Shown here: piece after piece, positions 1 to 64,000 of the stretch | Numbering within the stretch: position 1 is the stretch's first letter | Layout of the letters: the number at the start of each line of letters is the position of its first letter | Assembly: GCA_965204495.1 (NCBI GenBank) | Contig: OZ241989.1 | Location: 1,184,312-1,248,311, forward strand | Origin: Candidatus Hopanoidivoransaceae bacterium | GTDB lineage: Bacteria; Actinomycetota; Acidimicrobiia; Acidimicrobiales; Hopanoidiivorantaceae | Reading direction: 5' to 3' | Length of the DNA stretch: 64,000 nucleotides | Notes under the pieces: model-generated | Database searches by the model: none | Told to the model about the DNA's origin: nothing | Seen by the model: only the letters and a program-made list of their open reading frames with translations | Program-made: the position numbers and the translations under genes

Positions 1-3000
1 GGCACAACAAAGCTAGTGCTGCCTTGATTAGCGGCGGCGGTCACTTCAAAGCTGCAGCTAGAACCCGTGTGGGTAACAGAAGCAAGCCTGCTGGCGTTGA
101 TGCCGGTGGCGTCGCCGCACGAGATCGTGTAGCTGCCGTCTGTGGCGTAGCTGCTTACATCTACAGTCCTAGCCGTGCTTACGGGGATGACTATGCCCGA
201 AGGCGCGCTGTAGGTGATAGTAGAAGCAGCCCCGATGGTAACAGACACCTGCCCGTCCAATGTGTGCCCGCCTGCGGAGCTATACGGGATCGTGAAGGTG
301 GCAGCGCCCGTCATGCCAGCCACAGGCGTAATGGTGAAGTCGCAGCCATGCCGGACTATGTGCCGGATTATGTGGTCTATGCTGGCGTGAATGCTTCTGG
401 CGTCAGCGCAGGCGATCGTGTAGCTGCCGTCTGCGACATAGCTGGAAGCGTCTATAGTCAAAGTGCGGTTGTGGCCCACCGTCAAAGCGTTCGCCCCCAC
501 GGGAGCGGTGTAGACGATAGTGGAAGCCGGCCCGACCGTGATATCGAAGACTTGGTTCAGCACATGCCCGCCAGCAGAGCGATAAGGCACAGTGAAGGTC
601 GCATGGCCCTGCTGCGACTGCGTCAGAGTGCTGATCGGGTTGATGGTGTAGCCGCAGCCGTTGCCGGCAGAACTCCTCGTCACCGATGTCAGCTTCGTGC
701 TGTCCACGCCGGTAGCGTCTAGGCAAGAAATCGTGTAGTTCCCGTCCCTCACATAATCCGAAGCGTCAATCACACGGGTGCGGTTGATGCCGACCTGCAA
801 GGCGGGATCAGGGGCGGTGAAGACGATGGCAGAAGGCTGGCCTATGGTCACAGAAACTGTGCCCGTGGATGCGGCTCCGCCGTCTGAAGTAAACGGCACT
901 ATGAAAGTGGCCGTTCCCAAGCTGGCTGTGGTGAGGGGCGCAGCGGCGAACACACAGGGCATGTTCGCAGCGTCCGGGCGGGTAACCGATGAGAACCTGG
1001 AATGGATGTTGGTCGCATCGCCGCAAGTCACGGTGTAGCTCCCGTCAGTAGCCGCGCTGGAGAGATCCACGCTCAAAGTCCTGTTCCGCCCCACTGTCAG
1101 ACCAGCAGGAGCAGTGTAAGCAATGGTGCTGTCGGGGCCGATATTCACCGTGAAAGTCCCAGAAGCCGTAGCACCGCCGGTAGAGGTGAATGCCACAGCA
1201 AAAGTAGCGTCGCCCTGCGAGCCCACAGCCAGAGTATCAACAGGATCGACAGTGAAAGAACACCGGCTGCCAACGGAGGATCGGGTGACCGTCATCTTGT
1301 TCGCATCCACCCCCGTAGCATCCGCGCAAGACACCGTATAAGCAGCGTTCTCGCCGCTCACAGCAGCCAGAGCGTCAATCGCCAGCGTGCGGTTGCGGCC
1401 TATCTTCAACCCTGTGGGCGGCGTGAAGGTCAAAGCAGAGTCGGGGCCGATATTGACAGTGATGGTGCGGGTTATGATGTGTCCGCCGGTGGAAGTAAAC
1501 ACCACAGAGAAAGTCGTGGTGCCTTGGTCGGCCGGGGCGAGGGCATCGACGGGGTCTATGGTGTAGGTGCAGGTATTGGCAGTGCGGGTAACCGAGGTCA
1601 GTTTGGTGTTGTCCACGCCTGTGGCGTCAGCGCAGGAAATGGTGTAGCTGCCGTCAGATGCATAGCTGGAAGCGTCAATCTCCAAAGTCAAGTTCCGCCC
1701 TATCCTCAAAGTTCCAGGAGAGCTGTAGCTGATAGTAGAAGCCGCCCCCACCGTGATGGAGATATTGCCGTTGGCCGTGTCGCCGCCGTCTGAAGTGTAG
1801 GGGATGGTGAAGGTGGCTGTGCCCTGCGTGGAAGTAGGCGTGATGGTGTAGCCGCAGCCGTTCCCGCTGGTATCGCGAACCACAGAAGTCAGAGCCACAG
1901 TGCCCGTTGTCGGCACATCGGCTGCGGTGTTGGTGGCTGTGCCGCAAGAGATGGTGTAGCCGCCGTCAGCCGCGTAGTCCAAAGCATCTATGGCCAGGGT
2001 GCGGTTCGTGCCTACTGTCAGACCTGTGGGAGCGTTGAAGACGATGCTGGAGGCTGCGCCCACATCCAAAGTCAAAGTGCTAGTAAGAGTTGCGCCGCCG
2101 GATGAGCTATACGGAATAGAAATGTCGGCGGTCTGCCCAGGGGTGGCCCCGGCGGTTACCGGAATGCGACAGCCGTCCTGGGTGCCCAGGGTGATGTCGG
2201 GATCGCTCTCGGTGATTGCGCCGCAAGAAATCGTGTAGCTGCCGTCTGTGGCGTAAGAACTCACATCTATGGTGCGGGTTCTGCTGGCAGCTATAGCAGG
2301 ATGAGAAGCCGGCGCCATGAAAGTTATTTCAGAGTCGGGGCCGATATTGACCGTGATAGTGCGGGTTATGGTATGACTGCCTGTGGAAGTGAAGGTGATA
2401 GCAAAGGTAGTGTTGCCTTGGTTGGCCGGCGTTAAGGCGTCGACGGGGTCTATCGTGAAGGTGCAGGTATTAGCCGTGCGGGACACAGCCGTCTTGGAAG
2501 TGTCCACTCCAGCGGCATCCGAGCAGGAAATCGTGTAGCTGCTGCCAGATGTCTCTGCTACATAGCCGGAAGCGTCAATCTCCAAAGTCCGGTTCCGCCC
2601 CACTGTCAAAGTTCCAGGGCTGCTATATGTGATAGTGCTGTCGGGGCCGATATTGACAGTGAATGTGCCAGAAGCGGTAGCTCCGCCTGTGGAGGTGAAA
2701 GCCACAGCAAAGGTAGTGTCGCCCTGTGAGCCGGCAGCCAGAGTATCCACAGGATCAACAGTGAAAGAACAGCTGCTGCCAGTATGCGAAACAGTCATCT
2801 TGGTGGCATCCACGCCCGTGGCGTCAGCGCAATTTATAGAATACTCGCTGTTCTCGCCGCTGATGGCCGCCGCAGCGTCAATCACCAGCGTGCGGTTGCG
2901 CCCCAGGGTGAAAGTGCTGGGAGCGGTGAAAGTCACACTGCTGTCGGGGCCGACCTTCACAGAAATCGTCCCAGTAGCTGTGGCACCGCCGCTGGATGTA

Positions 3001-6000
3001 TAAGGCACGGTGAAAGTAGCGTTTGTAGCCTGCAGCGTAGAACTCAGGCTGCTTACCGGCGTAACAGTAAATGAGCAGCTGCTGCGGGTAACCGATGCGA
3101 GCCTGGTGCTGTCTATGCTGGTGGCGTCCCCGCAGGTGATCGTATAGCCGCTGCCGCTGGTCTCGCTCGCATAGCTAGCAGCATCAACCACCAGAGTCTG
3201 GTTGCGGCCCACCAGCAGCCTGCCCGCGCCAGTCGTGGGCGGGGCGTTGAAAGTGATCGCCGAGTTCAGCCCCACATTGACTGTTATCGTCCTGTCTATG
3301 CTGTGGCCGCCGGTGGAAGTGAAAGTCACGACAAAGGTGGCAGTACCTGTTGATGCTGAATTGAGCGGGTCTATGTTATAGGTGCAGGTGTTAGCCGTGC
3401 GACCGACCGAAGAAAGCCTTGAATGGATATTGCGGGCATCGGAGCACGAAATCGTCCAGGTATTGCTGGCTTCCGTTACATAACCCGAAGCGTCAATCTC
3501 CAAAGTCAAGTTCCGGCCTATGAGCAGACTGCCCGCCCCGGTAGCAGGCGGAATGTTAGCGGTGATAGTGGAATCCGGCCCGATGTTGATGGTGTAAGTC
3601 CCAGAAGCGGTGGCTCCGCCTGTGGAGGTGTATGCCACCGTGAAAGTAGTGTCGCCCTGCGAGCCCACAGCCAGAGTATCCACAGGATCAACAGTGAAAG
3701 AGCACCCATCGCCAGAAGAGCTGCGAGTGACCGTCATCCTGTTGGCATCCACGCCGGTAGCGTCAGCGCAAGTCACCGTGTAGGCAGCATTCTCGCCGCT
3801 CACAGCAGCCAGAGCGTCAATCACCAATGTCCGGTTGCGCCCCAGTGTGAAAGTGCTGGGAGCAGTGAAAGTCAAAGCAGAATCAGGGCCGATACTCACC
3901 GTGACGATGCCGTTCCTGCTATGGCCGCCCTCAGAGGTGAAGGGGACAGTGAAAGTAGTGTCGCCTTGGTTGCCCGGCGTCAAAGCATCAACGGGATCAA
4001 TCGTGAAAGTGCAGCTATTGGCCGTGCGAGTAACCGCCATCTTGTTGGCATCCACGCCCGTAGCGTCGCCGCAAGAGATCGTGTAGCTGCCGTCAGATGC
4101 ATAGCTGGAAGCGTCAATCTCCAAAGTCAGATTCCGCCCCACCCGCAGCCTGCCGGCTCCCGTAGTAGGCGGAGCGTTGTAGCTAATAGTAGAAGCCGCT
4201 CCCACTTCTATGGAGATATTCGCGTTCGTGGAGTCGCCGCCGTCCGATGTGAGCGGGACAGTAAAGGTAGCAGTGCCCTGCGTGGATGTAGGCGTAATGG
4301 TGTAGCCGCAGCCGTTCCCGCTGGAGTCGCGCACCACCGAAGCCAAAGCGACGGTGCCCGTGGTGGGCGCATCGGCTGCGGTGTTGGTGGCTGTGCCGCA
4401 GGTGATGGTGTAGCCGCTGTCCGAGGCGTAGTCCAGCACATTGATGGTCTGGGTGCGGTTGGTGCCGACTTTGAGATTCGTTGGGGCTGTGAAAGTGATG
4501 CTGGAGGCTGCGCCCACATCCAGGGTCAAGGTGCCTGTGGTGGTGTGCCCGCCTGACGAGCGATAGGGGATGGAGATGTCGGCGGTCTGCCCAGAGACCG
4601 ACCCGGCGATTATCGGAATGCGGCAGCCGTCTTGGGTGCCCAAAGAGATGTCGGGGTCGCTCTCGGTGATAGTGCCGCAAGAGATCGTGTAGCTGCCGTC
4701 TGTGGCGTAAGAACTCACATCTATAGTGCGGGTTCTGCTGGCAGCCACAGCAGGATTAGAAGCTGGAGCTGCGAAGACGATGGTGCTGTCGGGGCCGACA
4801 TTGACGGTGAGGGTGCGGGTTATTTCGTGTCCGCCGTCAGAAGTAAAAGTAATGGTAAAGGTGGCGTTGCCTTGCTGGGCCGGTGTCAAGGTGGTGATAG
4901 GCGTGATGGTGTAGGAACAGGTGTTGGCAGTGCGAGCAACGGAAGTGAGCTTGGTGCTGTCAATAGCTGTAGCGTCAGAGCAGGTGATGGTGTGGCCGCT
5001 GCCCGATACTTCAGACACATAATCCGAAGCGTCAATAGCCCGAGTGCGGTTCCGCCCCACAGTCAGGGTTCCGGGGCTGTTCCAGGTGATGGTGCTGTCG
5101 GGGCCGATGTTGACGGTGAATGTGCCAGTAGCCGTAGCACCGCCCGATGAAGTGAGAGGCACAGAAAAGGTAGTGTCGCCCTGGTTGGCCGGGGAGAGCG
5201 AATTCACAGGGTCAACGGTGAAGACGCAGCCTGTGCCAGTGGAGGATCGGGTGACCGCCATCTTGCTGGCATCTACTCCAGTGGCGTCGCCGCAAGTGAT
5301 GGTGTTGTTGCTGTCGGCTTCTGTGGCATGGGTCAGAGCGTTTATCTCCAAAGTGCGGTTCCGGCCGACCTTCAGCCCGGTGGGAGCGGTGAAGGTGAGG
5401 GTGCTGTCGGGGCCGATGTTGACGGTCACGACTCCGTTCGCGGTGGCTCTGCCGTCAGAGGAGAACGGAACAGTAAAGGTAGCGTTGCCCTGCAGGGATG
5501 AACTCAGGGTGCTGATCGGGGTGATAGTAAAAGAACAGGTGTTGGCTGTGCGGGAAACAGAAGTCAGCCTCGTGCTGTCAATGCTGGTGGCGTCCCCGCA
5601 GGTGATCGTGTAGCCGCCGTCTGAGGCATAGTCCGAGGCGTTTATGGTCAAAGTCTGGTTCCGCCCGACCGTAAGATCTGTAGGAGCATTGTAGGTTATG
5701 GAGCTGTCGGGGCCGATATTGACAGTGAAAACCCCAGTAGCCGTAGCACCGCCCGATGAAGTAAACGCCACAGAAAAAGTAGTGTCGCCCTGCGAGCCTG
5801 TGGCCAGGGTGTTCTCCGGATCCACCGTGAAGGTGCAGCTGTTAGCCGCGCGGGTAACAGTCATCTTCGTGGCATCCACCCCGGTAGCGTCGCTGCAAGT
5901 AATGGTGTAGCTGCCGTCTGAGGCATAGCTGGAAGCGTCAATCTCCAAAGTCTGGTTCCGCCCCACTTTCAACGCCGACGGCGCGTTGAAGCTAATGGAA

Positions 6001-7895
6001 GAAGCCGCTCCGACCGTCAAAGTCACCGCCCCCGACTCTGAATGGCCGCCCGAAGAGACATAAGGAACAGTGAAACCGCTAGCACCCGCAGTGCCCGTGA
6101 GAGTAATGGTGTAACTGCAGCTCCCGGCAGAAGCCTGCTCTACGGTGCTGATTTCAGTGGTGTCAATGCTGGTAGCGGCCCCGCAGGTAACCGTGTAAGC
6201 CATGTTCTCGGTTATATAGTCCAGCGCATTGATAGTCAGCGTCAGCAAGTTGCTGCCCTGCGTCAGCTGAGGATCGTTAAAGGTGATAGTAGAAGCAGGC
6301 CCCACCGTGATATTGACAACGCCGTCAACGCTGTGGCCGCCTTCGGAGGTGTAAGGCACCGTGAAGCTAGCCGCGCCCTCCACAGCCGTAGGCGTGATAG
6401 TAAACATACAGCCGCTGCGCGACACCGACATGAGCTCAGTAGTGTCAATGCTGGTAGCCTCCCCGCAAGAAATCGCATAGCCGCTGTGAGACTCGCTCAC
6501 ATAATCCGAAGCGTCAATCACACGGGTGCGGTTCGTGCCCAGCTGCAAGCCAGTAGGCCCCTCGTAGGTGATAGTGGAAGGCGGGCCCACCTCAATGCTG
6601 ATAGTGCCGTTCTCCGTGTCGCCGCCGCTGGAAGTGTAAGGCACAACGAAACTGGCAGAACCCTCCGTGCTCGTAGGCGTGATAGTAAACTCGCACCCGC
6701 TGCGCGACACCGACATGATCTCAGTGGTGTCAATACTGGTAGCCTCCCCGCAAGTGATCGTATAGCTAGCATCTGTCTCGGTTACATAGTCCAAGGCATC
6801 GATCACCTGTGTGCGGTTCGTGCCCACCTTCAACCCCGAAGGCGCATTGAAAGTGATGTTGGACGCAGGGATGACTTGAACGGACACGCTCTGGGTAGAA
6901 GTAGCACCCCCAGAAGAGATATAAGGCACCGAAATGGTGGCGGTTCCTGAGGTAGAGCCAGCGGTGATAGGGATGCTGCAGCCGTTCTGAGTGCCTAGGC
7001 TTATCAGAGCAGACGACTCGGTGATTGTCCCGCAAGTAATCGTGTAGGTGCCGTCAGAAGCATAAGCGCCCACATCAAGCGTGAGAGTGCCGCTAGGTAA
7101 GACAGTCGGGGTAGGCGAAGGCGCGTTAAAAACAATTGTAGAAGCCGGGCCCACCTGCAAACCGATGCGGCCGTTCACCGTGCCGCCGCCCGTGGAAGTA
7201 TAGGGCACAGTGAAGCCGGATGCCCCCTGAACATTCTTAGGCGTTACAGTAAACACGCAGCCGTTGCGCGTTACCGTAGAAATCTCAGTGGTGTCAATGC
7301 TGGTAGCGTTCCCGCAAGAAATCCTAAAATGAGAATGAGTCTCACTCGCATAGAGCGCAGCATTGATATCAAGAGTCCGGTTCGTGGCCACCGACAAACC
7401 AGAAGGCGCAGTGAAAGTAAGATTAGGAGCTGGCCTGACATTGATCACCAACCTACCGCTATAGGTACATTGAAATGTGCCCTGATTGCAGATTTGGAGA
7501 CCTGTATAGCTTTCGCGTCCTGCAGTTGCGGTAGCTCTAGCTGTGACTGTGTAAGCACAGCCATTGCGAGAAATAGAAGAAAACTTGCTTGTAGAGCTAA
7601 GTGTAATATTAGGGCAAGCGGGCGTGCCGGTAGAAGTTATGTATCGGTTTAGATCAAAAGTCGCAGATGTCCCTGCTGTGATCCAAAAGTCATTCAGGTT
7701 GGTATTTGATCCACCAGTTCTGTAAAACCATCGAAAGGTTTGAGCTTCTGCCGGGCTGGATGTGGCCACCGAAACGGCGAACAATGATGCTCCGATCAGA
7801 GCCACCGAGACGAGTGCTACGACAATTTTGCGAAGAGCACGAGGGAGCCAGCCGTGCGTCGCACGGGGGGGGGTGGTCTTAGGCAGCGACTTCAT
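1..7895 (-). CDS. Giant secreted/cell-surface repeat protein, N-terminal >2,600 aa (C-terminus lies beyond position 1)
   Basis: Absent from the ORF track, presumably because it has no stop in the window. None of the listed minus-strand ORFs between 1 and 7895 uses this frame. ATG at 7895 has GAGG 8-11 nt upstream. Hand translation gives MKSLPKTTPPRATHGWLPRALRKIVVALVSVALIGASLFAVSVATSSPAEA (signal-peptide-like), then ~100-aa modules of the type VGRNRTL.IDAS.YASDGSYTI.CGDATG.D....C.FT..P....QG.ATF.V.[FY]TS.GG. The plus-strand ORFs listed here are Arg/Gly/Ala-rich antisense shadows. Confidence 0.8.
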   Translation of the reverse strand, partial: MKSLPKTTPPRATHGWLPRALRKIVVALVSVALIGASLFAVSVATSSPAEAQTFRWFYRTGGSNTNLNDFWITAGTSATFDLNRYITSTGTPACPNITLSSTSKFSSISRNGCAYTVTARATATAGRESYTGLQICNQGTFQCTYSGRLVINVRPAPNLTFTAPSGLSVATNRTLDINAALYASETHSHFRISCGNATSIDTTEISTVTRNGCVFTVTPKNVQGASGFTVPYTSTGGGTVNGRIGLQVGPASTIVFNAPSPTPTVLPSGTLTLDVGAYASDGTYTITCGTITESSALISLGTQNGCSIPITAGSTSGTATISVPYISSGGATSTQSVSVQVIPASNITFNAPSGLKVGTNRTQVIDALDYVTETDASYTITCGEATSIDTTEIMSVSRSGCEFTITPTSTEGSASFVVPYTSSGGDTENGTISIEVGPPSTITYEGPTGLQLGTNRTRVIDASDYVSESHSGYAISCGEATSIDTTELMSVSRSGCMFTITPTAVEGAASFTVPYTSEGGHSVDGVVNITVGPASTITFNDPQLTQGSNLLTLTINALDYITENMAYTVTCGAATSIDTTEISTVEQASAGSCSYTITLTGTAGASGFTVPYVSSGGHSESGAVTLTVGAASSISFNAPSALKVGRNQTLEIDASSYASDGSYTITCSDATGVDATKMTVTRAANSCTFTVDPENTLATGSQGDTTFSVAFTSSGGATATGVFTVNIGPDSSITYNAPTDLTVGRNQTLTINASDYASDGGYTITCGDATSIDSTRLTSVSRTANTCSFTITPISTLSSSLQGNATFTVPFSSDGRATANGVVTVNIGPDSTLTFTAPTGLKVGRNRTLEINALTHATEADSNNTITCGDATGVDASKMAVTRSSTGTGCVFTVDPVNSLSPANQGDTTFSVPLTSSGGATATGTFTVNIGPDSTITWNSPGTLTVGRNRTRAIDASDYVSEVSGSGHTITCSDATAIDSTKLTSVARTANTCSYTITPITTLTPAQQGNATFTITFTSDGGHEITRTLTVNVGPDSTIVFAAPASNPAVAASRTRTIDVSSYATDGSYTISCGTITESDPDISLGTQDGCRIPIIAGSVSGQTADISIPYRSSGGHTTTGTLTLDVGAASSITFTAPTNLKVGTNRTQTINVLDYASDSGYTITCGTATNTAADAPTTGTVALASVVRDSSGNGCGYTITPTSTQGTATFTVPLTSDGGDSTNANISIEVGAASTISYNAPPTTGAGRLRVGRNLTLEIDASSYASDGSYTISCGDATGVDANKMAVTRTANSCTFTIDPVDALTPGNQGDTTFTVPFTSEGGHSRNGIVTVSIGPDSALTFTAPSTFTLGRNRTLVIDALAAVSGENAAYTVTCADATGVDANRMTVTRSSSGDGCSFTVDPVDTLAVGSQGDTTFTVAYTSTGGATASGTYTINIGPDSTITANIPPATGAGSLLIGRNLTLEIDASGYVTEASNTWTISCSDARNIHSRLSSVGRTANTCTYNIDPLNSASTGTATFVVTFTSTGGHSIDRTITVNVGLNSAITFNAPPTTGAGRLLVGRNQTLVVDAASYASETSGSGYTITCGDATSIDSTRLASVTRSSCSFTVTPVSSLSSTLQATNATFTVPYTSSGGATATGTISVKVGPDSSVTFTAPSTFTLGRNRTLVIDAAAAISGENSEYSINCADATGVDATKMTVSHTGSSCSFTVDPVDTLAAGSQGDTTFAVAFTSTGGATASGTFTVNIGPDSTITYSSPGTLTVGRNRTLEIDASGYVAETSGSSYTISCSDAAGVDTSKTAVSRTANTCTFTIDPVDALTPANQGNTTFAITFTSTGSHTITRTITVNIGPDSEITFMAPASHPAIAASRTRTIDVSSYATDGSYTISCGAITESDPDITLGTQDGCRIPVTAGATPGQTADISIPYSSSGGATLTSTLTLDVGAASSIVFNAPTGLTVGTNRTLAIDALDYAADGGYTISCGTATNTAADVPTTGTVALTSVVRDTSGNGCGYTITPTSTQGTATFTIPYTSDGGDTANGNISITVGAASTISYSSPGTLRIGRNLTLEIDASSYASDGSYTISCADATGVDNTKLTSVTRTANTCTYTIDPVDALAPADQGTTTFSVVFTSTGGHIITRTITVNIGPDSALTFTPPTGLKIGRNRTLAIDALAAVSGENAAYTVSCADATGVDANKMTVTRSSVGSRCSFTVDPVDTLAVGSQGDATFAVAFTSTGGATASGTFTVNIGPDSTIAYTAPAGLTVGRNRTLSVDLSSAATDGSYTVTCGDATNIHSRFSSVTRPDAANMPCVFAAAPLTTASLGTATFIVPFTSDGGAASTGTVSVTIGQPSAIVFTAPDPALQVGINRTRVIDASDYVRDGNYTISCLDATGVDSTKLTSVTRSSAGNGCGYTINPISTLTQSQQGHATFTVPYRSAGGHVLNQVFDITVGPASTIVYTAPVGANALTVGHNRTLTIDASSYVADGSYTIACADARSIHASIDHIIRHIVRHGCDFTITPVAGMTGAATFTIPYSSAGGHTLDGQVSVTIGAASTITYSAPSGIVIPVSTARTVDVSSYATDGSYTISCGDATGINASRLASVTHTGSSCSFEVTAAANQGSTSFVV
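100..7330 (-). repeat. Tandem ~300-nt coding modules with a ~2.45-kb higher-order repeat
   Basis: The plus-strand motif GTGTAGCTGCCGTC recurs about every 290-310 nt (for example at ~125, 420, 1035, 1640, 2230, 4085, 4685). The stretch 1633-1960 is nearly identical to 4081-4440, and 2225-2300 to 4677-4750 (offset ~2450 nt). Confidence 0.85.
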
Positions 7896-7955
7896 TTTGG
7901 CCTCACGCAGAGAGAGCTGTGCATAGCACGGGGGGGGGTGTCGTAGACGACTTTT
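7861..7955. repeat. Pair of ~30-33-nt G9-containing direct repeats (period 65)
   Basis: 7861-7893 GCACGGGGGGGGGTGGTCTTAGGCAGCGACTTC versus 7926-7955 GCACGGGGGGGGGTGTCGTAGACGACTTT. The first copy encodes codons 2-12 of the giant gene and the second lies in its 5' UTR. Confidence 0.75.
7865..7873 (-). repeat. Homopolymeric C9 tract (coding strand) in codons 8-11 of the giant gene
   Basis: Plus strand reads GCAC-G9-TGG. On the coding strand this is ACC ACC CCC CCC CGT, in frame with ATG 7895. Confidence 0.9.
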
Positions 7956-7984
7956 TCCTATAGGGGTTTAATTTCATATAAGGT

Positions 7985-7993
7985 ATTGTAGCA
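7985..7993 (-). promoter_or_regulatory. Candidate extended -10 (TGCTACAAT) for the giant gene
   Basis: The reverse complement of 7985-7993 is TGCTACAAT, ~90 nt upstream of ATG 7895. The same 9-mer occurs in the CRISPR leader. Confidence 0.4.
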
Positions 7994-8031
7994 AGCAAGT
8001 GGATTATTGCAAGTCATGTGTCTGATTTGGT

Positions 8032-8817
8032 TCATGTGTCTGATTTGGTTGCTTTGATGATTTCCAAGAACGCTTTGCCTTCCAGCAACAGGGCATTGCT
8101 GATTTCTGCGTGTCGCCAAGCCATAGCAGTTCGTTTCACTGCTACGGCAGAGTGCATGTTCTTCTCAGCGATGGCTGTTGCGGCTGCGATGGCATCTTCC
8201 AGAAATGTCTCGGACACTTTGAACACCAGACCCATCTCTCTGGCTTCCTGAGCCCCTACCCATTCGGAGCTCAGCAGCAGCCACATGGCGTTCTGCCATC
8301 CGAGCAGCTGCGGCAGCAGCCAAGTGGATGCCGCCTCCGCCCCCACTCCCAGAGAGGTGAAGGGACATTTGAAGCGCGCCTGAGGCGAAGCGAATGCGAG
8401 GTCGGCGAACCCCAGCATGGTAGTTCCCAGCCCCACGGCTGCCCCGTTCACCGCCATCACCAGCGGTTTAGGGAAGCACTGCAGGGCTTGCAGCAGCTTC
8501 CAAGAATCGCCAGCTTCAGCATTGCCGGTTGCCTCGTCGCTTGCCTCGCTGCCTGCTTTATCGCTTGCCTCGCTGCTTGATGCCTCGTCTGGCAGCCCGC
8601 CCGTCAATGATGCCAGTTCTTTGAGGTCTATCCCCGCGCTGAAAGCTTTGCCCTCTCCTGTCAGCACCACTGCGCCTACGCTGCTGTCCTCGGCGGCGTC
8701 GCCAAGAGCGGCGTTCACCTCGTTGCGCAAGGCGTGATTAAAAGCGTTGCTGGCTTCGGGGCGACAAAATATCAGCACCTTCACCCGCCCTTTGGTCTGT
8801 GTCTTCAGCAAGCTCAT
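8032..8817 (-). CDS. Enoyl-CoA hydratase/isomerase (crotonase) family protein
   Basis: The track ORF is 8032..8835. The internal ATG at 8817 is preferred because AGGAG lies 6 nt upstream. Crotonase-type sequence VKVLIFCRPEASNAFN...VVLTGEGKAFSAGIDLKEL. It contains an acidic Ser/Ala-rich insert. Confidence 0.8.
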   Translation of the reverse strand: MSLLKTQTKGRVKVLIFCRPEASNAFNHALRNEVNAALGDAAEDSSVGAVVLTGEGKAFSAGIDLKELASLTGGLPDEASSSEASDKAGSEASDEATGNAEAGDSWKLLQALQCFPKPLVMAVNGAAVGLGTTMLGFADLAFASPQARFKCPFTSLGVGAEAASTWLLPQLLGWQNAMWLLLSSEWVGAQEAREMGLVFKVSETFLEDAIAAATAIAEKNMHSAVAVKRTAMAWRHAEISNALLLEGKAFLEIIKATKSDT

Positions 8818-8876
8818 GGGTTCTCCTGTCTGCATCGTTTCTGCTGGGATGTGCGCCGCGCACCGTTCTGCCTAAT

Positions 8877-8985
8877 CGCAAGTTTAACTCGGGAGTGTGA
8901 GAGCATCAGCACAGCCAGGCAGAACCGAACTCTCACCGCCCGAACTAGCGCAAGTTTAACTCGGGAGTGTGAGAGCATCAGCACA
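8877..8985. repeat. Perfect 37-nt direct repeat flanking a 35-nt unrelated segment (72-nt period)
   Basis: CGCAAGTTTAACTCGGGAGTGTGAGAGCATCAGCACA occurs at 8877-8913 and 8949-8985. The intervening 8914-8948 is GCCAGGCAGAACCGAACTCTCACCGCCCGAACTAG. Confidence 0.9.
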
Positions 8986-9017
8986 AGCACTGCTTCGGGT
9001 GGCTAGTATCGCAAGGA

Positions 9018-9953
9018 ATGGAGACTTCCAGCACCGCCGCTCTCGCTTCGCAGAATTCTGGCTCGCTAGCTCTGGAAGTTGAAGACATCTCGGTTGTGTA
9101 TCAACGCTCCATCAAAGCCCTGCAGGGCGTGAGCCTCAAGGTGCCGGAGGGCGAGGTCGTGGCGATTTTGGGCGCCAACGGCGCAGGCAAGACTACCTTG
9201 CTCCGCACCATCAGCGGACTGCTGGGCTTTCACGGCGGGGCTGTTGCTTCGGGGTCGTATCGCCTGTGGGGGCGACCAGCCGAAAAGCTAGCCCCGCAGA
9301 CGATAGTGAGGCGGGGCTTGGCACAGGTAATGGAAGGCAGGCGCATCTTGGCGCAGCTTACAGTGGAAGAAAACCTTGACTTGGGCGCCATCTCGGTGAC
9401 TAAGAAAGAAGTCCGAGAGGCTAAGCCTCCAATCGTGGAAGAAAACCTTGACCCAGGCGCCATCTCGGTGCGCAGCCGCCGCGATACTGCCGACCGCAAG
9501 CACCCTCGGCTGTGGCCGATCAATTTGCTGCGTGAGAGCGTGCGCAGCCGCCGCGACACTGCCGCCCGCAAGCACAGCTTGTTCGAGCAGTTTCCACAGC
9601 TGAGCGACCGCCGGCATTCGGTGGCGGGCTATCTCTCTGGCGGGGAGCAGCAGATGCTCGCTATCGCCAGAGCGTTGATGAGCGATCCGCGCTTCATCAT
9701 TTTGGACGAGCCTTCGCTCGGCTTGGCCCCGATAATCGCCCATCAGATCGCCGACATCATCTCTGAGATAGCCGCCGGCGGCACGACGGTGCTGCTGGTG
9801 GAGCAGAACGCGGCTATGGCCCTTGCGCTGTGCCGCTATGCCTATGTGTTCCAGACGGGCAAGGTTGCGAAGGAGGGCACGGCTGAAGAGCTGCTGGACG
9901 ACCCATACATGCAAGAGCTTTATCTGGGGCTTGCCGGGGCAGACGCAGCATGA
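9018..9953 (+). CDS. livF: Branched-chain amino acid ABC transporter ATP-binding protein (LivF type) with two 24-aa insertions
   Basis: Walker A GANGAGKTTLL, signature LSGGEQQMLAIARAL, Walker B FIILDEPSLGLAP. Its stop overlaps the next gene's start (ATGA). Confidence 0.85.
   Translation: METSSTAALASQNSGSLALEVEDISVVYQRSIKALQGVSLKVPEGEVVAILGANGAGKTTLLRTISGLLGFHGGAVASGSYRLWGRPAEKLAPQTIVRRGLAQVMEGRRILAQLTVEENLDLGAISVTKKEVREAKPPIVEENLDPGAISVRSRRDTADRKHPRLWPINLLRESVRSRRDTAARKHSLFEQFPQLSDRRHSVAGYLSGGEQQMLAIARALMSDPRFIILDEPSLGLAPIIAHQIADIISEIAAGGTTVLLVEQNAAMALALCRYAYVFQTGKVAKEGTAEELLDDPYMQELYLGLAGADAA
9363..9575 (+). repeat. Two adjacent units of 36-nt duplication plus 36-nt insert inside livF
   Basis: A1 9363-9398 and A2 9435-9470 are 33/36 identical. 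B1 9468-9503 and B2 9540-9575 are 34/36 identical. The inserts 9399-9434 and 9504-9539 are unrelated to the flanks. Confidence 0.9.
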
Positions 9954-10834
9954 CTGAAGCAACTGCTGTCAAAGATTCGGCGTCTGCTGCGGGCCAATCG
10001 CAATCTGCTGCCAGCAGATCTGATGCTGAACTTCGCGGGGCAGAACTCAGCGAGGCAGAACCGCGCGGAGCAGAACTTCGCATAGAAAATGTGAGCTTCG
10101 GAGTGGGCGGCATCTCTATCTTGGAAGATGTCAGCCTCACGGTGCGGCCCGGCGAGCTGATGGGAATCATCGGGCCGAACGGAGCGGGCAAGTCTTCGCT
10201 GTTCAACTGCATCAGCGGCATATATGTGCCGACCGTCGGGCGCATCGCGTTGGATGGGCAGCCGCTCACAGGGCTGCGACCTGTGGCAGTCGCTCGCCGA
10301 GGCGTTGCCCGCACATTCCAAAATCTCGCGCTTTTTGACAACCTGAATGTCGCCGACAATCTCATGCTGGGCCGCCACCGTCTTATGCGCACGGGTTTCG
10401 CAACGGGTGCAGTGTGGTTCGGGCGGGCACGGCGGGAGGAAGCGATCCATCGCCAGGCTTGTGCTGAGCTTGTGGAACTGCTCGGCTTGGGAGCATCAGC
10501 GCATCTGCCTGTGGGGCTGCTGCCGTACGGGGCGCAGAAGCGAGTGGAGCTAGGGCGAGCTTTGGCGTCTTCTCCCGATGTGCTGCTGCTGGACGAGCCA
10601 GTGGCGGGGATGAACACGGAAGAGACCGAGCAGATGTCGGCGATCCTGCGAAACATCCACCAGCAGCTGGACATCACGATAGTGCTAGTGGAACACGATG
10701 TGCACATGGTGGTGGGCCTGGCCGAGCGCATCTGCGCGATCAACTTCGGCCAAGTGGTGACAGTGGACGAGCCGCAAGCCGTGGTGTCGCACCCGACGGT
10801 CGTGGAAGCCTATTTAGGGTCGGAGTGGTCGTAA
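9950..10834 (+). CDS. livG: Branched-chain amino acid ABC transporter ATP-binding protein (LivG type)
   Basis: Walker A GPNGAGKSSLFN, Walker B LLLDEPVAGMN. LivG-like C-terminus HPTVVEAYLG. Confidence 0.85.
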   Translation: MTEATAVKDSASAAGQSQSAASRSDAELRGAELSEAEPRGAELRIENVSFGVGGISILEDVSLTVRPGELMGIIGPNGAGKSSLFNCISGIYVPTVGRIALDGQPLTGLRPVAVARRGVARTFQNLALFDNLNVADNLMLGRHRLMRTGFATGAVWFGRARREEAIHRQACAELVELLGLGASAHLPVGLLPYGAQKRVELGRALASSPDVLLLDEPVAGMNTEETEQMSAILRNIHQQLDITIVLVEHDVHMVVGLAERICAINFGQVVTVDEPQAVVSHPTVVEAYLGSEWS

Positions 10835-11838
10835 TGAAAGACACCAGATCGCCACTCCACGACACTCTCGTCTATACCGCATGGACGCTCGGCGCGCTCG
10901 CAGCGGTCTTGCTCATCGTGTCTTTGGCCGACGGCGGCGACGGGCGGGAGAAGTTCCTGCAGCTGCTGGTTGGCGGCATCGCCTTGGGGAGCATCTATGC
11001 GCTCTTGTCGTTCGGCTTCGTTATCGTCTATAAAGCCACAGGCGTGTTCAACTTGGCGCAAGGCGGTTTCGTGCTGCTCGGCACATATCTGGCGTATCAG
11101 TTCTACACCGACTGGGGCTGGATGTTCGGGCTGGCTCTGGCGGCTGCCGTGCTCGCGATGGCAGCTATCGGGGCAGGCATAGAGCGGGCCGTGATGCGCA
11201 AAATGCTCACCAAGCCCACCTTCACAGCCATAATGGTGACGCTCGCCATCCTCATCGTGATAGAGCAGATCACTCGCAGCATCTGGAATTCGCCGGGTCT
11301 GGTGCTTGCCGCTCCCTGGGGCACAGGGCGCATTCAGCCCGGCGGCGTGACCATCCGATATCTGGATTTCTGGACGGTCGGCTTCACCTTCGTGCTGCTC
11401 GGGGCTTTCTTCTTGTTTTTCCGCTACACCCGCATCGGCTTGGGGATGCGAGCCACGGCTTTTGACAGAGAGGTAGCCTCGGCGCAAGGCGTGCGGGTGG
11501 GCTTGTCGTTCGCGCTTTCTTGGGCGATTGCCGCTGCCGTGGCGACCGTGGCCGGCGTTCTGCTCACGAGCCGCAGCGGGGGCGCGCTCACCCCTGCCAT
11601 CAGCTTTGTGGCCCTGCGGGCTTTCCCGGCGATGATCCTAGGCGGGCTGGATTCCGCAGGCGGAGCTGTGGCAGGCGGCGTGATAATAGGCGTGGCCGAA
11701 GTGATGGTGCAAGGCTATGTGGATGTGGACTGGCTTGGGGAGAGCTTTGAGACGGTGGTGCCGTATCTAGTAATGCTGCCGATCCTGCTATGGCGCCCCT
11801 CCGGTCTTTTCGGCACAAGAGCAGTGGAGCGGGTTTAG
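10834..11838 (+). CDS. livH: Branched-chain amino acid ABC transporter permease (LivH type)
   Basis: The track ORF starts at GTG 10825. ATG 10834 shares one base (A 10834) with the livG TAA stop (10832-10834) and has GGAG ~8 nt upstream. Multi-pass membrane protein in operon context. Confidence 0.8.
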   Translation: MKDTRSPLHDTLVYTAWTLGALAAVLLIVSLADGGDGREKFLQLLVGGIALGSIYALLSFGFVIVYKATGVFNLAQGGFVLLGTYLAYQFYTDWGWMFGLALAAAVLAMAAIGAGIERAVMRKMLTKPTFTAIMVTLAILIVIEQITRSIWNSPGLVLAAPWGTGRIQPGGVTIRYLDFWTVGFTFVLLGAFFLFFRYTRIGLGMRATAFDREVASAQGVRVGLSFALSWAIAAAVATVAGVLLTSRSGGALTPAISFVALRAFPAMILGGLDSAGGAVAGGVIIGVAEVMVQGYVDVDWLGESFETVVPYLVMLPILLWRPSGLFGTRAVERV

Positions 11839-11855
11839 GGGATTGGAAGATTGAG

Positions 11856-13079
11856 ATGAATACAATAACCCGACTTTTGAGACGAGGGTTCGGAGGCAAC
11901 AGCGTGCCCAGCCAACCTCGCTCAAGCTCAGCCAACTCCCCAGAAAAGCCGCCTGCTGGCTCTTCAAGTCTGTCTTCTGCTGCATCCCCACCGCGATTCC
12001 TCCCAGGCTGGGATGCCAGGGCCGCTGTCTTCGCAATCGTGGTTTTGATCGCGCTGCTGCCAGTGCTCTTGGACAGCCCGTTCTGGATGAATGTGCTGGT
12101 CACCGCCGGTGCTTATTCTGCCGCAGCCATCGGTTTGAATATCCTCACGGGCTACACAGGGCAAGTCTCGCTCGGACACGCAGCGTTCTTGACCATCGGC
12201 GGCTACGCAGCAGGATACTTCGGCGCATCGCAAGGCTGGACGCTGATTCTATGGCTGGGAATGGCTGCAGTGTGCGGAGCGATAGTCGGCGGGGTGGTCG
12301 GCCCGTTCGCCCTGCGGGTGAAAGGCGACTATCTGGTGGTGGTGAGCTTGGCTTTGCTGTTCATCACCTCCCATGTGGTGGAAAACTGGGATAGCGTCAC
12401 CGGCGGGCACGACGGCATTTCAGTGAGCAAAGCTTCACTGGCTTTCGGCCCCATCAACTTCGGCGACCTGCGTCTGTTCGGCAGGGAATTCAGCCGAGAG
12501 GAGGGCTTGTTCTATCTCGCTTGGCTGCTCGTGGGCATTTTTGCCGTGATCGCACGCAACATCATGCGGTCTCGCCCCGGACGAGCCCTGCAAGCCGTAC
12601 GCGACCGCGACACCGCCGCCGAAGTCTTAGGCGTAAGCAGCGCCCGCTACAAGATCGCCGCTTTCGTGCTCTCCAGCGCCATGGCAGCCACCGCAGGCGG
12701 AGTGATAGCCGTAGCGCAAAGATTCCTAACCCCGAACGAGCCGCTAGCCGAGCTTTTCATCTCCATCCAGTTCGTAGCCATAATAGTGGTAGGAGGCGTG
12801 GCGACCATCTACGGCTCCGTGCTAGGAGCAGTGCTGCTGGTAGCCCTCCCAGAAGTCATCAAAGAATACACCCACTGGTTTGACTTCACAGTCCCGCTTT
12901 TTGACCGACCCCTAGTGTCGTCCTCAGGCTTGGATCAAGGCTTGTTCAACCCCGGTTCATTCAGCAACCTGCTCTTCGGATTGCTGCTAGTAGGCTTCCT
13001 GCTGCTCTGGCCCAGGGGTATCGCAGGCTGGCTACAATCGCTCCGCGCCCTCCTGCGCACACTATCGCTTCGCCGCTAA
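11856..13079 (+). CDS. livM: Branched-chain amino acid ABC transporter permease (LivM type)
   Basis: The track ORF is 11790..13079. ATG 11856 (MNTITRLL) avoids a long overlap with livH. Polytopic; LivM-like motif GQVSLGHAAF. Confidence 0.75.
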   Translation: MNTITRLLRRGFGGNSVPSQPRSSSANSPEKPPAGSSSLSSAASPPRFLPGWDARAAVFAIVVLIALLPVLLDSPFWMNVLVTAGAYSAAAIGLNILTGYTGQVSLGHAAFLTIGGYAAGYFGASQGWTLILWLGMAAVCGAIVGGVVGPFALRVKGDYLVVVSLALLFITSHVVENWDSVTGGHDGISVSKASLAFGPINFGDLRLFGREFSREEGLFYLAWLLVGIFAVIARNIMRSRPGRALQAVRDRDTAAEVLGVSSARYKIAAFVLSSAMAATAGGVIAVAQRFLTPNEPLAELFISIQFVAIIVVGGVATIYGSVLGAVLLVALPEVIKEYTHWFDFTVPLFDRPLVSSSGLDQGLFNPGSFSNLLFGLLLVGFLLLWPRGIAGWLQSLRALLRTLSLRR

Positions 13080-13080
13080 T

Positions 13081-13911
13081 TCAATTTGTGGCTGTCTCTG
13101 AAATTTGTACTGCTGATGGCCTGCCCAGTGTGCCATCCCAGATGTAAGCGATGAAACGACCTGAAGCGGAAAGTGTGTATTGCGTGTTTTCTTCTCTAGT
13201 TATGGTGATATTTATTGGATTGCAGATAACCGCAATGGCTGAAAAGTCTCCATGCACTAGTACATTTTCAGGCAAGTGTTGGTTTAGAATGGGCAAACCG
13301 ACATAATCCAGCTTTTCTCGCAATTTTGCGGCAGTTTTCGGATGGCACATCAAAAGCATATTGCTTGAAGTTGTGTTGTCTGTTGCTAGGTGTTCAAGAT
13401 TCAGTACTCTTTCATAGGAAGCATATTGGTTCCAAAATTTTTCAGTCAGTTCTTTGTTGCATCTTCTGGCATACAGTGGCAGCAGTCTGTTGAAAACCGT
13501 GTGTTCCGTCATAGTAGCCATTGTGTGGTCAGAGAACGGAACGCTGTCGGGTCGTTTCCAAGGTGTGGCCTGTAACCCTATACTTAGTTCAGCGGCTACT
13601 GTTGCTTCTCTGAATTGAATATCTGGAATGGGCAGTCCATGATAAAGATGCTCGCGAGCATCAGATATGACGGGCTGGCGGAACCCTGGCTGCTTCAATT
13701 CGCCTTCTAAATCTTTGACGCAGAAAGCTGATACTCTCGCCCAGAGAGGAGCCTCTTTCCTCATTCGATGCCGCACGCGAGACAGTGTTTTTGGATTGCA
13801 ATCCAAAGACATGAATGTTTTTGTAGACGGCTGACTGTCTTTTGGAGCAAACAGGTGTCGTCCTGTCCACTCTAGGGTATAAGACACAAAGGGGATCTCC
13901 GTTGATGTCAT
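13081..13911 (-). CDS. Hypothetical protein (276 aa), translationally coupled partner of the upstream AAA+ ATPase
   Basis: Its ATG overlaps the ATPase stop (ATGA at 13908-13911), with AAGGAG just upstream. AT-richer than the flanks. I recognise no motif. Confidence 0.6.
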   Translation of the reverse strand: MTSTEIPFVSYTLEWTGRHLFAPKDSQPSTKTFMSLDCNPKTLSRVRHRMRKEAPLWARVSAFCVKDLEGELKQPGFRQPVISDAREHLYHGLPIPDIQFREATVAAELSIGLQATPWKRPDSVPFSDHTMATMTEHTVFNRLLPLYARRCNKELTEKFWNQYASYERVLNLEHLATDNTTSSNMLLMCHPKTAAKLREKLDYVGLPILNQHLPENVLVHGDFSAIAVICNPINITITREENTQYTLSASGRFIAYIWDGTLGRPSAVQISETATN

Positions 13912-15395
13912 GTGCTTACTCCTTGTTGCAGCAGATAATTTTGCCTGACTTCCATTGCCAGCATAAAATGGCTTAAGGGCACGGACTTGATTTCGCTATG
14001 GTGATCAACGGGCGCATCGGGAGTTACCACATAAGTATTCCCCGCCAACTGGTTGTATCCGCTTTTTGACAGCAGTTTTTTTACTCCCTGCAGTTTGCGC
14101 ATTTTATTTGTATAGCTGCTGCCGACCTCTATTGCCAAAGGGGTGCCGCCCCGTTCTTCTTCCAAAACGAAATCTATCTCGCAGCCTTTGTCACGCAGAT
14201 GGGAAAGCTTAGCTCTGCCGAGCGTAAGTTTCACAAGTCCGTTCAAAGAAGCGGCGACCATGTTCTCAGCAGACCATCCTCGTTCGCTGTCGCGCATCTG
14301 TTCTGGAGTTCTAAAGCTCAAAGCTGCCGGAACAGAGTTGTCATAGAAAAAAACTTTTTTCTTTCGCTTCGGGCCTGAATAATTTGGCAGTAAGAACAGC
14401 AGCATTGCATCATCAAGTGCAGCAAAATATCTGTCTAGCGTGGTTTCTGCCATGCTGATATCTGGGTTTTTCGCCCATTCTTTTCTGACAACTTCCCGTC
14501 CAGGATGCTCTGCTGCTAGACGCAATATAGCAGAAGCTTTAATCGGGTTGGATATTTTAGAGTACTCTTCGATGTCCCGTTGAAGTATTTGGGTGATAAT
14601 CTGTCTGATGTGTCCGTGCCTTTCAACCATGAACTCTGCCTTTTCTCCATCATTCATCATTGGGCGAGGATACAAATTTTCTGGACACCCTCCTGTAGAT
14701 GCTAGATCCCAAAAATATTCCTGCAGAAGTTTGTCATTAAAGTCTGGAGCAATATGCTTAATTATTTCCCTCAACGGCTTGTCAGCAATTTGAAAAAAAT
14801 CTGGAAACGGCAGCGAACTGCGCACAAGATTTGCGGCTTCTTGCATCTGAGATGGAAGCAAATAATATTCAGATGCTCTGCCAGCCCAGCTTTCTATCAT
14901 TCCCCTGTTCAGTGCTGATGAAGAGCCTGATGTGCATACTATTCTGAACGGATACAGGGCTGGTTCATCATATGCCCGTTTCAGCGTTTTGTTCCACCCT
15001 CCTGAATACACTATTTCGTCCAGCAGAAGAAAACAAGGTTCTTTTTCTGAGGCGCCAGTGATAGATTTGATTCCCTCCAGAAGTTCGTGCAGTCTAATGC
15101 CTGTAAAAACATCGTCATCCAGAGACAAAAAGACTAGTTTTTCAGGTTGGCACCTTTGTTCTGTGACTGCTCGTTTGGCTAGATGCTTAAGGACTGTGGT
15201 CTTGCCTACCCTTCTGGGCCCCAGAATGACTTTGTGGCAGGCTCTTTGAGATATTGGCGTGGTGGTGATTTCTCGCCACAGCATCTGCGCTAGGGTCCGT
15301 TCTTCGCATGTATTCGCTTGGCTGTGAAAGCGGCCTGCGTCTGCCATCCAAGGGCTGTTCGCTTGGATGATGCGTCTAAGAAGTTCGATGTCCAT
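13908..15395 (-). CDS. AAA+ ATPase of the COG1373 type (AAA_14 plus DUF4143-like C-terminal region)
   Basis: Walker A GPRRVGKTT and Walker B LLLDEIVY. The track start 15413 is TTG. ATG 15395 (MDIELLRR) is preferred because TGCTATAAT ends 6 nt upstream, implying a leaderless transcript. Confidence 0.75.
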   Translation of the reverse strand: MDIELLRRIIQANSPWMADAGRFHSQANTCEERTLAQMLWREITTTPISQRACHKVILGPRRVGKTTVLKHLAKRAVTEQRCQPEKLVFLSLDDDVFTGIRLHELLEGIKSITGASEKEPCFLLLDEIVYSGGWNKTLKRAYDEPALYPFRIVCTSGSSSALNRGMIESWAGRASEYYLLPSQMQEAANLVRSSLPFPDFFQIADKPLREIIKHIAPDFNDKLLQEYFWDLASTGGCPENLYPRPMMNDGEKAEFMVERHGHIRQIITQILQRDIEEYSKISNPIKASAILRLAAEHPGREVVRKEWAKNPDISMAETTLDRYFAALDDAMLLFLLPNYSGPKRKKKVFFYDNSVPAALSFRTPEQMRDSERGWSAENMVAASLNGLVKLTLGRAKLSHLRDKGCEIDFVLEEERGGTPLAIEVGSSYTNKMRKLQGVKKLLSKSGYNQLAGNTYVVTPDAPVDHHSEIKSVPLSHFMLAMEVRQNYLLQQGVST

Positions 15396-15401
15396 GTGTC
15401 T

Positions 15402-15410
15402 ATTATAGCA
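15402..15410 (-). promoter_or_regulatory. Extended -10 TGCTATAAT of the ATPase cassette (leaderless start)
   Basis: The reverse complement of 15402-15410 is TGCTATAAT, 6 nt before ATG 15395. The palindrome CTATATCTT-N4-AAGATATAG lies at ~15432-15453 upstream. Confidence 0.55.
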
Positions 15411-15551
15411 CAAATTGGCAAAATGTGGTATTTAAATGCTATATCTTCTGCAAAGATATAGTATCAAGGGTGATATTTTGACAAAAGCTAGTCTTCATCC
15501 TCATGGCGAAGCCGAATTATGCGTTGCTTGGGCTTAGGCCGTTCTGGGATT

Positions 15552-16709
15552 TTAGAGCCTCTCCAAGATTGTCACATTGGCTTGGCCGCCGCCTTCGCAC
15601 ATGGTTTGTAGGCCGTAGCGGCCGCCTGCGCGTTCTAGTTCGTGGAGGAGGGTGGTCATCAGGCGGGCTCCGGTGCAGCCTAGGGGGTGGCCTAGCGATA
15701 CTGCGCCGCCGTTCACATTTACTTTTTCGTGGGGCACATCGCATTCTTTCATCCATGCCAGCACTACCGAAGCGAAAGCCTCGTTGCATTCAAAGAGGTC
15801 TATGTCGTCTATCGCCATGCCGCTTTTTTCCAGAGCGTATTTGGTGGCGGGGATCGGGCCGGTCAGCATGATCACAGGGTCTGTGCCGCGCACCGACATG
15901 TGCTGAATGCGGGCCATCGGCTTGAGGCTGTGATCTTTGACTGCTTTCTCCGAGGCGATCAGCAGGGCGGCCGCGCCGTCTGAAATCTGGCTTGACACGG
16001 CTGCGGTGAGGCGGCCGCCTTCTATGAGGGGCTGCAGCTGCGACATTTTTTCCAGCGATGTGTCGCGGCGGGGGCCTTCGTCGGCAGCTAGGCCGTTGAT
16101 GGGGATGATTTGGGTTTCAAAGCGGCCTTCGTCTGTGGCGCGGATGGCTCGCTGATGGCTGGCGAACGCGAACTCTTCCATGTCTTCGCGGGTGATTTCC
16201 CAGCGGCGGGCGATCTCTTCGGCGCCCCAGAACTGCGACACTTCGGCGGTGCCGTAGCGCGCCACCCAGCCTTTTGAGCCGTGAAACGGGCTTTCGTCTT
16301 CCACGCCTATATGTTCGGCGACCGTCATAGCCGAGCCGATGGGAATCATAGACATGTTCTGCACGCCGCCTGCCACCACGAGGTCGTTCACTTCTGCCAT
16401 CACGGCCTGGGCTGCGAAATGCACGGCCTGCTGACCCGAACCGCACTGGCGATCTATGGTGGTGCCCGGTATCTCTTCTGGCAGCCCGGCCACCAGCCAG
16501 CAGGTGCGCCCGATGTCGCCCGCTTGGGGGCCGATGGCGTCCACGCAGCCCCACATCACATCGTCAATGGCTGTTGGGTCTACATCGGTGCGGTCTAGGA
16601 GTTCCTTGATGGGGATGGCACCTAGGTCGGCTGGGTGCATGTGCGATAAGCCGCCGCCTCGTCTTCCGACCGGCGTGCGGACAGCGTCTATGATGTATGC
16701 TTCGTTCAT
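15552..16709 (-). CDS. Acetyl-CoA C-acyltransferase (thiolase)
   Basis: Active-site region QCGSGQQAV and C-terminal NVNGGAVSLGHPLGCTGARL...CEGGGQANV. Confidence 0.9.
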   Translation of the reverse strand: MNEAYIIDAVRTPVGRRGGGLSHMHPADLGAIPIKELLDRTDVDPTAIDDVMWGCVDAIGPQAGDIGRTCWLVAGLPEEIPGTTIDRQCGSGQQAVHFAAQAVMAEVNDLVVAGGVQNMSMIPIGSAMTVAEHIGVEDESPFHGSKGWVARYGTAEVSQFWGAEEIARRWEITREDMEEFAFASHQRAIRATDEGRFETQIIPINGLAADEGPRRDTSLEKMSQLQPLIEGGRLTAAVSSQISDGAAALLIASEKAVKDHSLKPMARIQHMSVRGTDPVIMLTGPIPATKYALEKSGMAIDDIDLFECNEAFASVVLAWMKECDVPHEKVNVNGGAVSLGHPLGCTGARLMTTLLHELERAGGRYGLQTMCEGGGQANVTILERL

Positions 16710-16751
16710 AAATTCATTATGCCTTGAAATAACCGCTAAGTTCAGAAGCAG

Positions 16752-18209
16752 ATGGGCGAAAGAATTGGCTCAGTGGAATACAGCCATGTTGACGCTGAGT
16801 ATTTCCAGAGACGCAGGCTGAAGCGGCACGCCGGCATTTGGTCGCTCTGGGCTCTTGGGGTGGGGGCGGTCATCTCCGGGGATTTCTTCGGGTGGAACTT
16901 CGGGCTTTCAGTCGGCGGGTTCGGCGGACTCTTGGTGGCTACAGGCATTGTCGCTCTAATGTATCTGGGAATTTGCTATTCCATAGCCGAGATGTCGCCA
17001 GCCATGCCGCACACGGGCGGGGCGTATTCTTTTGCCAGAACCTCAATGGGGCCTTGGGGCGGATATGTGACGGGGCTGGCTGAGAGCATTGAATACATAC
17101 TCACCCCTGCGGTCATAGTGGTGGGCATCGGCAGCTATGTCGGCCTTGCGATAGACGACATTTTCGGCGTGGATGTGCCTGCCCCTATATGGTGGCTGGT
17201 GTTCTACGGCATCTTCGTGGGCATAAACATCGCCGGCGTGGTTGCGACTTTCAGATTCACGATTTTCATCACATTTCTGGCTCTGGGCATCTTGCTCGTC
17301 TTCTGGATCGGGGCAATCCCGAATTTCAGCTGGAGCTTGGCCACCGACATTCAGCCAGAAGGCGGCAACTCGCGATTTTTGCCGTTCGGGTGGATAGGCG
17401 TGGCCGAGGCTATGCCCTTTGCCATCTGGTTTTATCTGGCCATAGAGCAGATTCCGCTGGCTGCGGAAGAGTCGCGCAATCCCAGCCGAGACATGCCCAA
17501 AGCTTTGCGCTGGGGGATTTTGACGCTGATTCTGGCTTCGGTTCTGACGCTGTTTTTGAATTCGGGCATTGAGCCTGGGGCTGGCGAGGTCGGCGAGAGC
17601 GAAGAGCCGTTGTTTCTGGCTTTCAGAGCTATTTTCGGAAGCGGCGTGGGCACTTCGGTTTTGGCTTTGGCGGCTGTTGCTGGCTTGGTTGCCAGTTTCC
17701 ATACGATTATCTATGCCTACGGGCGCAAGATATATTCGCTTGCGAGGGCTGGCTACTATCCTCGCCGTCTTTCTGAAACTCATCCCAAAACGCAGACTCC
17801 GCACTGGGCGCTGATAGCGGGGGCTGTTATCGGGTATTTGGTGGCGCTTTTGATTGAGTTCAGCGATGACTGGTTCGGAGAAGATGTGCGAGTGGGGGCT
17901 GTGCTGCTGAACATGGCGGTTTTCGGCGCGGTGATCTCCTATGCGATGCAGATGGCTTCTTTTGTGATTCTGCGGCGCAGGTTCGCAGCGATTGAACGCC
18001 CTTATGTGAGCCCTGTGGGCAGTGCTGGCGCGATCGTGGCTGGCGTGATCGCCTTGGCCACTCTTGTGTTCTTGTTTTTGAACTCCGATTATCGCTTGGG
18101 GGTTTACGGCTGCGCCATCTGGTTCGCTGTGGGGCTGGCGGTTTTTGCTGTGAGCGGGCGCAAGCGTCTGGTTCGGTCGCCTGAAGAGGAGTTTGCTTTA
18201 TCTCAGTGA
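16752..18209 (+). CDS. APC-family amino acid/ethanolamine-type permease
   Basis: 485 aa, ~12 hydrophobic segments. The N-terminus LKRHAGIWSLWALGVGAVISGDFFGWNFG resembles ethanolamine/amino-acid permeases. Confidence 0.75.
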   Translation: MGERIGSVEYSHVDAEYFQRRRLKRHAGIWSLWALGVGAVISGDFFGWNFGLSVGGFGGLLVATGIVALMYLGICYSIAEMSPAMPHTGGAYSFARTSMGPWGGYVTGLAESIEYILTPAVIVVGIGSYVGLAIDDIFGVDVPAPIWWLVFYGIFVGINIAGVVATFRFTIFITFLALGILLVFWIGAIPNFSWSLATDIQPEGGNSRFLPFGWIGVAEAMPFAIWFYLAIEQIPLAAEESRNPSRDMPKALRWGILTLILASVLTLFLNSGIEPGAGEVGESEEPLFLAFRAIFGSGVGTSVLALAAVAGLVASFHTIIYAYGRKIYSLARAGYYPRRLSETHPKTQTPHWALIAGAVIGYLVALLIEFSDDWFGEDVRVGAVLLNMAVFGAVISYAMQMASFVILRRRFAAIERPYVSPVGSAGAIVAGVIALATLVFLFLNSDYRLGVYGCAIWFAVGLAVFAVSGRKRLVRSPEEEFALSQ

Positions 18210-18288
18210 CATTTGCTGTGACATTTGCAGGGGCACTCGCAGTGACACTCGCATTGACATTTGCAGGGGCACTTGCAGCGACACAATT
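18205..18288 (+). repeat. 12-nt tandem repeat (AGTGACATTTGC-like, 6-7 copies; 36-nt super-period) starting on the permease stop codon
   Basis: AGTGACATTTGC TGTGACATTTGC AGGGGCACTCGC AGTGACACTCGC ATTGACATTTGC AGGGGCACTTGC AGCGACAC... The TGA at 18207-18209 is inside the first unit. Confidence 0.85.
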
Positions 18289-18399
18289 CGCCGCCGCATA
18301 ATGGCTAGACTTTGTTGCTAAGCTATTGCCAAGCAAAAATTGTCTGGCAGATAAACCGCTATTCAGAAATCTCAGAAAAGTTCACCTGAAAGGACACCC

Positions 18400-19806
18400 A
18401 TGAAACGCACACGCACTTTCGGCATTCTTGTCGCAGCAGTTATCAGCAGTTTGGCTTTGTTCGCCGCAGCTTGCGGCAACGATGACGATGATGCCGATAC
18501 TACCACAACCACTGCGCCGTCTGACACTGCCGCTCCTATGACTTCCGCAGCCCCAGAAACCACTGATGCGCCTTCTGGCACCGATGCTCCCGAGCCGACA
18601 GCGGCACCGCAGGCCACTACCGCAGCTCCGCCTACCACTGCCGGGCCGCCTGAGTCGACCATCGGCTTCGACGGCAGCACCATCACGCTCGGCTATCTCA
18701 CCGATGAGAGCGGAAGTCTCGCCATCGTAGGCACCCCGCTCAAAGAAGGCGCCGAAGTTTATTGGGAGTGGGTGAATCAGAACGAAGGCGGCGTGGCAGG
18801 CCAATACCCGGTCGAGCTGCTCGTGGCGGACACAAACGATAGTCCATCGCAGACCATCACCGAATATCAGCGCATCAAGGACGATGTGGTGATGTTCGCC
18901 GAGGTGCTTTCCACTCCGCCCACGCAAGCTCTGCTTGAGTTCCTTCAGGAAGACAACATCGTGGCCGTGCCCGGCTCGCTGGCCGGAGCATGGGCCGGCG
19001 AAGCCGTCTTGCTGCCGAACGGCGCAGCTTACGAATACGAGATGATCAACCTCGTGCAATGGTATTTGGAAGAGTCGGATCTGGCATCGGATAGCGATGT
19101 GCACTGCGCCGTGTATGTGGATGACAAATACGGCAATGACTCTATGCGCGGCGTGAACTACGCAACCGAGCAGTTGGGAATTGATTTGGCAGAAACCCAG
19201 ACCATCAACCGGGGCGACACCGACTTCACTGCGCAAGTCTCGGCCATGAACGATGCTGGCTGCACCGTCGTGTATGCGGTTACCGTGCCGACCGAGCAGA
19301 ACGGCATGTTGGCCCAAGCTGACGCCATAGACTTCAACCCCGTTTGGCTGGGCGCGCTGCCTTCATACCTCAACTTGTTCGCAGCCGGTCGTCCCGAGCT
19401 TTACACCAACTTCTATGTGGCTTTGGACTCTCCGAACCTCAACGACACTTCAGTGCCCGCCATGGCGGATTTCATAAACAGGTTTGAAGATATCAACGGC
19501 GGCTCGCCCAACACCTTCCACCTGTCGGGCTATTTCCAATCGGTAGCCGTTCATGCTCTGCTGGATAAGGCAGTGGAACTGGGCGATCTGAGCCGTGACG
19601 GAATAGCCGCAGCAATGGCGCAACTAGGCGAAGTAGACAACGCCGGGCTTGCCGCCGAGAACTATGTGTATGGACTGCCCGCAGACCGCGTGCCCACCAG
19701 CGCGACTCGCATCTTCAAATTTGACCGCGATCAGCCCCCCAACTTCCTAAACGAAGTCCAAATCTACGATTCGCCCCTGAACGAGAGCTTTGACTTAGTG
19801 GGCTAG
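18400..19806 (+). CDS. ABC transporter substrate-binding lipoprotein (Liv/PBP1 type)
   Basis: Lipobox LFAAAC, Thr/Pro/Ala-rich linker, and a size and sequence style typical of branched-chain amino acid binding proteins. Confidence 0.7.
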   Translation: MKRTRTFGILVAAVISSLALFAAACGNDDDDADTTTTTAPSDTAAPMTSAAPETTDAPSGTDAPEPTAAPQATTAAPPTTAGPPESTIGFDGSTITLGYLTDESGSLAIVGTPLKEGAEVYWEWVNQNEGGVAGQYPVELLVADTNDSPSQTITEYQRIKDDVVMFAEVLSTPPTQALLEFLQEDNIVAVPGSLAGAWAGEAVLLPNGAAYEYEMINLVQWYLEESDLASDSDVHCAVYVDDKYGNDSMRGVNYATEQLGIDLAETQTINRGDTDFTAQVSAMNDAGCTVVYAVTVPTEQNGMLAQADAIDFNPVWLGALPSYLNLFAAGRPELYTNFYVALDSPNLNDTSVPAMADFINRFEDINGGSPNTFHLSGYFQSVAVHALLDKAVELGDLSRDGIAAAMAQLGEVDNAGLAAENYVYGLPADRVPTSATRIFKFDRDQPPNFLNEVQIYDSPLNESFDLVG

Positions 19807-19854
19807 CGGGCTAGCGAGGCTGGCGAGATTGCCTAGCCCTAGTCTCCGAGCGCC

Positions 19855-20640
19855 CTAATCTCCGAGCGAAGTCAGGATGTTTGCGAACTCCTGCCGTTCG
19901 GCATCTGTGAGGGCGGCGTAGTCGTTGGCGGTTAGGCGGTTCGTTTCTGCTTCTATTTGCTGACGCCTTTCCTTTAGGTGCGAGACATCGGGGAAGGGCG
20001 GCTGCCATTGGAACATCTGAGCTATGCCTTCGCCTCCCGGGCTCGACAGGATGGCTTCTAGCGGGGTCATGCCGTCTGAGAGGATGGCTACGGAGTGGCG
20101 GGCGAAGCGCAGCTCTCGCAGCAGATGCAGCATGTGCGCTGCTCGGGCGGGGGTGTCGGAGGGGCGATCGACCGAACGCCAGCCGCAGAAGAGCGGGGCC
20201 GCAGTAGGGGATGCGGCATCTGCGATTTTGGCTGCCAGCTCGCAGAAGCGGGCAAGCTCTGGGGTGTCTTCCAGGTTGGCGCGACCCCAGTCGTGGCAGG
20301 CGGGAGCGTAGTAGTGGTGAGCGGTGGGTATTGGATTGACATGTTTGACAGTCTCGTTCCACATGGTGCTCAGCGGCTCTGGGGCGACGACCACAGCGGC
20401 AGCTGCAACCTGTTCTCCATCCGTATTGCCCATCACGCCGAAGCGTCCTGCTATATAGCTGGCCATTCCGTCTAGGGGAGCTTGGCCTTCGGGGGGCGGT
20501 TCGCATCCTTCGGTGAAGACATCGCCTTGGGTGGCTCCTACTTCGGCTGCTTTGGCGAAAGTGGCCATGTCCAACATGAACTTTCCGCCCCAGTTGCGTA
20601 TCGGGTCGCCTGTGGCTTCTGCGCATTGAAGTGGGGTCAT
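19855..20640 (-). CDS. Conserved hypothetical protein (261 aa)
   Basis: Clean ORF with AAGGAG upstream of ATG 20640. No motif I can name with confidence. Confidence 0.55.
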   Translation of the reverse strand: MTPLQCAEATGDPIRNWGGKFMLDMATFAKAAEVGATQGDVFTEGCEPPPEGQAPLDGMASYIAGRFGVMGNTDGEQVAAAAVVVAPEPLSTMWNETVKHVNPIPTAHHYYAPACHDWGRANLEDTPELARFCELAAKIADAASPTAAPLFCGWRSVDRPSDTPARAAHMLHLLRELRFARHSVAILSDGMTPLEAILSSPGGEGIAQMFQWQPPFPDVSHLKERRQQIEAETNRLTANDYAALTDAERQEFANILTSLGD

Positions 20641-20682
20641 CTTTTGCTCCTTTGAGTTGAGTGTTTATGCGATTTTTGGGGT

Positions 20683-20845
20683 GTTTTCTATTGATTTATT
20701 GCTGCTGATAGGTGTTTCTAGTGACTTTCTGCTGCTGATAGCTGTTTCTAGCGATCTTCTGAGGCTAGTGATTTTCTGGTGCTAGTGATCTTCTCGGGCT
20801 AGATAGGTGTTGCTAGTGATTTTCTGGGGCTAGTGATCTTCTGGG
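20683..20845. repeat. Tandem array of 16-30-nt units derived from the 3' end plus stop codon of the SDR gene
   Basis: Read on the minus strand: CCAGAAGATCACTAG (the last codons PEDH plus stop of the SDR gene), followed by CCAGAAAATCACTAGC, CGAGAAGATCACTAGC, CCAGAAAATCACTAGC, TCAGAAGATCGCTAG and more. Confidence 0.85.
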
Positions 20846-21696
20846 ACGAAGCGAACTTCGTCTGAAGAAAGAAATCCCAGATCTTTGGCGATTTCTTGGG
20901 CTAGCACTATTTTCAAGGGGTCGTGCGCTTGGAGGCCGTCTTCTGCGATCCACGCGATTGCTTTGCCCACTGGGTCAGGCGGCGCGCCGCCCATCTCGTG
21001 CACCAAACGCAGCCTTGAACCAGCTGCACTCACCCGCTCGGTGAAGACCACACCGGGATCGACGCTCAGCACTTGAATGCCTTGCCCCTCGTGTTCTTGA
21101 GCCAAGCAGGGGGCTAGTCGGTTGAGCCCCGCCTTGGTAGCGGAGTAAATCAAGCCGGATGCGCCGTCTTCTGAGAGGCGTAATGCTCTGCTGTGGCTGG
21201 CCTGCGAAGAAAGGTTGATGATGACTCCGCCCTTGGGCTGGCCGTTTTCGCCAGGCTCAGACATTATCTGCAGAGCCCGCTGGGTGATAAGAAGCTGGGC
21301 GGTGAGGTTGCACCAGATGCGCTTTATGATGTGTTCTGGGTCGACGGTTGTGAAGAGGTCGGTGTTGCTCGGCCCCACATAGATGGCGTTGTTCACCAGC
21401 ACATCCAGCCTGCCCCAGCGTTCGTATACCGTGTCTACAGCCGGCGCCAGAGTTTCTTCTTCCAGCAAGTCCAAGCGCACTCCCAAGCTCTGCTGCCCGC
21501 AGGCGCGAATGGCTTCTTCGGTTTCGCTCAAGCTGCCGGGCAGCACGGCTCCGGTTTCGGGTGCAATGGCAGACGGGTCTCCGGGGTTTATGGTGCGGGC
21601 TGTGACCGCCACATCAAAGCCTCGCTCCGCCAGAGCGACTGCAGTCGCCTTGCCGATGCCTCGGCTAGCCCCCGTAACGAGTGCGACTTTCGGCAC
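20830..21696 (-). CDS. SDR-family oxidoreductase
   Basis: N-terminal VALVTGASRGIGKATAVALAERGFDV; YxxxK-type region SATKAGL. Confidence 0.85.
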   Translation of the reverse strand: MPKVALVTGASRGIGKATAVALAERGFDVAVTARTINPGDPSAIAPETGAVLPGSLSETEEAIRACGQQSLGVRLDLLEEETLAPAVDTVYERWGRLDVLVNNAIYVGPSNTDLFTTVDPEHIIKRIWCNLTAQLLITQRALQIMSEPGENGQPKGGVIINLSSQASHSRALRLSEDGASGLIYSATKAGLNRLAPCLAQEHEGQGIQVLSVDPGVVFTERVSAAGSRLRLVHEMGGAPPDPVGKAIAWIAEDGLQAHDPLKIVLAQEIAKDLGFLSSDEVRFVPEDH

Positions 21697-23490
21697 TTAT
21701 CGCCTGCCTCTGATGAGACCGCCGGGGCGTGCGCCTGTGTCGATTCCGTTGCGCCGCACCACTTCTCCGCCGGCGACAGTCGCCACATAGCCTTCTGTGT
21801 CTTGCAGCAGGCGGCGGCCGTTGGCGGGCAGGTCGTAGGCCATGCGGGGCGCACGAAGGGTGAGACGGTCGTGGTCTATCACATTGATGTCGGCTCGCTT
21901 GCCGACTTCCAGAGTGCCTCGGTCGCCCAAGCCGAACAACTCGGCCGTGTCGTGGGTCTGCTTGCGCACCACCCATTCCAGCGGAAGCTGTTCGCCACGG
22001 GTGCGGTCTCTCGTCCAGTGGGTGATCATGTAGGTGGGGATGGAGGCGTCGCAGATCATTCCGCAGTGCGCTCCGCCGTCGCTCAGCCCCGACACCGACT
22101 GCGGATGCGTGAGCTGCTCGCGGATCACATCGTGATTGCCGTGGAAGTAGTTGAAGAGCGGTAGCAGCAGCAAGGCGTGCCCGTCTTGTTCGCAGAACAG
22201 GTCGTATGCCATTTCAACTGGCGAAACCCCGGCGGCTTCGGCTATGGCTGCTACCGTCTGGCTGGTGTCCGGCTCGTAGTTGGGCGGGTCGCCGAGCACA
22301 TAGATTTTGCCGAGCTGCTCCATGATCATTGAGCCCATGGAGTCGAACAGCTGAGCGGGATCGGCCGGGAGGTCTTCCTCGCCGAGGATTTGCGCTTTGA
22401 CTTTGGGGTCGAGCATTCTCGCCACTCGCTCCTCCACAGGCAGGTCGGCCAGCGAGATATATGTGGGCCGCTTGGCGAAAATATGATGCGTCTGCAGCCC
22501 CACGAGCAAGCCGAACGGACGGGCGGCCACCTGCGGAAAGACCTGCGCCCCTTCGTCCAAAGCCCGAAGCGACTCTTCCATCATGTCTCGCCACAGGTCT
22601 GGCTGGGCTTGGACTTCCAAGAGAGCGAAAGTTACAGGGCAGCCGACTTCTGCCGAGAGCCGCCTCATCCAGCTCATCTCTTTGGGGGGAGCGATCAAGT
22701 CCAGCCCTGCGGCACCTGCTGGAGCAAGCTCAAACACGCCGCCTCCGCCTGCCGCAAGCCCCCGCCCGAGACCGAAAAGCTCGTCTTCGGCGGCGAAAGT
22801 GCCGGGCACGGGTTCGCCGTCTATGGCTCTGTGGCCGATGGTGCGGCTGGTTGAGACGCCGAGCGCGCCCGCTTCTATTGCTTCGCGCACGATGTCGGAC
22901 ATTTCTCTGATGTCGTCTGAGTTGGCAGGCTCGTTCTTGGCGCCTCGGTCGCCCATCACATAGCCCCGCACCGACCCGTGAGCAATCTGCGTGCCCACAT
23001 CTATGGCGAGCTTGCGGTCGTCCAGCACATCCAGATACTCGGGAAATGTCTCCCACCCCCAAGTGATGCCTTCCGAGAGGGCTGCGCCGGGGATGTCTTC
23101 CACGCCTTCCATGAGACCGATGAGCCAGTCTTCCTTGCCGGGCCGCACGGGGGCGAAGCCGACCCCGCAGTTGCCCATCACGACCGTAGTCACGCCGTGC
23201 TGCGAGGAAGGCTCCAAGAGATCGTCCCAAGTGACTTGCCCGTCGTAATGCGTATGGACATCCACGAAGCCGGGGGTCACGACCATGCCGCGTGCGTCCA
23301 TAACCTCACGAGCCGCCGCCGAGCCGTTCACGCTGGCATCCGGCCCAGCAGCAGCCTCAGATAGGGCTGCGCCAGGTTCGCGCCGAGCGACATCCACGAT
23401 CTTCCCGTTCTTCACAGCAATATCGCCGAAAAAGCGATCTCCGCCCGTCCCGTCCACCACCGTCCCGTTGGCAATCAGCAAGTCATACAT
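21697..23490 (-). CDS. N-acyl-D-amino-acid deacylase (D-aminoacylase) family amidohydrolase
   Basis: YDLLIANGTVVDGTG...GFVDVHTHYDGQ metal-binding motif; ~600 aa. Confidence 0.8.
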   Translation of the reverse strand: MYDLLIANGTVVDGTGGDRFFGDIAVKNGKIVDVARREPGAALSEAAAGPDASVNGSAAAREVMDARGMVVTPGFVDVHTHYDGQVTWDDLLEPSSQHGVTTVVMGNCGVGFAPVRPGKEDWLIGLMEGVEDIPGAALSEGITWGWETFPEYLDVLDDRKLAIDVGTQIAHGSVRGYVMGDRGAKNEPANSDDIREMSDIVREAIEAGALGVSTSRTIGHRAIDGEPVPGTFAAEDELFGLGRGLAAGGGGVFELAPAGAAGLDLIAPPKEMSWMRRLSAEVGCPVTFALLEVQAQPDLWRDMMEESLRALDEGAQVFPQVAARPFGLLVGLQTHHIFAKRPTYISLADLPVEERVARMLDPKVKAQILGEEDLPADPAQLFDSMGSMIMEQLGKIYVLGDPPNYEPDTSQTVAAIAEAAGVSPVEMAYDLFCEQDGHALLLLPLFNYFHGNHDVIREQLTHPQSVSGLSDGGAHCGMICDASIPTYMITHWTRDRTRGEQLPLEWVVRKQTHDTAELFGLGDRGTLEVGKRADINVIDHDRLTLRAPRMAYDLPANGRRLLQDTEGYVATVAGGEVVRRNGIDTGARPGGLIRGRR

Positions 23491-23753
23491 GGTTGTGCTC
23501 CTTCATTTGGCTGGAATGCTAGATTTTGGCTGTCTTGGGCGCCGGGCTGGCCTCTGGTTTGCTTGTGCGTCTAGCTTGGTTGTCGTCTAGCTGGCTTGTG
23601 CGCCCTGTGCCTATGCTATCAGAGCCTACGACAGGCATTGCCTGTTCTCACCGCCTGTTCTGCCGCAAGGCCAACTTCTAGCCGACTGCGACTGGCATAG
23701 CAAGATATGGCAATCGCAGTCGGGGCGGGGGGCTGTGATATCTGCCGAAGCGT

Positions 23754-23761
23754 TGTATAAT
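23754..23761 (+). promoter_or_regulatory. Candidate extended -10 (TGTATAAT) for the DUF433 cassette
   Basis: TGTATAAT lies ~25 nt upstream of ATG 23787. A 10-bp inverted repeat CCGACTGCGA/TCGCAGTCGG lies at 23682-23691 and 23714-23723. Confidence 0.45.
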
Positions 23762-23786
23762 AATTGCAAGCGTGAAAGGAGTTTTT

Positions 23787-24005
23787 ATGTTGGCAACATC
23801 TGGTCTGGTGCGTCGCGATCCTTCAGTTTTGGGCGGGTTGGCTACCTTCCCTGAAGTGCGTGTGCATGCGGACGCTCTATTCATTGAATTATCGGCTGGA
23901 GGCACGATCGCCAGTTTCTGTGACCACTACCCTTCCGTATCAGAACGAGAGGCTGTGGCTTTGCTGCGCGCTAGAGCAGAAGAGGTAGTTGGGCTAGAAA
24001 TGTGA
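23787..24005 (+). CDS. DUF433-like small protein (putative antitoxin)
   Basis: The track ORF starts at GTG 23772. ATG 23787 has AAAGGAG 6 nt upstream. RRDPSVLGGLATFPEVRVHADALFIELSAGGTIASFCDHYPSVSEREAVALL matches my memory of the DUF433 pattern. Confidence 0.6.
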   Translation: MLATSGLVRRDPSVLGGLATFPEVRVHADALFIELSAGGTIASFCDHYPSVSEREAVALLRARAEEVVGLEM

Positions 24006-24436
24006 CTGCCGATCTGATACCAGTTCTCTTGGATAACTGCATGTCGTTTTACCTGTCTGACATGTTCGAGCATCCGATGCGCGCTTACCACCCGAAACTG
24101 CTTGACAAGGAACACCCCGGCCGCTGGGATTTCAAGTGGGCGAAATTGTTAAACGGAGACCTTGCTGAAAAAGCGCGTTCCGAATTGAAAGTCAAGGTTA
24201 TTCTCACGGTGGACGGAGGCTTCCATCAGCAAATGAAGGAAGACCCTTACAGAGTTGCCATTATCCGTTTAGAACGAGCAAAACCTGGCTACAGCGAAAC
24301 TGAATTGCATAGGGAGTTGCTGGCCAGATGGATTTTGCCTGCTTTGCACCACGAAATTGCTCCAGGTGTGTACGATTGCGATTCAGAGTATGGTCTTAGA
24401 ATGCTTTTTGATCAAGACGGGGGTACCGTGAGATGA
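24002..24436 (+). CDS. PIN-like/DUF5615-like protein (putative toxin), 144 aa
   Basis: Its GTG start overlaps the upstream stop. VLLDNCMS... and VILTVDGGF resemble the acidic motifs of DUF5615-type partners of DUF433. The assignment is tentative. Confidence 0.45.
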   Translation: MTADLIPVLLDNCMSFYLSDMFEHPMRAYHPKLLDKEHPGRWDFKWAKLLNGDLAEKARSELKVKVILTVDGGFHQQMKEDPYRVAIIRLERAKPGYSETELHRELLARWILPALHHEIAPGVYDCDSEYGLRMLFDQDGGTVR

Positions 24437-24612
24437 GCGAGCATCCTGTTCTCGACGAGAACGGCTATTTTTTCGGCACTTCAGCGTCCATGCACGAACT
24501 GATAGAGACATGGGCGAACGGCGGCACAACGGAAGATTTTTTGAGCCAGCATCAAGATGTATCCATGGAGCATATTCTGTCGTTTGTGGCTGAATTGATG
24601 TACGACCGATAG
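24433..24612 (+). CDS. Second small DUF433-like protein (59 aa; below the ORF-track size cut-off)
   Basis: Its ATG overlaps the upstream stop (ATGA). Hand translation: MSEHPVLDENGYFFGTSASMHELIETWANGGTTEDFLSQHQDVSMEHILSFVAELMYDR. Confidence 0.45.
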   Translation: MSEHPVLDENGYFFGTSASMHELIETWANGGTTEDFLSQHQDVSMEHILSFVAELMYDR

Positions 24613-24702
24613 AGCAGTCTGCTTGGCAGGCGCACAGACAGGTCGCTGACGGTAAAATCCCCGAAGCAGCCCAGATACATTGATATAAAGCCACTATCCG
24701 AA

Positions 24703-26424
24703 ATGATAGATTTCTTTGTTGTGAGACACGCAAAATTGGTTTTGACGGCTGCTTTTGCGGCTGTTTTGGGGCTGGTCGGTTCGGCTTGTTCGTTGGGCGG
24801 CGACGACAGCGGCCCTGGGTCGACAACGGCTGCGGCTGCTAACGCTGTCACGACCACAGAGGTTGCTTCTTCTGTGCCGCCCGTGACCGCCACGACATCT
24901 ACTGCCGCTCCGGGCACTGAGAAGGTAGAGCCTGTGCCGAGTGTTGCTCCGTCTGCGACTTCGGGTTCTGCTGAGGTTGCGCCTTCGGCATCGTCTTCTG
25001 ATTCTGCGCCGCAGGGAACTTCCGAAACACCGGGCAGCACAACGACAACTACCGCGACCGTTTCTGCAACCACAACCACCGTTACTACGACAACTTCTGC
25101 TGCGCCGCCGACAACCACTACCTCTACGACCACCACAACAACAACGACTACCACGACCATTCCTTCCGCAGACGATTTGCGTGTTCAGGTTCTGAACAGC
25201 TCTGGGATTAGCGGTGCTGCTGGGAGGCTGACCGCAAGGCTGGAAGAAGCCGGCTGGGATATGCTGCCTGCGGGTAATGCGCCTCGCCGGTATGCTGCGT
25301 CGGCTGTGTATTACAGCCACGATGTGCTGGAAGACCGGGCGGCTGAGATCGCTGTGGACACCGGCGTGAGCGGGATTGTTTCTCTGGCGATGCCGTCTCC
25401 TGCGCCGTTTGTTGTAGAGGGCGCGGATGTGTATGTGGTGGTGCTGATAGGCGCAGACGATTTGGGGGGTTCTCTGCGTCCGCCTGCGCAGGCTTCTAGT
25501 TTGCGGCCCCAGCAGCGCAACGACATTCAACTCCCTCTGCCCGACAGCACCCCACGTGACAGGTATGTGCCGGGGCTCGCTGACATCAACATCTACTCCC
25601 AGATAAACGATCAGGGGTCGCGTGATTTGCAAGCGAAGCTAGAGGAGGTTTCCATATATCTCCGCTACATCGGCAACTACCAGCCCTATGTCGGCGCGAC
25701 AGCCGAGCTAAGAGACACGCAAGGAACATTCCGCGAAACAGCCAAGCTGTTAGAAGACGCCCTCGCGTGGCTAGGTTTCACACCCCAGAACGTCTGCGGA
25801 GCGCCAGCAGGCTATTCTTTCACGGATTTGTTGCAGCCGACACGGGAATGGTCGGACGAATTCAAAGTCCACAGAGGCGACGCCATCTTCACAACAGACA
25901 GGCTTTTGGAACTCCACGGTGGCGAACGCATAAACCCCGAAGAGAACCTCGGCTTCTACATCCGTGAAGCCGTGCAGACTTCCTATGACGCTTTGCGGCT
26001 ATACGAACTCCTAGACGAGACAGAAGCCCCGCAAATGATACTCTGCCGCGCATGGAAACTCCCAGAAGGAGAAATCCCGGAAGGAGCCAACGCCTACTGG
26101 TACGCCCTGCTGACACCAGGCATACAACCCCGCGAATCCCTCCTCTCGCAGGGAACATACCATGTGAAAGAAATCTCCAGGAACGGGAACATGGCTTATG
26201 TTCTAATCTGCCACCCGACACTCGGATCCAGATATGTTGACCTGGCTTGGCGGGACGCAGGCTATAGAGCAGAAACCGTAGGGGGATTGCGGAACAATGG
26301 ATGCCAAGCCAATTTTGAAAGAAGAGGATACATCGCAGACTACGAACCCGAAGAAACAATAACCTTCACCTTCGGCGAGAGATTGTTTTCCGCGGCAGAC
26401 CTTCAAAGTTTCCCCAGAAGCTAA
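24703..26424 (+). CDS. Secreted lipoprotein with Thr-rich linker, LytR_C-like domain and an uncharacterised ~300-aa C-terminal domain
   Basis: Lipobox LVGSAC and a poly-Thr tract. LRVQVLNSSGISGAAGRLTARLEEAGW resembles LytR_C. The C-terminal domain is shared with 27156..28601. Confidence 0.7.
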   Translation: MIDFFVVRHAKLVLTAAFAAVLGLVGSACSLGGDDSGPGSTTAAAANAVTTTEVASSVPPVTATTSTAAPGTEKVEPVPSVAPSATSGSAEVAPSASSSDSAPQGTSETPGSTTTTTATVSATTTTVTTTTSAAPPTTTTSTTTTTTTTTTTIPSADDLRVQVLNSSGISGAAGRLTARLEEAGWDMLPAGNAPRRYAASAVYYSHDVLEDRAAEIAVDTGVSGIVSLAMPSPAPFVVEGADVYVVVLIGADDLGGSLRPPAQASSLRPQQRNDIQLPLPDSTPRDRYVPGLADINIYSQINDQGSRDLQAKLEEVSIYLRYIGNYQPYVGATAELRDTQGTFRETAKLLEDALAWLGFTPQNVCGAPAGYSFTDLLQPTREWSDEFKVHRGDAIFTTDRLLELHGGERINPEENLGFYIREAVQTSYDALRLYELLDETEAPQMILCRAWKLPEGEIPEGANAYWYALLTPGIQPRESLLSQGTYHVKEISRNGNMAYVLICHPTLGSRYVDLAWRDAGYRAETVGGLRNNGCQANFERRGYIADYEPEETITFTFGERLFSAADLQSFPRS

Positions 26425-26429
26425 CTGAA

Positions 26430-26740
26430 ATGTTCAGTTAACCCACTCAACCATGTCGAACTCGCGATCTGCGATCACATTGTCGTGAGCTTCGCTCAGT
26501 TCGTCAAACTTGGTAAGCACCCAGTGCTCTATTTTTCCTGACAAACCTTTCGTCTTCCCCCTCAACAGTAACGAACCTTCCAGTTATTTTGTTCGTTCCC
26601 CATTCCACCCGATACAAACGCCTGCCTCGCCTACCGATGTGCATGTGGCGGTTGCTTTTCTCCGGCGGATCCGGATGGCTTATCTCTTTTGTCACATAGG
26701 CCTTGTAGGCTCTGGGGATACTGTCGCAGATGCACGCCAC
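26430..26740 (-). pseudogene. Possible frameshifted small gene downstream of the DUF2442-like gene
   Basis: ORF 26504..26740 ends at ..RKNRALGAYQV. Shifting frame at the A-run (GGAAAAATAGAG, ~26520) continues as GKIEHWVLTKFDELSEAHDNVIADREFDMVEWVN up to the stop at ~26430. Confidence 0.25.
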
Positions 26741-26743
26741 GGT

Positions 26744-27073
26744 TCAGATAATGCTGGGGCGGCTCGCGAAAATAGATTCTGAAACGCTGGAAACCCACTT
26801 CTCGTAGGGCATCTCTACGAGTTCTTCTGCGCACAGGTCGGGTGAGATGTGGCTGTTTTCTCCCCAGCATGGGATCCCGTCATCCACCCTCCAATGGTTG
26901 AAGCCTTGTGTGTCCCATTTGTCGCAGGGATGGCCTGTCCAGTCGGACATGTCTACCACGCCTGAGCGCTCGTCGTCGAACCACACATAAAGCTGTCTGC
27001 CCGTGGGTGCTGCCTCCACCGCGGTCACGGAAGGCAGGCGGACTGATCGGGCTGCGTTTGTTTTCGTTTTCAT
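26744..27073 (-). CDS. DUF2442-like small protein
   Basis: VTAVEAAPTGRQLYVWFDDERSGVVDMSDW...WRVDDGIPCWGENSHISPDLCAEEL fits my memory of the DUF2442 pattern. Confidence 0.5.
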   Translation of the reverse strand: MKTKTNAARSVRLPSVTAVEAAPTGRQLYVWFDDERSGVVDMSDWTGHPCDKWDTQGFNHWRVDDGIPCWGENSHISPDLCAEELVEMPYEKWVSSVSESIFASRPSII

Positions 27074-27155
27074 GGTTTATAGCATAGCGCAAGCTGGCTG
27101 TTTCCATGTTTTCCCGATGTTCCCCTCTGGGCAGGGGCAGTAAAATAGAGTCTCT

Positions 27156-28601
27156 ATGGGCAATTTCAGCTTGTTCAGGCTTTTACGGTGCGCTCTGCTG
27201 TCGGCAGTCGGTCTGGCGGCTGCTTTTGCGGCTGTTTTGGGGCTGGTCGGTGCTGGCTGTTCTTCGGGTGGCGACAGCGGCCCTGAGACGGCTACGACTG
27301 AGGCTGCGGTTGGGGGTATTGCGACCGCCGAGACCGTTGCGCGGCCCGATACCACTGACACGACAACGACTGCCGCACCTGCCGATCCTGGCACTGGGCA
27401 GGCAGAGCCTGTGCCGAGTGCTGGGACTGCGGGTTCCGTTGAGCCTGCTCCCCCAACTTCTGGTTCTGCTGAGGCTGTGCCTTCGGTATCGTCTTCGGGT
27501 TCTGTGCCGCCGGGGGCTTCCGAACTTCCGAGCAGCACCACCACAACAACCACCACCACTACTGCCGCGACCGCTTCTACTAGCACGACCACTACCTCTA
27601 CGACCACAACTACGACCACAACCACAACAACGACTATTCCCTCCGCAGACGACCTCGGCGGTTCTCTGCGCCCGCCCGCACGAGCTTCTAGTTTGCGACC
27701 CCGACAGGACAACAACACCCAACTTCCCCTGCCCGCCAGCACACCGAGGGACCGCTATGTTCCGGGCCTCGCGGACATCAACATCTACTCCCAAACAAAC
27801 GATCAGGGCAGCCTCGATTTGCAAGCCAAACTCGAAGAGCTGTCCATATATCTCCGCTACATCGGAAACTACCAGCCCTACACCGGAGCCACAGCCTCCC
27901 TAAGAGACACACAAGGAACCTTCCGCGAAGCAGCCAAGCTGCTCGAAGATACTTTGCTGTGGCTAGGATTCACACCCCAAAATGTTTGCGGGGCGCCAGC
28001 AGGCTATTCTTTCACGGATCTGCTGCAGCCGACACGGGAATGGTCAGACGAATTCAAAACCTATAGCGGCGACGCTATTTTCACAACGGAGAGGTTGTTG
28101 GAGTTGCATGGCGGCGAGAGGATAAACCCAGAAGCCAACCTAGAGTTCTATATTCGCCAAGCAGTACAAACAGCGCATGACGCTTTGCGTCTGCCGGAAC
28201 TTTTAGACGAAACCGAAGCTCCGCAGCTCATCTTGTGCCGCGCTTTTCTAGCGCCATCTGGCGAGGTGCCAGAATTTGCTAACGGAGCATGGTATGCGCT
28301 TCTAACACCAGGTATACAGCCGCGAGAGTCGCTGCTGTCGCAAGGCACATATCATGTCAAAGAAATATCGCGAAACGGAAATTTTGCTTATCTTGTGGTA
28401 TGTCATCCGACGATAGGCGCGCGGTTTGTCGCGTTGCATTGGCGCGAAGCAGGCTATAGAGCCGAAGTTGTGGAGGACATCAGAACTAGTGGTTGCCAAG
28501 CAGCATTCGAAGAATTTGACGCTGAACCTGAAAGCATAGAGTTCAGCTTCGGCGAACGGTCGTTCTCGGCTTCAGACCTTCAAAGCTTCCCCCGAGGCTG
28601 A
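27156..28601 (+). CDS. Paralogous secreted lipoprotein (same C-terminal domain as 24703..26424, lacks the LytR_C segment)
   Basis: Lipobox LVGAGC and a poly-Thr linker. Long near-identical stretches with the paralogue, for example RDRYVPGLADINIYSQ, GFTPQNVCGAPAGYSFTDLLQPTREWSDEFK and WYALLTPGIQPRESLLSQGTYHVKEISRNGN. Confidence 0.7.
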   Translation: MGNFSLFRLLRCALLSAVGLAAAFAAVLGLVGAGCSSGGDSGPETATTEAAVGGIATAETVARPDTTDTTTTAAPADPGTGQAEPVPSAGTAGSVEPAPPTSGSAEAVPSVSSSGSVPPGASELPSSTTTTTTTTTAATASTSTTTTSTTTTTTTTTTTTIPSADDLGGSLRPPARASSLRPRQDNNTQLPLPASTPRDRYVPGLADINIYSQTNDQGSLDLQAKLEELSIYLRYIGNYQPYTGATASLRDTQGTFREAAKLLEDTLLWLGFTPQNVCGAPAGYSFTDLLQPTREWSDEFKTYSGDAIFTTERLLELHGGERINPEANLEFYIRQAVQTAHDALRLPELLDETEAPQLILCRAFLAPSGEVPEFANGAWYALLTPGIQPRESLLSQGTYHVKEISRNGNFAYLVVCHPTIGARFVALHWREAGYRAEVVEDIRTSGCQAAFEEFDAEPESIEFSFGERSFSASDLQSFPRG

Positions 28602-28895
28602 GTTTGCGTTTTGGGTTTTGTAGTTGGGTGTAGCAGTCATGGCAAAAAAGTCTTTGCGTCCGCTGTCTCGGGTTTAGGTTTTGAAGCAGCAAAGGATTAC
28701 TTTTTGCCGTAGCATTTATTTTCTTCTGCGTTTCCTATCGCGTGCTCTTTGCTGAGATTTGGGCATGTATCGGCAGACAAACCCCGAAGGCGGCACATCA
28801 AACCGCCAGGCCGTTCCGCCGCTCGGTCAGCACCTTCTTCGCATCCTCGGCATCCAACCAAAACTCGTTTTTCCAAACGATGTCTCCCCAGGCAT

Positions 28896-30167
28896 TCAGC
28901 CGCCCTCGGGCGGGATGTTGTGGGTTGCGATGTAGTCGGCGAATAGGTTGGCGGCTTCTTCGGGGGTGTAGCCGAAGTCGGTCAGGGTGTAGGAGTGGCG
29001 GCCGTGCTTGCCTTGGGGGTTGTCGTCTAGCCAGGTTTGCATGGCTCGGCGCGTTTCGTCTGTCAATTTCCAGCCGAGCCATTCGTATATTTGCTCGGCG
29101 GTTCGCATCGGGTTTTGCATCATGTCGGCGTAGAGGATGTTTAGGAAGCGATCGGGGCGGGCGGCTTGGGCTTCTGCCATTCGGCCGACTATCATCTGCC
29201 AGACTTCCAGCCAGCGGGTGCGGATGTAGGATGCCCAGTCGTGGTCGCTGGTGTATCCGGTGAAGGTGGTGATGAGGTTGAGGACGGAACCGAATGAGGT
29301 AGCTGGGTCGCGGTGGGTGAGGATGATGCGGGCATCGGGGTAGGCGGCGAAGACTTCGGGCAGGGCGATGCTGTGGTGGGGCGACTTCAGCATCCAGCGG
29401 CCGGGGGCTTCGCTTTGGAGCACCTGCAGGGCGATTTTGTGGTAGCTGTAGCCATCGTGCTGGGGCTGGCTGGGATACCATTCGCCGTAGCTGGGGAGAT
29501 TCCAAAGTGTTTCGTAGAGCATGGATCGGCAGGCTTGGGCTAGCAGGGTGACGCATTCTGTGGGGCCGTTGGGGGCTTCCCAGTGGATGGTTTTCATCTC
29601 GGGGCGGGCTTCGGAGAGGTATTCCTGATTTTGCTCCATTGCTTGGATGCGGGGGTCGGCGTGGAAGGTTTCGGTGCGGGGTGGCGGCATCGGGTTGGCG
29701 GCTTCCCAGCCCATGAGCGAGCGAGTGGCTGGGTCTTGATCCAGCAGGTAGCTGAGCAGGGTTGTGCCCGTGCGACCGTGGCCGGTGATGAAGACTGGGG
29801 AGACGACCGGCGAGGCGAGAATGTCGGGATGGCGGCGTGCCCAGTCCAGCACTAAAAGGCGGTTGCGGAGGTAGCTGACTAGCTGCATCTCCAGCATGAA
29901 TTCGCCTGTCGGATTGAGACGCGATTCTGTTGTGGCGGAGTGGAGGAGGGTGTCTAGGGCTTCTTGCCAGGGGGCGTGGGATGGGGGCGGTTTGGGCGCG
30001 CTGGTTGGGGGAGTGCTGTCGGGGGGCGGGCTGGTTGGTTGGGTGTTGGTTGGGGGCGGGCTGTCTGGAAGCGCGTTGGCTGGAAGCGAGCTGTCTGGCA
30101 GGTCAAAGTCGGTTAGACCTGCTTGTTCGGTGGCTTGCGAAATGAGTGATTCGGCTGTTAATGGCAT
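28896..30167 (-). CDS. Sulfotransferase-family protein
   Basis: PAPS-binding-type loop FITGHGRTGTTLLSYLL. The N-terminus carries Pro/Ser/Thr-rich micro-repeats. Confidence 0.7.
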   Translation of the reverse strand: MPLTAESLISQATEQAGLTDFDLPDSSLPANALPDSPPPTNTQPTSPPPDSTPPTSAPKPPPSHAPWQEALDTLLHSATTESRLNPTGEFMLEMQLVSYLRNRLLVLDWARRHPDILASPVVSPVFITGHGRTGTTLLSYLLDQDPATRSLMGWEAANPMPPPRTETFHADPRIQAMEQNQEYLSEARPEMKTIHWEAPNGPTECVTLLAQACRSMLYETLWNLPSYGEWYPSQPQHDGYSYHKIALQVLQSEAPGRWMLKSPHHSIALPEVFAAYPDARIILTHRDPATSFGSVLNLITTFTGYTSDHDWASYIRTRWLEVWQMIVGRMAEAQAARPDRFLNILYADMMQNPMRTAEQIYEWLGWKLTDETRRAMQTWLDDNPQGKHGRHSYTLTDFGYTPEEAANLFADYIATHNIPPEGG

Positions 30168-30223
30168 GAGTTTTACTTTAGGTTTATGCGATGCTTGTCG
30201 TAGGGCTTGCTAATCTCAAATTT

Positions 30224-30838
30224 ATGGAACAGCAAAACACAGCCACAGACGAGACATCAGCAAGCCAAACTCCCGCGAGCGAAATGCCCGCCAGCGAAAC
30301 GCCCGCGAGCCAAACGCACAACCGCAATGGCGAGGCGATGAAGGGGCGGTTAGAAGCCATCTGGATCAAGCGAGCGCACAAGGGGTCGATGGACGCAGTG
30401 TCGGAGGCAGAGCTTGTAGAAGGGCAGGGCTTGAAAAACAACGCCGACCAAGGCGGCAGGCGACAGGTGACGATTTTGTCCAAGGAGCGGTGGGAGGAGG
30501 CTGTTGCTGGGCTTGGAGATGGCAAGTCGGGCGAAGAATCGCACGGGGAGTCGGATGCCTCTGGCTTTGCCGTCGATCCCAAAGATCGCCGTGCCAACCT
30601 GTTCGTTTCAGGCTTGAATCTGCAAGAGACCAGAGGCTGGACGCTCGCAGTCGGCGGGCATCGCATGGTCATCGCAGGCGAAACCAGGCCTTGCGCCTTC
30701 ATGGACGACATCTGCGATGGCCTGCAAGACGCCCTGCGACCCAACTGGGGCGGCGGCGCCTACGCCCAAGTGCTAGAAGGCGGTGCTATCTCTATTGGCG
30801 ACGAGGTAACCCTCATTCCGCCTTCTGAAGGCAACTGA
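30224..30838 (+). CDS. MOSC domain protein
   Basis: The track ORF is 30191..30838; ATG 30224 (MEQQNT) is chosen. RLEAIWIKRAHKGSMD...ETRPCAFMDD...GDEVTLIP is typical of MOSC. The N-terminus has 18-nt repeats (ASQTPASEMPASETPASQT). Confidence 0.7.
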   Translation: MEQQNTATDETSASQTPASEMPASETPASQTHNRNGEAMKGRLEAIWIKRAHKGSMDAVSEAELVEGQGLKNNADQGGRRQVTILSKERWEEAVAGLGDGKSGEESHGESDASGFAVDPKDRRANLFVSGLNLQETRGWTLAVGGHRMVIAGETRPCAFMDDICDGLQDALRPNWGGGAYAQVLEGGAISIGDEVTLIPPSEGN

Positions 30839-30906
30839 ATTTGCGATTTGCCGATTTCCGCTATTCGAAAATCAAGAAAGAAGACAATCCGAGTTAGGAG
30901 AAAGAG

Positions 30907-31887
30907 ATGCCAAACTTTGAAATTCGCTATGACTTTCGGTGTCCGCCGGGCATTTGCCCTGTGGAGCCTGCCGATCTTTACGAGGCTGCATTGGAGCAGT
31001 GCGAGTGGGCTGAGTCGCTGGGCTTCAGCAGGGTTACCATTTCCGAGCATCACGGGGCAGACGACGGCTATCTTCCTTCGATGGTGGCTATGGGGTCGGC
31101 TATCGCGGCTCGCACTTCAAAGATGCGCATTCGGTTAGGGGCTATCATCGTTTCGCTTCACGATCCGTTGCGCCTTGCCGAAGACTTGGCGGTGCTGGAC
31201 AACATCAGCCGTGGGCGGCTGGAGGTCGTCATCGCTAACGGCTATGTGCCTTCGGAGTTCGCCATGTTTGATGTGAAGCTCTCGGATCGGGTAAAACTCG
31301 TGACCGAGGCGGTTGAAGCCATCAAAAGCGCTTGGACGGGCGAGCCGTTTGATTACAGAGGTCGCACGGTGCGGGTCACGCCCAGGCCTTGTCAAGAACC
31401 TCGCCCGCCCATAGTTCTGGGCGGCGCTTCAGAAGGGGCTGCCCGGCGAGCCGCCCGCATCGCTGACGATTTCATGCCCACGATGCCGAAATTCTGGGAT
31501 TTCTATCGCGACGAGCTTCAAAAACAAGGCAAGCCCGATCCGGGGCCGATGATGCAGGGGGCCAACATGTATCTGCATGTAACGGAAGATGCGGAGCGCA
31601 CTTGGGAGCAAATCGCCCCTCACGCCCTTCACGAGATGAACTCCTACGGGCAATGGGCTGCCGAAGCCGAGTCGGCAACGGGCTATCAACCAGTGGATGA
31701 CATAGAAATGCTGAAAGGCATAGGAATGCACAAGATTTTGACGCCTGCAGAGACGGTGGAGCTTGTGAACTCTACGCCAGATGACGGGGCCGTGCTGTTC
31801 CACCCGCTTATGGGAGGGCTAGACCCTGAGATCGCCTGGGAGAATTTGCGTTTGTTCGAGTCGGAGGTTCTGCCTCGTGTGAGGTAG
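30907..31887 (+). CDS. LLM-class (luciferase-like) flavin-dependent oxidoreductase
   Basis: 326 aa. VTISEHHGADDGYLPS...LGGASEGAARRAARIADDF is typical of this family. Confidence 0.7.
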   Translation: MPNFEIRYDFRCPPGICPVEPADLYEAALEQCEWAESLGFSRVTISEHHGADDGYLPSMVAMGSAIAARTSKMRIRLGAIIVSLHDPLRLAEDLAVLDNISRGRLEVVIANGYVPSEFAMFDVKLSDRVKLVTEAVEAIKSAWTGEPFDYRGRTVRVTPRPCQEPRPPIVLGGASEGAARRAARIADDFMPTMPKFWDFYRDELQKQGKPDPGPMMQGANMYLHVTEDAERTWEQIAPHALHEMNSYGQWAAEAESATGYQPVDDIEMLKGIGMHKILTPAETVELVNSTPDDGAVLFHPLMGGLDPEIAWENLRLFESEVLPRVR

Positions 31888-32006
31888 AGATCGCGGATTG
31901 GTTGGCGAGGGTTTGAGAGCTTTCTAGCGCAGACCTGGGTTCGCTTGGGTGCTCTGATTCAAGGGGGTAGGCTTTGAAGGAATTAGAAATTAGCAGCGGA
32001 GATTGT

Positions 32007-33242
32007 TTATTCCACCACCCCGCGCTCTGCCAAGTCGTCATAGTCGTCTCTGCCGATTTCGGCTAGGAGGGCTTTTGTGTCGCGGCCGTGATGGGGGGCA
32101 TCGGTTGCCGGGGTTGTAGGGGTGTTTTCAAATGTCGCAGGGTGGCGAGCTTGGACTACTCGCCCTGCCACAGGATGGTCGGCCTCCACGAAAAATCCTG
32201 TGGCAGCCAGCTGCTCTAGAGAAGGCACATCGCCGGGGGCCACTGCAGGGCCGGCGGGAACATCGTGGGCGTCCAGCCGGGCGCAAGCTTCGGCCACAGT
32301 TAGTTTCCTGAGAGCTTCATAGCACCGCTGCCAAGTTTCAGGAGTGATGCCCATTCGGGTTTCGGCCTCGGCTGTTTCGGCTTCGGAGGTGCCAGCCTCT
32401 CGGGCACCCGCCTCATCAGTGTCTTCGTTATTCTCTTGGGCTACTTCCAAAGCTGTGCACATTCCTGTGAACTGATCCGGCATGGCAGCCACGATATAAA
32501 TCCAGCCGTCCGAGCATTCCAAGGGTTTCACATGCGCCCCAGGGTTTGACACCTGAAATCCGTCATAGTCCGCCAAGGCTTCTCGCCCCGTTCCGTCCAC
32601 CCACAAAAAAGCCACGGACGACTGCAGCAGCGGCACATGCACAAGCTGCCCGCCGGCTCCTCTGTCTCTGGCTGCCAAGGCTGCGAGCGCGGCTTGGCTG
32701 GCGAAAAGTGCGGTGAGTTTGTCGGAGGCGGTGTGACGAAGGTTGTGGGGTTTGCCGGTTTCTTCATCGGCTTCAATCATCGCCAATCCCGAAAGTCCTT
32801 GGATTACTCCGTCATAGGCTGGTCGGTCGCTCCAAGGGCCTGCTGGCCCGTAACCCGAGATGGCTACCAAGATGATGTCTTCCTTTTGCGCTTTCAGGTC
32901 TTCGTAGCCGATGCCTAGGCGGTCGGCCACGCCGGGGCGGAAGTTTTGGAAAACGATGTCGGCGGAGCGCACGAACTCCAAAGCAATTGCCAGGCCTTCA
33001 GTGTCTTTCAAATTGACGGCAGCCGCCCGCTTGGTTCGGTTCGCAGCCAGATACGGCCCCGAAACCGAAGCAATAGACGGCCCGATGTAGCGGAGCACAT
33101 CGCCGAAGCCGAGCGGTTCGAGCTTGACCACATCGGCGCCCAAGTCGCCCAGCATTCCTGCGGCTAGCGGCCCGGCCAGAGCGGTGGAGAAATCCACCAC
33201 CCGCACACCGCTGAGCGGGCCGCCTCTGCTGGTTTGAGACAT
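32007..33242 (-). CDS. CoA-transferase family III (CaiB/BaiF type)
   Basis: GPLSGVRVVDFSTALAGPLAAGMLGDLGADVVKLEP. It contains an acidic Glu/Ala/Thr micro-repeat insert. Confidence 0.85.
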   Translation of the reverse strand: MSQTSRGGPLSGVRVVDFSTALAGPLAAGMLGDLGADVVKLEPLGFGDVLRYIGPSIASVSGPYLAANRTKRAAAVNLKDTEGLAIALEFVRSADIVFQNFRPGVADRLGIGYEDLKAQKEDIILVAISGYGPAGPWSDRPAYDGVIQGLSGLAMIEADEETGKPHNLRHTASDKLTALFASQAALAALAARDRGAGGQLVHVPLLQSSVAFLWVDGTGREALADYDGFQVSNPGAHVKPLECSDGWIYIVAAMPDQFTGMCTALEVAQENNEDTDEAGAREAGTSEAETAEAETRMGITPETWQRCYEALRKLTVAEACARLDAHDVPAGPAVAPGDVPSLEQLAATGFFVEADHPVAGRVVQARHPATFENTPTTPATDAPHHGRDTKALLAEIGRDDYDDLAERGVVE

Positions 33243-33249
33243 TTGCGGT

Positions 33250-33675
33250 CTATCTGAAACCTTGGGCGATGTGCTCGTGCCACCAGGCGGGAGCGTTGTC
33301 GGTGAGGTTGGGCAGGTGGGAATAGTCGTGCCAGCGGGTGATCATGCCGTCATGCACTTCCATGACCGAGGTGAAGGGGTGGTCTATGACTTCGCCCGTG
33401 TGGAACACCCATGTCTCGGTGTGCTCGGTCACGACGATGTCGCCCTCGGCGATGAAGTGCTTGGGGAAGTGCCAATAGTTCTCCAGAGGTTCAATGCCCA
33501 GCTTGAGGCGGGCTATTATCTCGCCCGGGCCGGTTGCGCCTAGGGCGTCTAGCCCCACATCGGTGTAGTGGGAATCTTCGGTGAAGAAAGTCGCCATTTT
33601 CTCCCAGTCGCGGCGAAAATGCGCATCCCAGTAGCGTTCCACGACTTGCTTGTTGCGAGCTTCGTGCGTTCCCAT
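33250..33675 (-). CDS. SnoaL-like/NTF2-fold protein (limonene-epoxide-hydrolase-like)
   Basis: 141 aa. The N-terminus NKQVVERYWDAHFRRDWEKMATFF is typical of SnoaL-like proteins. Confidence 0.6.
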   Translation of the reverse strand: MGTHEARNKQVVERYWDAHFRRDWEKMATFFTEDSHYTDVGLDALGATGPGEIIARLKLGIEPLENYWHFPKHFIAEGDIVVTEHTETWVFHTGEVIDHPFTSVMEVHDGMITRWHDYSHLPNLTDNAPAWWHEHIAQGFR

Positions 33676-33807
33676 CTTGGTCTCCTTTAGTTTTGTCTGC
33701 GCTGCTTGGTTTTGCCTTGGTGTCTAGCTTTGGCAGTGTCTAGCTCTGGGATTGATTTTCAAGTTATCCACCTGTATTTTGCGCGCTTAATTTGTGCGCG
33801 TTTCAGC

Positions 33808-35928
33808 TTAGTTGATGCGCCGCCGTGCCAGCCGCAGGGAATTTCCTACCACGCAAAGAGACGACAAGCTCATCGCTCCCGCAGCTGCCACGGGAGGCAT
33901 CACGCCGGCTGCTGCCAGCGGAAGCAGAGCCGCGTTGTAGATGCAAGCCCAAACCAGATTGGCCAAGATGGTGGAAGAAGTCTTGCGGGCGATCTGTATG
34001 GCTTTGACCGATTTGCGAAAATCGCCGCCGATAACGGTGATGTCGCTGGCTTCGGCGGCCACATCTGCTCCGTCCGACAGGGCTATTCCCACATCGGCTT
34101 TGGCTAATGCCGCAGCATCGTTCACACCGTCGCCGATCATGGCGACTGTGCTGCCTGCTTCTTGCAGGCGGTTCACTTCGGCGAGTTTGTCTTGGGGGAG
34201 GCATTCGGCGATAACTCTGTCGGGCTTTACCTGTTCGGCCACATGCTGTGCACTTGCTTCCGAATCGCCGGTCGCCATTATCACCGAGATGCCGAGCGAC
34301 TGCATGTCTGCGACCGATTGGTTCGCCTCGTCGCGCAGCTCGTCGGCGCAGATGATGAGACCTTTGGCTTGGGGGAGTTGGGCAACGCTGCCCCAGCCCA
34401 CGAAGACGCTCGCAAAACCTTTGGCGGCAGCGGAACTCGCGGCCTCGTCTAGGCGGTCGGGAATTTCCGAAAATAAACTGCGAGCTCCCAAAGCTGCTTT
34501 GCTGCCGTCTTTGAATTCGGCTAGAACGCCTGCTCCAGGAGTTTCCTTTAAGTCGCGGAACTCTATGGAAGATTCGCGTTCTCTGGCGATTGCCTGCGAA
34601 AGAGGATGAAGCGATTGCTGAGCAAGGGCTGATGCTATTTCGAGCAGTTCAGTTTGAGTTGCATCTCTTTTTTGCGCTGTATTTCTTGTTTGTTCTGTGT
34701 CTCCTTCTTGCGCTGTGTCTGCCTCGTGCGCTGTGCCTGCTTCGTTGTTAAGGCCTGCTTCTTGGGTCAGATTTTTTCCTCGCAGCAGCCCGTCCGTGAA
34801 ATCGTCTACCACGATCTGCCGAACGGACGGGCGGCCGTGGGTGAGCGTGCCAGTCTTGTCTATGACGGCGGTGTCGAGACGGCGAACCGCTTCCCACACA
34901 TTGCCGCTTCTGATGATGATGCCTTCTCTGGCAGCCCGCCCGACACCCGCCACGATAGCTGTGGGGGTTGCCAAGCCCAGAGCGCACGGGCAGGCCACCA
35001 CCAGCACGGCAACTCCAGCGGCGATGCCTGTGGCGGCGCTTTCGCCAGCCAGCATCCAGCCGATGAAAGCGATAGCGGCGGCAGCTATTACCGCCGGAAC
35101 GAAGACCGCACTGGCACGATCCACCAGCCGTTGCACGGGGGCGCGAGACTGCTCGGCTTCTTCCAGCAGCCGCATGATTTGGGCGTGGGCTGTTTCGGCA
35201 CCCACCCGCCGGGCTTCCACCGTAAGGAGACCGGTGGTGTTCAGCGTGGCTCCTGTGACTTCATCGCCGGGCTGCACCGCTTCTGGGATCGGCTCGCCGG
35301 TGAGGAACGACTTGTCTATGGCGGAGTGCCCTGATAACACCACTCCGTCTGCGGCTATGCGTTCGCCCGGTCGCACCACGAAGCGCATTCCTACGGCGAG
35401 GTCTTCAATCGGAATGTCGGTGCCGTGTTCTAGGCGTGCTGTGGTGACGCTGAGCTTGGCGAGCGAGGCGACCGCATCTTGCGATCTGGCTTGGGCGCGG
35501 CTTTCCAGCCATCCCCCCAGCCGCACGAAGACGATGATCGTGGAAGCCATCGTGAAGTGGATGTCGCCGCTGGTGTCTGTTGTCGTCACCGACATCGACC
35601 AGATCCAGGCCACCAGCACACCCAGCGATATGAGCGTGTTCATATTGGGGGAGCGGGCCAGGGTGCTCGTCCAGCCGTCTCGCAGGATCGGCCATCCCAC
35701 TCCCCACACCACTATTGTTGAGAGCGCGCTCAAAAGCCATTCTTGATTGAGCGGAGAAGAGTCGGGCAGCAGCCAGACGACCCAGCCGAAAGCTGCCGCC
35801 AACGCCCCGAACAGCAGGATCAGCCCGTCTAGACGGGTAGAGGCGGCTGGGGTGTGGCAAGAGGGGGTAGGAGAGTGGCAGGATACCCTCTCTGTGGCTA
35901 AAGCCCGTTCATCGTATGTCAAAGACAT
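33808..35928 (-). CDS. copA: Heavy-metal (Cu+-type) translocating P1B-type ATPase without an obvious N-terminal metal-binding domain
   Basis: CPC (VVACPCALGLATP), DKTGTLT, GDGVNDAAAL, and the YN and MSLSS transmembrane motifs. A low-complexity insert follows DKTGTLT. Confidence 0.85.
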   Translation of the reverse strand: MSLTYDERALATERVSCHSPTPSCHTPAASTRLDGLILLFGALAAAFGWVVWLLPDSSPLNQEWLLSALSTIVVWGVGWPILRDGWTSTLARSPNMNTLISLGVLVAWIWSMSVTTTDTSGDIHFTMASTIIVFVRLGGWLESRAQARSQDAVASLAKLSVTTARLEHGTDIPIEDLAVGMRFVVRPGERIAADGVVLSGHSAIDKSFLTGEPIPEAVQPGDEVTGATLNTTGLLTVEARRVGAETAHAQIMRLLEEAEQSRAPVQRLVDRASAVFVPAVIAAAAIAFIGWMLAGESAATGIAAGVAVLVVACPCALGLATPTAIVAGVGRAAREGIIIRSGNVWEAVRRLDTAVIDKTGTLTHGRPSVRQIVVDDFTDGLLRGKNLTQEAGLNNEAGTAHEADTAQEGDTEQTRNTAQKRDATQTELLEIASALAQQSLHPLSQAIARERESSIEFRDLKETPGAGVLAEFKDGSKAALGARSLFSEIPDRLDEAASSAAAKGFASVFVGWGSVAQLPQAKGLIICADELRDEANQSVADMQSLGISVIMATGDSEASAQHVAEQVKPDRVIAECLPQDKLAEVNRLQEAGSTVAMIGDGVNDAAALAKADVGIALSDGADVAAEASDITVIGGDFRKSVKAIQIARKTSSTILANLVWACIYNAALLPLAAAGVMPPVAAAGAMSLSSLCVVGNSLRLARRRIN

Positions 35929-36004
35929 GAGATAACAAAATTCTACTTCGGATGCTGAGCTTCTCTGGCACGCAAGCCTGTGGAAAACTAAGCTCTATTG
36001 TCAT

Positions 36005-37819
36005 ATGACATCAAATGCAGCAGATTCAATGTCTGAGCCGGCAGTGTCTGAGCCGGCTGTGCCGGATTCACTGGCAGTGTCGGACTCACTGTCAGTAGTG
36101 GCGTCGGAGACCGCAATGTCGCCGTCGGAAACCGCTGTCTCATTCGCAGACGAGCTCGACCCGCCCGAACTGGTGCCGGCCAGAATGCTCACGCAGTTTC
36201 TCTACTGCTCAAGGCTGTTCTATCTGGAGTGGGTGAATCAGCAATGGGACGACAATGCCCACACCGCTCAAGGCGAATATGTCCATCGGGCTGTGGACAG
36301 GATAGGCGGTGCCGCGCCGGCAGCAGACGATGACAATCCGTTTTTGGAGGCGAGGTCTCTGAAGCTGTCGTCTGAGAAGCTCGGTCTGGTGGCTGTGGTC
36401 GACTTGGTGGAAGGCAAAGGCGGCGAAGTTCATCCTGTGGATTACAAGAAAGCCAAACTGCCCGGCGATTTGGCATTGCAAACCTGGGAGTCGCACAGGG
36501 CGCAGCTTTGCGTGGCAGGGTTGCTGCTGCGAGAGGCAGGCTATGTGTGCACCAGCGGCAGCATCTACTATGCCGGCAGCAAGCGCAGGGTGGAGGTGCA
36601 TTTTGACGACGAGCTGGTAGACCAGACGATGTCGGCTCTGGAGGAACTGCGCGAAACGGCCACTCTGCCCGAAGCCCCGCCTCCGTTGGTGGACAGCCCC
36701 AAATGCCCCGACTGCTCGCTGGTGGGGATATGCCTGCCTGATGAAGTCAATCTTTTGGCAGAGATTTCCAAGCATCCGCCTCGCCGCTTGGTGCCTCGCG
36801 ATCCTCAGTCTCGCCCTGTTTATGTGGCTGAGCAGGGGGCGAGAGTGGGCAAGGCCAAAGGTCGGCTGCAAATCAAAAAAGACAGGGAAGTCATCCAAGA
36901 GGTGCGCTTGCTGGATGTCTCGCAGCTTTGTCTCTATGGCAATGTGCAGGTGTCTTCGCAGTGCGTTCGCGAGCTTTTGGGCAGGGATGTGCCGATCTGC
37001 TGGTTCAGCTTCGGCGGATGGTTCGCTGGCATGGCAACGGGTTTGCCTGCCAAGCATGTGGAGCTGCGGCGGCGACAGGTTGGCCGTTCTAGCGTGGGCA
37101 GAATGGACATCTCCAAAGCCATCGTGCGCTCCAAGATTTTGAACTCCCGCACTTTGCTGCGCAGAAATTTCAAAGGGGGCGATGAAGCTGTGCACCAGCG
37201 GACGCTGGCATCGCTCAAATATCTTGGGAAGGTGGCGGGCAGGGCTTCTACGGTCGCTGAGCTCATGGGCGTTGAGGGCGCGGCCGCACGGGATTATTTC
37301 CAAGCTTTCAACTCTATGCTCCGTGAAGAGCACGGCTTGCCCGGGCGTCCGTTTTCGTTTGAGGGGCGCAATCGCCGTCCGCCGTTGGATCCGATCAACT
37401 GTCTTTTGTCTTATTGCTATTCGCTGCTGACTAAGGAGTTGACGGTCGTGGCTCATGCTGTGGGGTTTGACCCTTACATCGGCTTTTTCCATAAGCCTCG
37501 GTTCGGGCGGCCTGCTCTGGCTTTGGATTTGGCCGAGGAGTTTCGCCCGTTGGTGGCGGATTCTGTTGTGATCACTTTGATCAACAATGACGAAATCAGA
37601 GCTTCGGATTTCGTGGTTCGCTCGGAAGGGGTTGCGCTCACCGATGCAGGCAAGAAGAAAGTCTTGGGGGCTTACGAGCGGCGTTTGGATGTGGAAATCA
37701 CCCATCCCGTGTTTGACTACAAGATCACATATCGCCGTGTTTTCGAGCTTCAAGCCCGTCTGCTGGCTGCCACGCTTTTGGACGAAGTGGCGGAATACAC
37801 GCCGTTTGCGACTCGGTGA
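36005..37819 (+). CDS. cas1: Cas4-Cas1 fusion protein (type I-G adaptation)
   Basis: N-terminal Cas4 features: LYCSRLFYLEW, DYKK, CPDCSLVGIC. The C-terminal ~330 aa is Cas1-like: VYVAEQGARVGKAKGRLQIKK...EGAAARDYF...NCLLSYCYSLL. Confidence 0.85.
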   Translation: MTSNAADSMSEPAVSEPAVPDSLAVSDSLSVVASETAMSPSETAVSFADELDPPELVPARMLTQFLYCSRLFYLEWVNQQWDDNAHTAQGEYVHRAVDRIGGAAPAADDDNPFLEARSLKLSSEKLGLVAVVDLVEGKGGEVHPVDYKKAKLPGDLALQTWESHRAQLCVAGLLLREAGYVCTSGSIYYAGSKRRVEVHFDDELVDQTMSALEELRETATLPEAPPPLVDSPKCPDCSLVGICLPDEVNLLAEISKHPPRRLVPRDPQSRPVYVAEQGARVGKAKGRLQIKKDREVIQEVRLLDVSQLCLYGNVQVSSQCVRELLGRDVPICWFSFGGWFAGMATGLPAKHVELRRRQVGRSSVGRMDISKAIVRSKILNSRTLLRRNFKGGDEAVHQRTLASLKYLGKVAGRASTVAELMGVEGAAARDYFQAFNSMLREEHGLPGRPFSFEGRNRRPPLDPINCLLSYCYSLLTKELTVVAHAVGFDPYIGFFHKPRFGRPALALDLAEEFRPLVADSVVITLINNDEIRASDFVVRSEGVALTDAGKKKVLGAYERRLDVEITHPVFDYKITYRRVFELQARLLAATLLDEVAEYTPFATR

Positions 37820-37942
37820 GACTGTCAATGAAACCCAGCTACTGCTTTAAAAGTCTGAACCGAGAACACGCGTCATTTTCAACTAGTGAAACTGTCAACT
37901 AGGTAAAACTGCCAACCCGATGAAATTCTCAATCCGCTAGCA
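37820..37942 (+). repeat. Five copies of a ~17-nt CTGTCAAC...GAAA-type unit between cas4/cas1 and the binding-protein gene
   Basis: GACTGTCAATGAAA (right after the cas4/1 stop), TTTTCAACTAGTGAAA, CTGTCAACTAGGTAAAA, CTGCCAACCCGATGAAA and TTCTCAATCCGCTAGCA. Confidence 0.6.
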
Positions 37943-37944
37943 TT

Positions 37945-39204
37945 ATGTTGATGAAATTCGTTATTTGTAAATCACTTGCTGCAGGCATAGCAATCCTGTC
38001 TGCTCTGTCGCTTTTTGCGGCTGCTTGCGGAGGCGATGATGGCAATGGCGGAGACGCGGATGCCGTGTCTGGCAGTGTCTTGAAGCTCGGCTACATCCTG
38101 CCTCAAACCGGCAGCTTGGCTTATTTGACAGATGCTATGGAAAACGGTGCGGCATTGGCAGTGGAGGAAGTCAATCGGGAGGGTATTCAAGAGATAGAGA
38201 TGGTAGCCGGCGACTCTGGCACCAATGCCGATGTAGCCAACAACACGGCCGACAGCCATATTGCCGAGGGCGTGCAGGGCATTGTCGGTGCGGGGGCATC
38301 GGCTGTTTCATTGGCAATCATCGACAAAATCACCGGCGTGGGGCTTCCGATGATCTCGCCGTCTAACACCTCTCCAGCTTTCACCGCCTATGACGACAGC
38401 GAGCTTTATTTCCGCACAATCGCTTCGGATGTGCTGCAAAGCAGGGTGATCGCCGACCTTATCGCCGAGGACGGCGCACGCCGAGTGGCCATCATGTATC
38501 GTGCCGATGCCTACGGAAAGGCTTTGGCTGACGCTTCCGAGCAAGGTCTTATCGCCAACGGCGTGGAATCCGCAGGCAAGTTCGCTTTGGATCCCGAAGG
38601 CAGCACCTTCACATCTGAGGTGCAGGAGGTTGCGGCATCGGGGGCCGATGCTGTGATTTTGATTGCGTTTCGCGAAGGCGGGCGGATCATCGCCGAGATG
38701 ATTGAGGCTGAAATCGGGCCAGGCGACATCGCTCTGTATGTGACGGCTGGTTTGGCTGTAGCCGATCTATGGGAGTTGGTCAATCCAGAAGATCGTTCGG
38801 CGGTGCAGGGAATACGAGGGACGCGCACCGGCGAGAGCGAGTCGGCTGAGCGGACTTTCAGAGATCGCTTTGCGGAATTCGCGCCTGGCGTGGATGATGC
38901 TTATGCTCCCGAAGCCTACGATGCGGTGGTGATCTATGCCTTGGCTGCTTTGGCGGCGGGAAGCAATCAGGCATCGGATTTTGCGTCTGAAATCAATGGC
39001 GTGACTCGTGGGGGCACAAAGTGCTCGCTGTATGCAGATTGCGCCGAGCTGGTGATGGCGGGTGAAGACATTGATTACGAAGGCGCGGCTGGTTCGCTGG
39101 ATTTCGTGGATGCCGGCGAGCCGAGCGTAGCGACTTTTGACATTTTGGAGTTTGATGCCGAGGGTGAAATCGTGGTGCTTTCGTCTAGGACGCTTCGGGG
39201 TTAG
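37945..39204 (+). CDS. ABC transporter substrate-binding lipoprotein (Liv/PBP1 type) located between cas4/cas1 and cas2
   Basis: Lipobox LFAAAC. LKLGYILPQTGSLAYL...GIVGAGASAVSLAI resembles branched-chain amino acid binding proteins. Confidence 0.75.
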   Translation: MLMKFVICKSLAAGIAILSALSLFAAACGGDDGNGGDADAVSGSVLKLGYILPQTGSLAYLTDAMENGAALAVEEVNREGIQEIEMVAGDSGTNADVANNTADSHIAEGVQGIVGAGASAVSLAIIDKITGVGLPMISPSNTSPAFTAYDDSELYFRTIASDVLQSRVIADLIAEDGARRVAIMYRADAYGKALADASEQGLIANGVESAGKFALDPEGSTFTSEVQEVAASGADAVILIAFREGGRIIAEMIEAEIGPGDIALYVTAGLAVADLWELVNPEDRSAVQGIRGTRTGESESAERTFRDRFAEFAPGVDDAYAPEAYDAVVIYALAALAAGSNQASDFASEINGVTRGGTKCSLYADCAELVMAGEDIDYEGAAGSLDFVDAGEPSVATFDILEFDAEGEIVVLSSRTLRG

Positions 39205-39226
39205 GATGCTTCGGGGTTAGGACGCG
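39186..39226 (+). repeat. 16-nt unit TAGGAYGCTTCGGGGT x2.5 spanning the stop codon of the binding-protein gene
   Basis: TAGGACGCTTCGGGGT (coding) TAGGATGCTTCGGGGT TAGGACGCG. The true stop TAG is at 39202-39204. Confidence 0.85.
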
Positions 39227-39389
39227 CGGCTGATTCCTGTGTTTCGTGTTTCTGTGGCATGGTCTTGGCAGCTGGTTGGGAAATTCAGTCTTGATGAACT
39301 TCACGCTTGTTCGCAGCACTCTTTCTGGTGTCTCGCCGGGTTTGAAAGTCTGATTGGCAAGCCTGTGCGGTTCTGAGTGAGGGAGATAT

Positions 39390-39686
39390 ATGAGTCGGAA
39401 TACCTATCTGGTCGCCTACGACATTTGCGGCGATGAAAAGCGTTTGCGGAAAATCCACCAATGCATGTGCGGGTATGGCTACTCTCTGCAATACTCGGTG
39501 TTCTTGTGCTCGCTGGATCAGGTTGAGCTGATCGACCTGAAGATGGATGTGAGCGAAATCATGAACCACAGAGACGACAGCGTAATGATCGTGTCACTAG
39601 GCCCCTCAGAAACGGCGGTGGAAAGTCATTTTGAATTCATGGGAGTCACCCCACCGAAATTTGACGAGGGAGCGGTCATCGTCTAG
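39390..39686 (+). CDS. cas2: Cas2
   Basis: 98 aa, YLVAYDICGDEKRLRKIHQCMCGYGYSLQYSVFLC. GAGGGA RBS. Immediately upstream of the leader and array. Confidence 0.85.
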   Translation: MSRNTYLVAYDICGDEKRLRKIHQCMCGYGYSLQYSVFLCSLDQVELIDLKMDVSEIMNHRDDSVMIVSLGPSETAVESHFEFMGVTPPKFDEGAVIV

Positions 39687-39968
39687 TTGGTTGCGCTGGT
39701 GGCGGTTGTCCGAGCATCTACAGCAGACAAAAAGATTCGCAGTCGATTCTGAAATAGCAAAGATATTTCTTGAGGGGGATGGGGGGTTCGAGGGGTTCCT
39801 GCGAGAGGTCGTGTGGCAACACCATCCCCAGCCACCTCTCGTGCCCTGCTACAATAACCCCAAAGAGGGGCATCCGAACCTTGGCAATCTATTCCCCAAA
39901 CAAAAAATCCCCACCCACTCGCAATCGGCCAATTCTCCCCAAGCCAATTGCGCCCAACAAAGTGAGTG
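39687..39968 (+). promoter_or_regulatory. CRISPR leader with candidate extended -10 TGCTACAAT at 39847-39855
   Basis: Non-coding stretch between cas2 and the first repeat. TGCTACAAT lies ~113 nt before repeat 1. The ORFs listed here are repeat or leader artefacts. Confidence 0.55.
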
Positions 39969-42363
39969 CTATCGGGGGGCAGTCCGCCCCCCCTTCATTG
40001 AAGCTGAGAAACTACATGATGAGCTTCGGGGAGGCTTATCTATCGGGGGGCAGTCCGCCCCCCCTTCATTGAAGCAGACCGCCTGATTACTTGCATCGTC
40101 ATTCTGAACCCCCTATCGGGGGGCAGTCCGCCCCCCCTTCATTGAAGCTCGCCGTGGTCTGTCGTCTCTACATGGACTGGCACTCTATCGGGGGGCAGTC
40201 CGCCCCCCCTTCATTGAAGCGCTTGACAATATGCGAACGCTGGAGGCGCACATCCTATCGGGGGGCAGTCCGCCCCCCCTTCATTGAAGCCACTCGGTTG
40301 AGAGATGAGACTGGTGCGGAGGCTTTCTATCGGGGGGCAGTCCGCCCCCCCTTCATTGAAGCTCAGCCATACAAACAGCCTAGCAGATAAGTTCCCTCTA
40401 TCGGGGGGCAGTCCGCCCCCCCTTCATTGAAGCCGCATGTCTTGGGCTGGTCGTTGATGACCCTGATTGCTATCGGGGGGCAGTCCGCCCCCCCTTCATT
40501 GAAGCAGGAACACGCCGAGCGCAGTAGCAGCGATGAAGCCCCTATCGGGGGGCAGTCCGCCCCCCCTTCATTGAAGCGAAGAATATGAGATGAGGTCTCT
40601 GCTGGATGGCTCCCTATCGGGGGGCAGTCCGCCCCCCCTTCATTGAAGCCGCTCTTGCGCTGTGCGCATCAGCGAGTTGAGCGTGCTATCGGGGGGCAGT
40701 CCGCCCCCCCTTCATTGAAGCAGCGGCATCTACACCACCAGCCAAGCCAAACCCTGCTATCGGGGGGCAGTCCGCCCCCCCTTCATTGAAGCTAGCTGGC
40801 AGCTATCAGCCTGCCCGCAACCTTCTGCTATCGGGGGGCAGTCCGCCCCCCCTTCATTGAAGCCTGGCAGAGCAAGGAGTTGCCAGACATGCATGCTGCT
40901 ATCGGGGGGCAGTCCGCCCCCCCTTCATTGAAGCGGCAGCGATGGCTGACGGCATCGCCTGCCTCGGCAGCTATCGGGGGGCAGTCCGCCCCCCCTTCAT
41001 TGAAGCTCGTGGATTGCTGATCCTATTGTTGCTAGCACGAGCTATCGGGGGGCAGTCCGCCCCCCCTTCATTGAAGCATTCAGTGTCGGCACAGAAAAAG
41101 TCGCAAGTTCGGCTATCGGGGGGCAGTCCGCCCCCCCTTCATTGAAGCTCTGGTGAAGAAGCCAGCGATACCACCATCTTCAACTATCGGGGGGCAGTCC
41201 GCCCCCCCTTCATTGAAGCCGCAGCGTCTTCTTCACTTGAGCGTCCGATAGGTATCTATCGGGGGGCAGTCCGCCCCCCCTTCATTGAAGCGGCTGGGGA
41301 CACCTCCACAGCGCAACAGCCTCTATCTATCGGGGGGCAGTCCGCCCCCCCTTCATTGAAGCATCAGGACACCTTTGCCATTGCCTCCATCGCCGTCTAT
41401 CGGGGGGCAGTCCGCCCCCCCTTCATTGAAGCAAGACCCTGAGAGTTTTGAATCTGAGAGGTTTTTACTATCGGGGGGCAGTCCGCCCCCCCTTCATTGA
41501 AGCTTATCAGGCAGGCTTCACGGGGCAGCTAGCCCCGTCTATCGGGGGGCAGTCCGCCCCCCCTTCATTGAAGCAGAGTGAAACAAGCTAGTTCCATTTT
41601 GGCACGAAAACTATCGGGGGGCAGTCCGCCCCCCCTTCATTGAAGCGGACTTGTTAAATGCGGATGATGAGCTTGTGGCGGCCTATCGGGGGGCAGTCCG
41701 CCCCCCCTTCATTGAAGCTGGCGGTCTCTCATCCCGCCGCAAGCCATAAACGAACTATCGGGGGGCAGTCCGCCCCCCCTTCATTGAAGTCTGCGCCTTT
41801 GTAGCCTGTGCCTGCCACGACAGACCTATCGGGGGGCAGTCCGCCCCCCCTTCATTGAAGTGATATTGTGTCATTCTCAGTCTCGTGTTTGTGGTGGCTA
41901 TCGGGGGGCAGTCCGCCCCCCCTTCATTGAAGTTCTACCAGTTCTGAGGTTATTTTGGTGACGGCTGACTATCGGGGGGCAGTCCGCCCCCCCTTCATTG
42001 AAGTTTGGCAATACTTTGAGGCTCTGCCCGCTCAGGTGGACTATCGGGGGGCAGTCCGCCCCCCCTTCATTGAAGTGCCTATCTGGGTAGCGTTCGTATG
42101 AGTCACCTGCGCCTATCGGGGGGCAGTCCGCCCCCCCTTCATTGAAGTGCAGTCCACGCGATCACTCCAATAGTGATTCCTATGCTATCGGGGGGCAGTC
42201 CGCCCCCCCTTCATTGAAGTGCTTCACACGCACTAGCAGCCTACGCCCGACTCACCTATCGGGGGGCAGTCCGCCCCCCCTTCATTGAAGTTATTCCATC
42301 TCCACCTGATACAAAAGCCCAGAGCGCCTATCGGGGGGCAGTCCGCCCCCCCTTCATTGAAGC
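39969..42363 (+). CRISPR. CRISPR array: 34 repeats of 36 nt and 33 spacers of 34-37 nt
   Basis: The repeat is CTATCGGGGGGCAGTCCGCCCCCCCTTCATTGAAGC. It contains a 7-bp stem GGGGGGC/GCCCCCC with a 5-nt loop, followed by an 11-nt tail ending ATTGAAGC. I located every repeat start by hand from 39969 to 42328. Repeats 26-33 end in T instead of C. Confidence 0.97.
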
Positions 42364-42391
42364 GGGGGGTAGGCGATTTTTGGCTGGTGTT

Positions 42392-44062
42392 TTAGAAATC
42401 TAGGTCTGGGGCGGGTTCTAGTTGTCCTGCTGACAGGGGGGTTTCTGCTTCGCTTTCTGTGAGGAACACCACGTCGCCGTCTATGAATTGTGGTCGTAGG
42501 GGGTCTTTTCTGTGATACAAATTGCAGGGCTCTAGCACTCTGTAATTTTTGCCCTTGGTCACACCGCCTCTCAAAATCATCTCTTGGACTGATTGAGCGT
42601 TCACAGCCAGCAAGAAAACAGCCAATGGCAATTCACCGATGCCTAGAGGGTGATGTTCGGGGCGAACCACAGGGCTGCGTGGTGTCACCATGTATGAGTT
42701 TCCCCTGAATTTTTCTTTCTCTTCTACAAGTTTTTTTAATCCCTTCAGATGATGATCCTTTGAGTTTCCTACTTCAAACGCCAAGGGATCCTCTGTCTCT
42801 CCGCCGAAAATGAAATCTACCTCATATGTTTCTCTTAGGCGCCAATATTCCAGAGTCATCCAACTGTTCTCTGCCAGCTCTTTTAATGCCGCTCCCGCCG
42901 CATTTTCCAGCACATGGCCTTTCTTTGGGAGATCTTCCAGCCCTGATGTCCCCATTCTCCTAACGGCCGAAGGAACGGCTGGGTCAAAGAAGCAGTATTT
43001 CTGGTTGCCAGCCTTCCGCATCGGTGCGTCGGAATAGGCGTCTAGTCGGAAGAGAATGTTCGCATTCTCCAAATGGGAGAGATATGTGCTTGTTGTTTTT
43101 CCCTGAGCTTCGCCCAGCTGTTTGCCAATCTTGGCAACTGTGGTCTGCTTGCCGAGCAGACCCGCGACAGAATGCATTACGGCCTCAAGAGTTTTCCGAT
43201 CTCTGACATCATGGAAGGCAACTATGTCTTTGTCAACCGCCCTGCCTACTACCTCTTTGAGGTATCCATGATCCCGTCTGACCGCTGCTCTGAGGCTCGG
43301 GTTATGCGTGGAATGGTCATATCCAGTGATGCACACGGGGTATCCGCCTGTGATGAGGTATCTGTCCAGAGCAGTCGCTACCTGCTCGGGAACGGGCGAG
43401 ACCTGCGGGATTGATTGAAGCCGTGCTCGCAAAGATGGATATCCTGTTCTGCACCATTTTGGAATGATGCTGGCATCGCCGAAAACAAATTCGCACCATT
43501 CCATGAAATTGCAAGCCATCAAGCGATATTCTGCCCAGCGGTCTGGGCCGCTTTCTGGTTTGCGCTTGTCGTTATTGGCAAGGATCATCCCAGAACTGGA
43601 AGACGCTAAAACTCTGATGGGTCTGTTTTGAGCGAGAAGATTTTTTAGCCACAGGTCCCAGTCGTCGCTTGCTCCTATCTCGTCCAAGAACAGAAAAATC
43701 GGCTCATCGATGCTGGCATCGGGGCACAGCAGCAACAAGGCATCTGCTATCGCCCCTAGATTTTCCATCTGAAGCTCCGGGTGATCCAGTTCCACGAAAA
43801 AGATGCGCTCTCTGGGTATTCCCTTGTCTAGCAAGCTGTCAATAGACTGCCAAAGCAGCGTGGTTTTGCCAGACCTGCGGGGGCCCAGCACAAGATGGTA
43901 GCATCGCGGGTCGTCTCGGATGAGGGTGTCGGGCAGAACTCGCATCATGTGCCTGTGCTTGGGCAGGGATTTCTCCGTCAGCTCGGACGAGTCTGTTTTC
44001 CACCCGTTCTGATCCTCGAGTATTTCTTGGAAGCGGGGTATGTCTATGTATTGAAATGCCAT
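42392..44062 (-). CDS. AAA+ ATPase of the COG1373 type (AAA_14 plus DUF4143-like), second copy
   Basis: Walker A GPRRSGKTT and Walker B FLFLDEIGASDDW. The track start is 44098; ATG 44062 (MAFQYIDI) has GGAGG 7 nt upstream. AT-richer than the array and the cas4/1 region. Confidence 0.75.
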   Translation of the reverse strand: MAFQYIDIPRFQEILEDQNGWKTDSSELTEKSLPKHRHMMRVLPDTLIRDDPRCYHLVLGPRRSGKTTLLWQSIDSLLDKGIPRERIFFVELDHPELQMENLGAIADALLLLCPDASIDEPIFLFLDEIGASDDWDLWLKNLLAQNRPIRVLASSSSGMILANNDKRKPESGPDRWAEYRLMACNFMEWCEFVFGDASIIPKWCRTGYPSLRARLQSIPQVSPVPEQVATALDRYLITGGYPVCITGYDHSTHNPSLRAAVRRDHGYLKEVVGRAVDKDIVAFHDVRDRKTLEAVMHSVAGLLGKQTTVAKIGKQLGEAQGKTTSTYLSHLENANILFRLDAYSDAPMRKAGNQKYCFFDPAVPSAVRRMGTSGLEDLPKKGHVLENAAGAALKELAENSWMTLEYWRLRETYEVDFIFGGETEDPLAFEVGNSKDHHLKGLKKLVEEKEKFRGNSYMVTPRSPVVRPEHHPLGIGELPLAVFLLAVNAQSVQEMILRGGVTKGKNYRVLEPCNLYHRKDPLRPQFIDGDVVFLTESEAETPLSAGQLEPAPDLDF

Positions 44063-44411
44063 CGTTCTACCTCCGTTATCTGAATTATGTATCTGCATTA
44101 TACATGTTTTTCAGTTATATGACAACCTATTTTGTTGATGATTTTGCCATATATTGGAGATTGATAGCATTTTCTAGGATTTTAAGGCTTATAGAACTGG
44201 AAATCTTGGAATATCTAGAATATAGATATCCAAATTCCAAGAAGCTAGATTTGTCCATCACAGACGGAATTAGCTTGCCTAATTCGCTTCTGCTATGTTT
44301 GTGCCGGCGCAGGCGAGTGAAGTGGTCGGCGTGTCAGTGATTGTGCCGTATGTGACCTGCCGAGAGCACGGCATCGATTATCTCTGCGGTTAGTGCTTTC
44401 ACCGCGCCGGC

Positions 44412-44447
44412 TTTCGGGGGGCGGTCCGCCTACCTTAATTTGAAGCT
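44412..44447 (+). repeat. Degenerate CRISPR repeat (28/36 identical to the array repeat)
   Basis: CTTTCGGGGGGCGGTCCGCCTACCTTAATTTGAAGC versus CTATCGGGGGGCAGTCCGCCCCCCCTTCATTGAAGC. A weaker repeat-like stretch begins 72 nt later (~44484-44523). Confidence 0.75.
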
Positions 44448-44495
44448 GGTTTGGCTGCTACTACCGCAGGGCTACTGGATCTGTTTCTGGGGTAG

Positions 44496-44729
44496 TCAAC
44501 TGCTCCCTTCCCCAATTTGGCCTTCCACTTGGTCATTGAGCAGATCCATTTTGGATTTGACTTCGTGGTTCCAGCAAGAGTAGCGCCTCATTCTGAGCGT
44601 GATTGTCTCTTCGGAGCGATCAGGGTCTGGTTTAACGCAATCAATTTCCGACGTGACAAACATGATGCTCAAGATGACGATGAGTAGGAAAAGGATGGTG
44701 GATGAAATGCTTACAACGAGTTTGAACAT
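44496..44729 (-). CDS. Small membrane protein (77 aa), hypothetical
   Basis: N-terminal hydrophobic helix MFKLVVSISSTILFLLIVILSIMFV, with AAGAAAGG upstream. Its 3' end overlaps repeat-like sequence, so it is uncertain. Confidence 0.35.
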   Translation of the reverse strand: MFKLVVSISSTILFLLIVILSIMFVTSEIDCVKPDPDRSEETITLRMRRYSCWNHEVKSKMDLLNDQVEGQIGEGSS

Positions 44730-44863
44730 GATAGTGCCTTTCTTGTGATGGTTGGATTAGGGGATCTTGGTGTTTGTCGAAGTGTTGTCGCACCCGCTGC
44801 GGTCAATCCGCTAATTGCGGTGCGACTTCTTTGCCCATGAACAATGGCTGCCAACATGTCGGG

Positions 44864-44991
44864 GCGGTGATGGTGATGTGTCGCAACCCACCTTGTTTCT
44901 CGAGCGGGCCGCAGGTGCAGTCGGCTACTGGTGCTGCGCGGTGATGGCGATGTGTCGCTACCTACCCTTCGGGGGGGGGGGCGATTTGAAG
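44864..44991 (+). repeat. ~32-nt direct repeat pair (period 74) ending in a G11 tract plus GATTTGAAGT (CRISPR-repeat-like 3' end)
   Basis: GCGGTGATGGTGATGTGTCGCAACCCACCTT at 44864 and GCGGTGATGGCGATGTGTCGCTACCTACCCTT at 44938, followed by C-G11-CGATTTGAAGT. CTTAAATTGAAGC occurs at ~45058-45070. Confidence 0.6.
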
Positions 44992-45090
44992 TGACAAGGC
45001 GGGATTAGTTTGGATTAATTCATTCTAGTTAATTTTGGGAGGGTTCGTCAAGCTTGTCTTAAATTGAAGCCAGATGGTTTGCGCTGAGAA

Positions 45091-45198
45091 GTTGCTATAT
45101 TCTATCAAAATCTGGTGTGGGGCAAATTACAAGTCATCGCCGTTGTCGGCCGAAATAAGATGTTGCTATATTCTATCAAAATTCGGTATGGCGCATAT
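45091..45198 (+). repeat. AT-rich 37-nt direct repeat pair with 71-nt period (two-repeat mini-array-like)
   Basis: GTTGCTATATTCTATCAAAATCTGGTGTGGGGCAAAT at 45091 and GTTGCTATATTCTATCAAAATTCGGTATGGCGCATAT at 45162. They are 32/37 identical and the first 21 nt are perfect. Confidence 0.7.
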
Positions 45199-45222
45199 AA
45201 GAGCTCCTTTGTGCCCCAGCTC

Positions 45223-46659
45223 TTAGTGGGCTGTTTCTACGGCATTGGAGATGCCAGTTCGCGGGAACGAAGGGGACCCCGTTTCGAGGGCTCTTTTTCT
45301 TCCTTTTGCTCTAGGTGTTTTAAGCTGTTTCTTGAAAAAAATGTCTGCTAGGTCGCAGTATATGGTTTCTATACTTGAATACATCTCTATCAATTCTCCA
45401 AATTCTTCATCAATTTTCGCGAGTTCTTCCATTTTTGAAATTAGAGACTTAATGCTAGAGCAGATGCTTTGAATAATTTGAAAACACTCTTCCATAAGTT
45501 CTTCATCAGTTGTTGATTGAACTAGGAACACCATGCTGTTATTTCGCATGTTGAGTTTCACAAAGCTGGGCTCATCCAAATCTTCATTTTCAAAGAGATT
45601 GATGTCTTGACAAATATCTGAGAAAGCCAAAGTTTCTATAATAAAATCTACGATGCCACTTAATATTTCAGCAGATTGACAAATAAATGTTCCAGTATTT
45701 TCTAAAGTATCCGACTCATCGAGAAATAAATCGGATCCATTGCCAACATAATTTTCTGTAAACCAAGTTGGGAAGTTGTCTAATCTAGTTTGCAAATTTG
45801 CAATTTGCAAGCAAAAATTGTCATATTCATCTACGCATTCTTCCAATGACTCAAGAACTTGATCAAATTCGCCTTGTGTCGGCCTAATATCGCTCAGACG
45901 AAAGTTTGCTTGATTCCACGAAAATTCAATAGAGAATATTCCCCCAAAATCTTCTATGTTCCAGATTTCAGAGCAGCGTTCCAAAGCTTCTTGAGCATAA
46001 TTCAAGAATTGCGATGAATCAGAAGCGAAGCACATTATTTGTCTTATATCAGACCAAAGAGAACTGAAGTACGCTACTTCTGCCTCACTAAGTTGTGTTT
46101 GCAAAATAGTGAAGTTGTCGCAGACTTTACTAAATTCTGGTGAGCACTCAGATACCACAATATTAGTTTCTATACCATCTGCACAAGTTTTTGTTGTTTC
46201 AATATACTCCAGTAGTGCCTTGTTGACCTCAGATGATAAATCAACAGGCAGAGTTTCTAACTCATCAGACAACTGGGTGATTTGCTGTTGGGTCAGCCAT
46301 TCGGGAGCAGGCGAATTGCGGGCCTCTGGCGAGAGCAGAGATAGCAAAAATTTGATGAGCTGGGTGTCTGGATCATCTGGTGCTGATTCATCTCCTGATA
46401 ATTGGGATGCCCTTTCTGCGAGGATATCTTCTGCTGTAGGTGTCTCGCTAGGAAGTGTCGGAGTGTTAGAAGTCGAAGTTGCTGGGGACGTGGTGGTGCT
46501 TGAAACGGCAGAGGTGCTTGGTTGCGTGGTAGGCGAAGAAGGAGCAGATTGGTTTTCGGTTGCTACAGGCTTGGAGGCATCCGCGCATCCAGCCAAGAGC
46601 AGACAGACTGCCAGCACACCCAAGACAGAACGACTCAGCGATGGAAGGGTGGAAGGCAC
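45223..46659 (-). CDS. Acidic Cys-rich lipoprotein (478 aa), function unknown
   Basis: Lipobox LLLAGC and a Ser/Thr/Pro linker, then repeated E.C-x7-10-C helical-looking segments (ECSPEFSKVC, ERCSEIW, EECVDEYDNFC, EECFQIIQSIC). Markedly AT-rich. Confidence 0.65.
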   Translation of the reverse strand: MPSTLPSLSRSVLGVLAVCLLLAGCADASKPVATENQSAPSSPTTQPSTSAVSSTTTSPATSTSNTPTLPSETPTAEDILAERASQLSGDESAPDDPDTQLIKFLLSLLSPEARNSPAPEWLTQQQITQLSDELETLPVDLSSEVNKALLEYIETTKTCADGIETNIVVSECSPEFSKVCDNFTILQTQLSEAEVAYFSSLWSDIRQIMCFASDSSQFLNYAQEALERCSEIWNIEDFGGIFSIEFSWNQANFRLSDIRPTQGEFDQVLESLEECVDEYDNFCLQIANLQTRLDNFPTWFTENYVGNGSDLFLDESDTLENTGTFICQSAEILSGIVDFIIETLAFSDICQDINLFENEDLDEPSFVKLNMRNNSMVFLVQSTTDEELMEECFQIIQSICSSIKSLISKMEELAKIDEEFGELIEMYSSIETIYCDLADIFFKKQLKTPRAKGRKRALETGSPSFPRTGISNAVETAH

Positions 46660-46789
46660 GAATTGTCAGGTTAGTCGGAGCGCGCCATCTTTGAGCGGGA
46701 CTACTTTCTGAGCACAAAATGAAGGGGCGACACATCTGTGCAGCCCTTCATGAGCATTTGCGCAGATTTGATGGTCTGCGGGGGTGGTG

Positions 46790-47212
46790 TCAGGCTGCCA
46801 CTTTTACTTCCACTTGGCGGGGTGCTTCGGGCACTACCAGCGGGACGGTGACAGTCAGCACGCCGAATTTGCTTTCGGCTGAGGGTTGGGCTGAGTCGGC
46901 GTCTTCGGGGAGACGGATGCGGAACTCTGCGTTGTCGCTGGTTCCCCATGCTCCTACCGGGACGAAATTCTTGGGCTCTTCGTCTGCGGAGTCGTTTTCG
47001 TGCTTCTCGTCTGTGATGGCCACGAGAAGTTGGTGATCAGCGATGCTGACTGCGATCCTTGCTGGATCAACGCCTGGGAGGGCGAAACGATACTCCAGCC
47101 TGTCTGGGAAGCGGGTGGCCGATGGCCGGGGCAGCTCCCTTCGGGCTGTGAGAACCCCATTGGATGGGGACTTGAAGAAGATGTCGAAAAGGTCATCCAT
47201 TTGCCTGAGCAT
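46790..47212 (-). CDS. Hsp20/alpha-crystallin family small heat-shock protein
   Basis: The track ORF extends to 47287. ATG 47212 (MLRQMDDLFD) has AAAGGA ~9 nt upstream. ACD-like C-terminus AEFRIRLPEDAD...KFGVLTVTVP. Confidence 0.8.
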   Translation of the reverse strand: MLRQMDDLFDIFFKSPSNGVLTARRELPRPSATRFPDRLEYRFALPGVDPARIAVSIADHQLLVAITDEKHENDSADEEPKNFVPVGAWGTSDNAEFRIRLPEDADSAQPSAESKFGVLTVTVPLVVPEAPRQVEVKVAA

Positions 47213-47293
47213 TGTTCTATCCTTTCTGTTCGGTGCTTTGCTCTTAAAGCTGTACAACGCAAACAGGGAGGGATTTATTCCAAGCATTTGGAA

Positions 47294-47310
47294 GCGGAAT
47301 TCAATTCCGC
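47294..47310. promoter_or_regulatory. Perfect 17-nt palindrome GCGGAATTCAATTCCGC upstream of hsp20 (candidate operator)
   Basis: 8-bp arms around a single central base. The loop is too short for an RNA hairpin, so a dimeric DNA-binding site is more likely. It lies between the cas8u-like stop and the hsp20 start. Confidence 0.4.
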
Positions 47311-47362
47311 GAAAATGTGATGACAGTCCTGGATCACAGGGCTTCAGACAAAAAAGATAGCA

Positions 47363-48294
47363 CTAATTGCTATTGGCTGTCCGCCAGATTATTTGGGGTG
47401 GACTGAAGGTGCCATAGCCACCTTGATCTGAGCGCAGTATCTGCGATTGCAGAATTCGGGATATTCCCCATGATGGATAGAAGTGGCTACGATTTTCTGG
47501 TGTTAAGCTGGTGGCTTGTGCGAGGAGGGCAATCACGGTTCCAAATCCTGCGGGGCGAATCCAAAGAGGCCAAGTATATTTTCCCTGTTTCCAACCACCT
47601 GAGCAACCAAGTGTTAAGGTTCTCTTGCCGTCTTGCCTTGAAAATACTGGATGTCTGCTAAACCCTAAAATTGCTAGAGCTTCGGGACCAGGATTTGTGT
47701 ATTTGTCGGTAGTGGATGGGTTGGAGGCTGATAAGGCGTAAACACGGTCGTCAACTATATCCCACATTAATGATTCTTTTTTGCTTTGATATGGCCAAGG
47801 GCCAATAAGACCTTCGGTTATATCGTCTTCAGTTGCGGAAGTAAGAATTTCTTGTGCCATGCTAAGAAATTTTTGTTGGCCTGCTGTGAAGTAGAGATCG
47901 TTTGGTTTGGCTATATTATTGTTGTCATAGCTTCCTTCGGCTATCAATGCTGTGGCAAATTCGCTACCAATTTGTCCAACTGACGACATGAGGTATTCTC
48001 TAACCGTTTCATCAGAGAACTTGGCTTTTTCTTTTTCTGCTTTTGTCCCAAGCTTTGGAGCCAGAGCAGGGCTTTTTGCCCATTTGGGGAAGACTGCCAT
48101 TGCTTGATCTACTATTTTTTCCACTGGGTAAGCCTCGCTGACGATGGCATGGGGGATGACATCGTTTGACCACCAGAGCTTGGGTTGGTCGGGCTCGTCG
48201 GCGAAGAGGACTTGGACACCTAGGGCGGCAAAGAAGCCTAGGGGGTTGGTGCCGTCTAGTCCGGTCAGGTGAATGCCTTCGTATGCTTGGGTCA

Positions 48295-48295
<1 letters not shown>
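47363..48295 (-). CDS. Short Cas8u-family (Csb3/Csx17-like) putative large subunit
   Basis: The ATG at 48295 overlaps the cas3 TGA. The N-terminal LTGLDGTNPLGFFAALGVQVLFADE resembles the PLG..LKALGV..L motif I recall at Csx17/Cas8u N-termini. Last gene of the effector operon. Confidence 0.5.
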
Positions 48296-52777
<4,482 letters not shown>

Positions 52778-52780
52778 GGC

Positions 52781-54013
52781 TTACTCCGCTTCTGGCTTTT
52801 CGGTTTTGGCTGCTTTTCGGCTTTTCGCCAATAGCTCAATCAGCTTCGGGGAGGGTTCTAGCCGTATCTCGGATGTCTCCCAGCCGATGCCAGCCTTTTC
52901 CGCCTCCTCAGCAGCCCGCTTCAGAATGTCGGATGCGACCGATCTGTTGATGTCCACAACAGTGGGGGCTGAGCCATCCCGTGCTACAAGTTCCAAAGTT
53001 TGGGTTTCAGTCGGAATCAGAAGACATCTGGAGCGAAGGTCGTAGTCGTGCTCATATAGATAAGCGGCGGCTGCTACGCCGAGTGCTGCGATGGCGGTCT
53101 GAGCCGCCGCTTCTTTGGCGCGGTCGCGTCCTCCGAAACGAAGCTTCCTCAAGGCTGCTAGCGAAATCACAGTAGTTTGGACTGCCCCTGAGATGGTCAC
53201 GCCGCCCGACAGAGAATCTATAGAGGGTGCGATGTTGCCGTGGTTGATTTCTGAGGGTCTGCCTATGACTTTGGGCTTGCCTTTTTCTTTGGCAGCTTCG
53301 TCTTCGTTGACGGTCCAGACTTGGGCAGGGTCTGCATGCTCGTAGATGAGATCTTCGGCTGACAATTTTTCAATCGCGAGAGGATCCAGCCGGCTGCCTA
53401 CTTTCTTGCCGACCTGCACATCCAAGCCGATGATCTCTGAGACATAGGCTCGCTGGAATTTCGACCCCAACCCGCCCTTCGGCCCTGTGCTGTCCCAAAC
53501 TCCGAACAGCAGGGCTGTGGGCGAATACCGATATAGGGCGGTGGCGTCTCGTGGGGTGGCGTTGGTTATCTGCTGTCCGACATCAGACAGGCGGAACAGA
53601 GTGCCGTCCAGCAGGCTGTCGCGGAAGATGGCATCGGCTATCCTGTGCGGAGCTTCAAGGGCTGTGAGCTTGCCGATTTCGCTCAAGTCTTCCTCGTCGC
53701 TCTTGGCATCTGAAAAATCCACATATGGAACGGGAAACGCTAGATCGCCGTCCAGCCAGCCTTCCAGCAGGGCTTCTTCGGCTCGGTTGGCCTGAGACGC
53801 TACCGAGTCCAACAGCACGGTTTCCACTTCTTTGTCGTTGATTTGGCGCGTCTCCACAGCGTATTTGTGGTCGGCTCGGCCGTCAACGGCGTATGAGGGC
53901 GGAAACACCTTGTCTTCGGTTCCGCCAGCAGGTGCCAGCGACAGACGAGACCGCAAAGCTACGGCACCTCCCGCTGTGGCTTCTGAAAGCTGTTCAAAAG
54001 TGAGTTCGGTCAT
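52781..54013 (-). CDS. csb1: Csb1 (Cas7u, type I-G)
   Basis: The track start 54073 is TTG. ATG 54013 (MTELTFEQL) has AAGGAG 7 nt upstream. LAPAGGTEDKVFPPSYA...VLLDSVASQANRAEEAL matches my memory of Csb1. Confidence 0.8.
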   Translation of the reverse strand: MTELTFEQLSEATAGGAVALRSRLSLAPAGGTEDKVFPPSYAVDGRADHKYAVETRQINDKEVETVLLDSVASQANRAEEALLEGWLDGDLAFPVPYVDFSDAKSDEEDLSEIGKLTALEAPHRIADAIFRDSLLDGTLFRLSDVGQQITNATPRDATALYRYSPTALLFGVWDSTGPKGGLGSKFQRAYVSEIIGLDVQVGKKVGSRLDPLAIEKLSAEDLIYEHADPAQVWTVNEDEAAKEKGKPKVIGRPSEINHGNIAPSIDSLSGGVTISGAVQTTVISLAALRKLRFGGRDRAKEAAAQTAIAALGVAAAAYLYEHDYDLRSRCLLIPTETQTLELVARDGSAPTVVDINRSVASDILKRAAEEAEKAGIGWETSEIRLEPSPKLIELLAKSRKAAKTEKPEAE

Positions 54014-54084
54014 GATTTTCTCCTTGATGGCTTGTCTGTGTTTTGGGTGTTCTGCTGTTGGGTAGGGTGTCAAATCGCAATTGC

Positions 54085-54190
54085 CAATACACTAGCAGGG
54101 GGGTGTGATGAGCATCGCTGGATCGGCTTGCTAGGGGCTGAATTTCATCAACGACAAGACTAGCGGGGGGGTGTGATGGGTATCGTGGCG
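54085..54190 (+). repeat. Pair of ~36-nt G-run direct repeats (period ~68-70) upstream of csb1
   Basis: CAATACACTAGCAGGGGGGTGTGATGAGCATCGCTGG and CAAGACTAGCGGGGGGGTGTGATGGGTATCGTGGCG. Each reads on the minus strand as CATCACACCCC..GCTAGT, a -10-like element. Confidence 0.7.
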
Positions 54191-54270
54191 ACAGGCAATC
54201 CCGTGTCCCAAGCTCACCCCGAAAAAAGCGCAAGGCTGTTTTGCAGCACCTGCGTGTTATATCTCTGGGT

Positions 54271-54738
54271 ATGGCAACCACAGCAGATTCACAGAAGTTC
54301 GCCTCCTTGCGGGAGCACGAGGAGCGGCGGGTAAACGAGACGGGTGTTTTGCGGGCGGCTAATGACCGCATGATTGCCTATTTGATGAACATCAGCATCG
54401 CCATGTGCTTGGGCTATGCCTTCAGGGGCGATCTCTCTCTGCTCTCGGGGCTGGAGATCGCTGCGCTGCTGGTGGTGCTGCTGGCTGGGGCGGCGCCAAG
54501 TGCTGTTTTCTTCTTCACGGAGAGGCCGAGGGAGGATGTGGGCTTGACAAAGAGGCACTTGATGATGGAGCAGCATAAGATTGAGATAGCAAGGTATTTT
54601 GCGGTGGGTGCACAGCGAGAGAATGCTGAAAATAATTTGAAGCTGGCTAGACGCTGGAGGAGAATATGTCTTTTGCTATGGGGCGCAGCAATGATTGCGG
54701 CTATACTGCTAGTAGCCGTCAATGCAGCAGTCAACTAG
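54271..54738 (+). CDS. Small three-TM membrane protein, hypothetical
   Basis: The track ORF starts at 54241; ATG 54271 (MATTADSQKF) is equally possible. Three hydrophobic segments separated by a charged helix. Confidence 0.5.
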   Translation: MATTADSQKFASLREHEERRVNETGVLRAANDRMIAYLMNISIAMCLGYAFRGDLSLLSGLEIAALLVVLLAGAAPSAVFFFTERPREDVGLTKRHLMMEQHKIEIARYFAVGAQRENAENNLKLARRWRRICLLLWGAAMIAAILLVAVNAAVN

Positions 54739-54753
54739 GAAGGAGCGAACATC

Positions 54754-54954
54754 ATGGGCAGATTCATCGACAGAATCTTGATCAGAATCATGGACAGAAC
54801 CGCTCCTGAAGAGCCTGAGGAGGAGCAAGACATAGAAGCTCTGCGTGAGCGCAAGCTCGAAATTCTGAAATCCGCAGGATTGGACACCTCTTATGCCACT
54901 GACGATATCCTTGACGCTTTTGATATCATCAAGCGGCCATTCCATCTCAGGTAG
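54754..54954 (+). CDS. Small acidic protein (66 aa), hypothetical
   Basis: ATG with GGAAGGAG upstream, 15 nt after the preceding gene. No recognisable motif. Confidence 0.4.
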   Translation: MGRFIDRILIRIMDRTAPEEPEEEQDIEALRERKLEILKSAGLDTSYATDDILDAFDIIKRPFHLR

Positions 54955-55009
54955 ACCTCACGGTACATAGTAGGGTGTGCCTGTGATACCGCAGAATGCC
55001 CATCACGCC

Positions 55010-55036
55010 ATGCTCATCACACCCCTTGGCTACAAT
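55010..55036 (+). promoter_or_regulatory. arsC promoter: ATGCTCATCACACCCC core plus TACAAT -10, leaderless start
   Basis: TACAAT at 55031-55036 ends 7 nt before ATG 55044. The 16-nt core is the exact reverse complement of 54100-54115 upstream of csb1. Confidence 0.5.
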
Positions 55037-55043
55037 CTGGGTT

Positions 55044-55409
55044 ATGACTGACAAGACCGACATCACCGTTTATCACAATCCGAAGTGCGGGACTTCTCGC
55101 AGCGTGCTGGCTTTGCTGGAAAACCACGGCGTGGAGCATGAGACCGTCCTGTATATGGACGACAAGCTCAGCCATGACAACTTTGAGAGCATCCTCGCCA
55201 TGCTCACCGACCCGCCTACCATGCTCATTCGCCGTGACCCCCGGTTCAAGGAGCTGGGCATCTCAGAAGGCGAGGTGCAGACACGGGCGCAGGTGCTGCG
55301 AATGCTCGGCAAGCATCCTGAGCTCATGCAGCGGCCGATCGTCGTGACGGGCGGCAAGGCGTGCATCTCCCGCCCGGCAGAAAAAGCTGCCGAGTTTCTG
55401 GGGATCTAG
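55044..55409 (+). CDS. arsC: Arsenate reductase (glutaredoxin-coupled ArsC family)
   Basis: ITVYHNPKCGTSRSVLALLE...LMQRPIV is the typical ArsC/Spx-fold pattern. The start is chosen at MTDKTD. Confidence 0.8.
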   Translation: MTDKTDITVYHNPKCGTSRSVLALLENHGVEHETVLYMDDKLSHDNFESILAMLTDPPTMLIRRDPRFKELGISEGEVQTRAQVLRMLGKHPELMQRPIVVTGGKACISRPAEKAAEFLGI

Positions 55410-56026
55410 CAATTCAGTCTTACCAACTCGCCTCGCCTTGGGGCGACATTGCTCCGCTTTGGCGGCGGGTTGTGGCGCGGGCCACAGACCTATTGGTTGT
55501 GTTCTTTATTGAGTTTGTGCTGGTGGTGGTGCAGGTGTTTTGGTTTATGGACGATGTGTCGGACAGCGTGCAGCCTGAACCTTGGGGGAGGTCGTTCATG
55601 GCGACTGTCATCTTCGTCGGGATTTATGCCATCTACGAAGTGCTCTTCCACACCAGAGCCAATGGGCAGACGCCGGGGAAGCTCTTGCTTAAGGTGAAGG
55701 TGGTGCGGGCGGCTGACGGCGAGGCGCCTCGGTGGTGGCAGTCGGCAGTCAGGTGGCCGCTGGTCGGCGTGGCTTTTCCGCTGCTGTTCGCCCCCAACTT
55801 GGGATTTCCGAATTTCTTGTGGCTTGTCGGGATAGCTCTGGCTCCAGGCATCACAGCCATCTTCAGCAAAAATCGCAGAGGCATCCACGACCTGCTCGCC
55901 GCCACGATAGCCGTCTCGCACGAGCCGACCGAAGAAGAAAAACGCCAAGATCAACAAATCCGAGACAGGGCACGGGAGCGGCGAGAGAAATACAGCATCT
56001 GGCGATTGTGGAGCGACAGAAGTTAA
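55361..56026 (+). CDS. RDD-family membrane protein (start uncertain)
   Basis: WRRVVARATDLLVV...RRGIHDLLAATIAV is the RDD pattern. The track ORF overlaps the arsC 3' end, so the true start is probably an internal GTG. Confidence 0.6.
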   Translation: MHLPPGRKSCRVSGDLAIQSYQLASPWGDIAPLWRRVVARATDLLVVFFIEFVLVVVQVFWFMDDVSDSVQPEPWGRSFMATVIFVGIYAIYEVLFHTRANGQTPGKLLLKVKVVRAADGEAPRWWQSAVRWPLVGVAFPLLFAPNLGFPNFLWLVGIALAPGITAIFSKNRRGIHDLLAATIAVSHEPTEEEKRQDQQIRDRARERREKYSIWRLWSDRS

Positions 56027-56061
56027 ACAAACCGCCTCTTGCATCCACTACCATCTATCCA

Positions 56062-57399
56062 ATGACTATGACAGCCTCGCCTGATGCAGCCCAGATGACT
56101 GGCAACGCTGCGACGGGCAACGCTATGACTGACTACGCCACGCCAGACTTCTCAGCACCCGGCTCAGCAGGCTCGGCGACCGCAGACCTCTTAACTCCGT
56201 CCCGCAACTCCACCCTGCTGGATGTCCGCGACCTCCGCACTCATTTCACCACCGACCGAGGCGAGCTCAGAGCCGTGGACGGCGTGTCTTTCTCGCTAGA
56301 ACACGGGCGCACTATCGGCATCGTGGGGGAATCCGGCTCTGGCAAGTCGGTCACCGTCCGCTCCATCATGAACATCCTGCCTCGCAATGTGGGGCTGCAG
56401 GCGGGCGAAGTCTCGTTTGAAGGCGAAGACATCCAAAATCTCACCGGCCCCGAAGCCAAGCACTTCTGGGGCGTCAAGATGTCGATGATTTTCCAAGACC
56501 CGATGACCTCGCTCAACCCTGTGGTGAAGGTCGGAAGACAGATCACCGAATCGCTCCGCTATCACCTCAAGATGTCGCGCCCCGAAGCCACCGCCCGTGC
56601 CCTTGAACTGCTTGACCTCGTCGGCATTCCCGAAGCTCGCCGCCGCCTCTCCGAATATCCGCATCAGCTTTCGGGCGGGATGTGCCAGCGGATCACCATC
56701 GCCATCGCCCTCGCCTGCCATCCGAAGCTGCTCATCGCCGACGAGCCGACCACCGCCTTGGATGTGACCGTCCAAAAGCAGATACTAGACCTGCTCGACC
56801 GCCTTCAGACAGACCAGCAGATGGCGATGATCCTCATCACTCACGACCTCGGCGTGGTCGCGGGCCGAGCCGACGAAATCGCCGTGATGTATGCCGGGCG
56901 CATCGTGGAAAAGGCAGCCACCACCGACCTCTTCGCCAGTATGCGCCACCCCTACACCCAAGCCCTGTTTGAATCCATCCCCAAGATTGAGCACCGCAGC
57001 CACACCCGCCTGCGAGCCATCAGCGGCCAGCCGCCCGACATGACCGACCTCCCCGAAGGCTGCAGCTTCTCGCCCCGATGCCGCTACGCCCAAGAACGCT
57101 GCCTCACCGAAAAGCCCCCGCTGGAAACCGACCCCATCAACACCAACCGCAGCTATGCCTGCTTCTACCCCGTCAACACCCCAGCAGGCGAGGAAGCCTT
57201 GGCGATAAACATCAAAAGCGGCAAAAGCGCGGCTGGGTTGGACATGAGCAAAGAAGGACTGGAGGGCAATGGGGTTGCTGAAGGCGGATTGGGGAGCGTA
57301 AGCGGGTTGGGGAGTGGATATGGAAAGATGGCTGGAATGGAGAGTGAAGGTGGTATGGAAAAGAAGGGCGAAGAGGGACTGGAAGGAAGAGAAAACTAA
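56062..57399 (+). CDS. Peptide/nickel-type ABC transporter ATP-binding protein (OppD/DppD type) with Gly/Glu-rich C-terminal tail
   Basis: The track ORF starts at 55732, which is an upstream extension. ATG 56062. [23 protein letters not shown], and the C-terminal CxxC oligopeptide-ATPase motif region. Confidence 0.8.
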
Positions 57400-58439
57400 T
57401 GGCAGGCACAGGCAAAGCGCATCTGGCTAACGGCTTGGCTAACGGCGCTATGGGCGGCAACACCGCGCCCCCAGACGACATAATTCTCACAGTAGAAGAC
57501 CTCGTCGTAGAGTTCCCTGCCGCAGGCGGGCAGAAAGTCCATGCCGTCTCTGGCATCAGCTTTGATGTGCGAGAAGGCGAAACCCTCGGCCTGGTCGGCG
57601 AATCGGGCTGCGGCAAATCCACCACAGGCCGAGCCGTCATGCAGCTAGAACAAGCCGCCGCTGGCAAAGTCGTCTTTGACGGCACCGACCTCACGAACCT
57701 CTCAGGCGAAGAGATGCGGCGAATGCGCACCCGCATGCAGATGATCTTCCAAGACCCGATCTCCTCCCTCAACCCCCGCCGCAAAGTCAAAGACATCGTG
57801 CGCGAAGGTCTCTCAATCTGGCACCAAAATCAAAAAGGCCTCTCCTCCGAGCGGGTAGACGACATCCTCCGCAGCGTCGGCCTCAGCCCCGAGATGGTCG
57901 GCAATCGCCGTTCGCACGAATTCTCAGGCGGGCAGTGCCAGCGCATCTGCGTGGCCCGTGCGCTCGTCTTAGACCCGAAGATCATCATCTGCGACGAACC
58001 GGTCTCGGCTCTGGATGTCTCCGTCCAAGCGCAGATACTCAACCTGCTGGAAGACATGAAAGCTCGCTACGGCCTCACCCTCATTTTCATCGCGCACGAC
58101 CTCGCCGTTGTCAAGAACATCAGCGACCGAGTGTGCGTGATGTATCTGGGCAAGATGTGCGAAATCGGCCCGTCCGATGACCTCTACGAGCAGCCCCTCC
58201 ACCCCTACACCGAAGCCCTGCTCCAATCCATCCCGCATCCCGACCCCACGCACGCCGTCTCAGACGATGCCTTGGAAGGCGACCTGCCATCGCCCATCAA
58301 CCCCCCGTCGGGCTGTCGCTTCCGCACCCGCTGCCCCCAAGCCGCCGACATCTGCGCCGAAGAAGAGCCGGAAATCCGCGAGATGGCCCCCCAGCACTAT
58401 GTCGCTTGCCACTTCCCGCTCGCGGCTGTGGCGGAGTGA
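57399..58439 (+). CDS. Peptide/nickel-type ABC transporter ATP-binding protein (OppF/DppF type)
   Basis: GESGCGKST, FSGGQCQRICVARAL, IICDEPVSALD. Confidence 0.85.
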   Translation: MAGTGKAHLANGLANGAMGGNTAPPDDIILTVEDLVVEFPAAGGQKVHAVSGISFDVREGETLGLVGESGCGKSTTGRAVMQLEQAAAGKVVFDGTDLTNLSGEEMRRMRTRMQMIFQDPISSLNPRRKVKDIVREGLSIWHQNQKGLSSERVDDILRSVGLSPEMVGNRRSHEFSGGQCQRICVARALVLDPKIIICDEPVSALDVSVQAQILNLLEDMKARYGLTLIFIAHDLAVVKNISDRVCVMYLGKMCEIGPSDDLYEQPLHPYTEALLQSIPHPDPTHAVSDDALEGDLPSPINPPSGCRFRTRCPQAADICAEEEPEIREMAPQHYVACHFPLAAVAE

Positions 58440-58562
58440 AGACGCAGTTTCTCAGCACGCCTTTAGAAAACCGACTAATATATTAGGAATACCAAATAAC
58501 GAGAAGAGCAACAACAAGCAAGACCCCAAGACAAATTCCCAACAAGAGTAAAGGAAGCCATC

Positions 58563-60353
58563 ATGCCAACAAGCAAGAAATCCATTCGCAGGAAGATAAT
58601 GGCAATCGTTGCTATCGTCTTCGCCCTAGCCCTAGTTGCATCAGCCTGCGGCAGCGACGACGATGACGATGCCGAAGACACAGGCCAGGTTGAGGTAACC
58701 ACGCCGACAACACAAGCCCCAGAGCCTCCAGCCGAGCCCGGCGAAGACCCCGAGCCCGGCGAAACGCAACCCCCGGCTACGCCTCCGCCCACCACCACGA
58801 CCGAAGCTCCTGAAGTGGCTACCGGCGGAGAGTGCACCGAAGACCTCAAGGGAGGCGAAATCACTTTCGGCGTGTTCTCTGAGACGGCAGGTCTTGACCC
58901 GACCGTTTCCACCGGCTCAGGCGTAACCGGCATGAACGAGCTGATGGCGATCTACGACATCCTGATCCGTTTGGACAGAAACACAGGCGAGTACATCCCC
59001 CATCTGGCTGAATCCTTGGAGCCAAACGATGATGCCACAGTCTGGACTCTTGGACTGCGTGAAGGCATAACCTTCGGCAACGGCGACCCGCTAAATGCCG
59101 ATGCTGTGATTGCCAGCATTGACCGGTTCAACAACACCGATCGCGCGCTCGGTCAGGGCAACCAGTCTGGAGCGTTCGTGTCGTACATTACCGAAATGGT
59201 CGCTGTAGACGACCTCACAGTCCGATTCACTCTGGATGAACCCTGGGGCACCTTCCCCTACACCCTTGCTGACGAGCCAGGCATGATCGTGAATGTGAAT
59301 GTTCTCAACAGCTTCTCAGACGAGGAAAATCCCATAGCTGCTTTCAGCAGAAATCCAGTGGGAGCAGGAGCTGGCCCATATGAGGTAGAGCGCTACGCCC
59401 CCGGTGAAGAAATAGTGCTTCGCGCCAAAGACGACTACTGGGGCGGCCCGGTCTGCATTGAGAAGATCACTTTCGTGCGCTTCGCCGGAGCGTCGGCCAC
59501 ATATGACGCCTTCCAGAATGACGATGTCCAGGTGGCCTTTTTGCGTGAGCCGAGGGCTATCTCTGAAGCCCGTGAAAACGGCGACGAAAATGCTCTGGTG
59601 TTCTTGCAGAACACCGGCGGGGTGATTCTGATCAACAACGGCGTACGGGGATCAACCCCGCCGACTGCCGATGTGCGCCTCCGCAGAGCTATTTTCTTAG
59701 CCACCGACACTGATGTCATGGATCAGCGAGCCAACGACGGCACTGGCTTGCCGGGCAAAACTCTGCTGTCTGAGAGGTCTTTCTACTATGATGCCGATCT
59801 TTTCCCAGAATTCCCGACGGATGCCGATGAAGCTCGCGCACTTGTGGAAGAAGTCAAAGCAGAAGGCAACTGGGACGGCACCATCCGCTTGCATTGCCAC
59901 AACGCTCCTAGCCGCGTAGACTGGGCGATCGCAGCAGAAGCCCTGCTTGAAAATGCGGGCTTTGATGTGGAAGTCATCAACGACGGCACCATTCAAGACC
60001 TGATCGGAGCGGTAATAATACAGGCCGACTACGACCTTGCCTGCTGGGGTTTCAACTTGGCAGACGACACTCCGTACATACCAGTTCTGCAGCACACCTG
60101 CACCTCGCGGTCTAATCGCACGGGATACTGCAGCGAAGACATGGATGCCGCCATCGCCAGCTTGCGCGCTGCCGGCACATACGCAGAGACACAGCGAGCA
60201 TTGGCCGACATCTGGGAGGAATGGCAAGAGACAGTGCCGAGCGTGTCTTATGAGACTATTGAAGAGTACATCCTCTTCAAGGACAACATAAGGGGAGTCA
60301 TCGGAACTCAGGCATCTGGCGTGCTGTTCCACGACGCATACATAGAGCAGTAG
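58563..60353 (+). CDS. ABC transporter substrate-binding lipoprotein (family 5, peptide/nickel type)
   Basis: Lipobox LVASAC and an acidic/Pro-rich linker. ~600 aa, inside a peptide-type ABC operon. Confidence 0.75.
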   Translation: MPTSKKSIRRKIMAIVAIVFALALVASACGSDDDDDAEDTGQVEVTTPTTQAPEPPAEPGEDPEPGETQPPATPPPTTTTEAPEVATGGECTEDLKGGEITFGVFSETAGLDPTVSTGSGVTGMNELMAIYDILIRLDRNTGEYIPHLAESLEPNDDATVWTLGLREGITFGNGDPLNADAVIASIDRFNNTDRALGQGNQSGAFVSYITEMVAVDDLTVRFTLDEPWGTFPYTLADEPGMIVNVNVLNSFSDEENPIAAFSRNPVGAGAGPYEVERYAPGEEIVLRAKDDYWGGPVCIEKITFVRFAGASATYDAFQNDDVQVAFLREPRAISEARENGDENALVFLQNTGGVILINNGVRGSTPPTADVRLRRAIFLATDTDVMDQRANDGTGLPGKTLLSERSFYYDADLFPEFPTDADEARALVEEVKAEGNWDGTIRLHCHNAPSRVDWAIAAEALLENAGFDVEVINDGTIQDLIGAVIIQADYDLACWGFNLADDTPYIPVLQHTCTSRSNRTGYCSEDMDAAIASLRAAGTYAETQRALADIWEEWQETVPSVSYETIEEYILFKDNIRGVIGTQASGVLFHDAYIEQ

Positions 60354-60372
60354 CTCACTGCCAGAGGATTAT

Positions 60373-60413
60373 CAGGTACCCGCCGCCGTAAAAGTGGCGG
60401 GTACCTGTCTTTT
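60373..60413 (+). terminator. Intrinsic terminator/attenuator hairpin after the binding-protein gene
   Basis: CAGGTACCCGCC-N11-GGCGGGTACCTG forms a perfect 12-bp stem, followed by TCTTTT. Confidence 0.7.
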
Positions 60414-60426
60414 GGGCAGGTAAATC

Positions 60427-61569
60427 ATGGCTCGGCTAGTCGCGCTGAAACTTCTCCGGCTAGTGCTGCTGATGTTCATCGTGACGGCAGCAGTTTTCGT
60501 GCTCATCAGCGTGGTGCCGGGCGACCCAGCGGTAGCTGTTCTCGGCTCGGAAGCCACACTTGCCGAATACGAGCGGGTCAGAGCAGAACTCAATCTGGAT
60601 GATCCCATTTGGGAGCGTTACGCGTCTTGGCTGGGCGATGCTGTTACAGGCGACCTTGGCAATCAGTTGACCAACCAAGCGTTCACTGTGGTCGAGCGCA
60701 TTCAGCAGACATTCCCCGTCACACTGGAAATAGCCTTGCTTTCCATGGTGATCGCCTTGCTGGTGTCAATACCGCTGGGCATATTCGCTGCGCTATATCA
60801 GGGCAGGATTTTTGACAGGTTTTCAAGCGGGACGGCTTTCGCAGCCATCGCCCTCCCCAGTTTTCTTTTAGGTTTGCTGTTGAAATTTTTTTTCGTGGAC
60901 AACGACCGGCAGGAAATCTCTAAAAACTTAGTGCTGGTGCTGATCCTGTTCGTTGCTGCCTGGCTGCTTTGGCGAGCTTTAGCGCAGCTGGTTGCAAGGG
61001 GCAGCCGAAAACAGAATTCTTCAACCGATTTTTCTTTGGCTGTCGTGGTTGTAGCAGTGGCTTTGGCATTTTATCTTTGGTGGCCTGACGACTTCAAGAG
61101 CGGAGGATTTGCTCGCCTCACTAGCGATGAAGGCCTTTTGGCCAACCTGAGAGACGCTCTTTTGCCAGCTCTGACGATAGCCATCACTGAAATAGCGGTG
61201 TTCATGCGCCTGCTGCGTTCCGACATTGCCTCAACGCTGCAGGAAGATTTCATTTTGGCGGCCAGAACCAGGGGATTGTCCCGCCAGCGCATCCTCTTTC
61301 GCCACGCTCTGCGCCCCTCGTCTTTTTCGCTTATCACGCTTGCGGGCGTGTCGTTCGGCCGTGCCATCGGCGGCACAGTCATCGTGGAGACTGTTTTCAA
61401 ACTGCCGGGAATGGGCACATTTATCGTAAATCAGGGGGTCAATTTGTCGGATTACAATGTGGTGCTAGGCGGGGTGGTCGTATTCACCACAGCCTTCATG
61501 CTGCTCAATACCGGCGTGGACATCGCCTATAACTACCTTGACCCGAGGATTCGCCGTGGCAGACGCTAA
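60427..61569 (+). CDS. ABC transporter permease (DppB/OppB type)
   Basis: N-terminal LLRLVLLMFIVTAAVFVLISVVPGDPA; polytopic. It has an extra hydrophobic insertion relative to typical length. Confidence 0.8.
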   Translation: MARLVALKLLRLVLLMFIVTAAVFVLISVVPGDPAVAVLGSEATLAEYERVRAELNLDDPIWERYASWLGDAVTGDLGNQLTNQAFTVVERIQQTFPVTLEIALLSMVIALLVSIPLGIFAALYQGRIFDRFSSGTAFAAIALPSFLLGLLLKFFFVDNDRQEISKNLVLVLILFVAAWLLWRALAQLVARGSRKQNSSTDFSLAVVVVAVALAFYLWWPDDFKSGGFARLTSDEGLLANLRDALLPALTIAITEIAVFMRLLRSDIASTLQEDFILAARTRGLSRQRILFRHALRPSSFSLITLAGVSFGRAIGGTVIVETVFKLPGMGTFIVNQGVNLSDYNVVLGGVVVFTTAFMLLNTGVDIAYNYLDPRIRRGRR

Positions 61570-62575
61570 ACCAGCGATGTTGTTTGTCGGCATTGCCGCC
61601 TTTCTGGCTGGCATTGCCTTGGTCGTGGTCGGCACAGCCGTCTTGACGGGCAGCGATGCGCTGATCAGAGGCATCTTGGCGATTCTGGGAATTGTGGTCG
61701 GCTACTTGGGGCTGAATGAGCTTGCCAAATCAATTTTCGGAGAGAAGTTTGACACAGGGCTGTGGCTGGCCATCTTCTGGTTCGCGATAGTCGTTCTGGC
61801 TGCTATTTTTGCCGACCTTTTGCCCCTGTCGGAATCACGAGACGCTTCCAAAACCATACTTTCTGGCACTCCCACTCTCAAGCGGCCCGACATTTTCTCA
61901 GCCAACCCTCTCGGCACGGATCGCCAAGCTCTGGACATTTTAGGCGGAGTGATCTATGGAGCCAGAGTGTCCCTTCAGGTGAGTCTCGGAGCGCTTGCGA
62001 TAGGCATAGCTGCGGGCGGCATCATCGGCGTCATTGCCGGCTATTTCAGCAGAAAGCTGGACACAGTCATCGGAGTCATCACCGACTCTATTCTTTCTGT
62101 ACCTCCGCTTATTCTGCTGTTGGTGCTGGTGACAGTCTTGGAACCGAGCCCCCTCAATATGTCGCTCACTTTGGCGGCGGTTGGCGTTCCGACTTATATC
62201 CGCCTGGCCAGGGCCAATACTTTGGTGTTCGCTCAGCGCGAGTTTGTGCTGGCGGCCCGAGCTATGGGGGCGAGCCGCAAGCGGATCGTGTTCCGAGAAC
62301 TGGTGCCCAATGTGGCTTTGCCGCTGCTCAGCTACGCTTTCATCATCGTGGCTGTGCTGATTGTGGCTGAGGCGTCTTTGAGCTTTTTGGGCATCGGCAT
62401 TCAGCGGCCCGAGCCTACTTGGGGCAACATGATCGCAGCAGGCCAAGACGATTTTGACAGGCACCCCCATTTGGTGTTCATACCCGGGATTGTGATGTTC
62501 TTGACGGTGTTCGCTCTCAATCGCATAGGCGAGAAAGCTCGCGAGCTGTGGGATCCGAGAGAGTCTAAGGTGTAG
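61538..62575 (+). CDS. ABC transporter permease (DppC/OppC type; start uncertain: 61538, 61556 or 61577)
   Basis: LAARAMGASRKRIVFRELVPNV permease signature. GTG 61556 has AGGA 6 nt upstream. Confidence 0.75.
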   Translation: MTRGFAVADAKPAMLFVGIAAFLAGIALVVVGTAVLTGSDALIRGILAILGIVVGYLGLNELAKSIFGEKFDTGLWLAIFWFAIVVLAAIFADLLPLSESRDASKTILSGTPTLKRPDIFSANPLGTDRQALDILGGVIYGARVSLQVSLGALAIGIAAGGIIGVIAGYFSRKLDTVIGVITDSILSVPPLILLLVLVTVLEPSPLNMSLTLAAVGVPTYIRLARANTLVFAQREFVLAARAMGASRKRIVFRELVPNVALPLLSYAFIIVAVLIVAEASLSFLGIGIQRPEPTWGNMIAAGQDDFDRHPHLVFIPGIVMFLTVFALNRIGEKARELWDPRESKV

Positions 62576-62633
62576 TTGCCAGCAGATAAATGCGAATATG
62601 CACCAGTGCTGAGAAGCGCAGGAAGGAGCGAAC

Positions 62634-63854
62634 ATGACAGCAGCGGCTGAAGCCACAGGCCCGATGGCGGGGGTGCGGGTGGTGGAACTAGGGGTGTGGG
62701 TGGCAGGGCCGGCGGCAGGGGGGATCTTGGCCGACTGGGGTGCTGATGTGATCAAGATAGAGCCGCCAGGGGGCGACCCTGCTCGGATTTTCGGGCAGAT
62801 GCTAGGGGGCGATTTGCCCACTAATCCGCCTTTTGAAATGGATAATCGGTCTAAGCGGTCTATCGTTTTGGACTTGGCTCAGGCTGAAGCGCGGGAGGTG
62901 GCTAAAGAGCTGATAGCTGGGGCCGATGTGTTCTTGACCAACTTGCGGCTGAGCGCGCTGGAACGCTTGGGCTTGGATTACGAGACTCTGAGCCGAGACC
63001 ATCCCGAGCTCATCTATTGCAGCATCACCGGCTACGGCACCGAAGGCCCCGATGCCGACCGCCCTGCCTATGACATCGCAGCTTTCTGGGCACGCTCGGG
63101 GATCGCCTCGGTGCTCACGCCCCCCGGCGGCAATCCGCCGTTTCAGCGGGGCGGGATGGGGGATCACTCTGTGGGATTGGCGGGCGCATCGGCTGTGTCG
63201 GCCGCGCTGTTTCATCGGGAGCGCACGGGCGAAGGTCAGTTCGTCTCCACTTCGCTCTTGCGCCAAGGCATCTACACCATCAGCTTTGATCTCAACTGCA
63301 AGCTGATGTGGGGCAACGAAATCCAAGTCGGCACCCGTGAAGGCATGGGCAACCCTTGCATCAACAACTATGTGGCAGGCGACGGCAAGCGGTTCTGGAT
63401 CGTAGGGCTGGAAGGCGAACGGCACTGGCCTCCCCTGGCCAGAGCTGTCGGCTACCCCGAATGGCTAGAAGACGACCGCTTCAGCAGCCCGTTGGGTCGC
63501 TTCCAGAACGCCCGCGAGCTTATCTCGCTCCTAGACGAGGTGTTCGCCACCAAAACCCTAGAAGAATGGTCTCAAATCTTCGCCACCGAAGAAGACTTCT
63601 TCTGGGCGCCAGTCAACACCCCCGACGACCTCCTAGCCGACCCGCAGTTCGGCCCATCAGGAGCAATGGTCGAAGTCCCCGACGGCGCCGGCGGCACCAA
63701 CATGATAGCCTCCCCCTGCGACTTCCACGGCTCCCCTTGGGCACCCCGCTCTGTAGCCCCAGAGTTAGGAGCCAACACCGAAGAAATCCTCAAAGAACTA
63801 GGCAAACCCCCCGCCGCCATCGCCGCCCTCCGAAAAGCTAGCGCAATCGGATAG
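62634..63854 (+). CDS. CoA-transferase family III (CaiB/BaiF type)
   Basis: GVRVVELGVWVAGPAAGGILADWGADVIKIEPPGGDP. Confidence 0.85.
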   Translation: MTAAAEATGPMAGVRVVELGVWVAGPAAGGILADWGADVIKIEPPGGDPARIFGQMLGGDLPTNPPFEMDNRSKRSIVLDLAQAEAREVAKELIAGADVFLTNLRLSALERLGLDYETLSRDHPELIYCSITGYGTEGPDADRPAYDIAAFWARSGIASVLTPPGGNPPFQRGGMGDHSVGLAGASAVSAALFHRERTGEGQFVSTSLLRQGIYTISFDLNCKLMWGNEIQVGTREGMGNPCINNYVAGDGKRFWIVGLEGERHWPPLARAVGYPEWLEDDRFSSPLGRFQNARELISLLDEVFATKTLEEWSQIFATEEDFFWAPVNTPDDLLADPQFGPSGAMVEVPDGAGGTNMIASPCDFHGSPWAPRSVAPELGANTEEILKELGKPPAAIAALRKASAIG

Positions 63855-63917
63855 AAAAGAAGGTTGTTCTGCTATTATGGGTGATGGTAATCCAACCGTA
63901 TGCGGAGAAAATGATAT

Positions 63918-64000
63918 ATGAACTTGACACTCATCGCTGTGGTGCACGAAGCAGAAGAAGGCGGTTTTTGGGCTGAGATTCCCAGTCTTCCCGGCTGCTA
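63918..64000 (+). CDS. HicB-like antitoxin family protein, N-terminal fragment (runs off the window)
   Basis: Hand translation MNLTLIAVVHEAEEGGFWAEIPSLPGC matches the UPF0150/HicB N-terminal pattern. Confidence 0.45.
   Translation, partial: MNLTLIAVVHEAEEGGFWAEIPSLPGC

Follow-up and report, generated by a model that had tools for sequence, protein, structure and literature searches.

A giant array of two-cysteine Ig-fold modules, probably an exported surface stalk, in an Acidimicrobiales bacterium

A giant gene at the edge of the window

The window, the whole 64,000 nucleotide stretch of contig OZ241989.1 that was analysed, opens within a very long gene. Minus-strand frame 1 is stop-free over 2,655 codons, and the first ATG, at position 7895, gives 2,631 codons down to position 3. 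This ORF runs off the window and is therefore missing from the ORF list. The initial annotation had described a giant (>2,600 aa), window-truncated gene absent from the ORF track, and named an in-frame stop as grounds for doubt; the edge-cut ORF is as described and none of its 2,631 codons is a stop. The gene and the features at its 5′ end are listed below, with the modules that make up the protein.

3..7895, minus strand: CDS of the giant protein, 2,631 codons, ATG at 7895, stop-free, 3′ end cut by the window edge
7985..8012, minus strand: promoter-like site, TTGCAA, 16 nt, TG-TACAAT, ~90 nt upstream of the ATG (consensus scan, pattern match only)
7901..7906, minus strand: Shine-Dalgarno-like GTGAGG, 5 nt before the ATG (read from the upstream sequence)
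7743..7895, minus strand: predicted signal peptide, aa 1-51, with basic n-region, hydrophobic core and AxA; predicted cleavage after AEA
7440..7739, minus strand: M01, divergent N-terminal tip module with four Cys (weak module-HMM match, 16 bits)
237..7439, minus strand: M02-M25, 24 complete two-Cys cadherin-like Ig-fold modules (alignment, module HMM, AF2 model of M08)
3..236, minus strand: M26, cut at the window edge (alignment, module HMM)

The N-terminus has the layout of a Sec-type signal peptide, judged by eye and hydropathy, namely an n-region containing RALRK, a hydrophobic core of 21 residues and a predicted cleavage site between AEA and Q. These features are conserved in the orthologue described below and across paralogues, in keeping with the signal peptide proposed earlier, and the signal peptide is the sole hydrophobic segment of the full-length orthologue.

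Orthologue, selection and copy number

A colinear orthologue is present in another assembly (L001:9448-17397) and is 92% identical in DNA, with 10 gap columns. The full-length orthologue is a protein of 3,372 aa with 32 modules and 93% amino acid identity. By this comparison, the window is estimated to hold the N-terminal four-fifths of a protein of ~3,370-3,400 aa, with ~740 codons missing at the 3′ end. The dN/dS ratio between the two is 0.195, indicating purifying selection, and a colinear orthologue with these values argues that the gene is genuine and constrained.

The module count is equal throughout the orthologue's 90% cluster of eight members, five of them on contigs of 1.2-2.6 Mb. 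This argues against both assembly collapse and strain copy-number variation, and the suggested comparison of copy number among strains thus shows no variation within the cluster. Given the highly repetitive sequence, its origin in a metagenome-type lineage and the position of the gene at a synteny breakpoint, we considered whether collapsed or chimeric repeats had produced an assembly artefact or a pseudogene in decay. However, the long stop-free frame, the constraint on the protein and a module number that is constant across eight assemblies (several with Mb-scale contigs) make this scarcely credible. The repeats are also only 40-83% identical to one another, so collapse is unlikely. Comparison of the neighbourhoods found no conserved gene neighbours that point to a function.

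Evolution is fastest at the tip. M01 is the fastest-evolving part of the protein (dN 0.30, omega 0.51 relative to the orthologue) and omega for M02 is 0.85, as expected for an interaction surface.

The module array

The part of the protein in the window contains 26 tandem modules of 93-107 aa, where roughly two dozen two-Cys modules of ~100 aa had been counted from the sequence. M01 is divergent, M02-M25 are complete and abut without linkers, and the window edge truncates M26. The module consensus fits YTI.CGDATG.D, C.FT.TP and [FY]TS.GG, in agreement with the motifs first read by eye (the second as C.FT..P).

There are 54 Cys in the window's protein, making 27 pairs. Both Cys are conserved in every one of 680 modules from 46 family proteins, and 663 of the 680 contain exactly two. 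The invariant pair most likely forms an intradomain disulfide, and such a strict pair fits with the reliance of Actinobacteria on extracytoplasmic disulfides. In the AF2 model, one Cys ends strand 38-40 and the other immediately precedes strand 62-67, which is off the canonical B-F position of Ig domains.

Variant modules and age of the duplication

Three modules were compared as members of a variant class, and two longer blocks were recovered as blastn self-matches.

6876..7154, minus strand: variant module M03, short inter-Cys loop, TITESSALISLGTQNGCSIP, 63% identical to M11
4518..4799, minus strand: variant module M11, TITESDPDISLGTQDGCRIP, 82% amino acid identity to M19
2064..2345, minus strand: variant module M19, AITESDPDITLGTQDGCRIP (alignment)
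3574..5617, minus strand: super-repeat copy A (~M08-M14), blastn self-match to copy B
1132..3151, minus strand: super-repeat copy B (~M16-M22), blastn self-match to copy A

The initial annotation placed a distinct variant, identified by a quoted string, at about every eighth module. The first Cys of M03, M11 and M19 are at window positions 7034, 4679 and 2225, with a spacing of 8 modules (2,454 bp), and the exact string is present in M11 and M19, but M03 matches it only loosely (ESSALISLGTQNGCSIP). The associated super-repeat of ~2.45 kb is similarly real for only part of the array. Mean amino acid identity is 58.8% at the 8-module offset versus ~46% at all other offsets. However, only M08-M14 and M16-M22 show the period clearly; it is weak between M03-M04 and M11-M12 (61-63% amino acid identity) and absent between M15-M18 and M23-M26 (39-52%).

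Copies A and B share 75.4% DNA identity over 2,055 nt at an offset of 2,442-2,454, and the longest exact word common to them is 49 nt. The copies have diverged too far for Tandem Repeats Finder, which reported no repeats over positions 1-8000. The blocks 1633-1960 and 4081-4440, previously thought to be near-identical in DNA, are 80.8% identical with 15 gap positions. As paralogous blocks are only 75-81% identical, whereas the colinear orthologue is 92% identical, the duplication is older than the split of the two strains. Judged by these sequence divergences, it is old, with no homogenisation since, and the recent block duplication or gene conversion inferred earlier does not hold.

Fold and relationships of the module

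AF2 modelled a single module (M08, window positions 5418-5717) with pLDDT 97.2 and pTM 0.87 as an all-beta domain of seven strands. The best Foldseek matches of this model were all Ig-like or cadherin-like (TM 0.5-0.6), and include the SraP cadherin-like module (4m02), Rib (6s5w), dystroglycan, PKD, cadherin and FrhA; in surface proteins, these domains serve in stalks or in adhesion. The Ig-like beta-sandwich anticipated for the module is therefore what was predicted. Profile comparison with hhalign gave probabilities of 94% for Big_9-type, 81% for He_PIG-type and 78% for Cadherin_5-type repeats. Arrays of Big_9, Cadherin_5 and He_PIG domains with T9SS, SLH or dockerin ends, i.e. surface proteins, form the weak tail of the HMMER search and are the only proteins outside the family that the module profile reached. 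The predicted seven-stranded Greek-key sandwich and the profile similarity together correspond to the E-set/cadherin-like Ig superfamily and, on this model and these profiles, the module is a cadherin-like (Big_9/He_PIG-type) Ig-fold domain.

The earlier remark that the module could not be placed in a named family also stands. None of 100 diverse modules passed a Pfam gathering threshold (best Big_9 E-value 5.9e-4; M08 scored 13.7 bits against Big_9, for which gathering is 23.6), and a PDB sequence search with the module profile returned nothing significant. Whole-protein Pfam matches to CelD_N (41 bits) and DUF7077 (34 bits) arise by adding up repeats that are each below threshold; no stretch passes, and a literature search on DUF7077 found nothing. 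NCBIfam gave only noise on the window's protein.

The module resembles the Big_9 (PF17963), Cadherin_5 (PF17892) and He_PIG (PF05345) domains of the Pfam E-set clan in its size (~90-100 aa) and in its strand pattern, (L)xVGxxxTxxIDxSxYxSD...YTI... followed by ...LTITP...GTATFTV...GG. It differs in scoring far below gathering, so that it does not belong to these Pfam families, in an acidic DPDGD-type loop that is shrunk to SDG, and in the addition of two invariant Cys, though a comparable pair is found in the He_PIG-type repeats of P0175. A classical Ca2+-cadherin was rejected, as there is no DxNDN, no LDRE and only 2 DxD in 2,631 aa.

The C-terminal region

The window does not reach the C-terminal domain, whose presence is assumed from the 92%-identical orthologue; the latter ends in a Pro/Thr linker followed by a domain of 197 aa. 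This domain had no match in Pfam, a PDB sequence search with its profile found nothing significant, and its model had no fold match in PDB or BFVD by Foldseek. When other proteins carrying the domain were sought, only 7 short ones were recovered. In the full-length orthologues P0057 and P0002, an LPXTG-like motif, a second hydrophobic segment or transmembrane helix, and SLH are all absent, and these proteins thus lack the known anchors (LPXTG, SLH, transmembrane helix etc.) of fibrillar adhesins. Our guess, because of its position only, is that the 197-aa domain may serve as an envelope anchor.

The lack of a known anchor would also suit a released extracellular matrix or biofilm scaffold, not kept on the producer, that cross-links cells or polymers by its repeats. 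The fold is cadherin-like, matrix proteins are known to contain repeats of the cadherin-like and Big types, and FrhA and RbmA-like matches were among those obtained. Against this, the C-terminal domain after the Pro/Thr spacer is kept in most full-length family members, a layout typical of wall-spanning or anchoring segments, and Ca2+-binding cadherin motifs are absent. We regard a released scaffold as very unlikely.

Family range and paralogues

The module family is represented by 163 matches among 1.84 billion representative proteins, and appears to be confined to a small Acidimicrobiales clade. A whole-protein search of genome contigs found no relative. A CysRS gene adjoins the orthologue, and the taxon was obtained from a genome scan with it. 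Some paralogues carry LRRs of a 24-residue plant-like type; these N-terminal heads were found only in paralogues. In P0007, the signal peptide is followed by an N-terminal LRR, 26 modules and then the same C-terminal domain.

Several paralogues can be present in one small genome, e.g. three on one 2.13-Mb contig. This would be in keeping with a non-adhesive coat or spacer, in which Thr/Ser-rich and possibly glycosylated filaments form a protective brush or S-layer-like fuzz against phages, grazers or host factors. Thr plus Ser make up 30% of the giant protein, an N-x-[ST] motif is found at one fixed position in 46% of modules, no adhesive domain was detected, and purifying selection on the modules is as expected for a structural array. 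However, sequons are not in overall excess (36 observed versus 33 expected, and N-glycosylation enrichment was rejected), and S-layer signatures, SLH included, are absent. In addition, the same stalk bears LRR binding heads in paralogues, and the fast evolution of the tip is as expected for an interaction surface. A purely protective coat is thus an unlikely alternative in our assessment. An SLH-type S-layer protein was rejected, with no such Pfam match in the window's protein, the orthologue tail or the paralogues.

Comparison with fibrillar adhesins and internalins

The fibrillar adhesin class of Gram-positive bacteria, with its head-stalk-anchor layout, was defined previously (PMC8286594). 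Like SraP, the Rib/alpha-C proteins and SasG, the window's protein has a signal peptide for export to the cell surface (by its Sec-type features), a long stalk of tandem Ig-like domains (26 modules in the window, 32 in the orthologue) and a variable N-terminal tip. The best structural match of its module is to the SraP cadherin-like module, followed by Rib. In the paralogues, the likeness extends to an N-terminal LRR binding head and to a Pro/Thr-rich spacer that precedes the C-terminal end, and the order seen in P0007 matches the head, stalk and anchor of fibrillar adhesins (PMC8286594). Unlike them, the window's protein has no known anchor and no adhesive domain recognised by Pfam or NCBIfam, its modules fall below every Pfam stalk-domain threshold, and each module has the invariant Cys pair.

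Paralogues such as P0007 also resemble internalin-type proteins in combining a signal peptide, LRR, Ig-like modules and a C-terminal domain, and their C-terminal domain is non-covalent-looking, rich in conserved Trp and GW dipeptides. They differ from internalins in the plant-like type of their LRRs, and the C-terminal domain matches neither the Pfam GW domain nor any PDB fold. The window's protein has no LRR, and its stalk is 26 modules rather than one Ig-like inter-repeat domain. An RTX/LapA-type T1SS adhesin was rejected, as GGxGxD is not present in the window's protein or orthologues, and an N-terminal Sec signal is found instead.

Proposed function

We consider, with moderate confidence, that the gene encodes a Sec-exported, adhesin-like fibrillar surface stalk. 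The protein would be exported via the Sec pathway and the signal peptide cleaved, leaving a mature linear string of ~30-32 modules, 26 of them in the window. The ORF, the signal-peptide features, the module architecture, the predicted Ig-like fold, the purifying selection, the narrow range of the family and the C-terminal layout of the orthologue are observed here, whereas disulfide formation, C-terminal surface anchoring and adhesive function are what we infer from them. Within each module, the disulfide would close the most variable loop. An Ig-like domain is ~4 nm long, and at that length per domain the string would be a thin stalk of >100 nm. It would be followed, by analogy with the orthologue, by the Pro/Thr-rich spacer and the lineage-specific 197-aa domain, which would attach the protein to the cell envelope. 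M01-M02, the fast-evolving tip, would be displayed far from the cell, in the place taken by the LRR head in paralogues. The LRRs of the paralogues hint that the partner bound is eukaryotic or cellular.

In uncultured bacteria, few genes are as poorly annotated as those for giant repeat proteins, and here standard pipelines name nothing. The analysis defines a very narrow module family (~160 representative proteins) in the cadherin-like Ig superfamily. As tandem Ig-like surface stalks are common, nothing is surprising in kind; the protein is of a well-known type, though its module family is rare and lineage-confined, and the main value is in the annotation and in a way into the biology of this uncultured lineage. 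With no sortase motif and a conserved C-terminal domain that has no detectable structural relative, how 100-nm fibrils are held becomes a testable question.

A bolder and rather doubtful proposal is that the family is a private surface-display system of this small-genome Acidimicrobiales clade. Disulfide-stapled stalks of 8-63 modules would be held by a new, sortase-free anchor fold of 197 aa and carry interchangeable heads (plant-type LRRs or divergent tips) gripping a eukaryotic host or partner cell. The C-terminal domain would in that case represent a new class of anchor for the cell envelope of Gram-positive bacteria. A sponge-symbiont lifestyle was not adopted, as its sole basis was distant relatives (Ca. 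Poriferisocius, 52% CysRS identity) and the LRR paralogues.

A giant repeat gene on the minus strand

The minus strand of window 1-8100 translates in a single frame that is open over 2,655 codons. The first start codon is an ATG at 7895 with GTGAGG 5 nt upstream, and 2,631 codons run from this ATG to position 3 without a stop. As the initial annotation noted, the ORF track does not show the gene; this is because the ORF listing omits ORFs running off the source. The N-terminus of the protein (MKSLPKTTPPRATHGWLPRALRKIVVALVSVALIGASLFAVSVATSSPAEA, followed by Q) is laid out as a Sec signal peptide, with n-, h- and c-regions. This signal peptide is the sole strongly hydrophobic segment in the full-length orthologue, and comparable ones also head the paralogues. 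One promoter-like site was found upstream:

8012-7985, minus strand (as the giant gene), TTGCAA-16-TG-TACAAT

At 8014-8050, directly upstream of this site, an 18-nt sequence (TCATGTGTCTGATTTGGT) is perfectly repeated in direct tandem orientation (2.1 copies). This possible operator overlaps the end of an enoyl-CoA hydratase gene.

Module anatomy

Module boundaries were set by the Cys pairs and a V/I-G-P-x-S boundary motif, giving 26 modules in the window, numbered from the N-terminus:

M01, aa 53-152, divergent, four Cys
M02-M25, 93-107 aa each, contiguous, without linkers
M26, incomplete at the window edge

All 54 Cys in this part of the protein are in pairs (27 pairs). The consensus, xGPxSTITFxAPxxLxVGRNRTLxIDASxYASxDxxYTIxCGDATxxD...VTRxxNGCxFTITP...QGxATFTVPYTSxGG, contains the module motifs first described for the protein. 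M03, M11 and M19 form a subtype of their own, in which the inter-Cys loop is short (...TITESDPDISLGTQDGCRIP...). This variant, reported at about every eighth module, recurs with a strict period of eight modules (2,454 bp). In M12 and M20 the inter-Cys loop has a 10-residue insertion.

Modules eight apart have a mean identity of 58.8 %, with all other offsets at 44-50 %. Most of this signal is due to the similarity of M10-M14 to M18-M22 (71-83 % amino acid identity). M03/M04 and M11/M12 are 61-63 % identical, and M15-M18 are no closer to M23-M26 than background. In the DNA, 1132-3151 and 3574-5617 are 75.4 % identical over 2,055 nt. The blocks 1633-1960 and 4081-4440, described as near-identical in the initial annotation, share 80.8 % identity with 15 gap positions, and the longest exact word shared within the super-repeat is 49 nt; this detail was overstated in an otherwise correct and careful observation. 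Further kinships, such as those between M14 and M17 (78 %) and between M07 and M13 (72 %), show an array shaped by duplications of several unit sizes.

Comparison with the orthologue

The closest relative, P0002 (94 % identity), is on the ENA metagenome scaffold L001, and window 7938-1 is colinear with L001:9448-17397 at 92 % DNA identity. P0002 was called from an internal Met. Its true start is L001:9491, with the same signal peptide and a length of 3,372 aa, and this correction is confirmed by a second member of its cluster, P0057 (3,380 aa). The alignment of the giant protein with the orthologue has 93 % identity and only 10 gap columns, and dN/dS is 0.195. The comparison of copy number among strains that had been suggested gave the same module count in 8/8 members of the orthologue's 90 % cluster, five of them on contigs of 1.2-2.6 Mb, which speaks against the assembly collapse considered at the outset. 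It follows from the colinearity, dN/dS and equal module counts that the gene is genuine and constrained, and that the repeat number is constant among these strains and not an assembly artefact. An artefactual protein is thus essentially excluded.

The initial annotation took the repeated blocks to indicate recent block duplication or gene conversion. However, the paralogous blocks are 75-81 % identical and the strains 92 %, so the duplication predates the strain split, and there is no sign of recent conversion. The tip is the fast-evolving part of the protein: relative to the orthologue, dN is 0.30 in M01, and omega is 0.51 in M01, 0.85 in M02 and 0.02-0.3 in most other modules.

Homology to L001 ends 43 bp upstream of the ATG (window 7896-7938 versus L001:9448). 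Upstream genes are those for an enoyl-CoA hydratase and a Liv-type ABC transporter in the window, and small unknown genes in L001. The giant gene is therefore located at a synteny breakpoint.

Fold and family placement

In a Pfam search with the whole protein, no single stretch passed, and only summed sub-threshold matches to Ig-like families (CelD_N, DUF7077, LacZ_4 and RbmA-like FnIII) were found; NCBIfam gave noise only. None of 100 diverse modules passed Pfam thresholds, the commonest weak matches being AglB_L1 and Big_9, and by Pfam's own thresholds the module is outside every current family. A PDB sequence search with the module profile found nothing. AlphaFold2 modelled M08 (window 5418-5717), using a 100-module alignment, as seven beta strands and one short helix (pLDDT 97.2, pTM 0.87). 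Foldseek of this model against the PDB returned moderate matches only, none at E ≤ 0.001, led by:

cadherin-like module of the staphylococcal adhesin SraP (4m02), TM 0.59
Rib domain (6s5w)
dystroglycan cadherin-like domain
PKD, cadherin EC and Vibrio FrhA

The structure prediction originally proposed for one module thus gives, by AlphaFold2 and Foldseek, an Ig-like/cadherin-like fold.

An exhaustive HMMER search of 1.84 billion representative proteins with the module profile recovered only 163 proteins at E ≤ 0.001 (81 at E ≤ 1e-30), with Big_9, Cadherin_5, Cadherin_4 and He_PIG arrays in the weak tail. Using hhalign, the module alignment was compared with repeats cut out of these weak-tail proteins, and matched Big_9-type repeats at 94 % probability (E 1.6e-7), He_PIG-type repeats at 81 % and Cadherin_5-type repeats at 78 %. 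Together with the fold and the failure of Pfam, this makes the module part of the bacterial cadherin-like Ig superfamily, as a divergent branch specific to its lineage. The giant protein lacks the Ca2+ motifs of classical cadherins.

The Cys pair

Both Cys are present in every one of the 680 complete modules taken from 46 family proteins, and 663 modules have exactly two. The spacing between them is 16-32 residues. The inter-Cys loop holds most of the highest-variability columns and the main length differences, and a second variable patch follows the second Cys. In the M08 model, one Cys closes strand 38-40 and the other directly precedes strand 62-67, a placement that differs from the canonical B-F position in Ig domains. 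As the protein is exported and actinobacterial, the obvious reading of the pair is a predicted intradomain disulfide. P0175, a He_PIG/Rib array from an unrelated organism, has two Cys where hhalign aligns those of the module, so other parts of the superfamily may have evolved or retained the same staple.

N-x-[ST], mostly NRT, is fixed at alignment columns 20-22 in 46 % of the 680 modules (GRNQT in M08), and all 24 aligned modules of the window (M02-M25) have its Thr. The tripeptide may be structural or a glycosylation site; overall, sequons are not in excess (36 observed, 33 expected).

Paralogues and organism

Whole-protein relatives form only 46 clusters at 90 % identity among 5.8 billion, all unnamed and with 8-44 modules per protein; larger members in the representative library have 63 modules (7,058 aa) or 51 (7,821 aa). 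The giant protein is a very narrowly distributed form of a common protein kind. LRR regions are present in many paralogues. In P0007 the order is signal peptide, LRRs (~170-655), 26 modules and the ~197-aa C-terminal domain described below. The LRRs of P0007, P0014 and P0070 are 24-residue plant-type repeats (LxxLxLxxNxLxGxIP); paralogue LRRs have a Cys-containing N-terminal cap and precede the module array, and several LRR-bearing genes are in tandem on OY282367.1 (L002:12000-17985). Paralogues P0009, P0051 and P0059 are together on one 2.13-Mb contig, and chromosome OY282367.1 (2.29 Mb) carries P0028, P0034, P0036, P0038 and P0040, some of them in tandem. The genes around the paralogues differ from locus to locus, and none for secretion, sortase or glycosylation are among them.

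The CysRS encoded beside the orthologue shares 75 % identity with its counterpart on OY282367.1 ("uncultured Acidimicrobiales bacterium"), and the next-best matches (Ca. Poriferisocius and other Acidimicrobiia) are ~52 % identical, which assigns the window to a fairly isolated clade of Acidimicrobiales.

C-terminal ends and proposed role

Full-length relatives have two kinds of C-terminal end. One is an 84-aa Cys-rich tail, found in OY282367.1 paralogues. In the other, a Pro/Thr-rich spacer (...PTPPPPTTTTTTT...) leads into a ~197-aa domain:

L001 about 19000-19609 (P0002 residues 3006-3202), 197-aa domain

In this domain 18 residues are invariant, seven Trp and two Cys among them, and it has no Pfam or PDB sequence match. 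Its AlphaFold2 model (pLDDT 85) had no Foldseek match in the PDB (best E 0.06, TM ≤ 0.26) or BFVD, and only seven further carriers, all short, were found in a large protein collection. In Gram-positive surface proteins, the wall-spanning or anchoring parts are sited after a Pro/Thr spacer, and the domain is a candidate anchor solely because of this position. Unclassifiable and just past the window, it is the most interesting loose end.

The evidence favours a filament exported by the Sec pathway, with about 32 Ig-fold modules stapled by predicted disulfides. It would be held at the envelope via its C-terminal end and display a fast-evolving tip, where paralogues carry an LRR head. No LPXTG, RTX repeats or transmembrane segment was found in the full-length relatives. 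A released matrix protein is a rival to the envelope-held filament, for which the candidate anchor would provide the attachment. Fibrillar adhesins (PMC8286594) share this head-stalk-anchor logic. Of their four defining features the giant protein has export and tandem stalk domains, but it lacks the known adhesive domain and known anchor of the current definition. A non-adhesive protective coat is the other rival reading.

Other features of the window

A CRISPR array of ~33 units (36-nt repeat GCTATCGGGGGGCAGTCCGCCCCCCCTTCATTGAAGC, period 71-72) is located at 39968-42362, with cas genes nearby:

36005-37819, plus strand
48295-51144, minus strand
51131-52777, minus strand

A Cas4-Cas1 fusion, Cas3 and a GSU0054-family protein are encoded beside the array, and the locus looks like a type I-U/I-G system. 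A low-GC patch at 12500-14000 (0.47-0.52 versus about 0.60) covers an ORF without a Pfam match (13081-13911) and an AAA_14/DUF4143 ATPase gene (13908-15413, minus strand). A second AAA_14/DUF4143 gene (42392-44098, minus strand) adjoins the CRISPR array.

Follow-up and report, generated by a model that had tools for sequence, protein, structure and literature searches.

Is the run of nine cytosines shortly behind the start codon of a giant gene a switch of a surface protein, and which role is played by a second such run in the leader of this gene? Homopolymer contingency loci have been studied mostly in host-adapted pathogens and commensals. The initial annotation of the window, the whole stretch of 64,000 nt analysed here, had taken the two runs as candidates for slipped-strand phase variation. 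The features of the coding region are in window coordinates:

1 to 7895, minus strand: giant ORF, more than 2631 codons, running off the window.
7865 to 7873, minus strand: poly-C tract 2 (C9), codons 8 to 11 of the giant ORF, ACC ACC CCC CCC CGT.
7743 to 7895, minus strand: predicted Sec signal peptide, residues 1 to 51, with R11, R19, R22 and K23, the core IVVALVSVALIGASLFAVSVA and the sequence AEA-Q at its end.
7480 to 7765, minus strand: first domain after the signal peptide, hypervariable in the strain comparison.

Direct reading and a run scan confirmed the C9 run in codons 8 to 11 (7873-7865, minus strand). From 7895 the coding strand reads ATG AAG TCG CTG CCT AAG ACC ACC CCC CCC CGT, the run extending from position 2 of codon 8 to position 1 of codon 11; on the plus strand this tract and its upstream counterpart appear as G9 at 7865-7873 and 7930-7938. 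The giant ORF is open from the ATG at 7895 to base 1 of the window, presenting 2631 codons, and continues past the window. Among its six Pro-Pro pairs, tract 2 is the only CCC-CCC pair; the other five open with CCG, which breaks the C run. The truncation anticipated for a slip of one nucleotide in either direction was reproduced by computation: C10 yields a product of 68 aa and C8 one of 25 aa. The signal peptide is reachable only in the one reading frame that contains tract 2. No start codon was found downstream of the tract: an in-frame ATG, GTG or TTG is lacking from there to the hydrophobic core. The start upstream of the tract also fits P0004 and P0006, homologues that share the N-terminus MK(S/P)L(R)KTPP.

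The signal peptide is also kept in P0004, P0006 and the L087 product, and from its sequence a cleavage between AEA and Q would be expected. The product of the giant ORF consists of about 25 tandem Ig-like domains, each of ~100 aa and with two conserved cysteines. An AlphaFold model of the Ig-like repeat region had a pLDDT of 94.8, and its best matches in the PDB were SraP adhesin modules, Rib domains and PKD domains. The hypervariable domain (7480-7765) shares 66-68 % nucleotide identity with L087, both flanking sides 93-100 %. With a signal peptide, an Ig-like fold of adhesin type and a strain-variable first domain, the modelled product looks like a surface protein. Products of contingency loci meet the environment, and such an exposure is predicted here from the signal peptide, the repeats and the structural matches. 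A tentative early assignment to SwmB-like genes of marine cyanobacteria was dropped after a neighbouring gene had been placed in the Acidimicrobiales; the organism is an Acidimicrobiales-like actinobacterium.

The leader of the giant gene presents the following features:

7985 to 8012, minus strand: candidate promoter, -35 box TTGCAA (8012-8007), 16-nt spacer, TG-extended -10 box TGCTACAAT (7993-7985).
7903 to 7977, minus strand: putative upstream ORF 1, 24 codons, MKLNPYRKKSSTTPPPVLCTALSA followed by a stop.
7930 to 7938, minus strand: poly-C tract 1 (C9), within upstream ORF 1, of strain-variable length.
7901 to 7904, minus strand: Shine-Dalgarno sequence GAGG of the giant gene, 5 nt before the ATG at 7895, by direct reading.
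7845 to 7940, minus strand: leader module of ~65 nt in two copies, with repeat cores at 7845-7875 and 7910-7940 according to alignments.

The duplication seen earlier around the tract corresponds to a direct repeat of 31 nt (7845-7875 and 7910-7940) with 84 % identity and a spacing of 65 nt, and the pattern C9-GTGC-NNN-GCAC has exactly two occurrences. The duplicate is real, but not unique: such units, from one to four in tandem, are kept as start modules across a gene family. As annotated, the upstream copy is flanked by a sigma-70-like promoter on one side and the Shine-Dalgarno sequence on the other. The -10 hexamer of the candidate promoter is TACAAT (7990-7985); one promoter-like site was found, with 0.3 expected by chance, and the TGCTAyAAT box together with the next 45 nt is conserved in L082, L087, L095 and L089. 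The ATG of upstream ORF 1, which may be a leaderless start, follows 7 nt downstream of the -10 box. All six leader variants (6/6) have the motif ATGA(A/G)A 7-8 nt past the -10 box, and P0104 and P0117 were called from an MKLN/MKLK start via TPPP into the signal peptide. Upstream ORF 1 is presumably translated. Its stop codon TGA (7905-7903) falls within the giant gene's Shine-Dalgarno sequence, and a conserved GTGAGGC precedes every module ATG. Tracts of contingency loci are placed where a length change alters the reading frame, and the computed consequences were of this kind for tracts 1 and 2: the length of tract 1 modulo 3 fixes the end of the upstream ORF or its fusion to the giant ORF. 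Rescue of an out-of-frame tract 2 by a slip in tract 1 was excluded, as TGAs in GTGAGG and AATGAAG, both located between the two tracts, close both other frames.

The poly-C could also be kept for a sequence-specific role, with slippage as a side-effect and frame selection holding the in-gene copy at C9. A factor may bind it as a C-rich element of RNA or DNA, or the poly-proline that it encodes in every frame may stall ribosomes, with a dependence on EF-P, both in upstream ORFs and early in the giant ORF. The invariance of the in-gene tract at C9 would be explained thereby, as would the tract flanks GAC-Cn-GTGyGAyGC, kept at the DNA level whatever the reading frame, and the PPP in every upstream ORF. 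However, the main ORF has PP only, not PPP, the upstream tracts tolerate lengths of 9 to 13, and no candidate for a binding factor is known. The fold of the leader was not better than that of shuffled sequence (z = -0.73), the GUGC-NNN-GCAC hairpin was without covariation in the unit alignment (0 compensatory pairs), and the search of the leader against Rfam gave 0 matches at E <= 1. On these results a structured RNA or known cis-regulatory RNA was rejected, and the lack of a stable or covarying structure also counts against a sequence-specific role, which we regard as unlikely.

Contingency loci are recognised by uninterrupted G/C runs of about 8 or more, and both tracts are C9, with pure C9 to C13 runs in the homologues. 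Long runs are rare in this DNA. CRISPR repeats excluded, the 64-kb window contains three G/C runs of at least 8 nt, tracts 1 and 2 and a G11 at 44971, and runs of at least 6 nt are depleted about two-fold against a random (iid) model. About 200 kb of related sequence had one other long G/C run, besides a G8 near the L082 leader. Because long runs are this rare in the window and 15 other assemblies have both tracts at the corresponding position, a pairing of the tracts by chance is unlikely.

The same design stands before at least five distinct giant Ig-repeat genes in related metagenomic loci, counted as the window type, the L082/L089 type, L083 and two paralogues in L084. Every one of these genes has one to four tandem start modules with a pure poly-C run in each, and the tract was present in every family member with a readable 5' end. 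The giant protein of the four-module relatives has 7000-7350 aa. In about 12 more homologues, the signal peptide contains a stretch of PP to PPPPP in its N-terminal part. Behind the tract, GTGyGAyGCrCGGCTGG is read as RATHGWLPR in some members and as QCDARLARR in others, a compensating indel restoring the frame; past frameshifts have thus been fixed at this position. In the JGI metagenomes, a DNA pattern scan with a tract-independent coding core of the signal peptide gave two unrelated chance matches only, therefore the family is absent from that collection or too diverged in it. Neither a scan of viral contigs for a start module with poly-C nor a profile search with seven aligned N-termini against a set of 5.8 billion proteins (E <= 1) gave a match. 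Further assemblies were also sought by exact look-up of proteins from the window and of the 100 %-identical ECH protein P0007, and no record came up.

Are the tracts functionless? A slippery run may have been copied by tandem duplication and gene conversion, the upstream copies drifting neutrally and frameshifted cells being lost. The units are more alike within a locus than between loci, which suggests concerted evolution, and their number ranges from 1 to 4; a constant in-gene tract beside varying upstream tracts is also in line with this explanation. Yet one synonymous change would stabilise a harmful in-gene tract, and none was observed in five diverged gene lineages. None of the ~40 tract copies is interrupted, all being pure C runs though their flanks diverge, and long G/C runs are nearly absent elsewhere. 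A lack of function appears quite improbable to us in view of these observations.

Tract lengths, many of them counted in long-read contigs of 1x to 47x coverage in which homopolymer lengths are error-prone, were not invariant across related strains for tract 1, but were so for tract 2. For tract 1 the window has C9, L094/L095 have C10 and L087/L088 have C11, the flanks being 97-99 % identical; L081 has C12. The occurrence of C9, C10 and C11 among near-identical strains shows slippage at the locus, and natural strains therefore cover all three frame states of the upstream ORF. Tracts 1-3 of the four-module relatives (L089-L093, L096-L098) range from 9 to 11; among L090-L093 the changes in tract length are the sole differences in about 3 kb, and the sole 1-2-nt indels of a five-way 8.9-kb alignment are those in tracts. 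Tract 2 is C9 at the consensus level in 15 of 15 assemblies. An out-of-frame allele of tract 2 occurred in L081 only (C9 where C10 is needed), a 3x long-read contig with a giant gene split by further frameshifts. A trustworthy OFF allele or an in-frame C6 or C12 of tract 2 was not present among the 15 assemblies. In classical contingency loci, OFF alleles are usually found within strain collections.

That the runs or their length differences are artefacts of sequencing or assembly is extremely improbable. It is true that the long-read contigs at 1x to 13x coverage are full of frameshifts and that L092 shows 9/9/9/9 against 10/9/10/9 in its sister contigs. But tract 4 is constant even in noisy contigs, a complete genome carries the tracts just as short-read ENA scaffolds and Logan assemblies do, and the lengths of tract 1 agree between assemblers: 11 in both L087 (ENA) and L088 (Logan), 10 in both L095 (ENA) and L094 (Logan). 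RNA polymerase instead of the replisome may slip on C9-C13, which would give a mixed mRNA with several frames or starts and a leaky expression, not a heritable switch. Runs of at least 9 nt are known to fill the RNA-DNA hybrid and make a realignment possible (reviews cited in PMC9187656), and a 4-bp hairpin, GTCG-TCTA-CGAC, is located 1 nt upstream of tract 1. This hairpin is weak and not conserved in other units, length differences between strains were directly observed at the DNA level, and the G-tract of Bifidobacterium breve has been ascribed to replication slippage (PMC9187656). A slipping RNA polymerase as the explanation is very unlikely.

We consider it probable, at roughly 55 %, that the tracts are slippage-prone homopolymers in a repeated start module, tract 2 being a master ON/OFF switch that is held ON and the upstream tracts exerting a modulation. 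Such a start module would comprise a Shine-Dalgarno sequence, an ATG, about 6 codons, the poly-C and the conserved GTGyGAyGC segment, and would stand at the head of a family of giant Ig-repeat proteins secreted by uncultured Acidimicrobiales. Transcription would start from the TG-extended -10 promoter. The short upstream ORF from the ATG at 7977, at or beside the 5' end of the transcript, would be read across tract 1, and the length of tract 1 modulo 3 would set its end: C9, the state of the window, would lead to the stop inside the Shine-Dalgarno sequence, C10 to a TGA overlapping the main ATG, and C8 or C11 to an in-frame fusion with the giant ORF. Translation of the giant ORF from the ATG at 7895 would then cross tract 2, with signal peptide and protein obtained only for lengths of 9, 12 etc. 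Replication slippage, poorly repaired in Actinobacteria, would make variants continuously. Tract 2 would act on the frame and be kept ON in the sampled populations, and the upstream tract or tracts would modulate the translation level or the N-terminal isoform. Of the phase-variation switch proposed at the outset, the slip-prone tracts, the frame outcome, the predicted secreted product and the polymorphism of tract 1 held up, but the constancy of tract 2 at C9 speaks against it. P0082 has an N-terminally truncated gene call. An ON/OFF switch at tract 2 is mechanically possible and fits the uninterrupted tract; it was not observed. The effect of the tracts on expression and an actual switching at tract 2 are what we infer from this arrangement.

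A more extensive reading is offered tentatively and seems doubtful to us: the leader might work as a stochastic, multi-bit gearbox, in which one to four independently slipping tracts, each in its own start module or upstream ORF, set the level and the N-terminal form of the surface protein, with the in-gene tract as master switch. The number of modules also differs among strains. A plausible role would be bet-hedging where phages or grazers recognise the giant protein with its hypervariable first domain, and the locus would then serve uncultured Acidimicrobiales, apparently not associated with hosts, as a contingency system.

How does this arrangement compare with known systems? In Neisseria, pilC (poly-G) and opa (CTCTT repeats) carry the tract in the coding region of the signal peptide of an outer-surface protein, frameshifts turn expression ON or OFF, and a gene family shares a common 5' design as in the start-module family. 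Neisseria differs as a Gram-negative, host-restricted pathogen in which both ON and OFF alleles are common among strains. We know of no tandem upstream start modules or upstream ORFs at pilC or opa. The initial annotation knew of no description of this design for this kind of organism. Within the phylum such loci are known in Actinobacteria (PMC9187656, PMC4746626, PMC11287997); for the Acidimicrobiia, no report on homopolymer switching of surface-protein genes was found in the literature. New is the iterated multi-tract leader; homopolymer contingency loci as such were already known in Bifidobacterium, Cutibacterium, Gardnerella and Mycobacterium.

In B. breve an intragenic G-tract switches pilus genes (PMC9187656). 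The sortase-dependent pilus genes of strain UCC2003 resemble the giant gene in the phylum, in a G/C homopolymer in the coding region and in a secreted surface protein; also there, the signal peptide is set apart by the tract from the remainder of the protein, and replication slippage sets the frame (PMC9187656). The proteins of the two systems are unrelated. Maximum-depth sequencing measured a range of lengths within the B. breve population, OFF being the state of the reference length (PMC9187656), whereas the in-gene tract is ON here and invariant in all assemblies. A single tract in B. breve stands against a tandem array of start modules (PMC9187656), and a gut commensal against an uncultured Acidimicrobiales bacterium known from metagenome assemblies alone. 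In the Actinobacteria Cutibacterium (Propionibacterium) acnes and Gardnerella, the tracts are likewise almost exclusively G/C and length-polymorphic among strains, located intergenically or at gene 5' ends, putative adhesin genes among them (PMC4746626, PMC11287997). The variation in C. acnes, however, followed phylogenetic clades and was read as a slow accumulation (PMC4746626, PMC11287997), and these tracts are scattered over the genome, in contrast to a dedicated multi-tract leader of one gene family. The 7C-10C tract of Mycobacterium tuberculosis glpK is a coding-region C-run as well and confers a reversible gene silencing; unlike the giant gene, glpK encodes a metabolic enzyme, its single tract is not at a signal peptide, and the switching was demonstrated experimentally (PMC10159617). 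Runs of 7-9 nt frameshift in mycobacteria at 1e-5 to 1e-2 per CFU; the high frameshift rate of M. tuberculosis was ascribed to the lack of MutS/L, and the NucS repair of mycobacteria leaves frameshifts uncorrected (PMC10159617).

The largest genes of uncultured Acidimicrobiales carry at their front the logic of homopolymer contingency loci, unusually iterated as one to four poly-C start modules. Should the tracts switch or tune expression, a very costly surface protein would be made by some cells of a natural population and not by others, or in differing amounts. Such a difference between cells would bear on phage-host and grazer interactions and could help to explain why the giant genes sit in strain-variable genome islands. 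Frameshifted giant genes in metagenome-assembled genomes may then be biology rather than error, and demand a careful reading. The natural alleles C9, C10 and C11, differing only in the upstream tract, are a concrete test system. In the nearest species representatives (L001, L002), the place after ECH is taken by an Lhr-like helicase gene instead of a giant gene, and these genomes did not serve for comparing tracts.

The initial annotation had reported a C9 run inside the giant gene and a duplicated copy upstream of it; both were confirmed as written. Read on the minus strand, they lie within a 31-nt direct repeat with copies 84 % identical and a spacing of 65 nt. Leaving out the CRISPR repeats, just one more G/C run of at least 8 nt was present in the 64 kb.

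Leader elements and poly-C tracts
5' of tract 1, minus strand: promoter-like site (candidate, sequence-based), TTGCAA, 16-nt spacer, TGCTACAAT
Promoter-like site to tract 1, minus strand: 7 nt after TGCTACAAT, then ATGAAATTAAACCCCTATAGGAAAAAGTCGTCTACGACA
7938-7930, minus strand: tract 1, C9, then GTGCTATGCACAGCTCTCTCTGCGTGAGGCCAAA up to ATG 7895
ATG 7895, minus strand: start of the giant ORF, ATG AAG TCG CTG CCT AAG ACC A before tract 2
7873-7865, minus strand: tract 2, C9, then GTGCGACGCACGGCTGG

The giant ORF is open from 7895 to the window edge (2631 codons). A typical Sec signal peptide, with predicted cleavage between AEA and Q after residue 51, is followed by ~25 tandem domains of ~100 aa each. 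This two-cysteine repeat domain (alignment A3) was without a Pfam or NCBIfam family and had just a sub-threshold match to DUF7077. It was confidently modelled as an Ig-like β-sandwich (pLDDT 94.8), and the closest solved structures were SraP adhesin modules, Rib domains and PKD domains. In a search of 1.84 billion proteins, a profile of the domain matched no more than 148 cluster representatives, including proteins of 7058 and 7821 aa; the domain family is thus rare and lineage-restricted. The domain directly following the signal peptide (7480-7765, minus strand) was only 66-68 % identical to its counterpart in the relative L087, with flanks at 93-100 %. It is a mosaic or hypervariable tip domain, a pattern to be expected of a surface structure under diversifying pressure. 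In the relatives L089-L098, the giant genes start at ~8031-8035 or ~8989-8990 and encode 6220-7354 aa with faint or weak LRR matches plus Ig-like repeats.

For the N-terminal 260 aa only six homologues were found. Their contigs, together with contigs reached via homologues of the neighbouring hydratase, provided 16 further loci, all with a common 5' design: a TG-extended -10 box followed after 7-8 nt by ATGA(A/G)A, and modules of ~65 nt in one to four tandem copies. The module led by a Shine-Dalgarno sequence reads GTGAGGC - 5 nt - ATG AAr yyG Cyg ... GA - poly-C - (A)GTGyGAyGC.... Tracts 1 and 2 are, judged from these leaders, part of a family-wide cassette.

Poly-C tract lengths, 5' to 3', in-gene tract last
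Window: 9/9
L087 and L088: 11/9
L095: 10/9
L094: 10/- (contig stops short of tract 2)
L081: 12/9
L082: 10/10/9
L083: 13/12/9
L089: 11/9/10/9
L090, L091, L093: 10/9/10/9
L092: 9/9/9/9
L096: 11/9/10/9
L097: 11/10/10/9
L098: 10/10/10/9
L084: C9 in each of two paralogues, immediately before the signal-peptide ATG

Length variation was demonstrated in the upstream tracts. The loci L087/L088 and L094/L095 share synteny with the window, at 95-99 % nucleotide identity in flanking genes and leader, and the upstream tract was C9, C10 or C11 in the three near-identical strains. Each upstream-tract allele had the same length in the ENA and the Logan short-read assemblies. A five-way alignment of four-module relatives over 8.9 kb contained 1-2-nt indels only in poly-C tracts 1 and 3, and poly-C length was the only difference among L090-L093 in ~3 kb; this confinement documents slippage at the tracts, subject to the caution that the four-module contigs were assembled from long reads. 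Three haplotypes with differing tract lengths occurred together in one sample (ERZ25070167).

The consequences for the reading frame were computed. With tract 1 at C9, the upstream ORF (ATG 7977) ends at a TGA within the Shine-Dalgarno sequence; at C10 or C7 its stop is the TGA in AAATGAAG, which overlaps the main ATG; at C8 or C11 it is fused in frame to the giant ORF. The fused state is that of L087/L088 and adds 28 residues. Two homologous proteins, P0104 and P0117, were called in this form (MKLN/MKLK...TPPP, then the signal peptide), so the upstream ATG may be the ancestral start. The complete protein is obtained with tract 2 at C9 or C12; the product is 25-26 aa long at C8 or C11 and 67-68 aa long at C7 or C10, in agreement with the earlier proposal that a slip of one nucleotide in the in-gene tract truncates the protein. 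In the frame computation, an out-of-frame tract 2 was not rescued by any length of tract 1.

The in-gene tract was C9 in 15 of 15 assemblies. It was out of frame only in L081, with a downstream segment 1 nt shorter that would need C10; this contig is covered 3x, and additional frameshifts break up its giant gene. The L081 protein P0003 and a second orthologue, P0082 (70 % identical, available as a protein call only), are both diverged, and both gene calls begin at MFAVSVA, which lies within the hydrophobic core of the signal peptide. This is consistent with an upstream frame break, caused either by an OFF allele or by a fault in assembly. Transcriptional slippage at the poly-C runs is a highly improbable account.

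Interrupted copies of the tract were absent (0 of ~40), despite flanks differing at many positions. Codons 9-10 are the sole CCC-CCC among the six Pro-Pro pairs of the giant ORF, the other five beginning with CCG. In the segment after the tract the reading frame differs between family members and is restored by a compensating indel; frameshifts were fixed there repeatedly. Of ~40 family representatives with a signal peptide, ~12 have PP to PPPPP in its N-terminal part. Uninterrupted runs, CCC-CCC use, fixed frameshifts and Pro runs can be read as evidence that the tract itself is under selection; that the duplicated units merely drift neutrally is considered unlikely. That poly-C is kept for a sequence-specific or poly-proline role seems rather doubtful; the leader presented neither an RNA structure signal nor an Rfam match.

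In its design, the in-gene tract corresponds to the classical translational contingency locus and its actinobacterial precedents, the pilus G-tract of B. breve (PMC9187656), tracts of C. acnes and Gardnerella (PMC4746626, PMC11287997) and mycobacterial reversible frameshifts (PMC10159617). A literature search found no report of such tracts for Acidimicrobiia. To our knowledge, no leader has been described in which the start module is repeated a variable number of times and several tracts vary independently. On sequence grounds, the most fitting description of the locus is an iterated leader with slippage-prone poly-C runs that heads a family of giant surface-protein genes. The phase-variation switch proposed in the initial annotation stands in part: its observation holds and upstream slippage is shown by C9/C10/C11 among near-identical strains, but switching of the invariably C9 in-gene tract was not seen, which leaves this tract a plausible candidate ON/OFF switch.

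Upstream of the giant gene lies an enoyl-CoA hydratase gene (8032-8835, minus strand), with its best genome match in an uncultured Acidimicrobiales MAG (71 %). In this and a second MAG, an Lhr-like helicase follows the hydratase (L001 10846-15367; L002 ~1790 onward) in the place held by window 1-8031, without a giant gene there. In the window and close relatives this position is taken by the giant gene, accompanied in some cases by three small genes. The helicase in the nearest species-level genomes, as against the giant gene in the window, points to a strain-variable island. A WhiB gene in one relative's locus fits Actinobacteria. A perfect 18-nt tandem duplication at 8014-8049 (ACCAAATCAGACACATGA x2, minus strand) holds the last five codons and stop of the hydratase directly before the -35 box of the giant gene; it is kept in L087 and L095 and may be an island junction.

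Elsewhere in the window, a CRISPR array (39969-42362, plus strand) has 34 repeats (CTATCGGGGGGCAGTCCGCCCCCCCTTCATTGAAGC) with a period of 71-72 nt, adjoined by a type I-G cas set (~47363-54073, minus strand) of Cas3 with HD domain, Cas3-extension, Csb2 and Csb1/Cas7g. The only other G/C run of at least 8 nt, G11 at 44971-44981 (C11 on the minus strand), is located in AT-rich intergenic DNA flanked by a lipoprotein-like gene (45223-46659, minus strand) and a gene for a DUF4143 ATPase, with no obvious gene start at its position. Two features lie close by: a degenerate CRISPR-repeat-like sequence (~44430-44470) and, at ~45090-45180, a direct repeat, TTGATAGAATATAGCAAC, with a spacing of 73 nt.

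Follow-up and report, generated by a model that had tools for sequence, protein, structure and literature searches.

A 72-nt repeat-insert-repeat unit upstream of livF as a very probable scar of off-target spacer integration by a resident type I-G CRISPR-Cas system

Off-target spacer integration, in which a spacer is placed outside the CRISPR array, has been shown mainly in Escherichia coli cells that overproduce Cas1-Cas2, and to our knowledge its frequency and cost in nature are poorly documented. Target duplications measure 2-15 bp for transposons and about 14-15 bp for casposons, the inserts in both cases are kilobases long and present in multiple copies, and we know of no other mechanism that yields target duplications of ~36 bp. 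The E. coli events, in which off-target integration spawns neo-CRISPR arrays, were described by Nivala, Shipman and Church 2018 (Nat Microbiol 3:310) and are treated in 10.1101/148544, PMC7054753, PMC6698737 and PMC11788318; according to these sources, integration is possible anywhere in the genome and a new site can take further units. The natural cases in the 2018 work come from two other species, and the evidence for them, as 10.1101/148544 presents it, is circumstantial. Ectopic acquisition inside arrays has been reported for the type II-A systems of Streptococcus thermophilus and S. mutans (PMC7999890, PMC5338259, PMC8265633), and the type I-G Cas4/1 fusion has been characterised biochemically (PMC10504553).

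The locus considered here lies in a stretch of 64,000 nt, which in its whole length we call the window. Like a type I-E neo-CRISPR site of E. coli, it contains a spacer-sized insert in a repeat-length duplication of non-CRISPR DNA, and as in those accounts such events are spread over more than one place and a site can take further units. It differs in being natural, where the E. coli sites are reported from Cas1-Cas2 overexpression; in belonging to a type I-G system with a Cas4/Cas1 fusion and being polymorphic across a wild species complex; in including two in-frame units in a conserved gene under purifying selection; and in showing a recurrent micro-hotspot that resembles neither repeat nor leader. 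With type II-A ectopic acquisition it shares insertion away from the leader-proximal repeat, but there the target is a genuine internal repeat of the array and here it is unrelated chromosomal DNA. Casposons and transposons (for the casposase, PMC6977970) likewise produce direct repeats by staggered strand transfer and gap repair, whereas here the duplication is ~36 bp and the insert a unique segment of 35-38 bp. Orphan or mini CRISPR arrays also place one or two repeat-spacer units away from the cas genes; their repeats are recognisable and can be processed by Cas proteins, while those described here are promoter or coding sequence lacking the repeat hairpin. The unit upstream of livF is, in our judgement, very probably a scar left by off-target (ectopic) spacer integration by the resident Cas4/Cas1 fusion and Cas2.

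This unit, event A, is formed by a perfect direct repeat whose upstream and downstream target copies occupy positions 8877..8913 and 8949..8985 of the forward strand, with a spacer-sized insert between them at 8914..8948 on the same strand. The window has exactly two copies of the repeated sequence, CGCAAGTTTAACTCGGGAGTGTGAGAGCATCAGCACA, which are 100% identical and lie 72 nt apart from start to start; in a shuffle control, none of 100 shuffles gave a match. The 35 nt between the copies, GCCAGGCAGAACCGAACTCTCACCGCCCGAACTAG, are unrelated to the flanks and missing from empty alleles. The left boundary is firm; the right one could lie at either of two adjacent positions, 1 nt apart, and the unit can be divided either as 36+36 or as 37+35, giving a target copy of 36 or 37 nt and an insert of 35 or 36 nt. 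An earlier note on this DNA had described a perfect 37-nt repeat around an unrelated 35-nt insert, had equated its 72 nt with the size of a CRISPR unit and had mentioned two similar units within livF. The first point is borne out by the coordinates above; as for the others, the units of the array measure 70-73 nt, with a repeat of 36 nt and spacers mostly of 35-37 nt, and each unit in livF does consist of 36-nt repeats and a 36-nt insert.

Event A is situated in a divergent intergenic region of 182 nt, between an enoyl-CoA hydratase gene (8032-8835, reverse strand) and livF, with 32 nt separating its end from the livF start codon (ATG at 9018). Adjoining this ATG, the duplication leaves the native sequence of 36-37 nt plus 32 nt intact, and the hydratase side is preserved likewise; the main consequence is that the two divergent genes stand 72 bp further apart. 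As the native sequence immediately upstream of the ATG is unchanged, any effect of event A on livF expression would probably be mild. A scan of positions 8700-9150 for promoter and terminator consensus sequences gave no match.

The window encodes a complete type I-G CRISPR-Cas system, and the adaptation module of this resident system is intact. It includes a cas4/cas1 fusion gene (36005..37819, forward strand), encoding the type I-G adaptation integrase, which scores 744.6 bits against the NCBIfam Cas4g/Cas1g model (cut-off 560) and also matches Pfam Cas1 and Cas4, and cas2 (39390..39686, forward strand; 34.9 bits against NCBIfam Cas2, cut-off 24.5). A protein identical to this Cas2 adjoins arrays in 10 other contigs. 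Between the cas2 stop codon and the first repeat lies the leader (39687..39968, forward strand), followed by the type I-G array itself (39969..42362, forward strand), in which 34 repeats, each of 36 nt, alternate with 33 spacers of 34-37 nt (16 of 36 nt, 14 of 35 nt, two of 34 nt and one of 37 nt). The other type I-G components, Cas3g (48295-51144), Csb2 (51131-52777) and Csb1 (52781-54073), are encoded on the reverse strand. The repeat, CTATCGGGGGGCAGTCCGCCCCCCCTTCATTGAAGY, ends in ATTGAAGC and folds into a hairpin with 7 G:C base pairs at -17.5 kcal/mol. Because the duplicated segments of the units have the length of this repeat and the inserts the length of a spacer, the units match the resident system.

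The same 36-nt repeat is found in all eleven arrays available, from the window and ten related contigs (L094-L103); the related arrays hold 29-59 repeats. Together the 11 strains contain 438 distinct spacers, among them 20 of 34 nt, 112 of 35 nt, 186 of 36 nt, 85 of 37 nt and 25 of 38 nt. All but one (437/438) are private to one array, in strains whose cas regions are 94-96% identical, which points to very active adaptation: judged by spacer content, turnover is clearly to be taken as extremely fast and adaptation as ongoing in the population. Strains differ in the last base of the repeat, position 36, which can be C, T, G or A; along the arrays it changes in blocks, and in the window it is C nearest the leader and T farther off. 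Such blocks fit leader-proximal growth in which each acquisition copies the leader-proximal repeat. Among the canonical spacers we find none that target livF in the same genome, and no bias in end composition that could be used to orient the ectopic inserts.

Some further features of this region can be recorded here. A gene for a LivK-like periplasmic binding protein (37945-39204) lies between cas4/cas1 and cas2, an arrangement found in 10 of 10 related contigs. About 2 kb past the end of the array there are degenerate solitary CRISPR repeats, one at 44411-44446 (28/36 identical) and one at about 44966-44995, separated from the array by a gene for a DUF4143 AAA-ATPase (42392-44098); this layout suggests that an insertion has divided the array and left them as a remnant.

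To compare alleles at livF, each related contig was treated as a strain. Clade 1, the window's own clade, is represented by eight related contigs, and clade 2 by five (L004-L008) at about 85% nucleotide identity; the outgroups also include L093, an intermediate contig, and L009 (OY282367.1), an uncultured Acidimicrobiales chromosome that is the closest GTDB genome. Another contig, L101, comes from the same sample series as the clade-2 contigs and has 95% nucleotide identity to the window, like other clade-1 contigs. The window carries event A together with two units in livF, events B and C. Three contigs (L001, L089 and L090) have A with neither B nor C, two (L003 and L092) have A and C without B, and two (L002 and L091) have B and C without A. 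Alleles lacking exactly one repeat plus the insert, for which the earlier note had proposed a search, are thus at hand in L002 and L091: 72 nt are missing, neither more nor less, and one copy of the target is left. The empty sites in livF are equally clean, with a 144-nt gap where B and C are both absent (L001, L089 and L090) and a 72-nt gap where B is absent (L003 and L092). Each clade-1 target is single-copy in L093, in clade 2 and in L009, and with the single targets in the relatives' empty alleles this makes insertions A, B and C the derived state. All four combinations of A and B occur, and the flanking SNPs are mosaic; units have therefore been shuffled by recombination, deleted between repeats, or both.

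The empty-site alleles contradict an origin by local tandem duplication or replication slippage of 72 nt with later divergence of the middle, since they and the outgroups hold the 36-nt target once and nothing like the insert. Slippage is active nearby, as low-complexity in-frame indels of the hydratase gene and, in L094, a 32-nt tandem array show, but those neighbouring indels have other lengths and lack the repeat-insert-repeat form, and divergence of the middle would have to be squared with repeats that are perfect around an insert that is unrelated. We consider the chance of this origin practically negligible. A miniature transposable element, a REP-like dispersed repeat or an assembly artefact would account for the direct repeats and for nothing beyond them, and is extremely improbable. 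Throughout the 1.6 Mb compared, no repeat has a copy away from its orthologous site and every insert is unique; the inserts are 35-38 nt long, mutually unrelated and have no local homolog. As to an artefact, event A is seen in six contigs (the window, L001, L003, L089, L090 and L092, the five traceable ones deriving from two assemblies) and is missing from two clade-1 contigs. The earlier note had itself named a dispersed multi-copy family and a series of tandem-duplication intermediates as findings that would overturn its proposal; the repeat is confined to orthologous sites, as just described, and the relatives show clean presence or absence.

The same comparison bears on the age of event A. 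The insert is 33/35 identical in L001, L003, L089, L090 and L092, and these other strains bearing A have about 90-96% nucleotide identity to the window. In the three contigs where both repeat copies align cleanly (L001, L003 and L092), the copies differ at 4 positions. With the same insertion in five diverged contigs and diverged copies in three of them, event A is not shown to be recent, and the suggestion of a recent event that the earlier note had drawn from the perfect identity in the window does not stand.

Other large length differences between strains, in frame or intergenic and none with the repeat-insert-repeat form, are found at 8529-8590, 9956-10069, 10834 and 11866-11994. Among them are expansions of low-complexity sequence within the hydratase gene, a difference of 114 nt at the livG N-terminus and one of 158 nt after livG. 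At 8014-8049 the window has a perfect 18-nt tandem duplication, two copies of TCATGTGTCTGATTTGGT, where the aligned L001-L003 have a single copy. A 31-nt element consisting of a short palindrome followed by nine G occurs twice, 65 nt apart (7845-7875 and 7910-7940), in the intergenic DNA upstream of the 3' end of the hydratase gene. In L001, L002 and L092 a giant gene of ~7450 aa, rich in leucine-rich repeats, adjoins the liv locus upstream of the hydratase gene; several contigs with this gene, at coverages from 6x to 57x, share the assembly ERZ25070167.

Within livF, event B comprises a repeat at 9363-9398, an insert at 9399-9434 and a second repeat at 9435-9470, and event C a repeat at 9468-9503, an insert at 9504-9539 and a second repeat at 9540-9575, all six segments being 36 nt long and read on the forward strand. 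The repeats are 92% identical in B and 94% in C, and each unit is in frame and adds 24 codons. The two events overlap by 3 nt, GTG, such that the first 3 nt of C are the end of B, and B occurs only in alleles that also bear C. In a scan of the whole window outside the array, A, B and C are the sole long repeat pairs at an offset of 72.

The livF gene itself (9018..9953, forward strand) encodes an ABC transporter ATPase of branched-chain amino acid or urea type (Pfam ABC_tran); the best NCBIfam matches are LivF and UrtE, both under their curated cut-offs. The window protein has 311 aa, of which 48 residues are inserted, and has no exact entry in the contig index. Its homologs come in three lengths, 263, 287 and 311 aa, and are 96-99% identical outside the inserts. 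In an alignment with PDB 1JI0 the 48 added residues fall within a short loop that follows the Q-loop helix, where 55 residues of the query (132-186) face 7 of 1JI0. Between insert-bearing alleles pN/pS is 0.04-0.12 (pS 0.12-0.17, pN 0.005-0.016), and in the insert zone taken separately, where sites are few, it is roughly 0.13-0.27. Insert-bearing livF alleles remain under purifying selection, and from these low ratios it follows that livF has been functional since the insertions; on the same codon comparison, LivF with two 24-aa additions appears still to work. A structure prediction of LivF with the inserts was poor (mean pLDDT 59.5, below 50 for residues 90-179) and was set aside.

Units of the same kind have arisen elsewhere in the population. 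In clade 2, L006 has event C', in which two perfect copies of a 37-nt sequence, GTCGCCGCGACACTGCCGAGCGCAAACATCGTCTGCT, enclose a different insert of 35 nt; its duplicated segment begins 7 nt downstream of the clade-1 C segment, and this shift makes C' an event separate from C. L004 and L005 also carry the C' unit, with an insert that has 4 mismatches to that of L006 over 33 aligned nt (88%). They hold in addition a second unit, C'', with a further shift of 2-3 nt in its duplicated segment, and so contain a mini-array in which two inserts lie between three repeats, in frame throughout. At the clade-2 site in livF, L007 and L008 have no insertion, and over 14 kb L006 and L007 differ by 13 indels of at least 20 nt, only one of which, C', is 72 nt. 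Event E, in L097, is an insertion of 73 nt (a 35-nt perfect repeat and a 38-nt insert) located in the gap between a convergent pair of genes, 7.6 kb upstream of cas2. It is private to L097: the empty target, at 31911..31945 on the forward strand of the window, is without the insertion in the window and 9 other contigs. In all there are at least six independent events with one architecture.

The sizes of these events can be set beside those of the resident array. Duplications measure 36-37 nt in A, 36 in B, 36 in C, 36-37 in C', 36-38 in C'' and 35 in E, compared with 36 nt for the repeat, and inserts measure 35-36 nt in A, 36 in B, 36 in C, 35-36 in C', 34-36 in C'' and 38 in E. More generally, pairs of ~36-nt repeats outside the array concentrate at offsets of 70-75 in an offset scan; unrelated liv loci, 1.2 Mb of sequence, contain few of them whatever the offset. 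Four of the events have one cut inside positions 9465-9478 of the window, a zone of ~13 nt in livF. A weak junction pattern is also seen, with 5'-GTG leading into the duplicated segment at four of six clade-1 junctions.

Several other repeat pairs came up in the comparison and are listed here as candidates. At 37793-37828 / 37864-37898 a 36-nt segment over the cas4/cas1 stop codon recurs 71 nt further downstream; the copies are about 75% identical, one base is deleted, and a 35-nt insert lies between them. This candidate old event, F, is present in 9 of 10 related contigs. L102 was considered as a clean empty site for it and rejected, as the gap there is 93 nt and not 71. Two more pairs, 44864-44892 / 44938-44966 (offset 74, 29 nt at 90%) and 45087-45127 / 45158-45198 (offset 71, 41 nt at 85%), are intergenic, between the ATPase gene on the array side and an ORF at 45223-46659, and are present in L099 too; both could represent operator pairs or ectopic units of some age. 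In L094, a repeat at offset 64 proved to belong to the ordinary 32-nt tandem array and was rejected as an ectopic unit.

The inserts themselves were searched for in several collections. The core sequences of inserts A, B, C and E gave no match in IMG/VR, nor did that of A in JGI metagenomes; inserts A, B, C, C' and C'' gave none among INPHARED phages and PLSDB plasmids; and five inserts with two allelic variants gave none among the 438 canonical spacers. These negative results are uninformative, for the collections lack this lineage and its phages: the canonical array is also without a phage match and its newest spacer without a match in IMG/VR. A degenerate livF pattern found nothing in the JGI contigs, from which it follows that the lineage is absent there.

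It is at this point that a process of another kind has to be weighed, one that makes staggered cuts ~36 bp apart and fills in short DNA, with the CRISPR size match a coincidence; another Cas1-family or transposase-like enzyme encoded elsewhere, or end joining with captured DNA, would be candidates. That no protospacer or PAM was found for any insert, that the targets are dissimilar to the repeat and the leader, and that our view of this genome spans 64 kb are all in keeping with such a process. It would, however, have to produce by chance both a duplication length and an insert length within about 1-2 nt of the resident system in six events, and the sole integrase seen in the window is Cas4g/Cas1g. 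We regard it as improbable. The dissimilar targets count against off-target spacer integration too, as does the 35-nt duplication of event E where 36 nt would be the length of the repeat.

The target of event A was examined for signs of a function. The duplicated sequence is identical to the CRISPR repeat at 7/36 positions, a value unremarkable among all positions of the window, and its fold (-4.7 kcal/mol, z = +0.75) is no more stable than that of shuffled sequences. A search for leader-like sequence in the livF region gave local alignment scores of 19-20 against a null mean of 22.6, and neither the window nor the livF region matched an Rfam family. The ancestral target does contain a palindromic motif, GGGNGTGTGATGAGCATC, which recurs at 54099, 54167 and 55009 and which event A doubles; the copy in the window is broken by a 1-nt deletion. 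The palindrome GGGGTGTGATGAGCATC is found three times near the csb1 promoter (54099-54116 and 54167-54184 on the forward strand and 55009-55026 on the reverse strand), with 0.1 expected by chance, and the GGGGTGTGATGAGCATC motif is also present in the event A target of L091 and clade 2, with a near-match in L009. The palindromic motif may be the binding site of a regulator, and it is a matter of speculation that a regulator bound at the palindrome in A recruits the integrase.

These observations bear on whether the unit is functional, either as a one-spacer mini-CRISPR giving a processed guide or as a regulatory element that duplicates a regulator site upstream of livF. The doubling of a palindrome that recurs near the csb1 promoter would suit the second form, and the gain of a second unit at a new site, as in L004, would suit the first. 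Set against both are the low match to the CRISPR repeat, a fold far short of the -17.5 kcal/mol of the true repeat, flanks in which nothing like a leader was detected, the lack of an Rfam match, and an allele that is polymorphic, empty in related strains and has its palindrome broken in the window. A functional unit is quite improbable. The earlier note had raised the idea of a one-spacer neo-CRISPR seed; the anatomy of off-target integration is there, whereas the seed of a working CRISPR is not supported, given the 7/36 match and the want of a hairpin or a leader-like flank. The units are most probably passive scars and not working CRISPR arrays.

We return to off-target spacer integration, the reading that we prefer. 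The anatomy of the units, their match in size, their derived and polymorphic state, their recurrence, the intact adaptation module and the fast turnover of the arrays are direct observations; from them we infer catalysis by Cas4/Cas1-Cas2 and an origin of the inserts as prespacers. In outline, an integrase loaded with a spacer-sized fragment of 35-36 bp, a processed prespacer, would attack ordinary chromosomal DNA in place of the leader-repeat junction. Two staggered strand transfers on opposite strands would fall ~36 bp apart, a distance set by the integrase's own ruler, and gap repair would copy the 36-bp stretch between the cuts, leaving target, insert and target, that is, an insertion of 72 bp. 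At least five further accidents of this kind would have occurred in the Acidimicrobiales population (B and C; C' and C''; E). Units would persist where they do little harm, either between genes or as in-frame additions to a variable LivF loop, and recombination would then shuffle them among strains or remove them, possibly by precise deletion between the 36-nt repeats.

What is described here is a natural case of a known kind of event, ectopic CRISPR integration, with unusually rich population evidence. The population is a natural record of such integration, with filled and empty alleles, recurrent hits and a new site that has gained a second unit, and two of the insertions have been incorporated into a conserved ABC ATPase under purifying selection. 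For annotation, this means that 72-nt repeat-insert-repeat units inside genes of CRISPR-bearing genomes are not necessarily assembly errors. The system also opens the way to testing what a type I-G integrase recognises without leader or repeat, how new arrays begin, and whether CRISPR adaptation imposes mutations at a measurable cost or now and then supplies novel protein sequence. Possible, though still short of probable, is the wider proposal that the type I-G integrase has a real non-CRISPR hotspot in livF, as four independent events from two clades within a zone of ~13 nt would indicate, that it is guided there by some cue other than resemblance to repeat or leader, and that it is a frequent and recurrent natural source of in-frame insertions of 24 codons which a conserved protein can tolerate. 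If this is true, CRISPR adaptation would act as a mutagen in nature, adding novel stretches to proteins and able to found arrays where there were none.

Follow-up and report, generated by a model that had tools for sequence, protein, structure and literature searches.

The livF locus in the DNA analysed here, a stretch of 64 kb that we call the window, raises the question of how a housekeeping gene came to carry two duplications of 36 nt, each split by 36 nt of unrelated sequence, and still reads through. The gene (9018 to 9953, plus strand) encodes 311 aa and is open despite an insertion of 2 × 72 nt. Its product matches the ABC transporter domain (Pfam ABC_tran PF00005, 7e-27), the LivF motifs GANGAGKT, LSGGEQQ and IILDEP (Walker A, signature and Walker B) are invariant in our alignment A1, and downstream lie a second ABC ATPase and two BPD_transp_2 permeases, as in a livFGHM-type operon. 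Domain, motifs and operon identify the product as a LivF-type branched-chain amino-acid ABC ATPase.

Both duplications lie wholly inside the reading frame. The arms of unit A, at 9363 to 9398 and 9435 to 9470, are identical at 33 of 36 positions (92%) and enclose an insert at 9399 to 9434 that encodes TKKEVREAKPPI; those of unit B, at 9468 to 9503 and 9540 to 9575, agree at 34 of 36 (94%) and enclose an insert at 9504 to 9539 that encodes PRLWPINLLRES. Arm starts are 72 nt apart in either unit, and the second arm of A overlaps the first arm of B by a shared GTG. An earlier note on this DNA, made from the sequence alone, had described these two pairs, and its coordinates and identities were reproduced exactly by a repeat finder. 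BLAST of the livF region against the window gave the B pair an E value of 3e-10 and the A pair one of 1e-8, which puts both far beyond chance. We found in addition a unit C, not described before, in the 180-nt gap upstream of livF, where two arms of 37 nt (8877 to 8913 and 8949 to 8985), 100% identical and 72 nt apart, enclose an unrelated, spacer-like intergenic insert of 35 nt (8914 to 8948). A candidate unit D (45085 to 45197), with arms of about 36-40 nt that are 31/36 identical and 71 nt apart, is unconfirmed; no empty allele was found for it, the single relative found (L091) having both arms. The segment that holds unit D is low in GC and adjoins the cas genes.

The earlier note had held that its hypothesis of off-target spacer integration would fall if a genome-wide scan showed no excess of this 36/72 geometry over other lengths, or if the inserts could be derived from neighbouring sequence. 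A self-similarity scan of every offset from 10 to 400 nt, confined to the 64-kb window and not extended to whole genomes, found long non-tandem duplications outside the CRISPR array at offsets of 71-72 nt only, apart from a protein-domain repeat family at 3.7-6.5 kb with a spacing of about 280-310 nt. Nor are the inserts derivable from their surroundings. Those of A, B and C are each unique in the window at up to three mismatches, and none of the five inserts considered here (those three and two from a sister lineage, below) has a match in the window or in the related loci, about 120 kb in all, among which are the canonical arrays of the relatives. Copying from nearby sequence is accordingly rejected.

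The lengths of arm and insert are those of a CRISPR array resident in the same window. The array (39969 to 42363, plus strand) had been read in the earlier note as having a repeat of 36 nt and spacers of 34-37 nt, and this held: there are 34 repeats of CTATCGGGGGGCAGTCCGCCCCCCCTTCATTGAAG(C/T), with 34 copies of the 35-nt core, and 33 spacers, of which 14 are 35 nt long, 16 are 36 nt, two are 34 nt and one is 37 nt, giving a period of 70-73 nt that is mostly 71-72. NCBIfam and Pfam matches place the system in type I-G (formerly I-U). The adaptation genes are intact and comprise a Cas4/Cas1 fusion of 604 aa (36005 to 37819, plus strand; Pfam Cas_Cas1 4.9e-87 and Cas_Cas4 7.7e-15), the presumed integrase, and a Cas2 of 98 aa (39390 to 39686, plus strand; Pfam CRISPR_Cas2 4.8e-17). 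A gene for a LivK-like binding protein stands between the two. The interference genes, encoding Csb1/Cas7g, Csb2/Cas5-6g, Cas3g and a Cas3-extension protein (NCBIfam TIGR02570, TIGR02165, TIGR02621 and NF049934), occupy 47363 to 54073 on the minus strand; no gene for Csx17/Cas8g was identified in the window. We take the 3′ end of the repeat, ATTGAAGC, to be the handle, and from this end and the position of cas2 we place the leader at 39687 to 39968.

The arrays of close relatives differ entirely in content. Cas4/1 is 97% identical to that of the window in L008, which has the same repeat, and 94% identical in L006, and no spacer is common to the 33 of the window, the 65 of L008 and the 81 of L006. 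Such a complete lack of sharing at this level of identity fits ongoing adaptation and turnover. In L007, a more distant relative, the repeat is also 36 nt long but of another sequence, and the period is likewise 71-73 nt.

Relatives of the window strain show that each unit is an insertion. Three lengths of LivF were found among close relatives by protein search: 311 aa with both inserts (P0001-5), 287 aa with the B insert only (P0006-13), and 263 aa with none (P0014-16 and all more distant homologues). With inserts excluded, these close relatives are 95-99% identical to the LivF of the window in alignment A1. The absence of inserts at the protein level extends to P0019-29, and insert-free alleles are common, the P0014 cluster alone having 12 members. 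The occurrence of the same insertions in distant orthologues had been named in advance as a refutation; there are none, the inserts being confined to the clade of the window. We also aligned the DNA of six relatives to the livF region, counting as an empty site one arm without an insert. The window has A, B and C; L089, a contig of 2.0 Mb, has A and B without C; L005, from the same sample as L089, has B and C without A; and L004 has only C. Exact empty sites are thus present in natural alleles for A (L005 and L004), B (L004) and C (L089), and the question in the earlier note of whether close relatives lack the insertions is answered by near-identical strains without A, or without A and B. The sister lineage discussed below also has a single copy of the C arm (L090, L003 and L001) and of the A arm (the same three). 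The A insert was found only in the window and in L089/P0001-5, the B insert is identical in L005 and L089, and the C insert recurs in L004 and L005 with one or two substitutions. These empty alleles and the unique interiors bear out the claim that the inserts are unrelated to their flanks and are not simple tandem duplications. The further claim that deleting one arm and insert of each unit restores a canonical LivF also held; the resulting peptide equals the natural insert-free alleles P0014-16 except for L versus P.

Three haplotypes of the flanking amino-acid positions were each seen with all three livF insert states (A and B, B only, and none), and therefore the units either segregate as a recombining polymorphism or have been lost repeatedly by arm-to-arm recombination. 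Other indels between strains lie in the ECH linker, at the N-terminus of LivG (0, 60, 72 or 114 extra nt) and at the N-termini of LivH and LivM; we considered and rejected these as integrase events, as they are low-complexity expansions without a long duplication. Motif scans of GTDB and JGI, dominated by generic ABC motifs, returned LivF homologues of at most 58% identity, and an exact look-up of the window LivF and of a 478-aa protein gave no record for either. The top LivF match comes from a sponge MAG; together with named homologues of Cas4/1 it places the organism, tentatively, among uncultured Acidimicrobiia.

A sister lineage, in which LivF is about 81% identical, supplies two more events. 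Its member L090 has no insert. L003 has one unit, B′, with an arm of 37 nt (GTCGCC...CGTCTGCT) that is shifted by 7-8 nt relative to B and an insert of 35 nt unrelated to that of B; the exact empty site for B′ is present in L090. L001 and L002 have B′ and a second unit, B″, making three arms and two inserts with both periods at 72 nt, which amounts to a two-spacer mini-array inside livF. Both sister strains, L003 with the insert and L090 without it, very probably carry Cas4/1, as we infer from contigs of matching size (52,689 and 42,243 bp). Altogether five events, A, B, C, B′ and B″, are independent of one another, and in every one the arm and the insert sum to 72 nt. The arms measure 36, 36, 37, 37 and 38 nt, against 36 nt for the resident repeat, and the inserts 36, 36, 35, 35 and 34 nt, against 34-37 nt for canonical spacers. 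One or two extra matching bases at the boundary of a duplication are expected by chance. Unit C is intergenic, and the other four events lie in frame within livF.

We consider it likely that the units are off-target spacer integrations by the resident Cas4/1-Cas2, as the earlier note had proposed; the data support that proposal, with catalysis by these proteins inferred and not demonstrated. In such a reaction the Cas4/Cas1 fusion and Cas2 would attack the two strands of a non-CRISPR site 36 nt apart, one repeat length, and would join a processed prespacer of about 35-36 nt at both points of attack. Gap repair would then duplicate the 36 nt between the nicks, leaving an arm-insert-arm arrangement with a period of about 72 nt, in effect a one-spacer “neo-CRISPR.” Inside livF only products of 72 nt would persist, namely those that keep the reading frame and by chance hold no stop codon, and they would do so in a loop, part of the ABC helical subdomain, where 24 or 48 additional residues are tolerated. 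The suggestion that the units survived in a coding sequence through their frame-keeping length is consistent with our data, because coding insertions must be a multiple of three and about half of canonical acquisitions, judged from the spacer lengths of the array, have a period of 72 nt. Site B probably drew the integrase, its minus strand being a mimic of the junction between leader and repeat together with the repeat's first 15 nt, and later events would have struck beside it (unit A) or made use of a new arm (giving the second unit in L001). In what order and with what polarity these events took place is inferred, as is the identity of the agent.

The basis for assigning a role to site B, itself inferred, is a match on the minus strand at 9558 to 9575, the outer edge of the second B arm, where GTGCTTGCGGGCGGCAGT agrees at 15 of 18 positions with the leader-repeat junction (GTG joined to CTATCGGGGGGCAGT). 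This 18-mer has two non-array matches in the window at up to three mismatches, where 0.07 are expected. When the four empty sites were compared in both orientations with both junction types (16 tests), only the minus strand of B was significant, with p about 2e-4, or about 0.003 corrected; sites A, C and B′ showed no resemblance to the leader-repeat junction in the same comparison. We rate the B motif as suggestive only, because it was noticed before it was tested and is 3 nt out of register with the boundary of the duplication. The arms are not lookalikes of the whole repeat, their identity to it being an unremarkable 15/36 or less, and BLAST found no homology to the leader in the livF region. 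Read in the orientation of the motif (minus strand), the extra insert in L001 lies at the leader-proximal end and so has canonical polarity, and unit A lies on the trailer side of B, a non-canonical polarity. The clustering of the events, with three units packed into 700 bp of the 64-kb window and two more at the same spot in another lineage, is only partly explained, because unit A is on the trailer side and sites A, C and B′ lack the motif.

The foreign origin of the inserts, and any PAM, remain inferred, no protospacer having been found. The earlier note had proposed comparing the inserts with viral and plasmid databases; neither BLAST against phage and plasmid sequences nor a search of IMG/VR for exact 28-mers gave a match for them. 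Two canonical spacers used as controls also matched nothing, and for that reason the search is uninformative.

What the insertions do to the protein can be approached from selection and structure. Against alleles with and without inserts, livF has a dN/dS of 0.04-0.14, which in every comparison means strong purifying selection. Neither A nor B is a very recent unit, because dS among close strains is 0.13-0.17 and the arms have diverged by up to 5/36. In an AlphaFold2 model of LivF the ABC core is confident, and residues 126-176, which comprise the inserted material, score below 50 in pLDDT and make up a loop that joins two helices within the helical subdomain. On this prediction the inserts are likely to be tolerated and not functional. 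We likewise think it likely that the units are neutral scars and not working CRISPR loci.

One rival explanation is an unknown process unrelated to CRISPR that happens to make duplications of 36 nt around fillers of 36 nt; template switching, an integrase not yet recognised, or the mending of staggered breaks with filler DNA would be examples. In its favor, no protospacer or PAM was found (the controls being negative too), most target sites have no repeat-like motif, and the events cluster in one short region that might be a local fragile site. Against it, such a process would have had to hit on both resident lengths, that of the repeat and that of the spacer, by coincidence and five times over, the fillers are not templated from nearby sequence, and no other combination of arm and period occurs in the window or among the indels between strains. 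We regard it as very unlikely. Equally improbable in our judgment, and compatible with off-target integration, is the view that selection keeps the inserts as functional parts of LivF, a variable surface loop for instance, so that their presence or absence would reflect adaptive diversification of the protein. The strength of purifying selection on livF with the inserts in place speaks for this view, as do the age of the units implied by arm divergence and the independent striking of the same loop in two lineages; against it, the model predicts disorder for the inserted residues, the two lineages have unrelated insert peptides, unit C lies between genes, and insert-free alleles such as those of the P0014 cluster are common.

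Tandem duplication of 72 nt by replication slippage, with half of each copy diverging afterwards, is all but excluded. In its favor, the period is divisible by three, the genome from which the window comes has many tandem repeats and low-complexity expansions, and the LRR genes of relatives have a tandem period of 72 nt. Slippage does not account for arms that are 92-100% identical around interiors unlike the sequence that follows the second arm, nor for empty alleles in which the insert is seen to be extra sequence and not a diverged copy, and the arms of C are 100% identical yet enclose 35 unrelated nucleotides. The LRR genes themselves, despite sharing this period, have true tandem repeats. 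A functional CRISPR array is rejected on the low identity of the arms to the repeat and the lack of leader homology, together with the absence of any Rfam match in the window, and a transposon or MITE on the uniqueness of every insert and a duplication (36 nt) as long as the insert itself; a search of 9000 to 10000 for inverted repeats found no pair that bounds the A insert or the B insert.

With off-target integration as the preferred reading, the livF locus offers a clean natural series that runs from an empty site to one unit and then two, with an independent two-spacer mini-array in the sister lineage. If the reading is correct, adaptation machinery damages its own chromosome in the wild, the scars of integration can last in frame within a constrained gene, and the birth of arrays de novo becomes plausible. 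The insert-free livF allele, with its 15/18 mimic of the junction, would be a substrate for studies of target choice and of the ruler of the Cas4/Cas1 fusion. A bolder reading, which we hold possible but less likely than not, is that the locus is a natural hotspot of array birth in which the integrase is drawn again and again to a coding sequence resembling the leader-repeat junction; that the new arms may take the part of repeats in later, polarised acquisitions, of which L001 would be an example; and that the CRISPR integrase may generate in-frame loop diversity in housekeeping proteins, kept as a recombining polymorphism in a wild population. Were it true, it would reveal a previously unrecognised source of in-frame protein insertions.

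Off-target integration as such is already known, mainly from experiments in E. coli, and the livF units, as we read them, belong with it; they stand out by occurring in nature, in a type I-G system, in frame in a housekeeping gene, recurrently and with empty sites preserved. The closest precedent is the formation of neo-CRISPR loci by the type I-E Cas1-Cas2 of E. coli (Nivala, Shipman and Church 2018, Nat Microbiol, cited in PMC6698737, PMC11788318 and bioRxiv 10.1101/148544). Those loci share with the livF units a spacer-sized insert, a duplication of repeat length and a non-CRISPR site; in both cases re-use of a new arm can start an array, and the target can loosely resemble a leader-repeat junction, at livF suggestively and at site B alone. 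The E. coli events were driven by overexpression, whereas those at livF are natural; the system here belongs to type I-G and combines a Cas4/Cas1 fusion with a ruler of 36 nt; four of the five events are in frame in an intact, selected housekeeping gene; and the units are polymorphic in wild strains, with empty sites. Natural evidence for off-target integration had been circumstantial and came from two other species only (10.1101/148544). Cas1-Cas2 of Pyrococcus furiosus integrates off target in vitro at sites that share features of the repeat (PMC6698737), and, as we infer for livF, the target is non-CRISPR DNA with short repeat features and the spacing of attack is set by repeat length; that work used a plasmid assay in vitro, whereas at the livF locus only site B is repeat-like (15/18), and it is 3 nt off register. 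Off-target acquisition has also been put forward as one way in which isolated or orphan CRISPR arrays originate (Shmakov et al. 2020, CRISPR J, via PMC13142298). The livF units have the same proposed origin and would represent its earliest stage, but in contrast to orphan arrays their arms are ordinary coding or intergenic sequence unlike the resident repeat, and nothing suggests processing or use in immunity. Canonical type I-G adaptation (PMC10504553 and PMC6547450) relies on the same enzyme set, Cas4/1-Cas2, and is directed to the leader-proximal repeat, whereas the livF units lie 30 kb away; in plasmid assays of type I-G Cas4/1, no more than 60-70% of spacer-side integrations were correctly placed (PMC10504553).

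Unit C, the arm-insert-arm unit that lies upstream of livF (window 8877-8985), has arms that are 100% identical to each other, whereas four positions differ between the arms in the livF-region DNA of the relatives L004 and L005 (9860-9968), a difference suggestive of gene conversion between the C arms in the window's lineage. A candidate fourth unit, D, is intergenic (window 45085-45197), with arms that are 31/36 identical and 71 nt apart. No empty site was found for D, as the JGI contig L091, the only close relative found at this locus, carries both arms, and D thus remains an unconfirmed candidate. Outside the array, the only other match to the 18-mer spanning the leader-repeat junction (≤3 mismatches), besides the mimic at site B (9558-9575, minus strand, 15/18), is at window 30013-30030 on the plus strand, within tandem repeats of 30 nt in the 5′-terminal part of a sulfotransferase gene. 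There is no arm-insert-arm unit at 30013-30030.

Genes neighboring livF also vary in length. The LivG N-terminus is hypervariable directly past the start codon (window 9953-10070; livG starts of L003, L090, L001, and L004), with 0 (L004, L001), 60 (L090), 72 (L003), or 114 (window, L089, L005) extra nucleotides. This extra sequence is low-complexity coding sequence, and no long duplication flanks it in the strains compared. The enoyl-CoA hydratase (ECH) gene, on the minus strand at 8032..8835, contains a mid-gene low-complexity linker rich in Ser, Glu, Ala, and Asp (window 8529-8590; L005 9367-9535) that differs by tens of codons among strains, giving proteins of 248-311 aa; this variation resembles slippage of 12-, 48-, and 90-nt repeats. 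Just upstream of the ECH-livF region, relatives carry giant leucine-rich-repeat (LRR) protein genes encoding up to about 7,450 aa (LRR sequence at L004 1-8865, L089 1-8756, L005 553-8745, and L003 20485-20783), whose 24-residue repeats correspond to tandem units of 72 nt, a period coincident with that of the CRISPR array. The intergenic DNA separating the giant LRR gene from the ECH gene holds repeats of ~56 nt (L004 8817-8911, L005 8693-8727), which are spaced at 63-67 nt and terminate in 9-10 consecutive G.

The arrays of the window (39969-42363, 33 spacers) and of two relatives' CRISPR loci, L006 (13845-19717, 81 spacers) and L008 (4030-8803, 65 spacers), have no spacers in common, and the Cas4/1 proteins of the three strains are 94-97% identical. 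In the window array, the last eight spacer-bearing repeats (41755-42291) carry a C-to-T change at the final base, and the terminal repeat at 42328 returns to C. Solitary degenerate repeat copies lie 2-2.6 kb beyond the array, at 44411-44446 (28/36 match to the CRISPR repeat) and about 44958-44993, inside or adjoining a segment of 43% GC at about 44.1-46.7 kb; L091 has this segment and L008, judging by gene order, lacks it. Two AAA_14/DUF4143 ATPase genes also occupy low-GC islands. In relatives, an HTH_3 gene takes the place of the first (13908-15413); the second (42392-44098) immediately follows the CRISPR array, an arrangement also seen in L008. Between cas4/1 and cas2 lies a gene for a LivK-like periplasmic binding protein (Peripla_BP_6, window 37945-39204), an unusual passenger within an adaptation operon, and the same gene order is kept in both L006 (11788-13221) and L008 (2028-3341).
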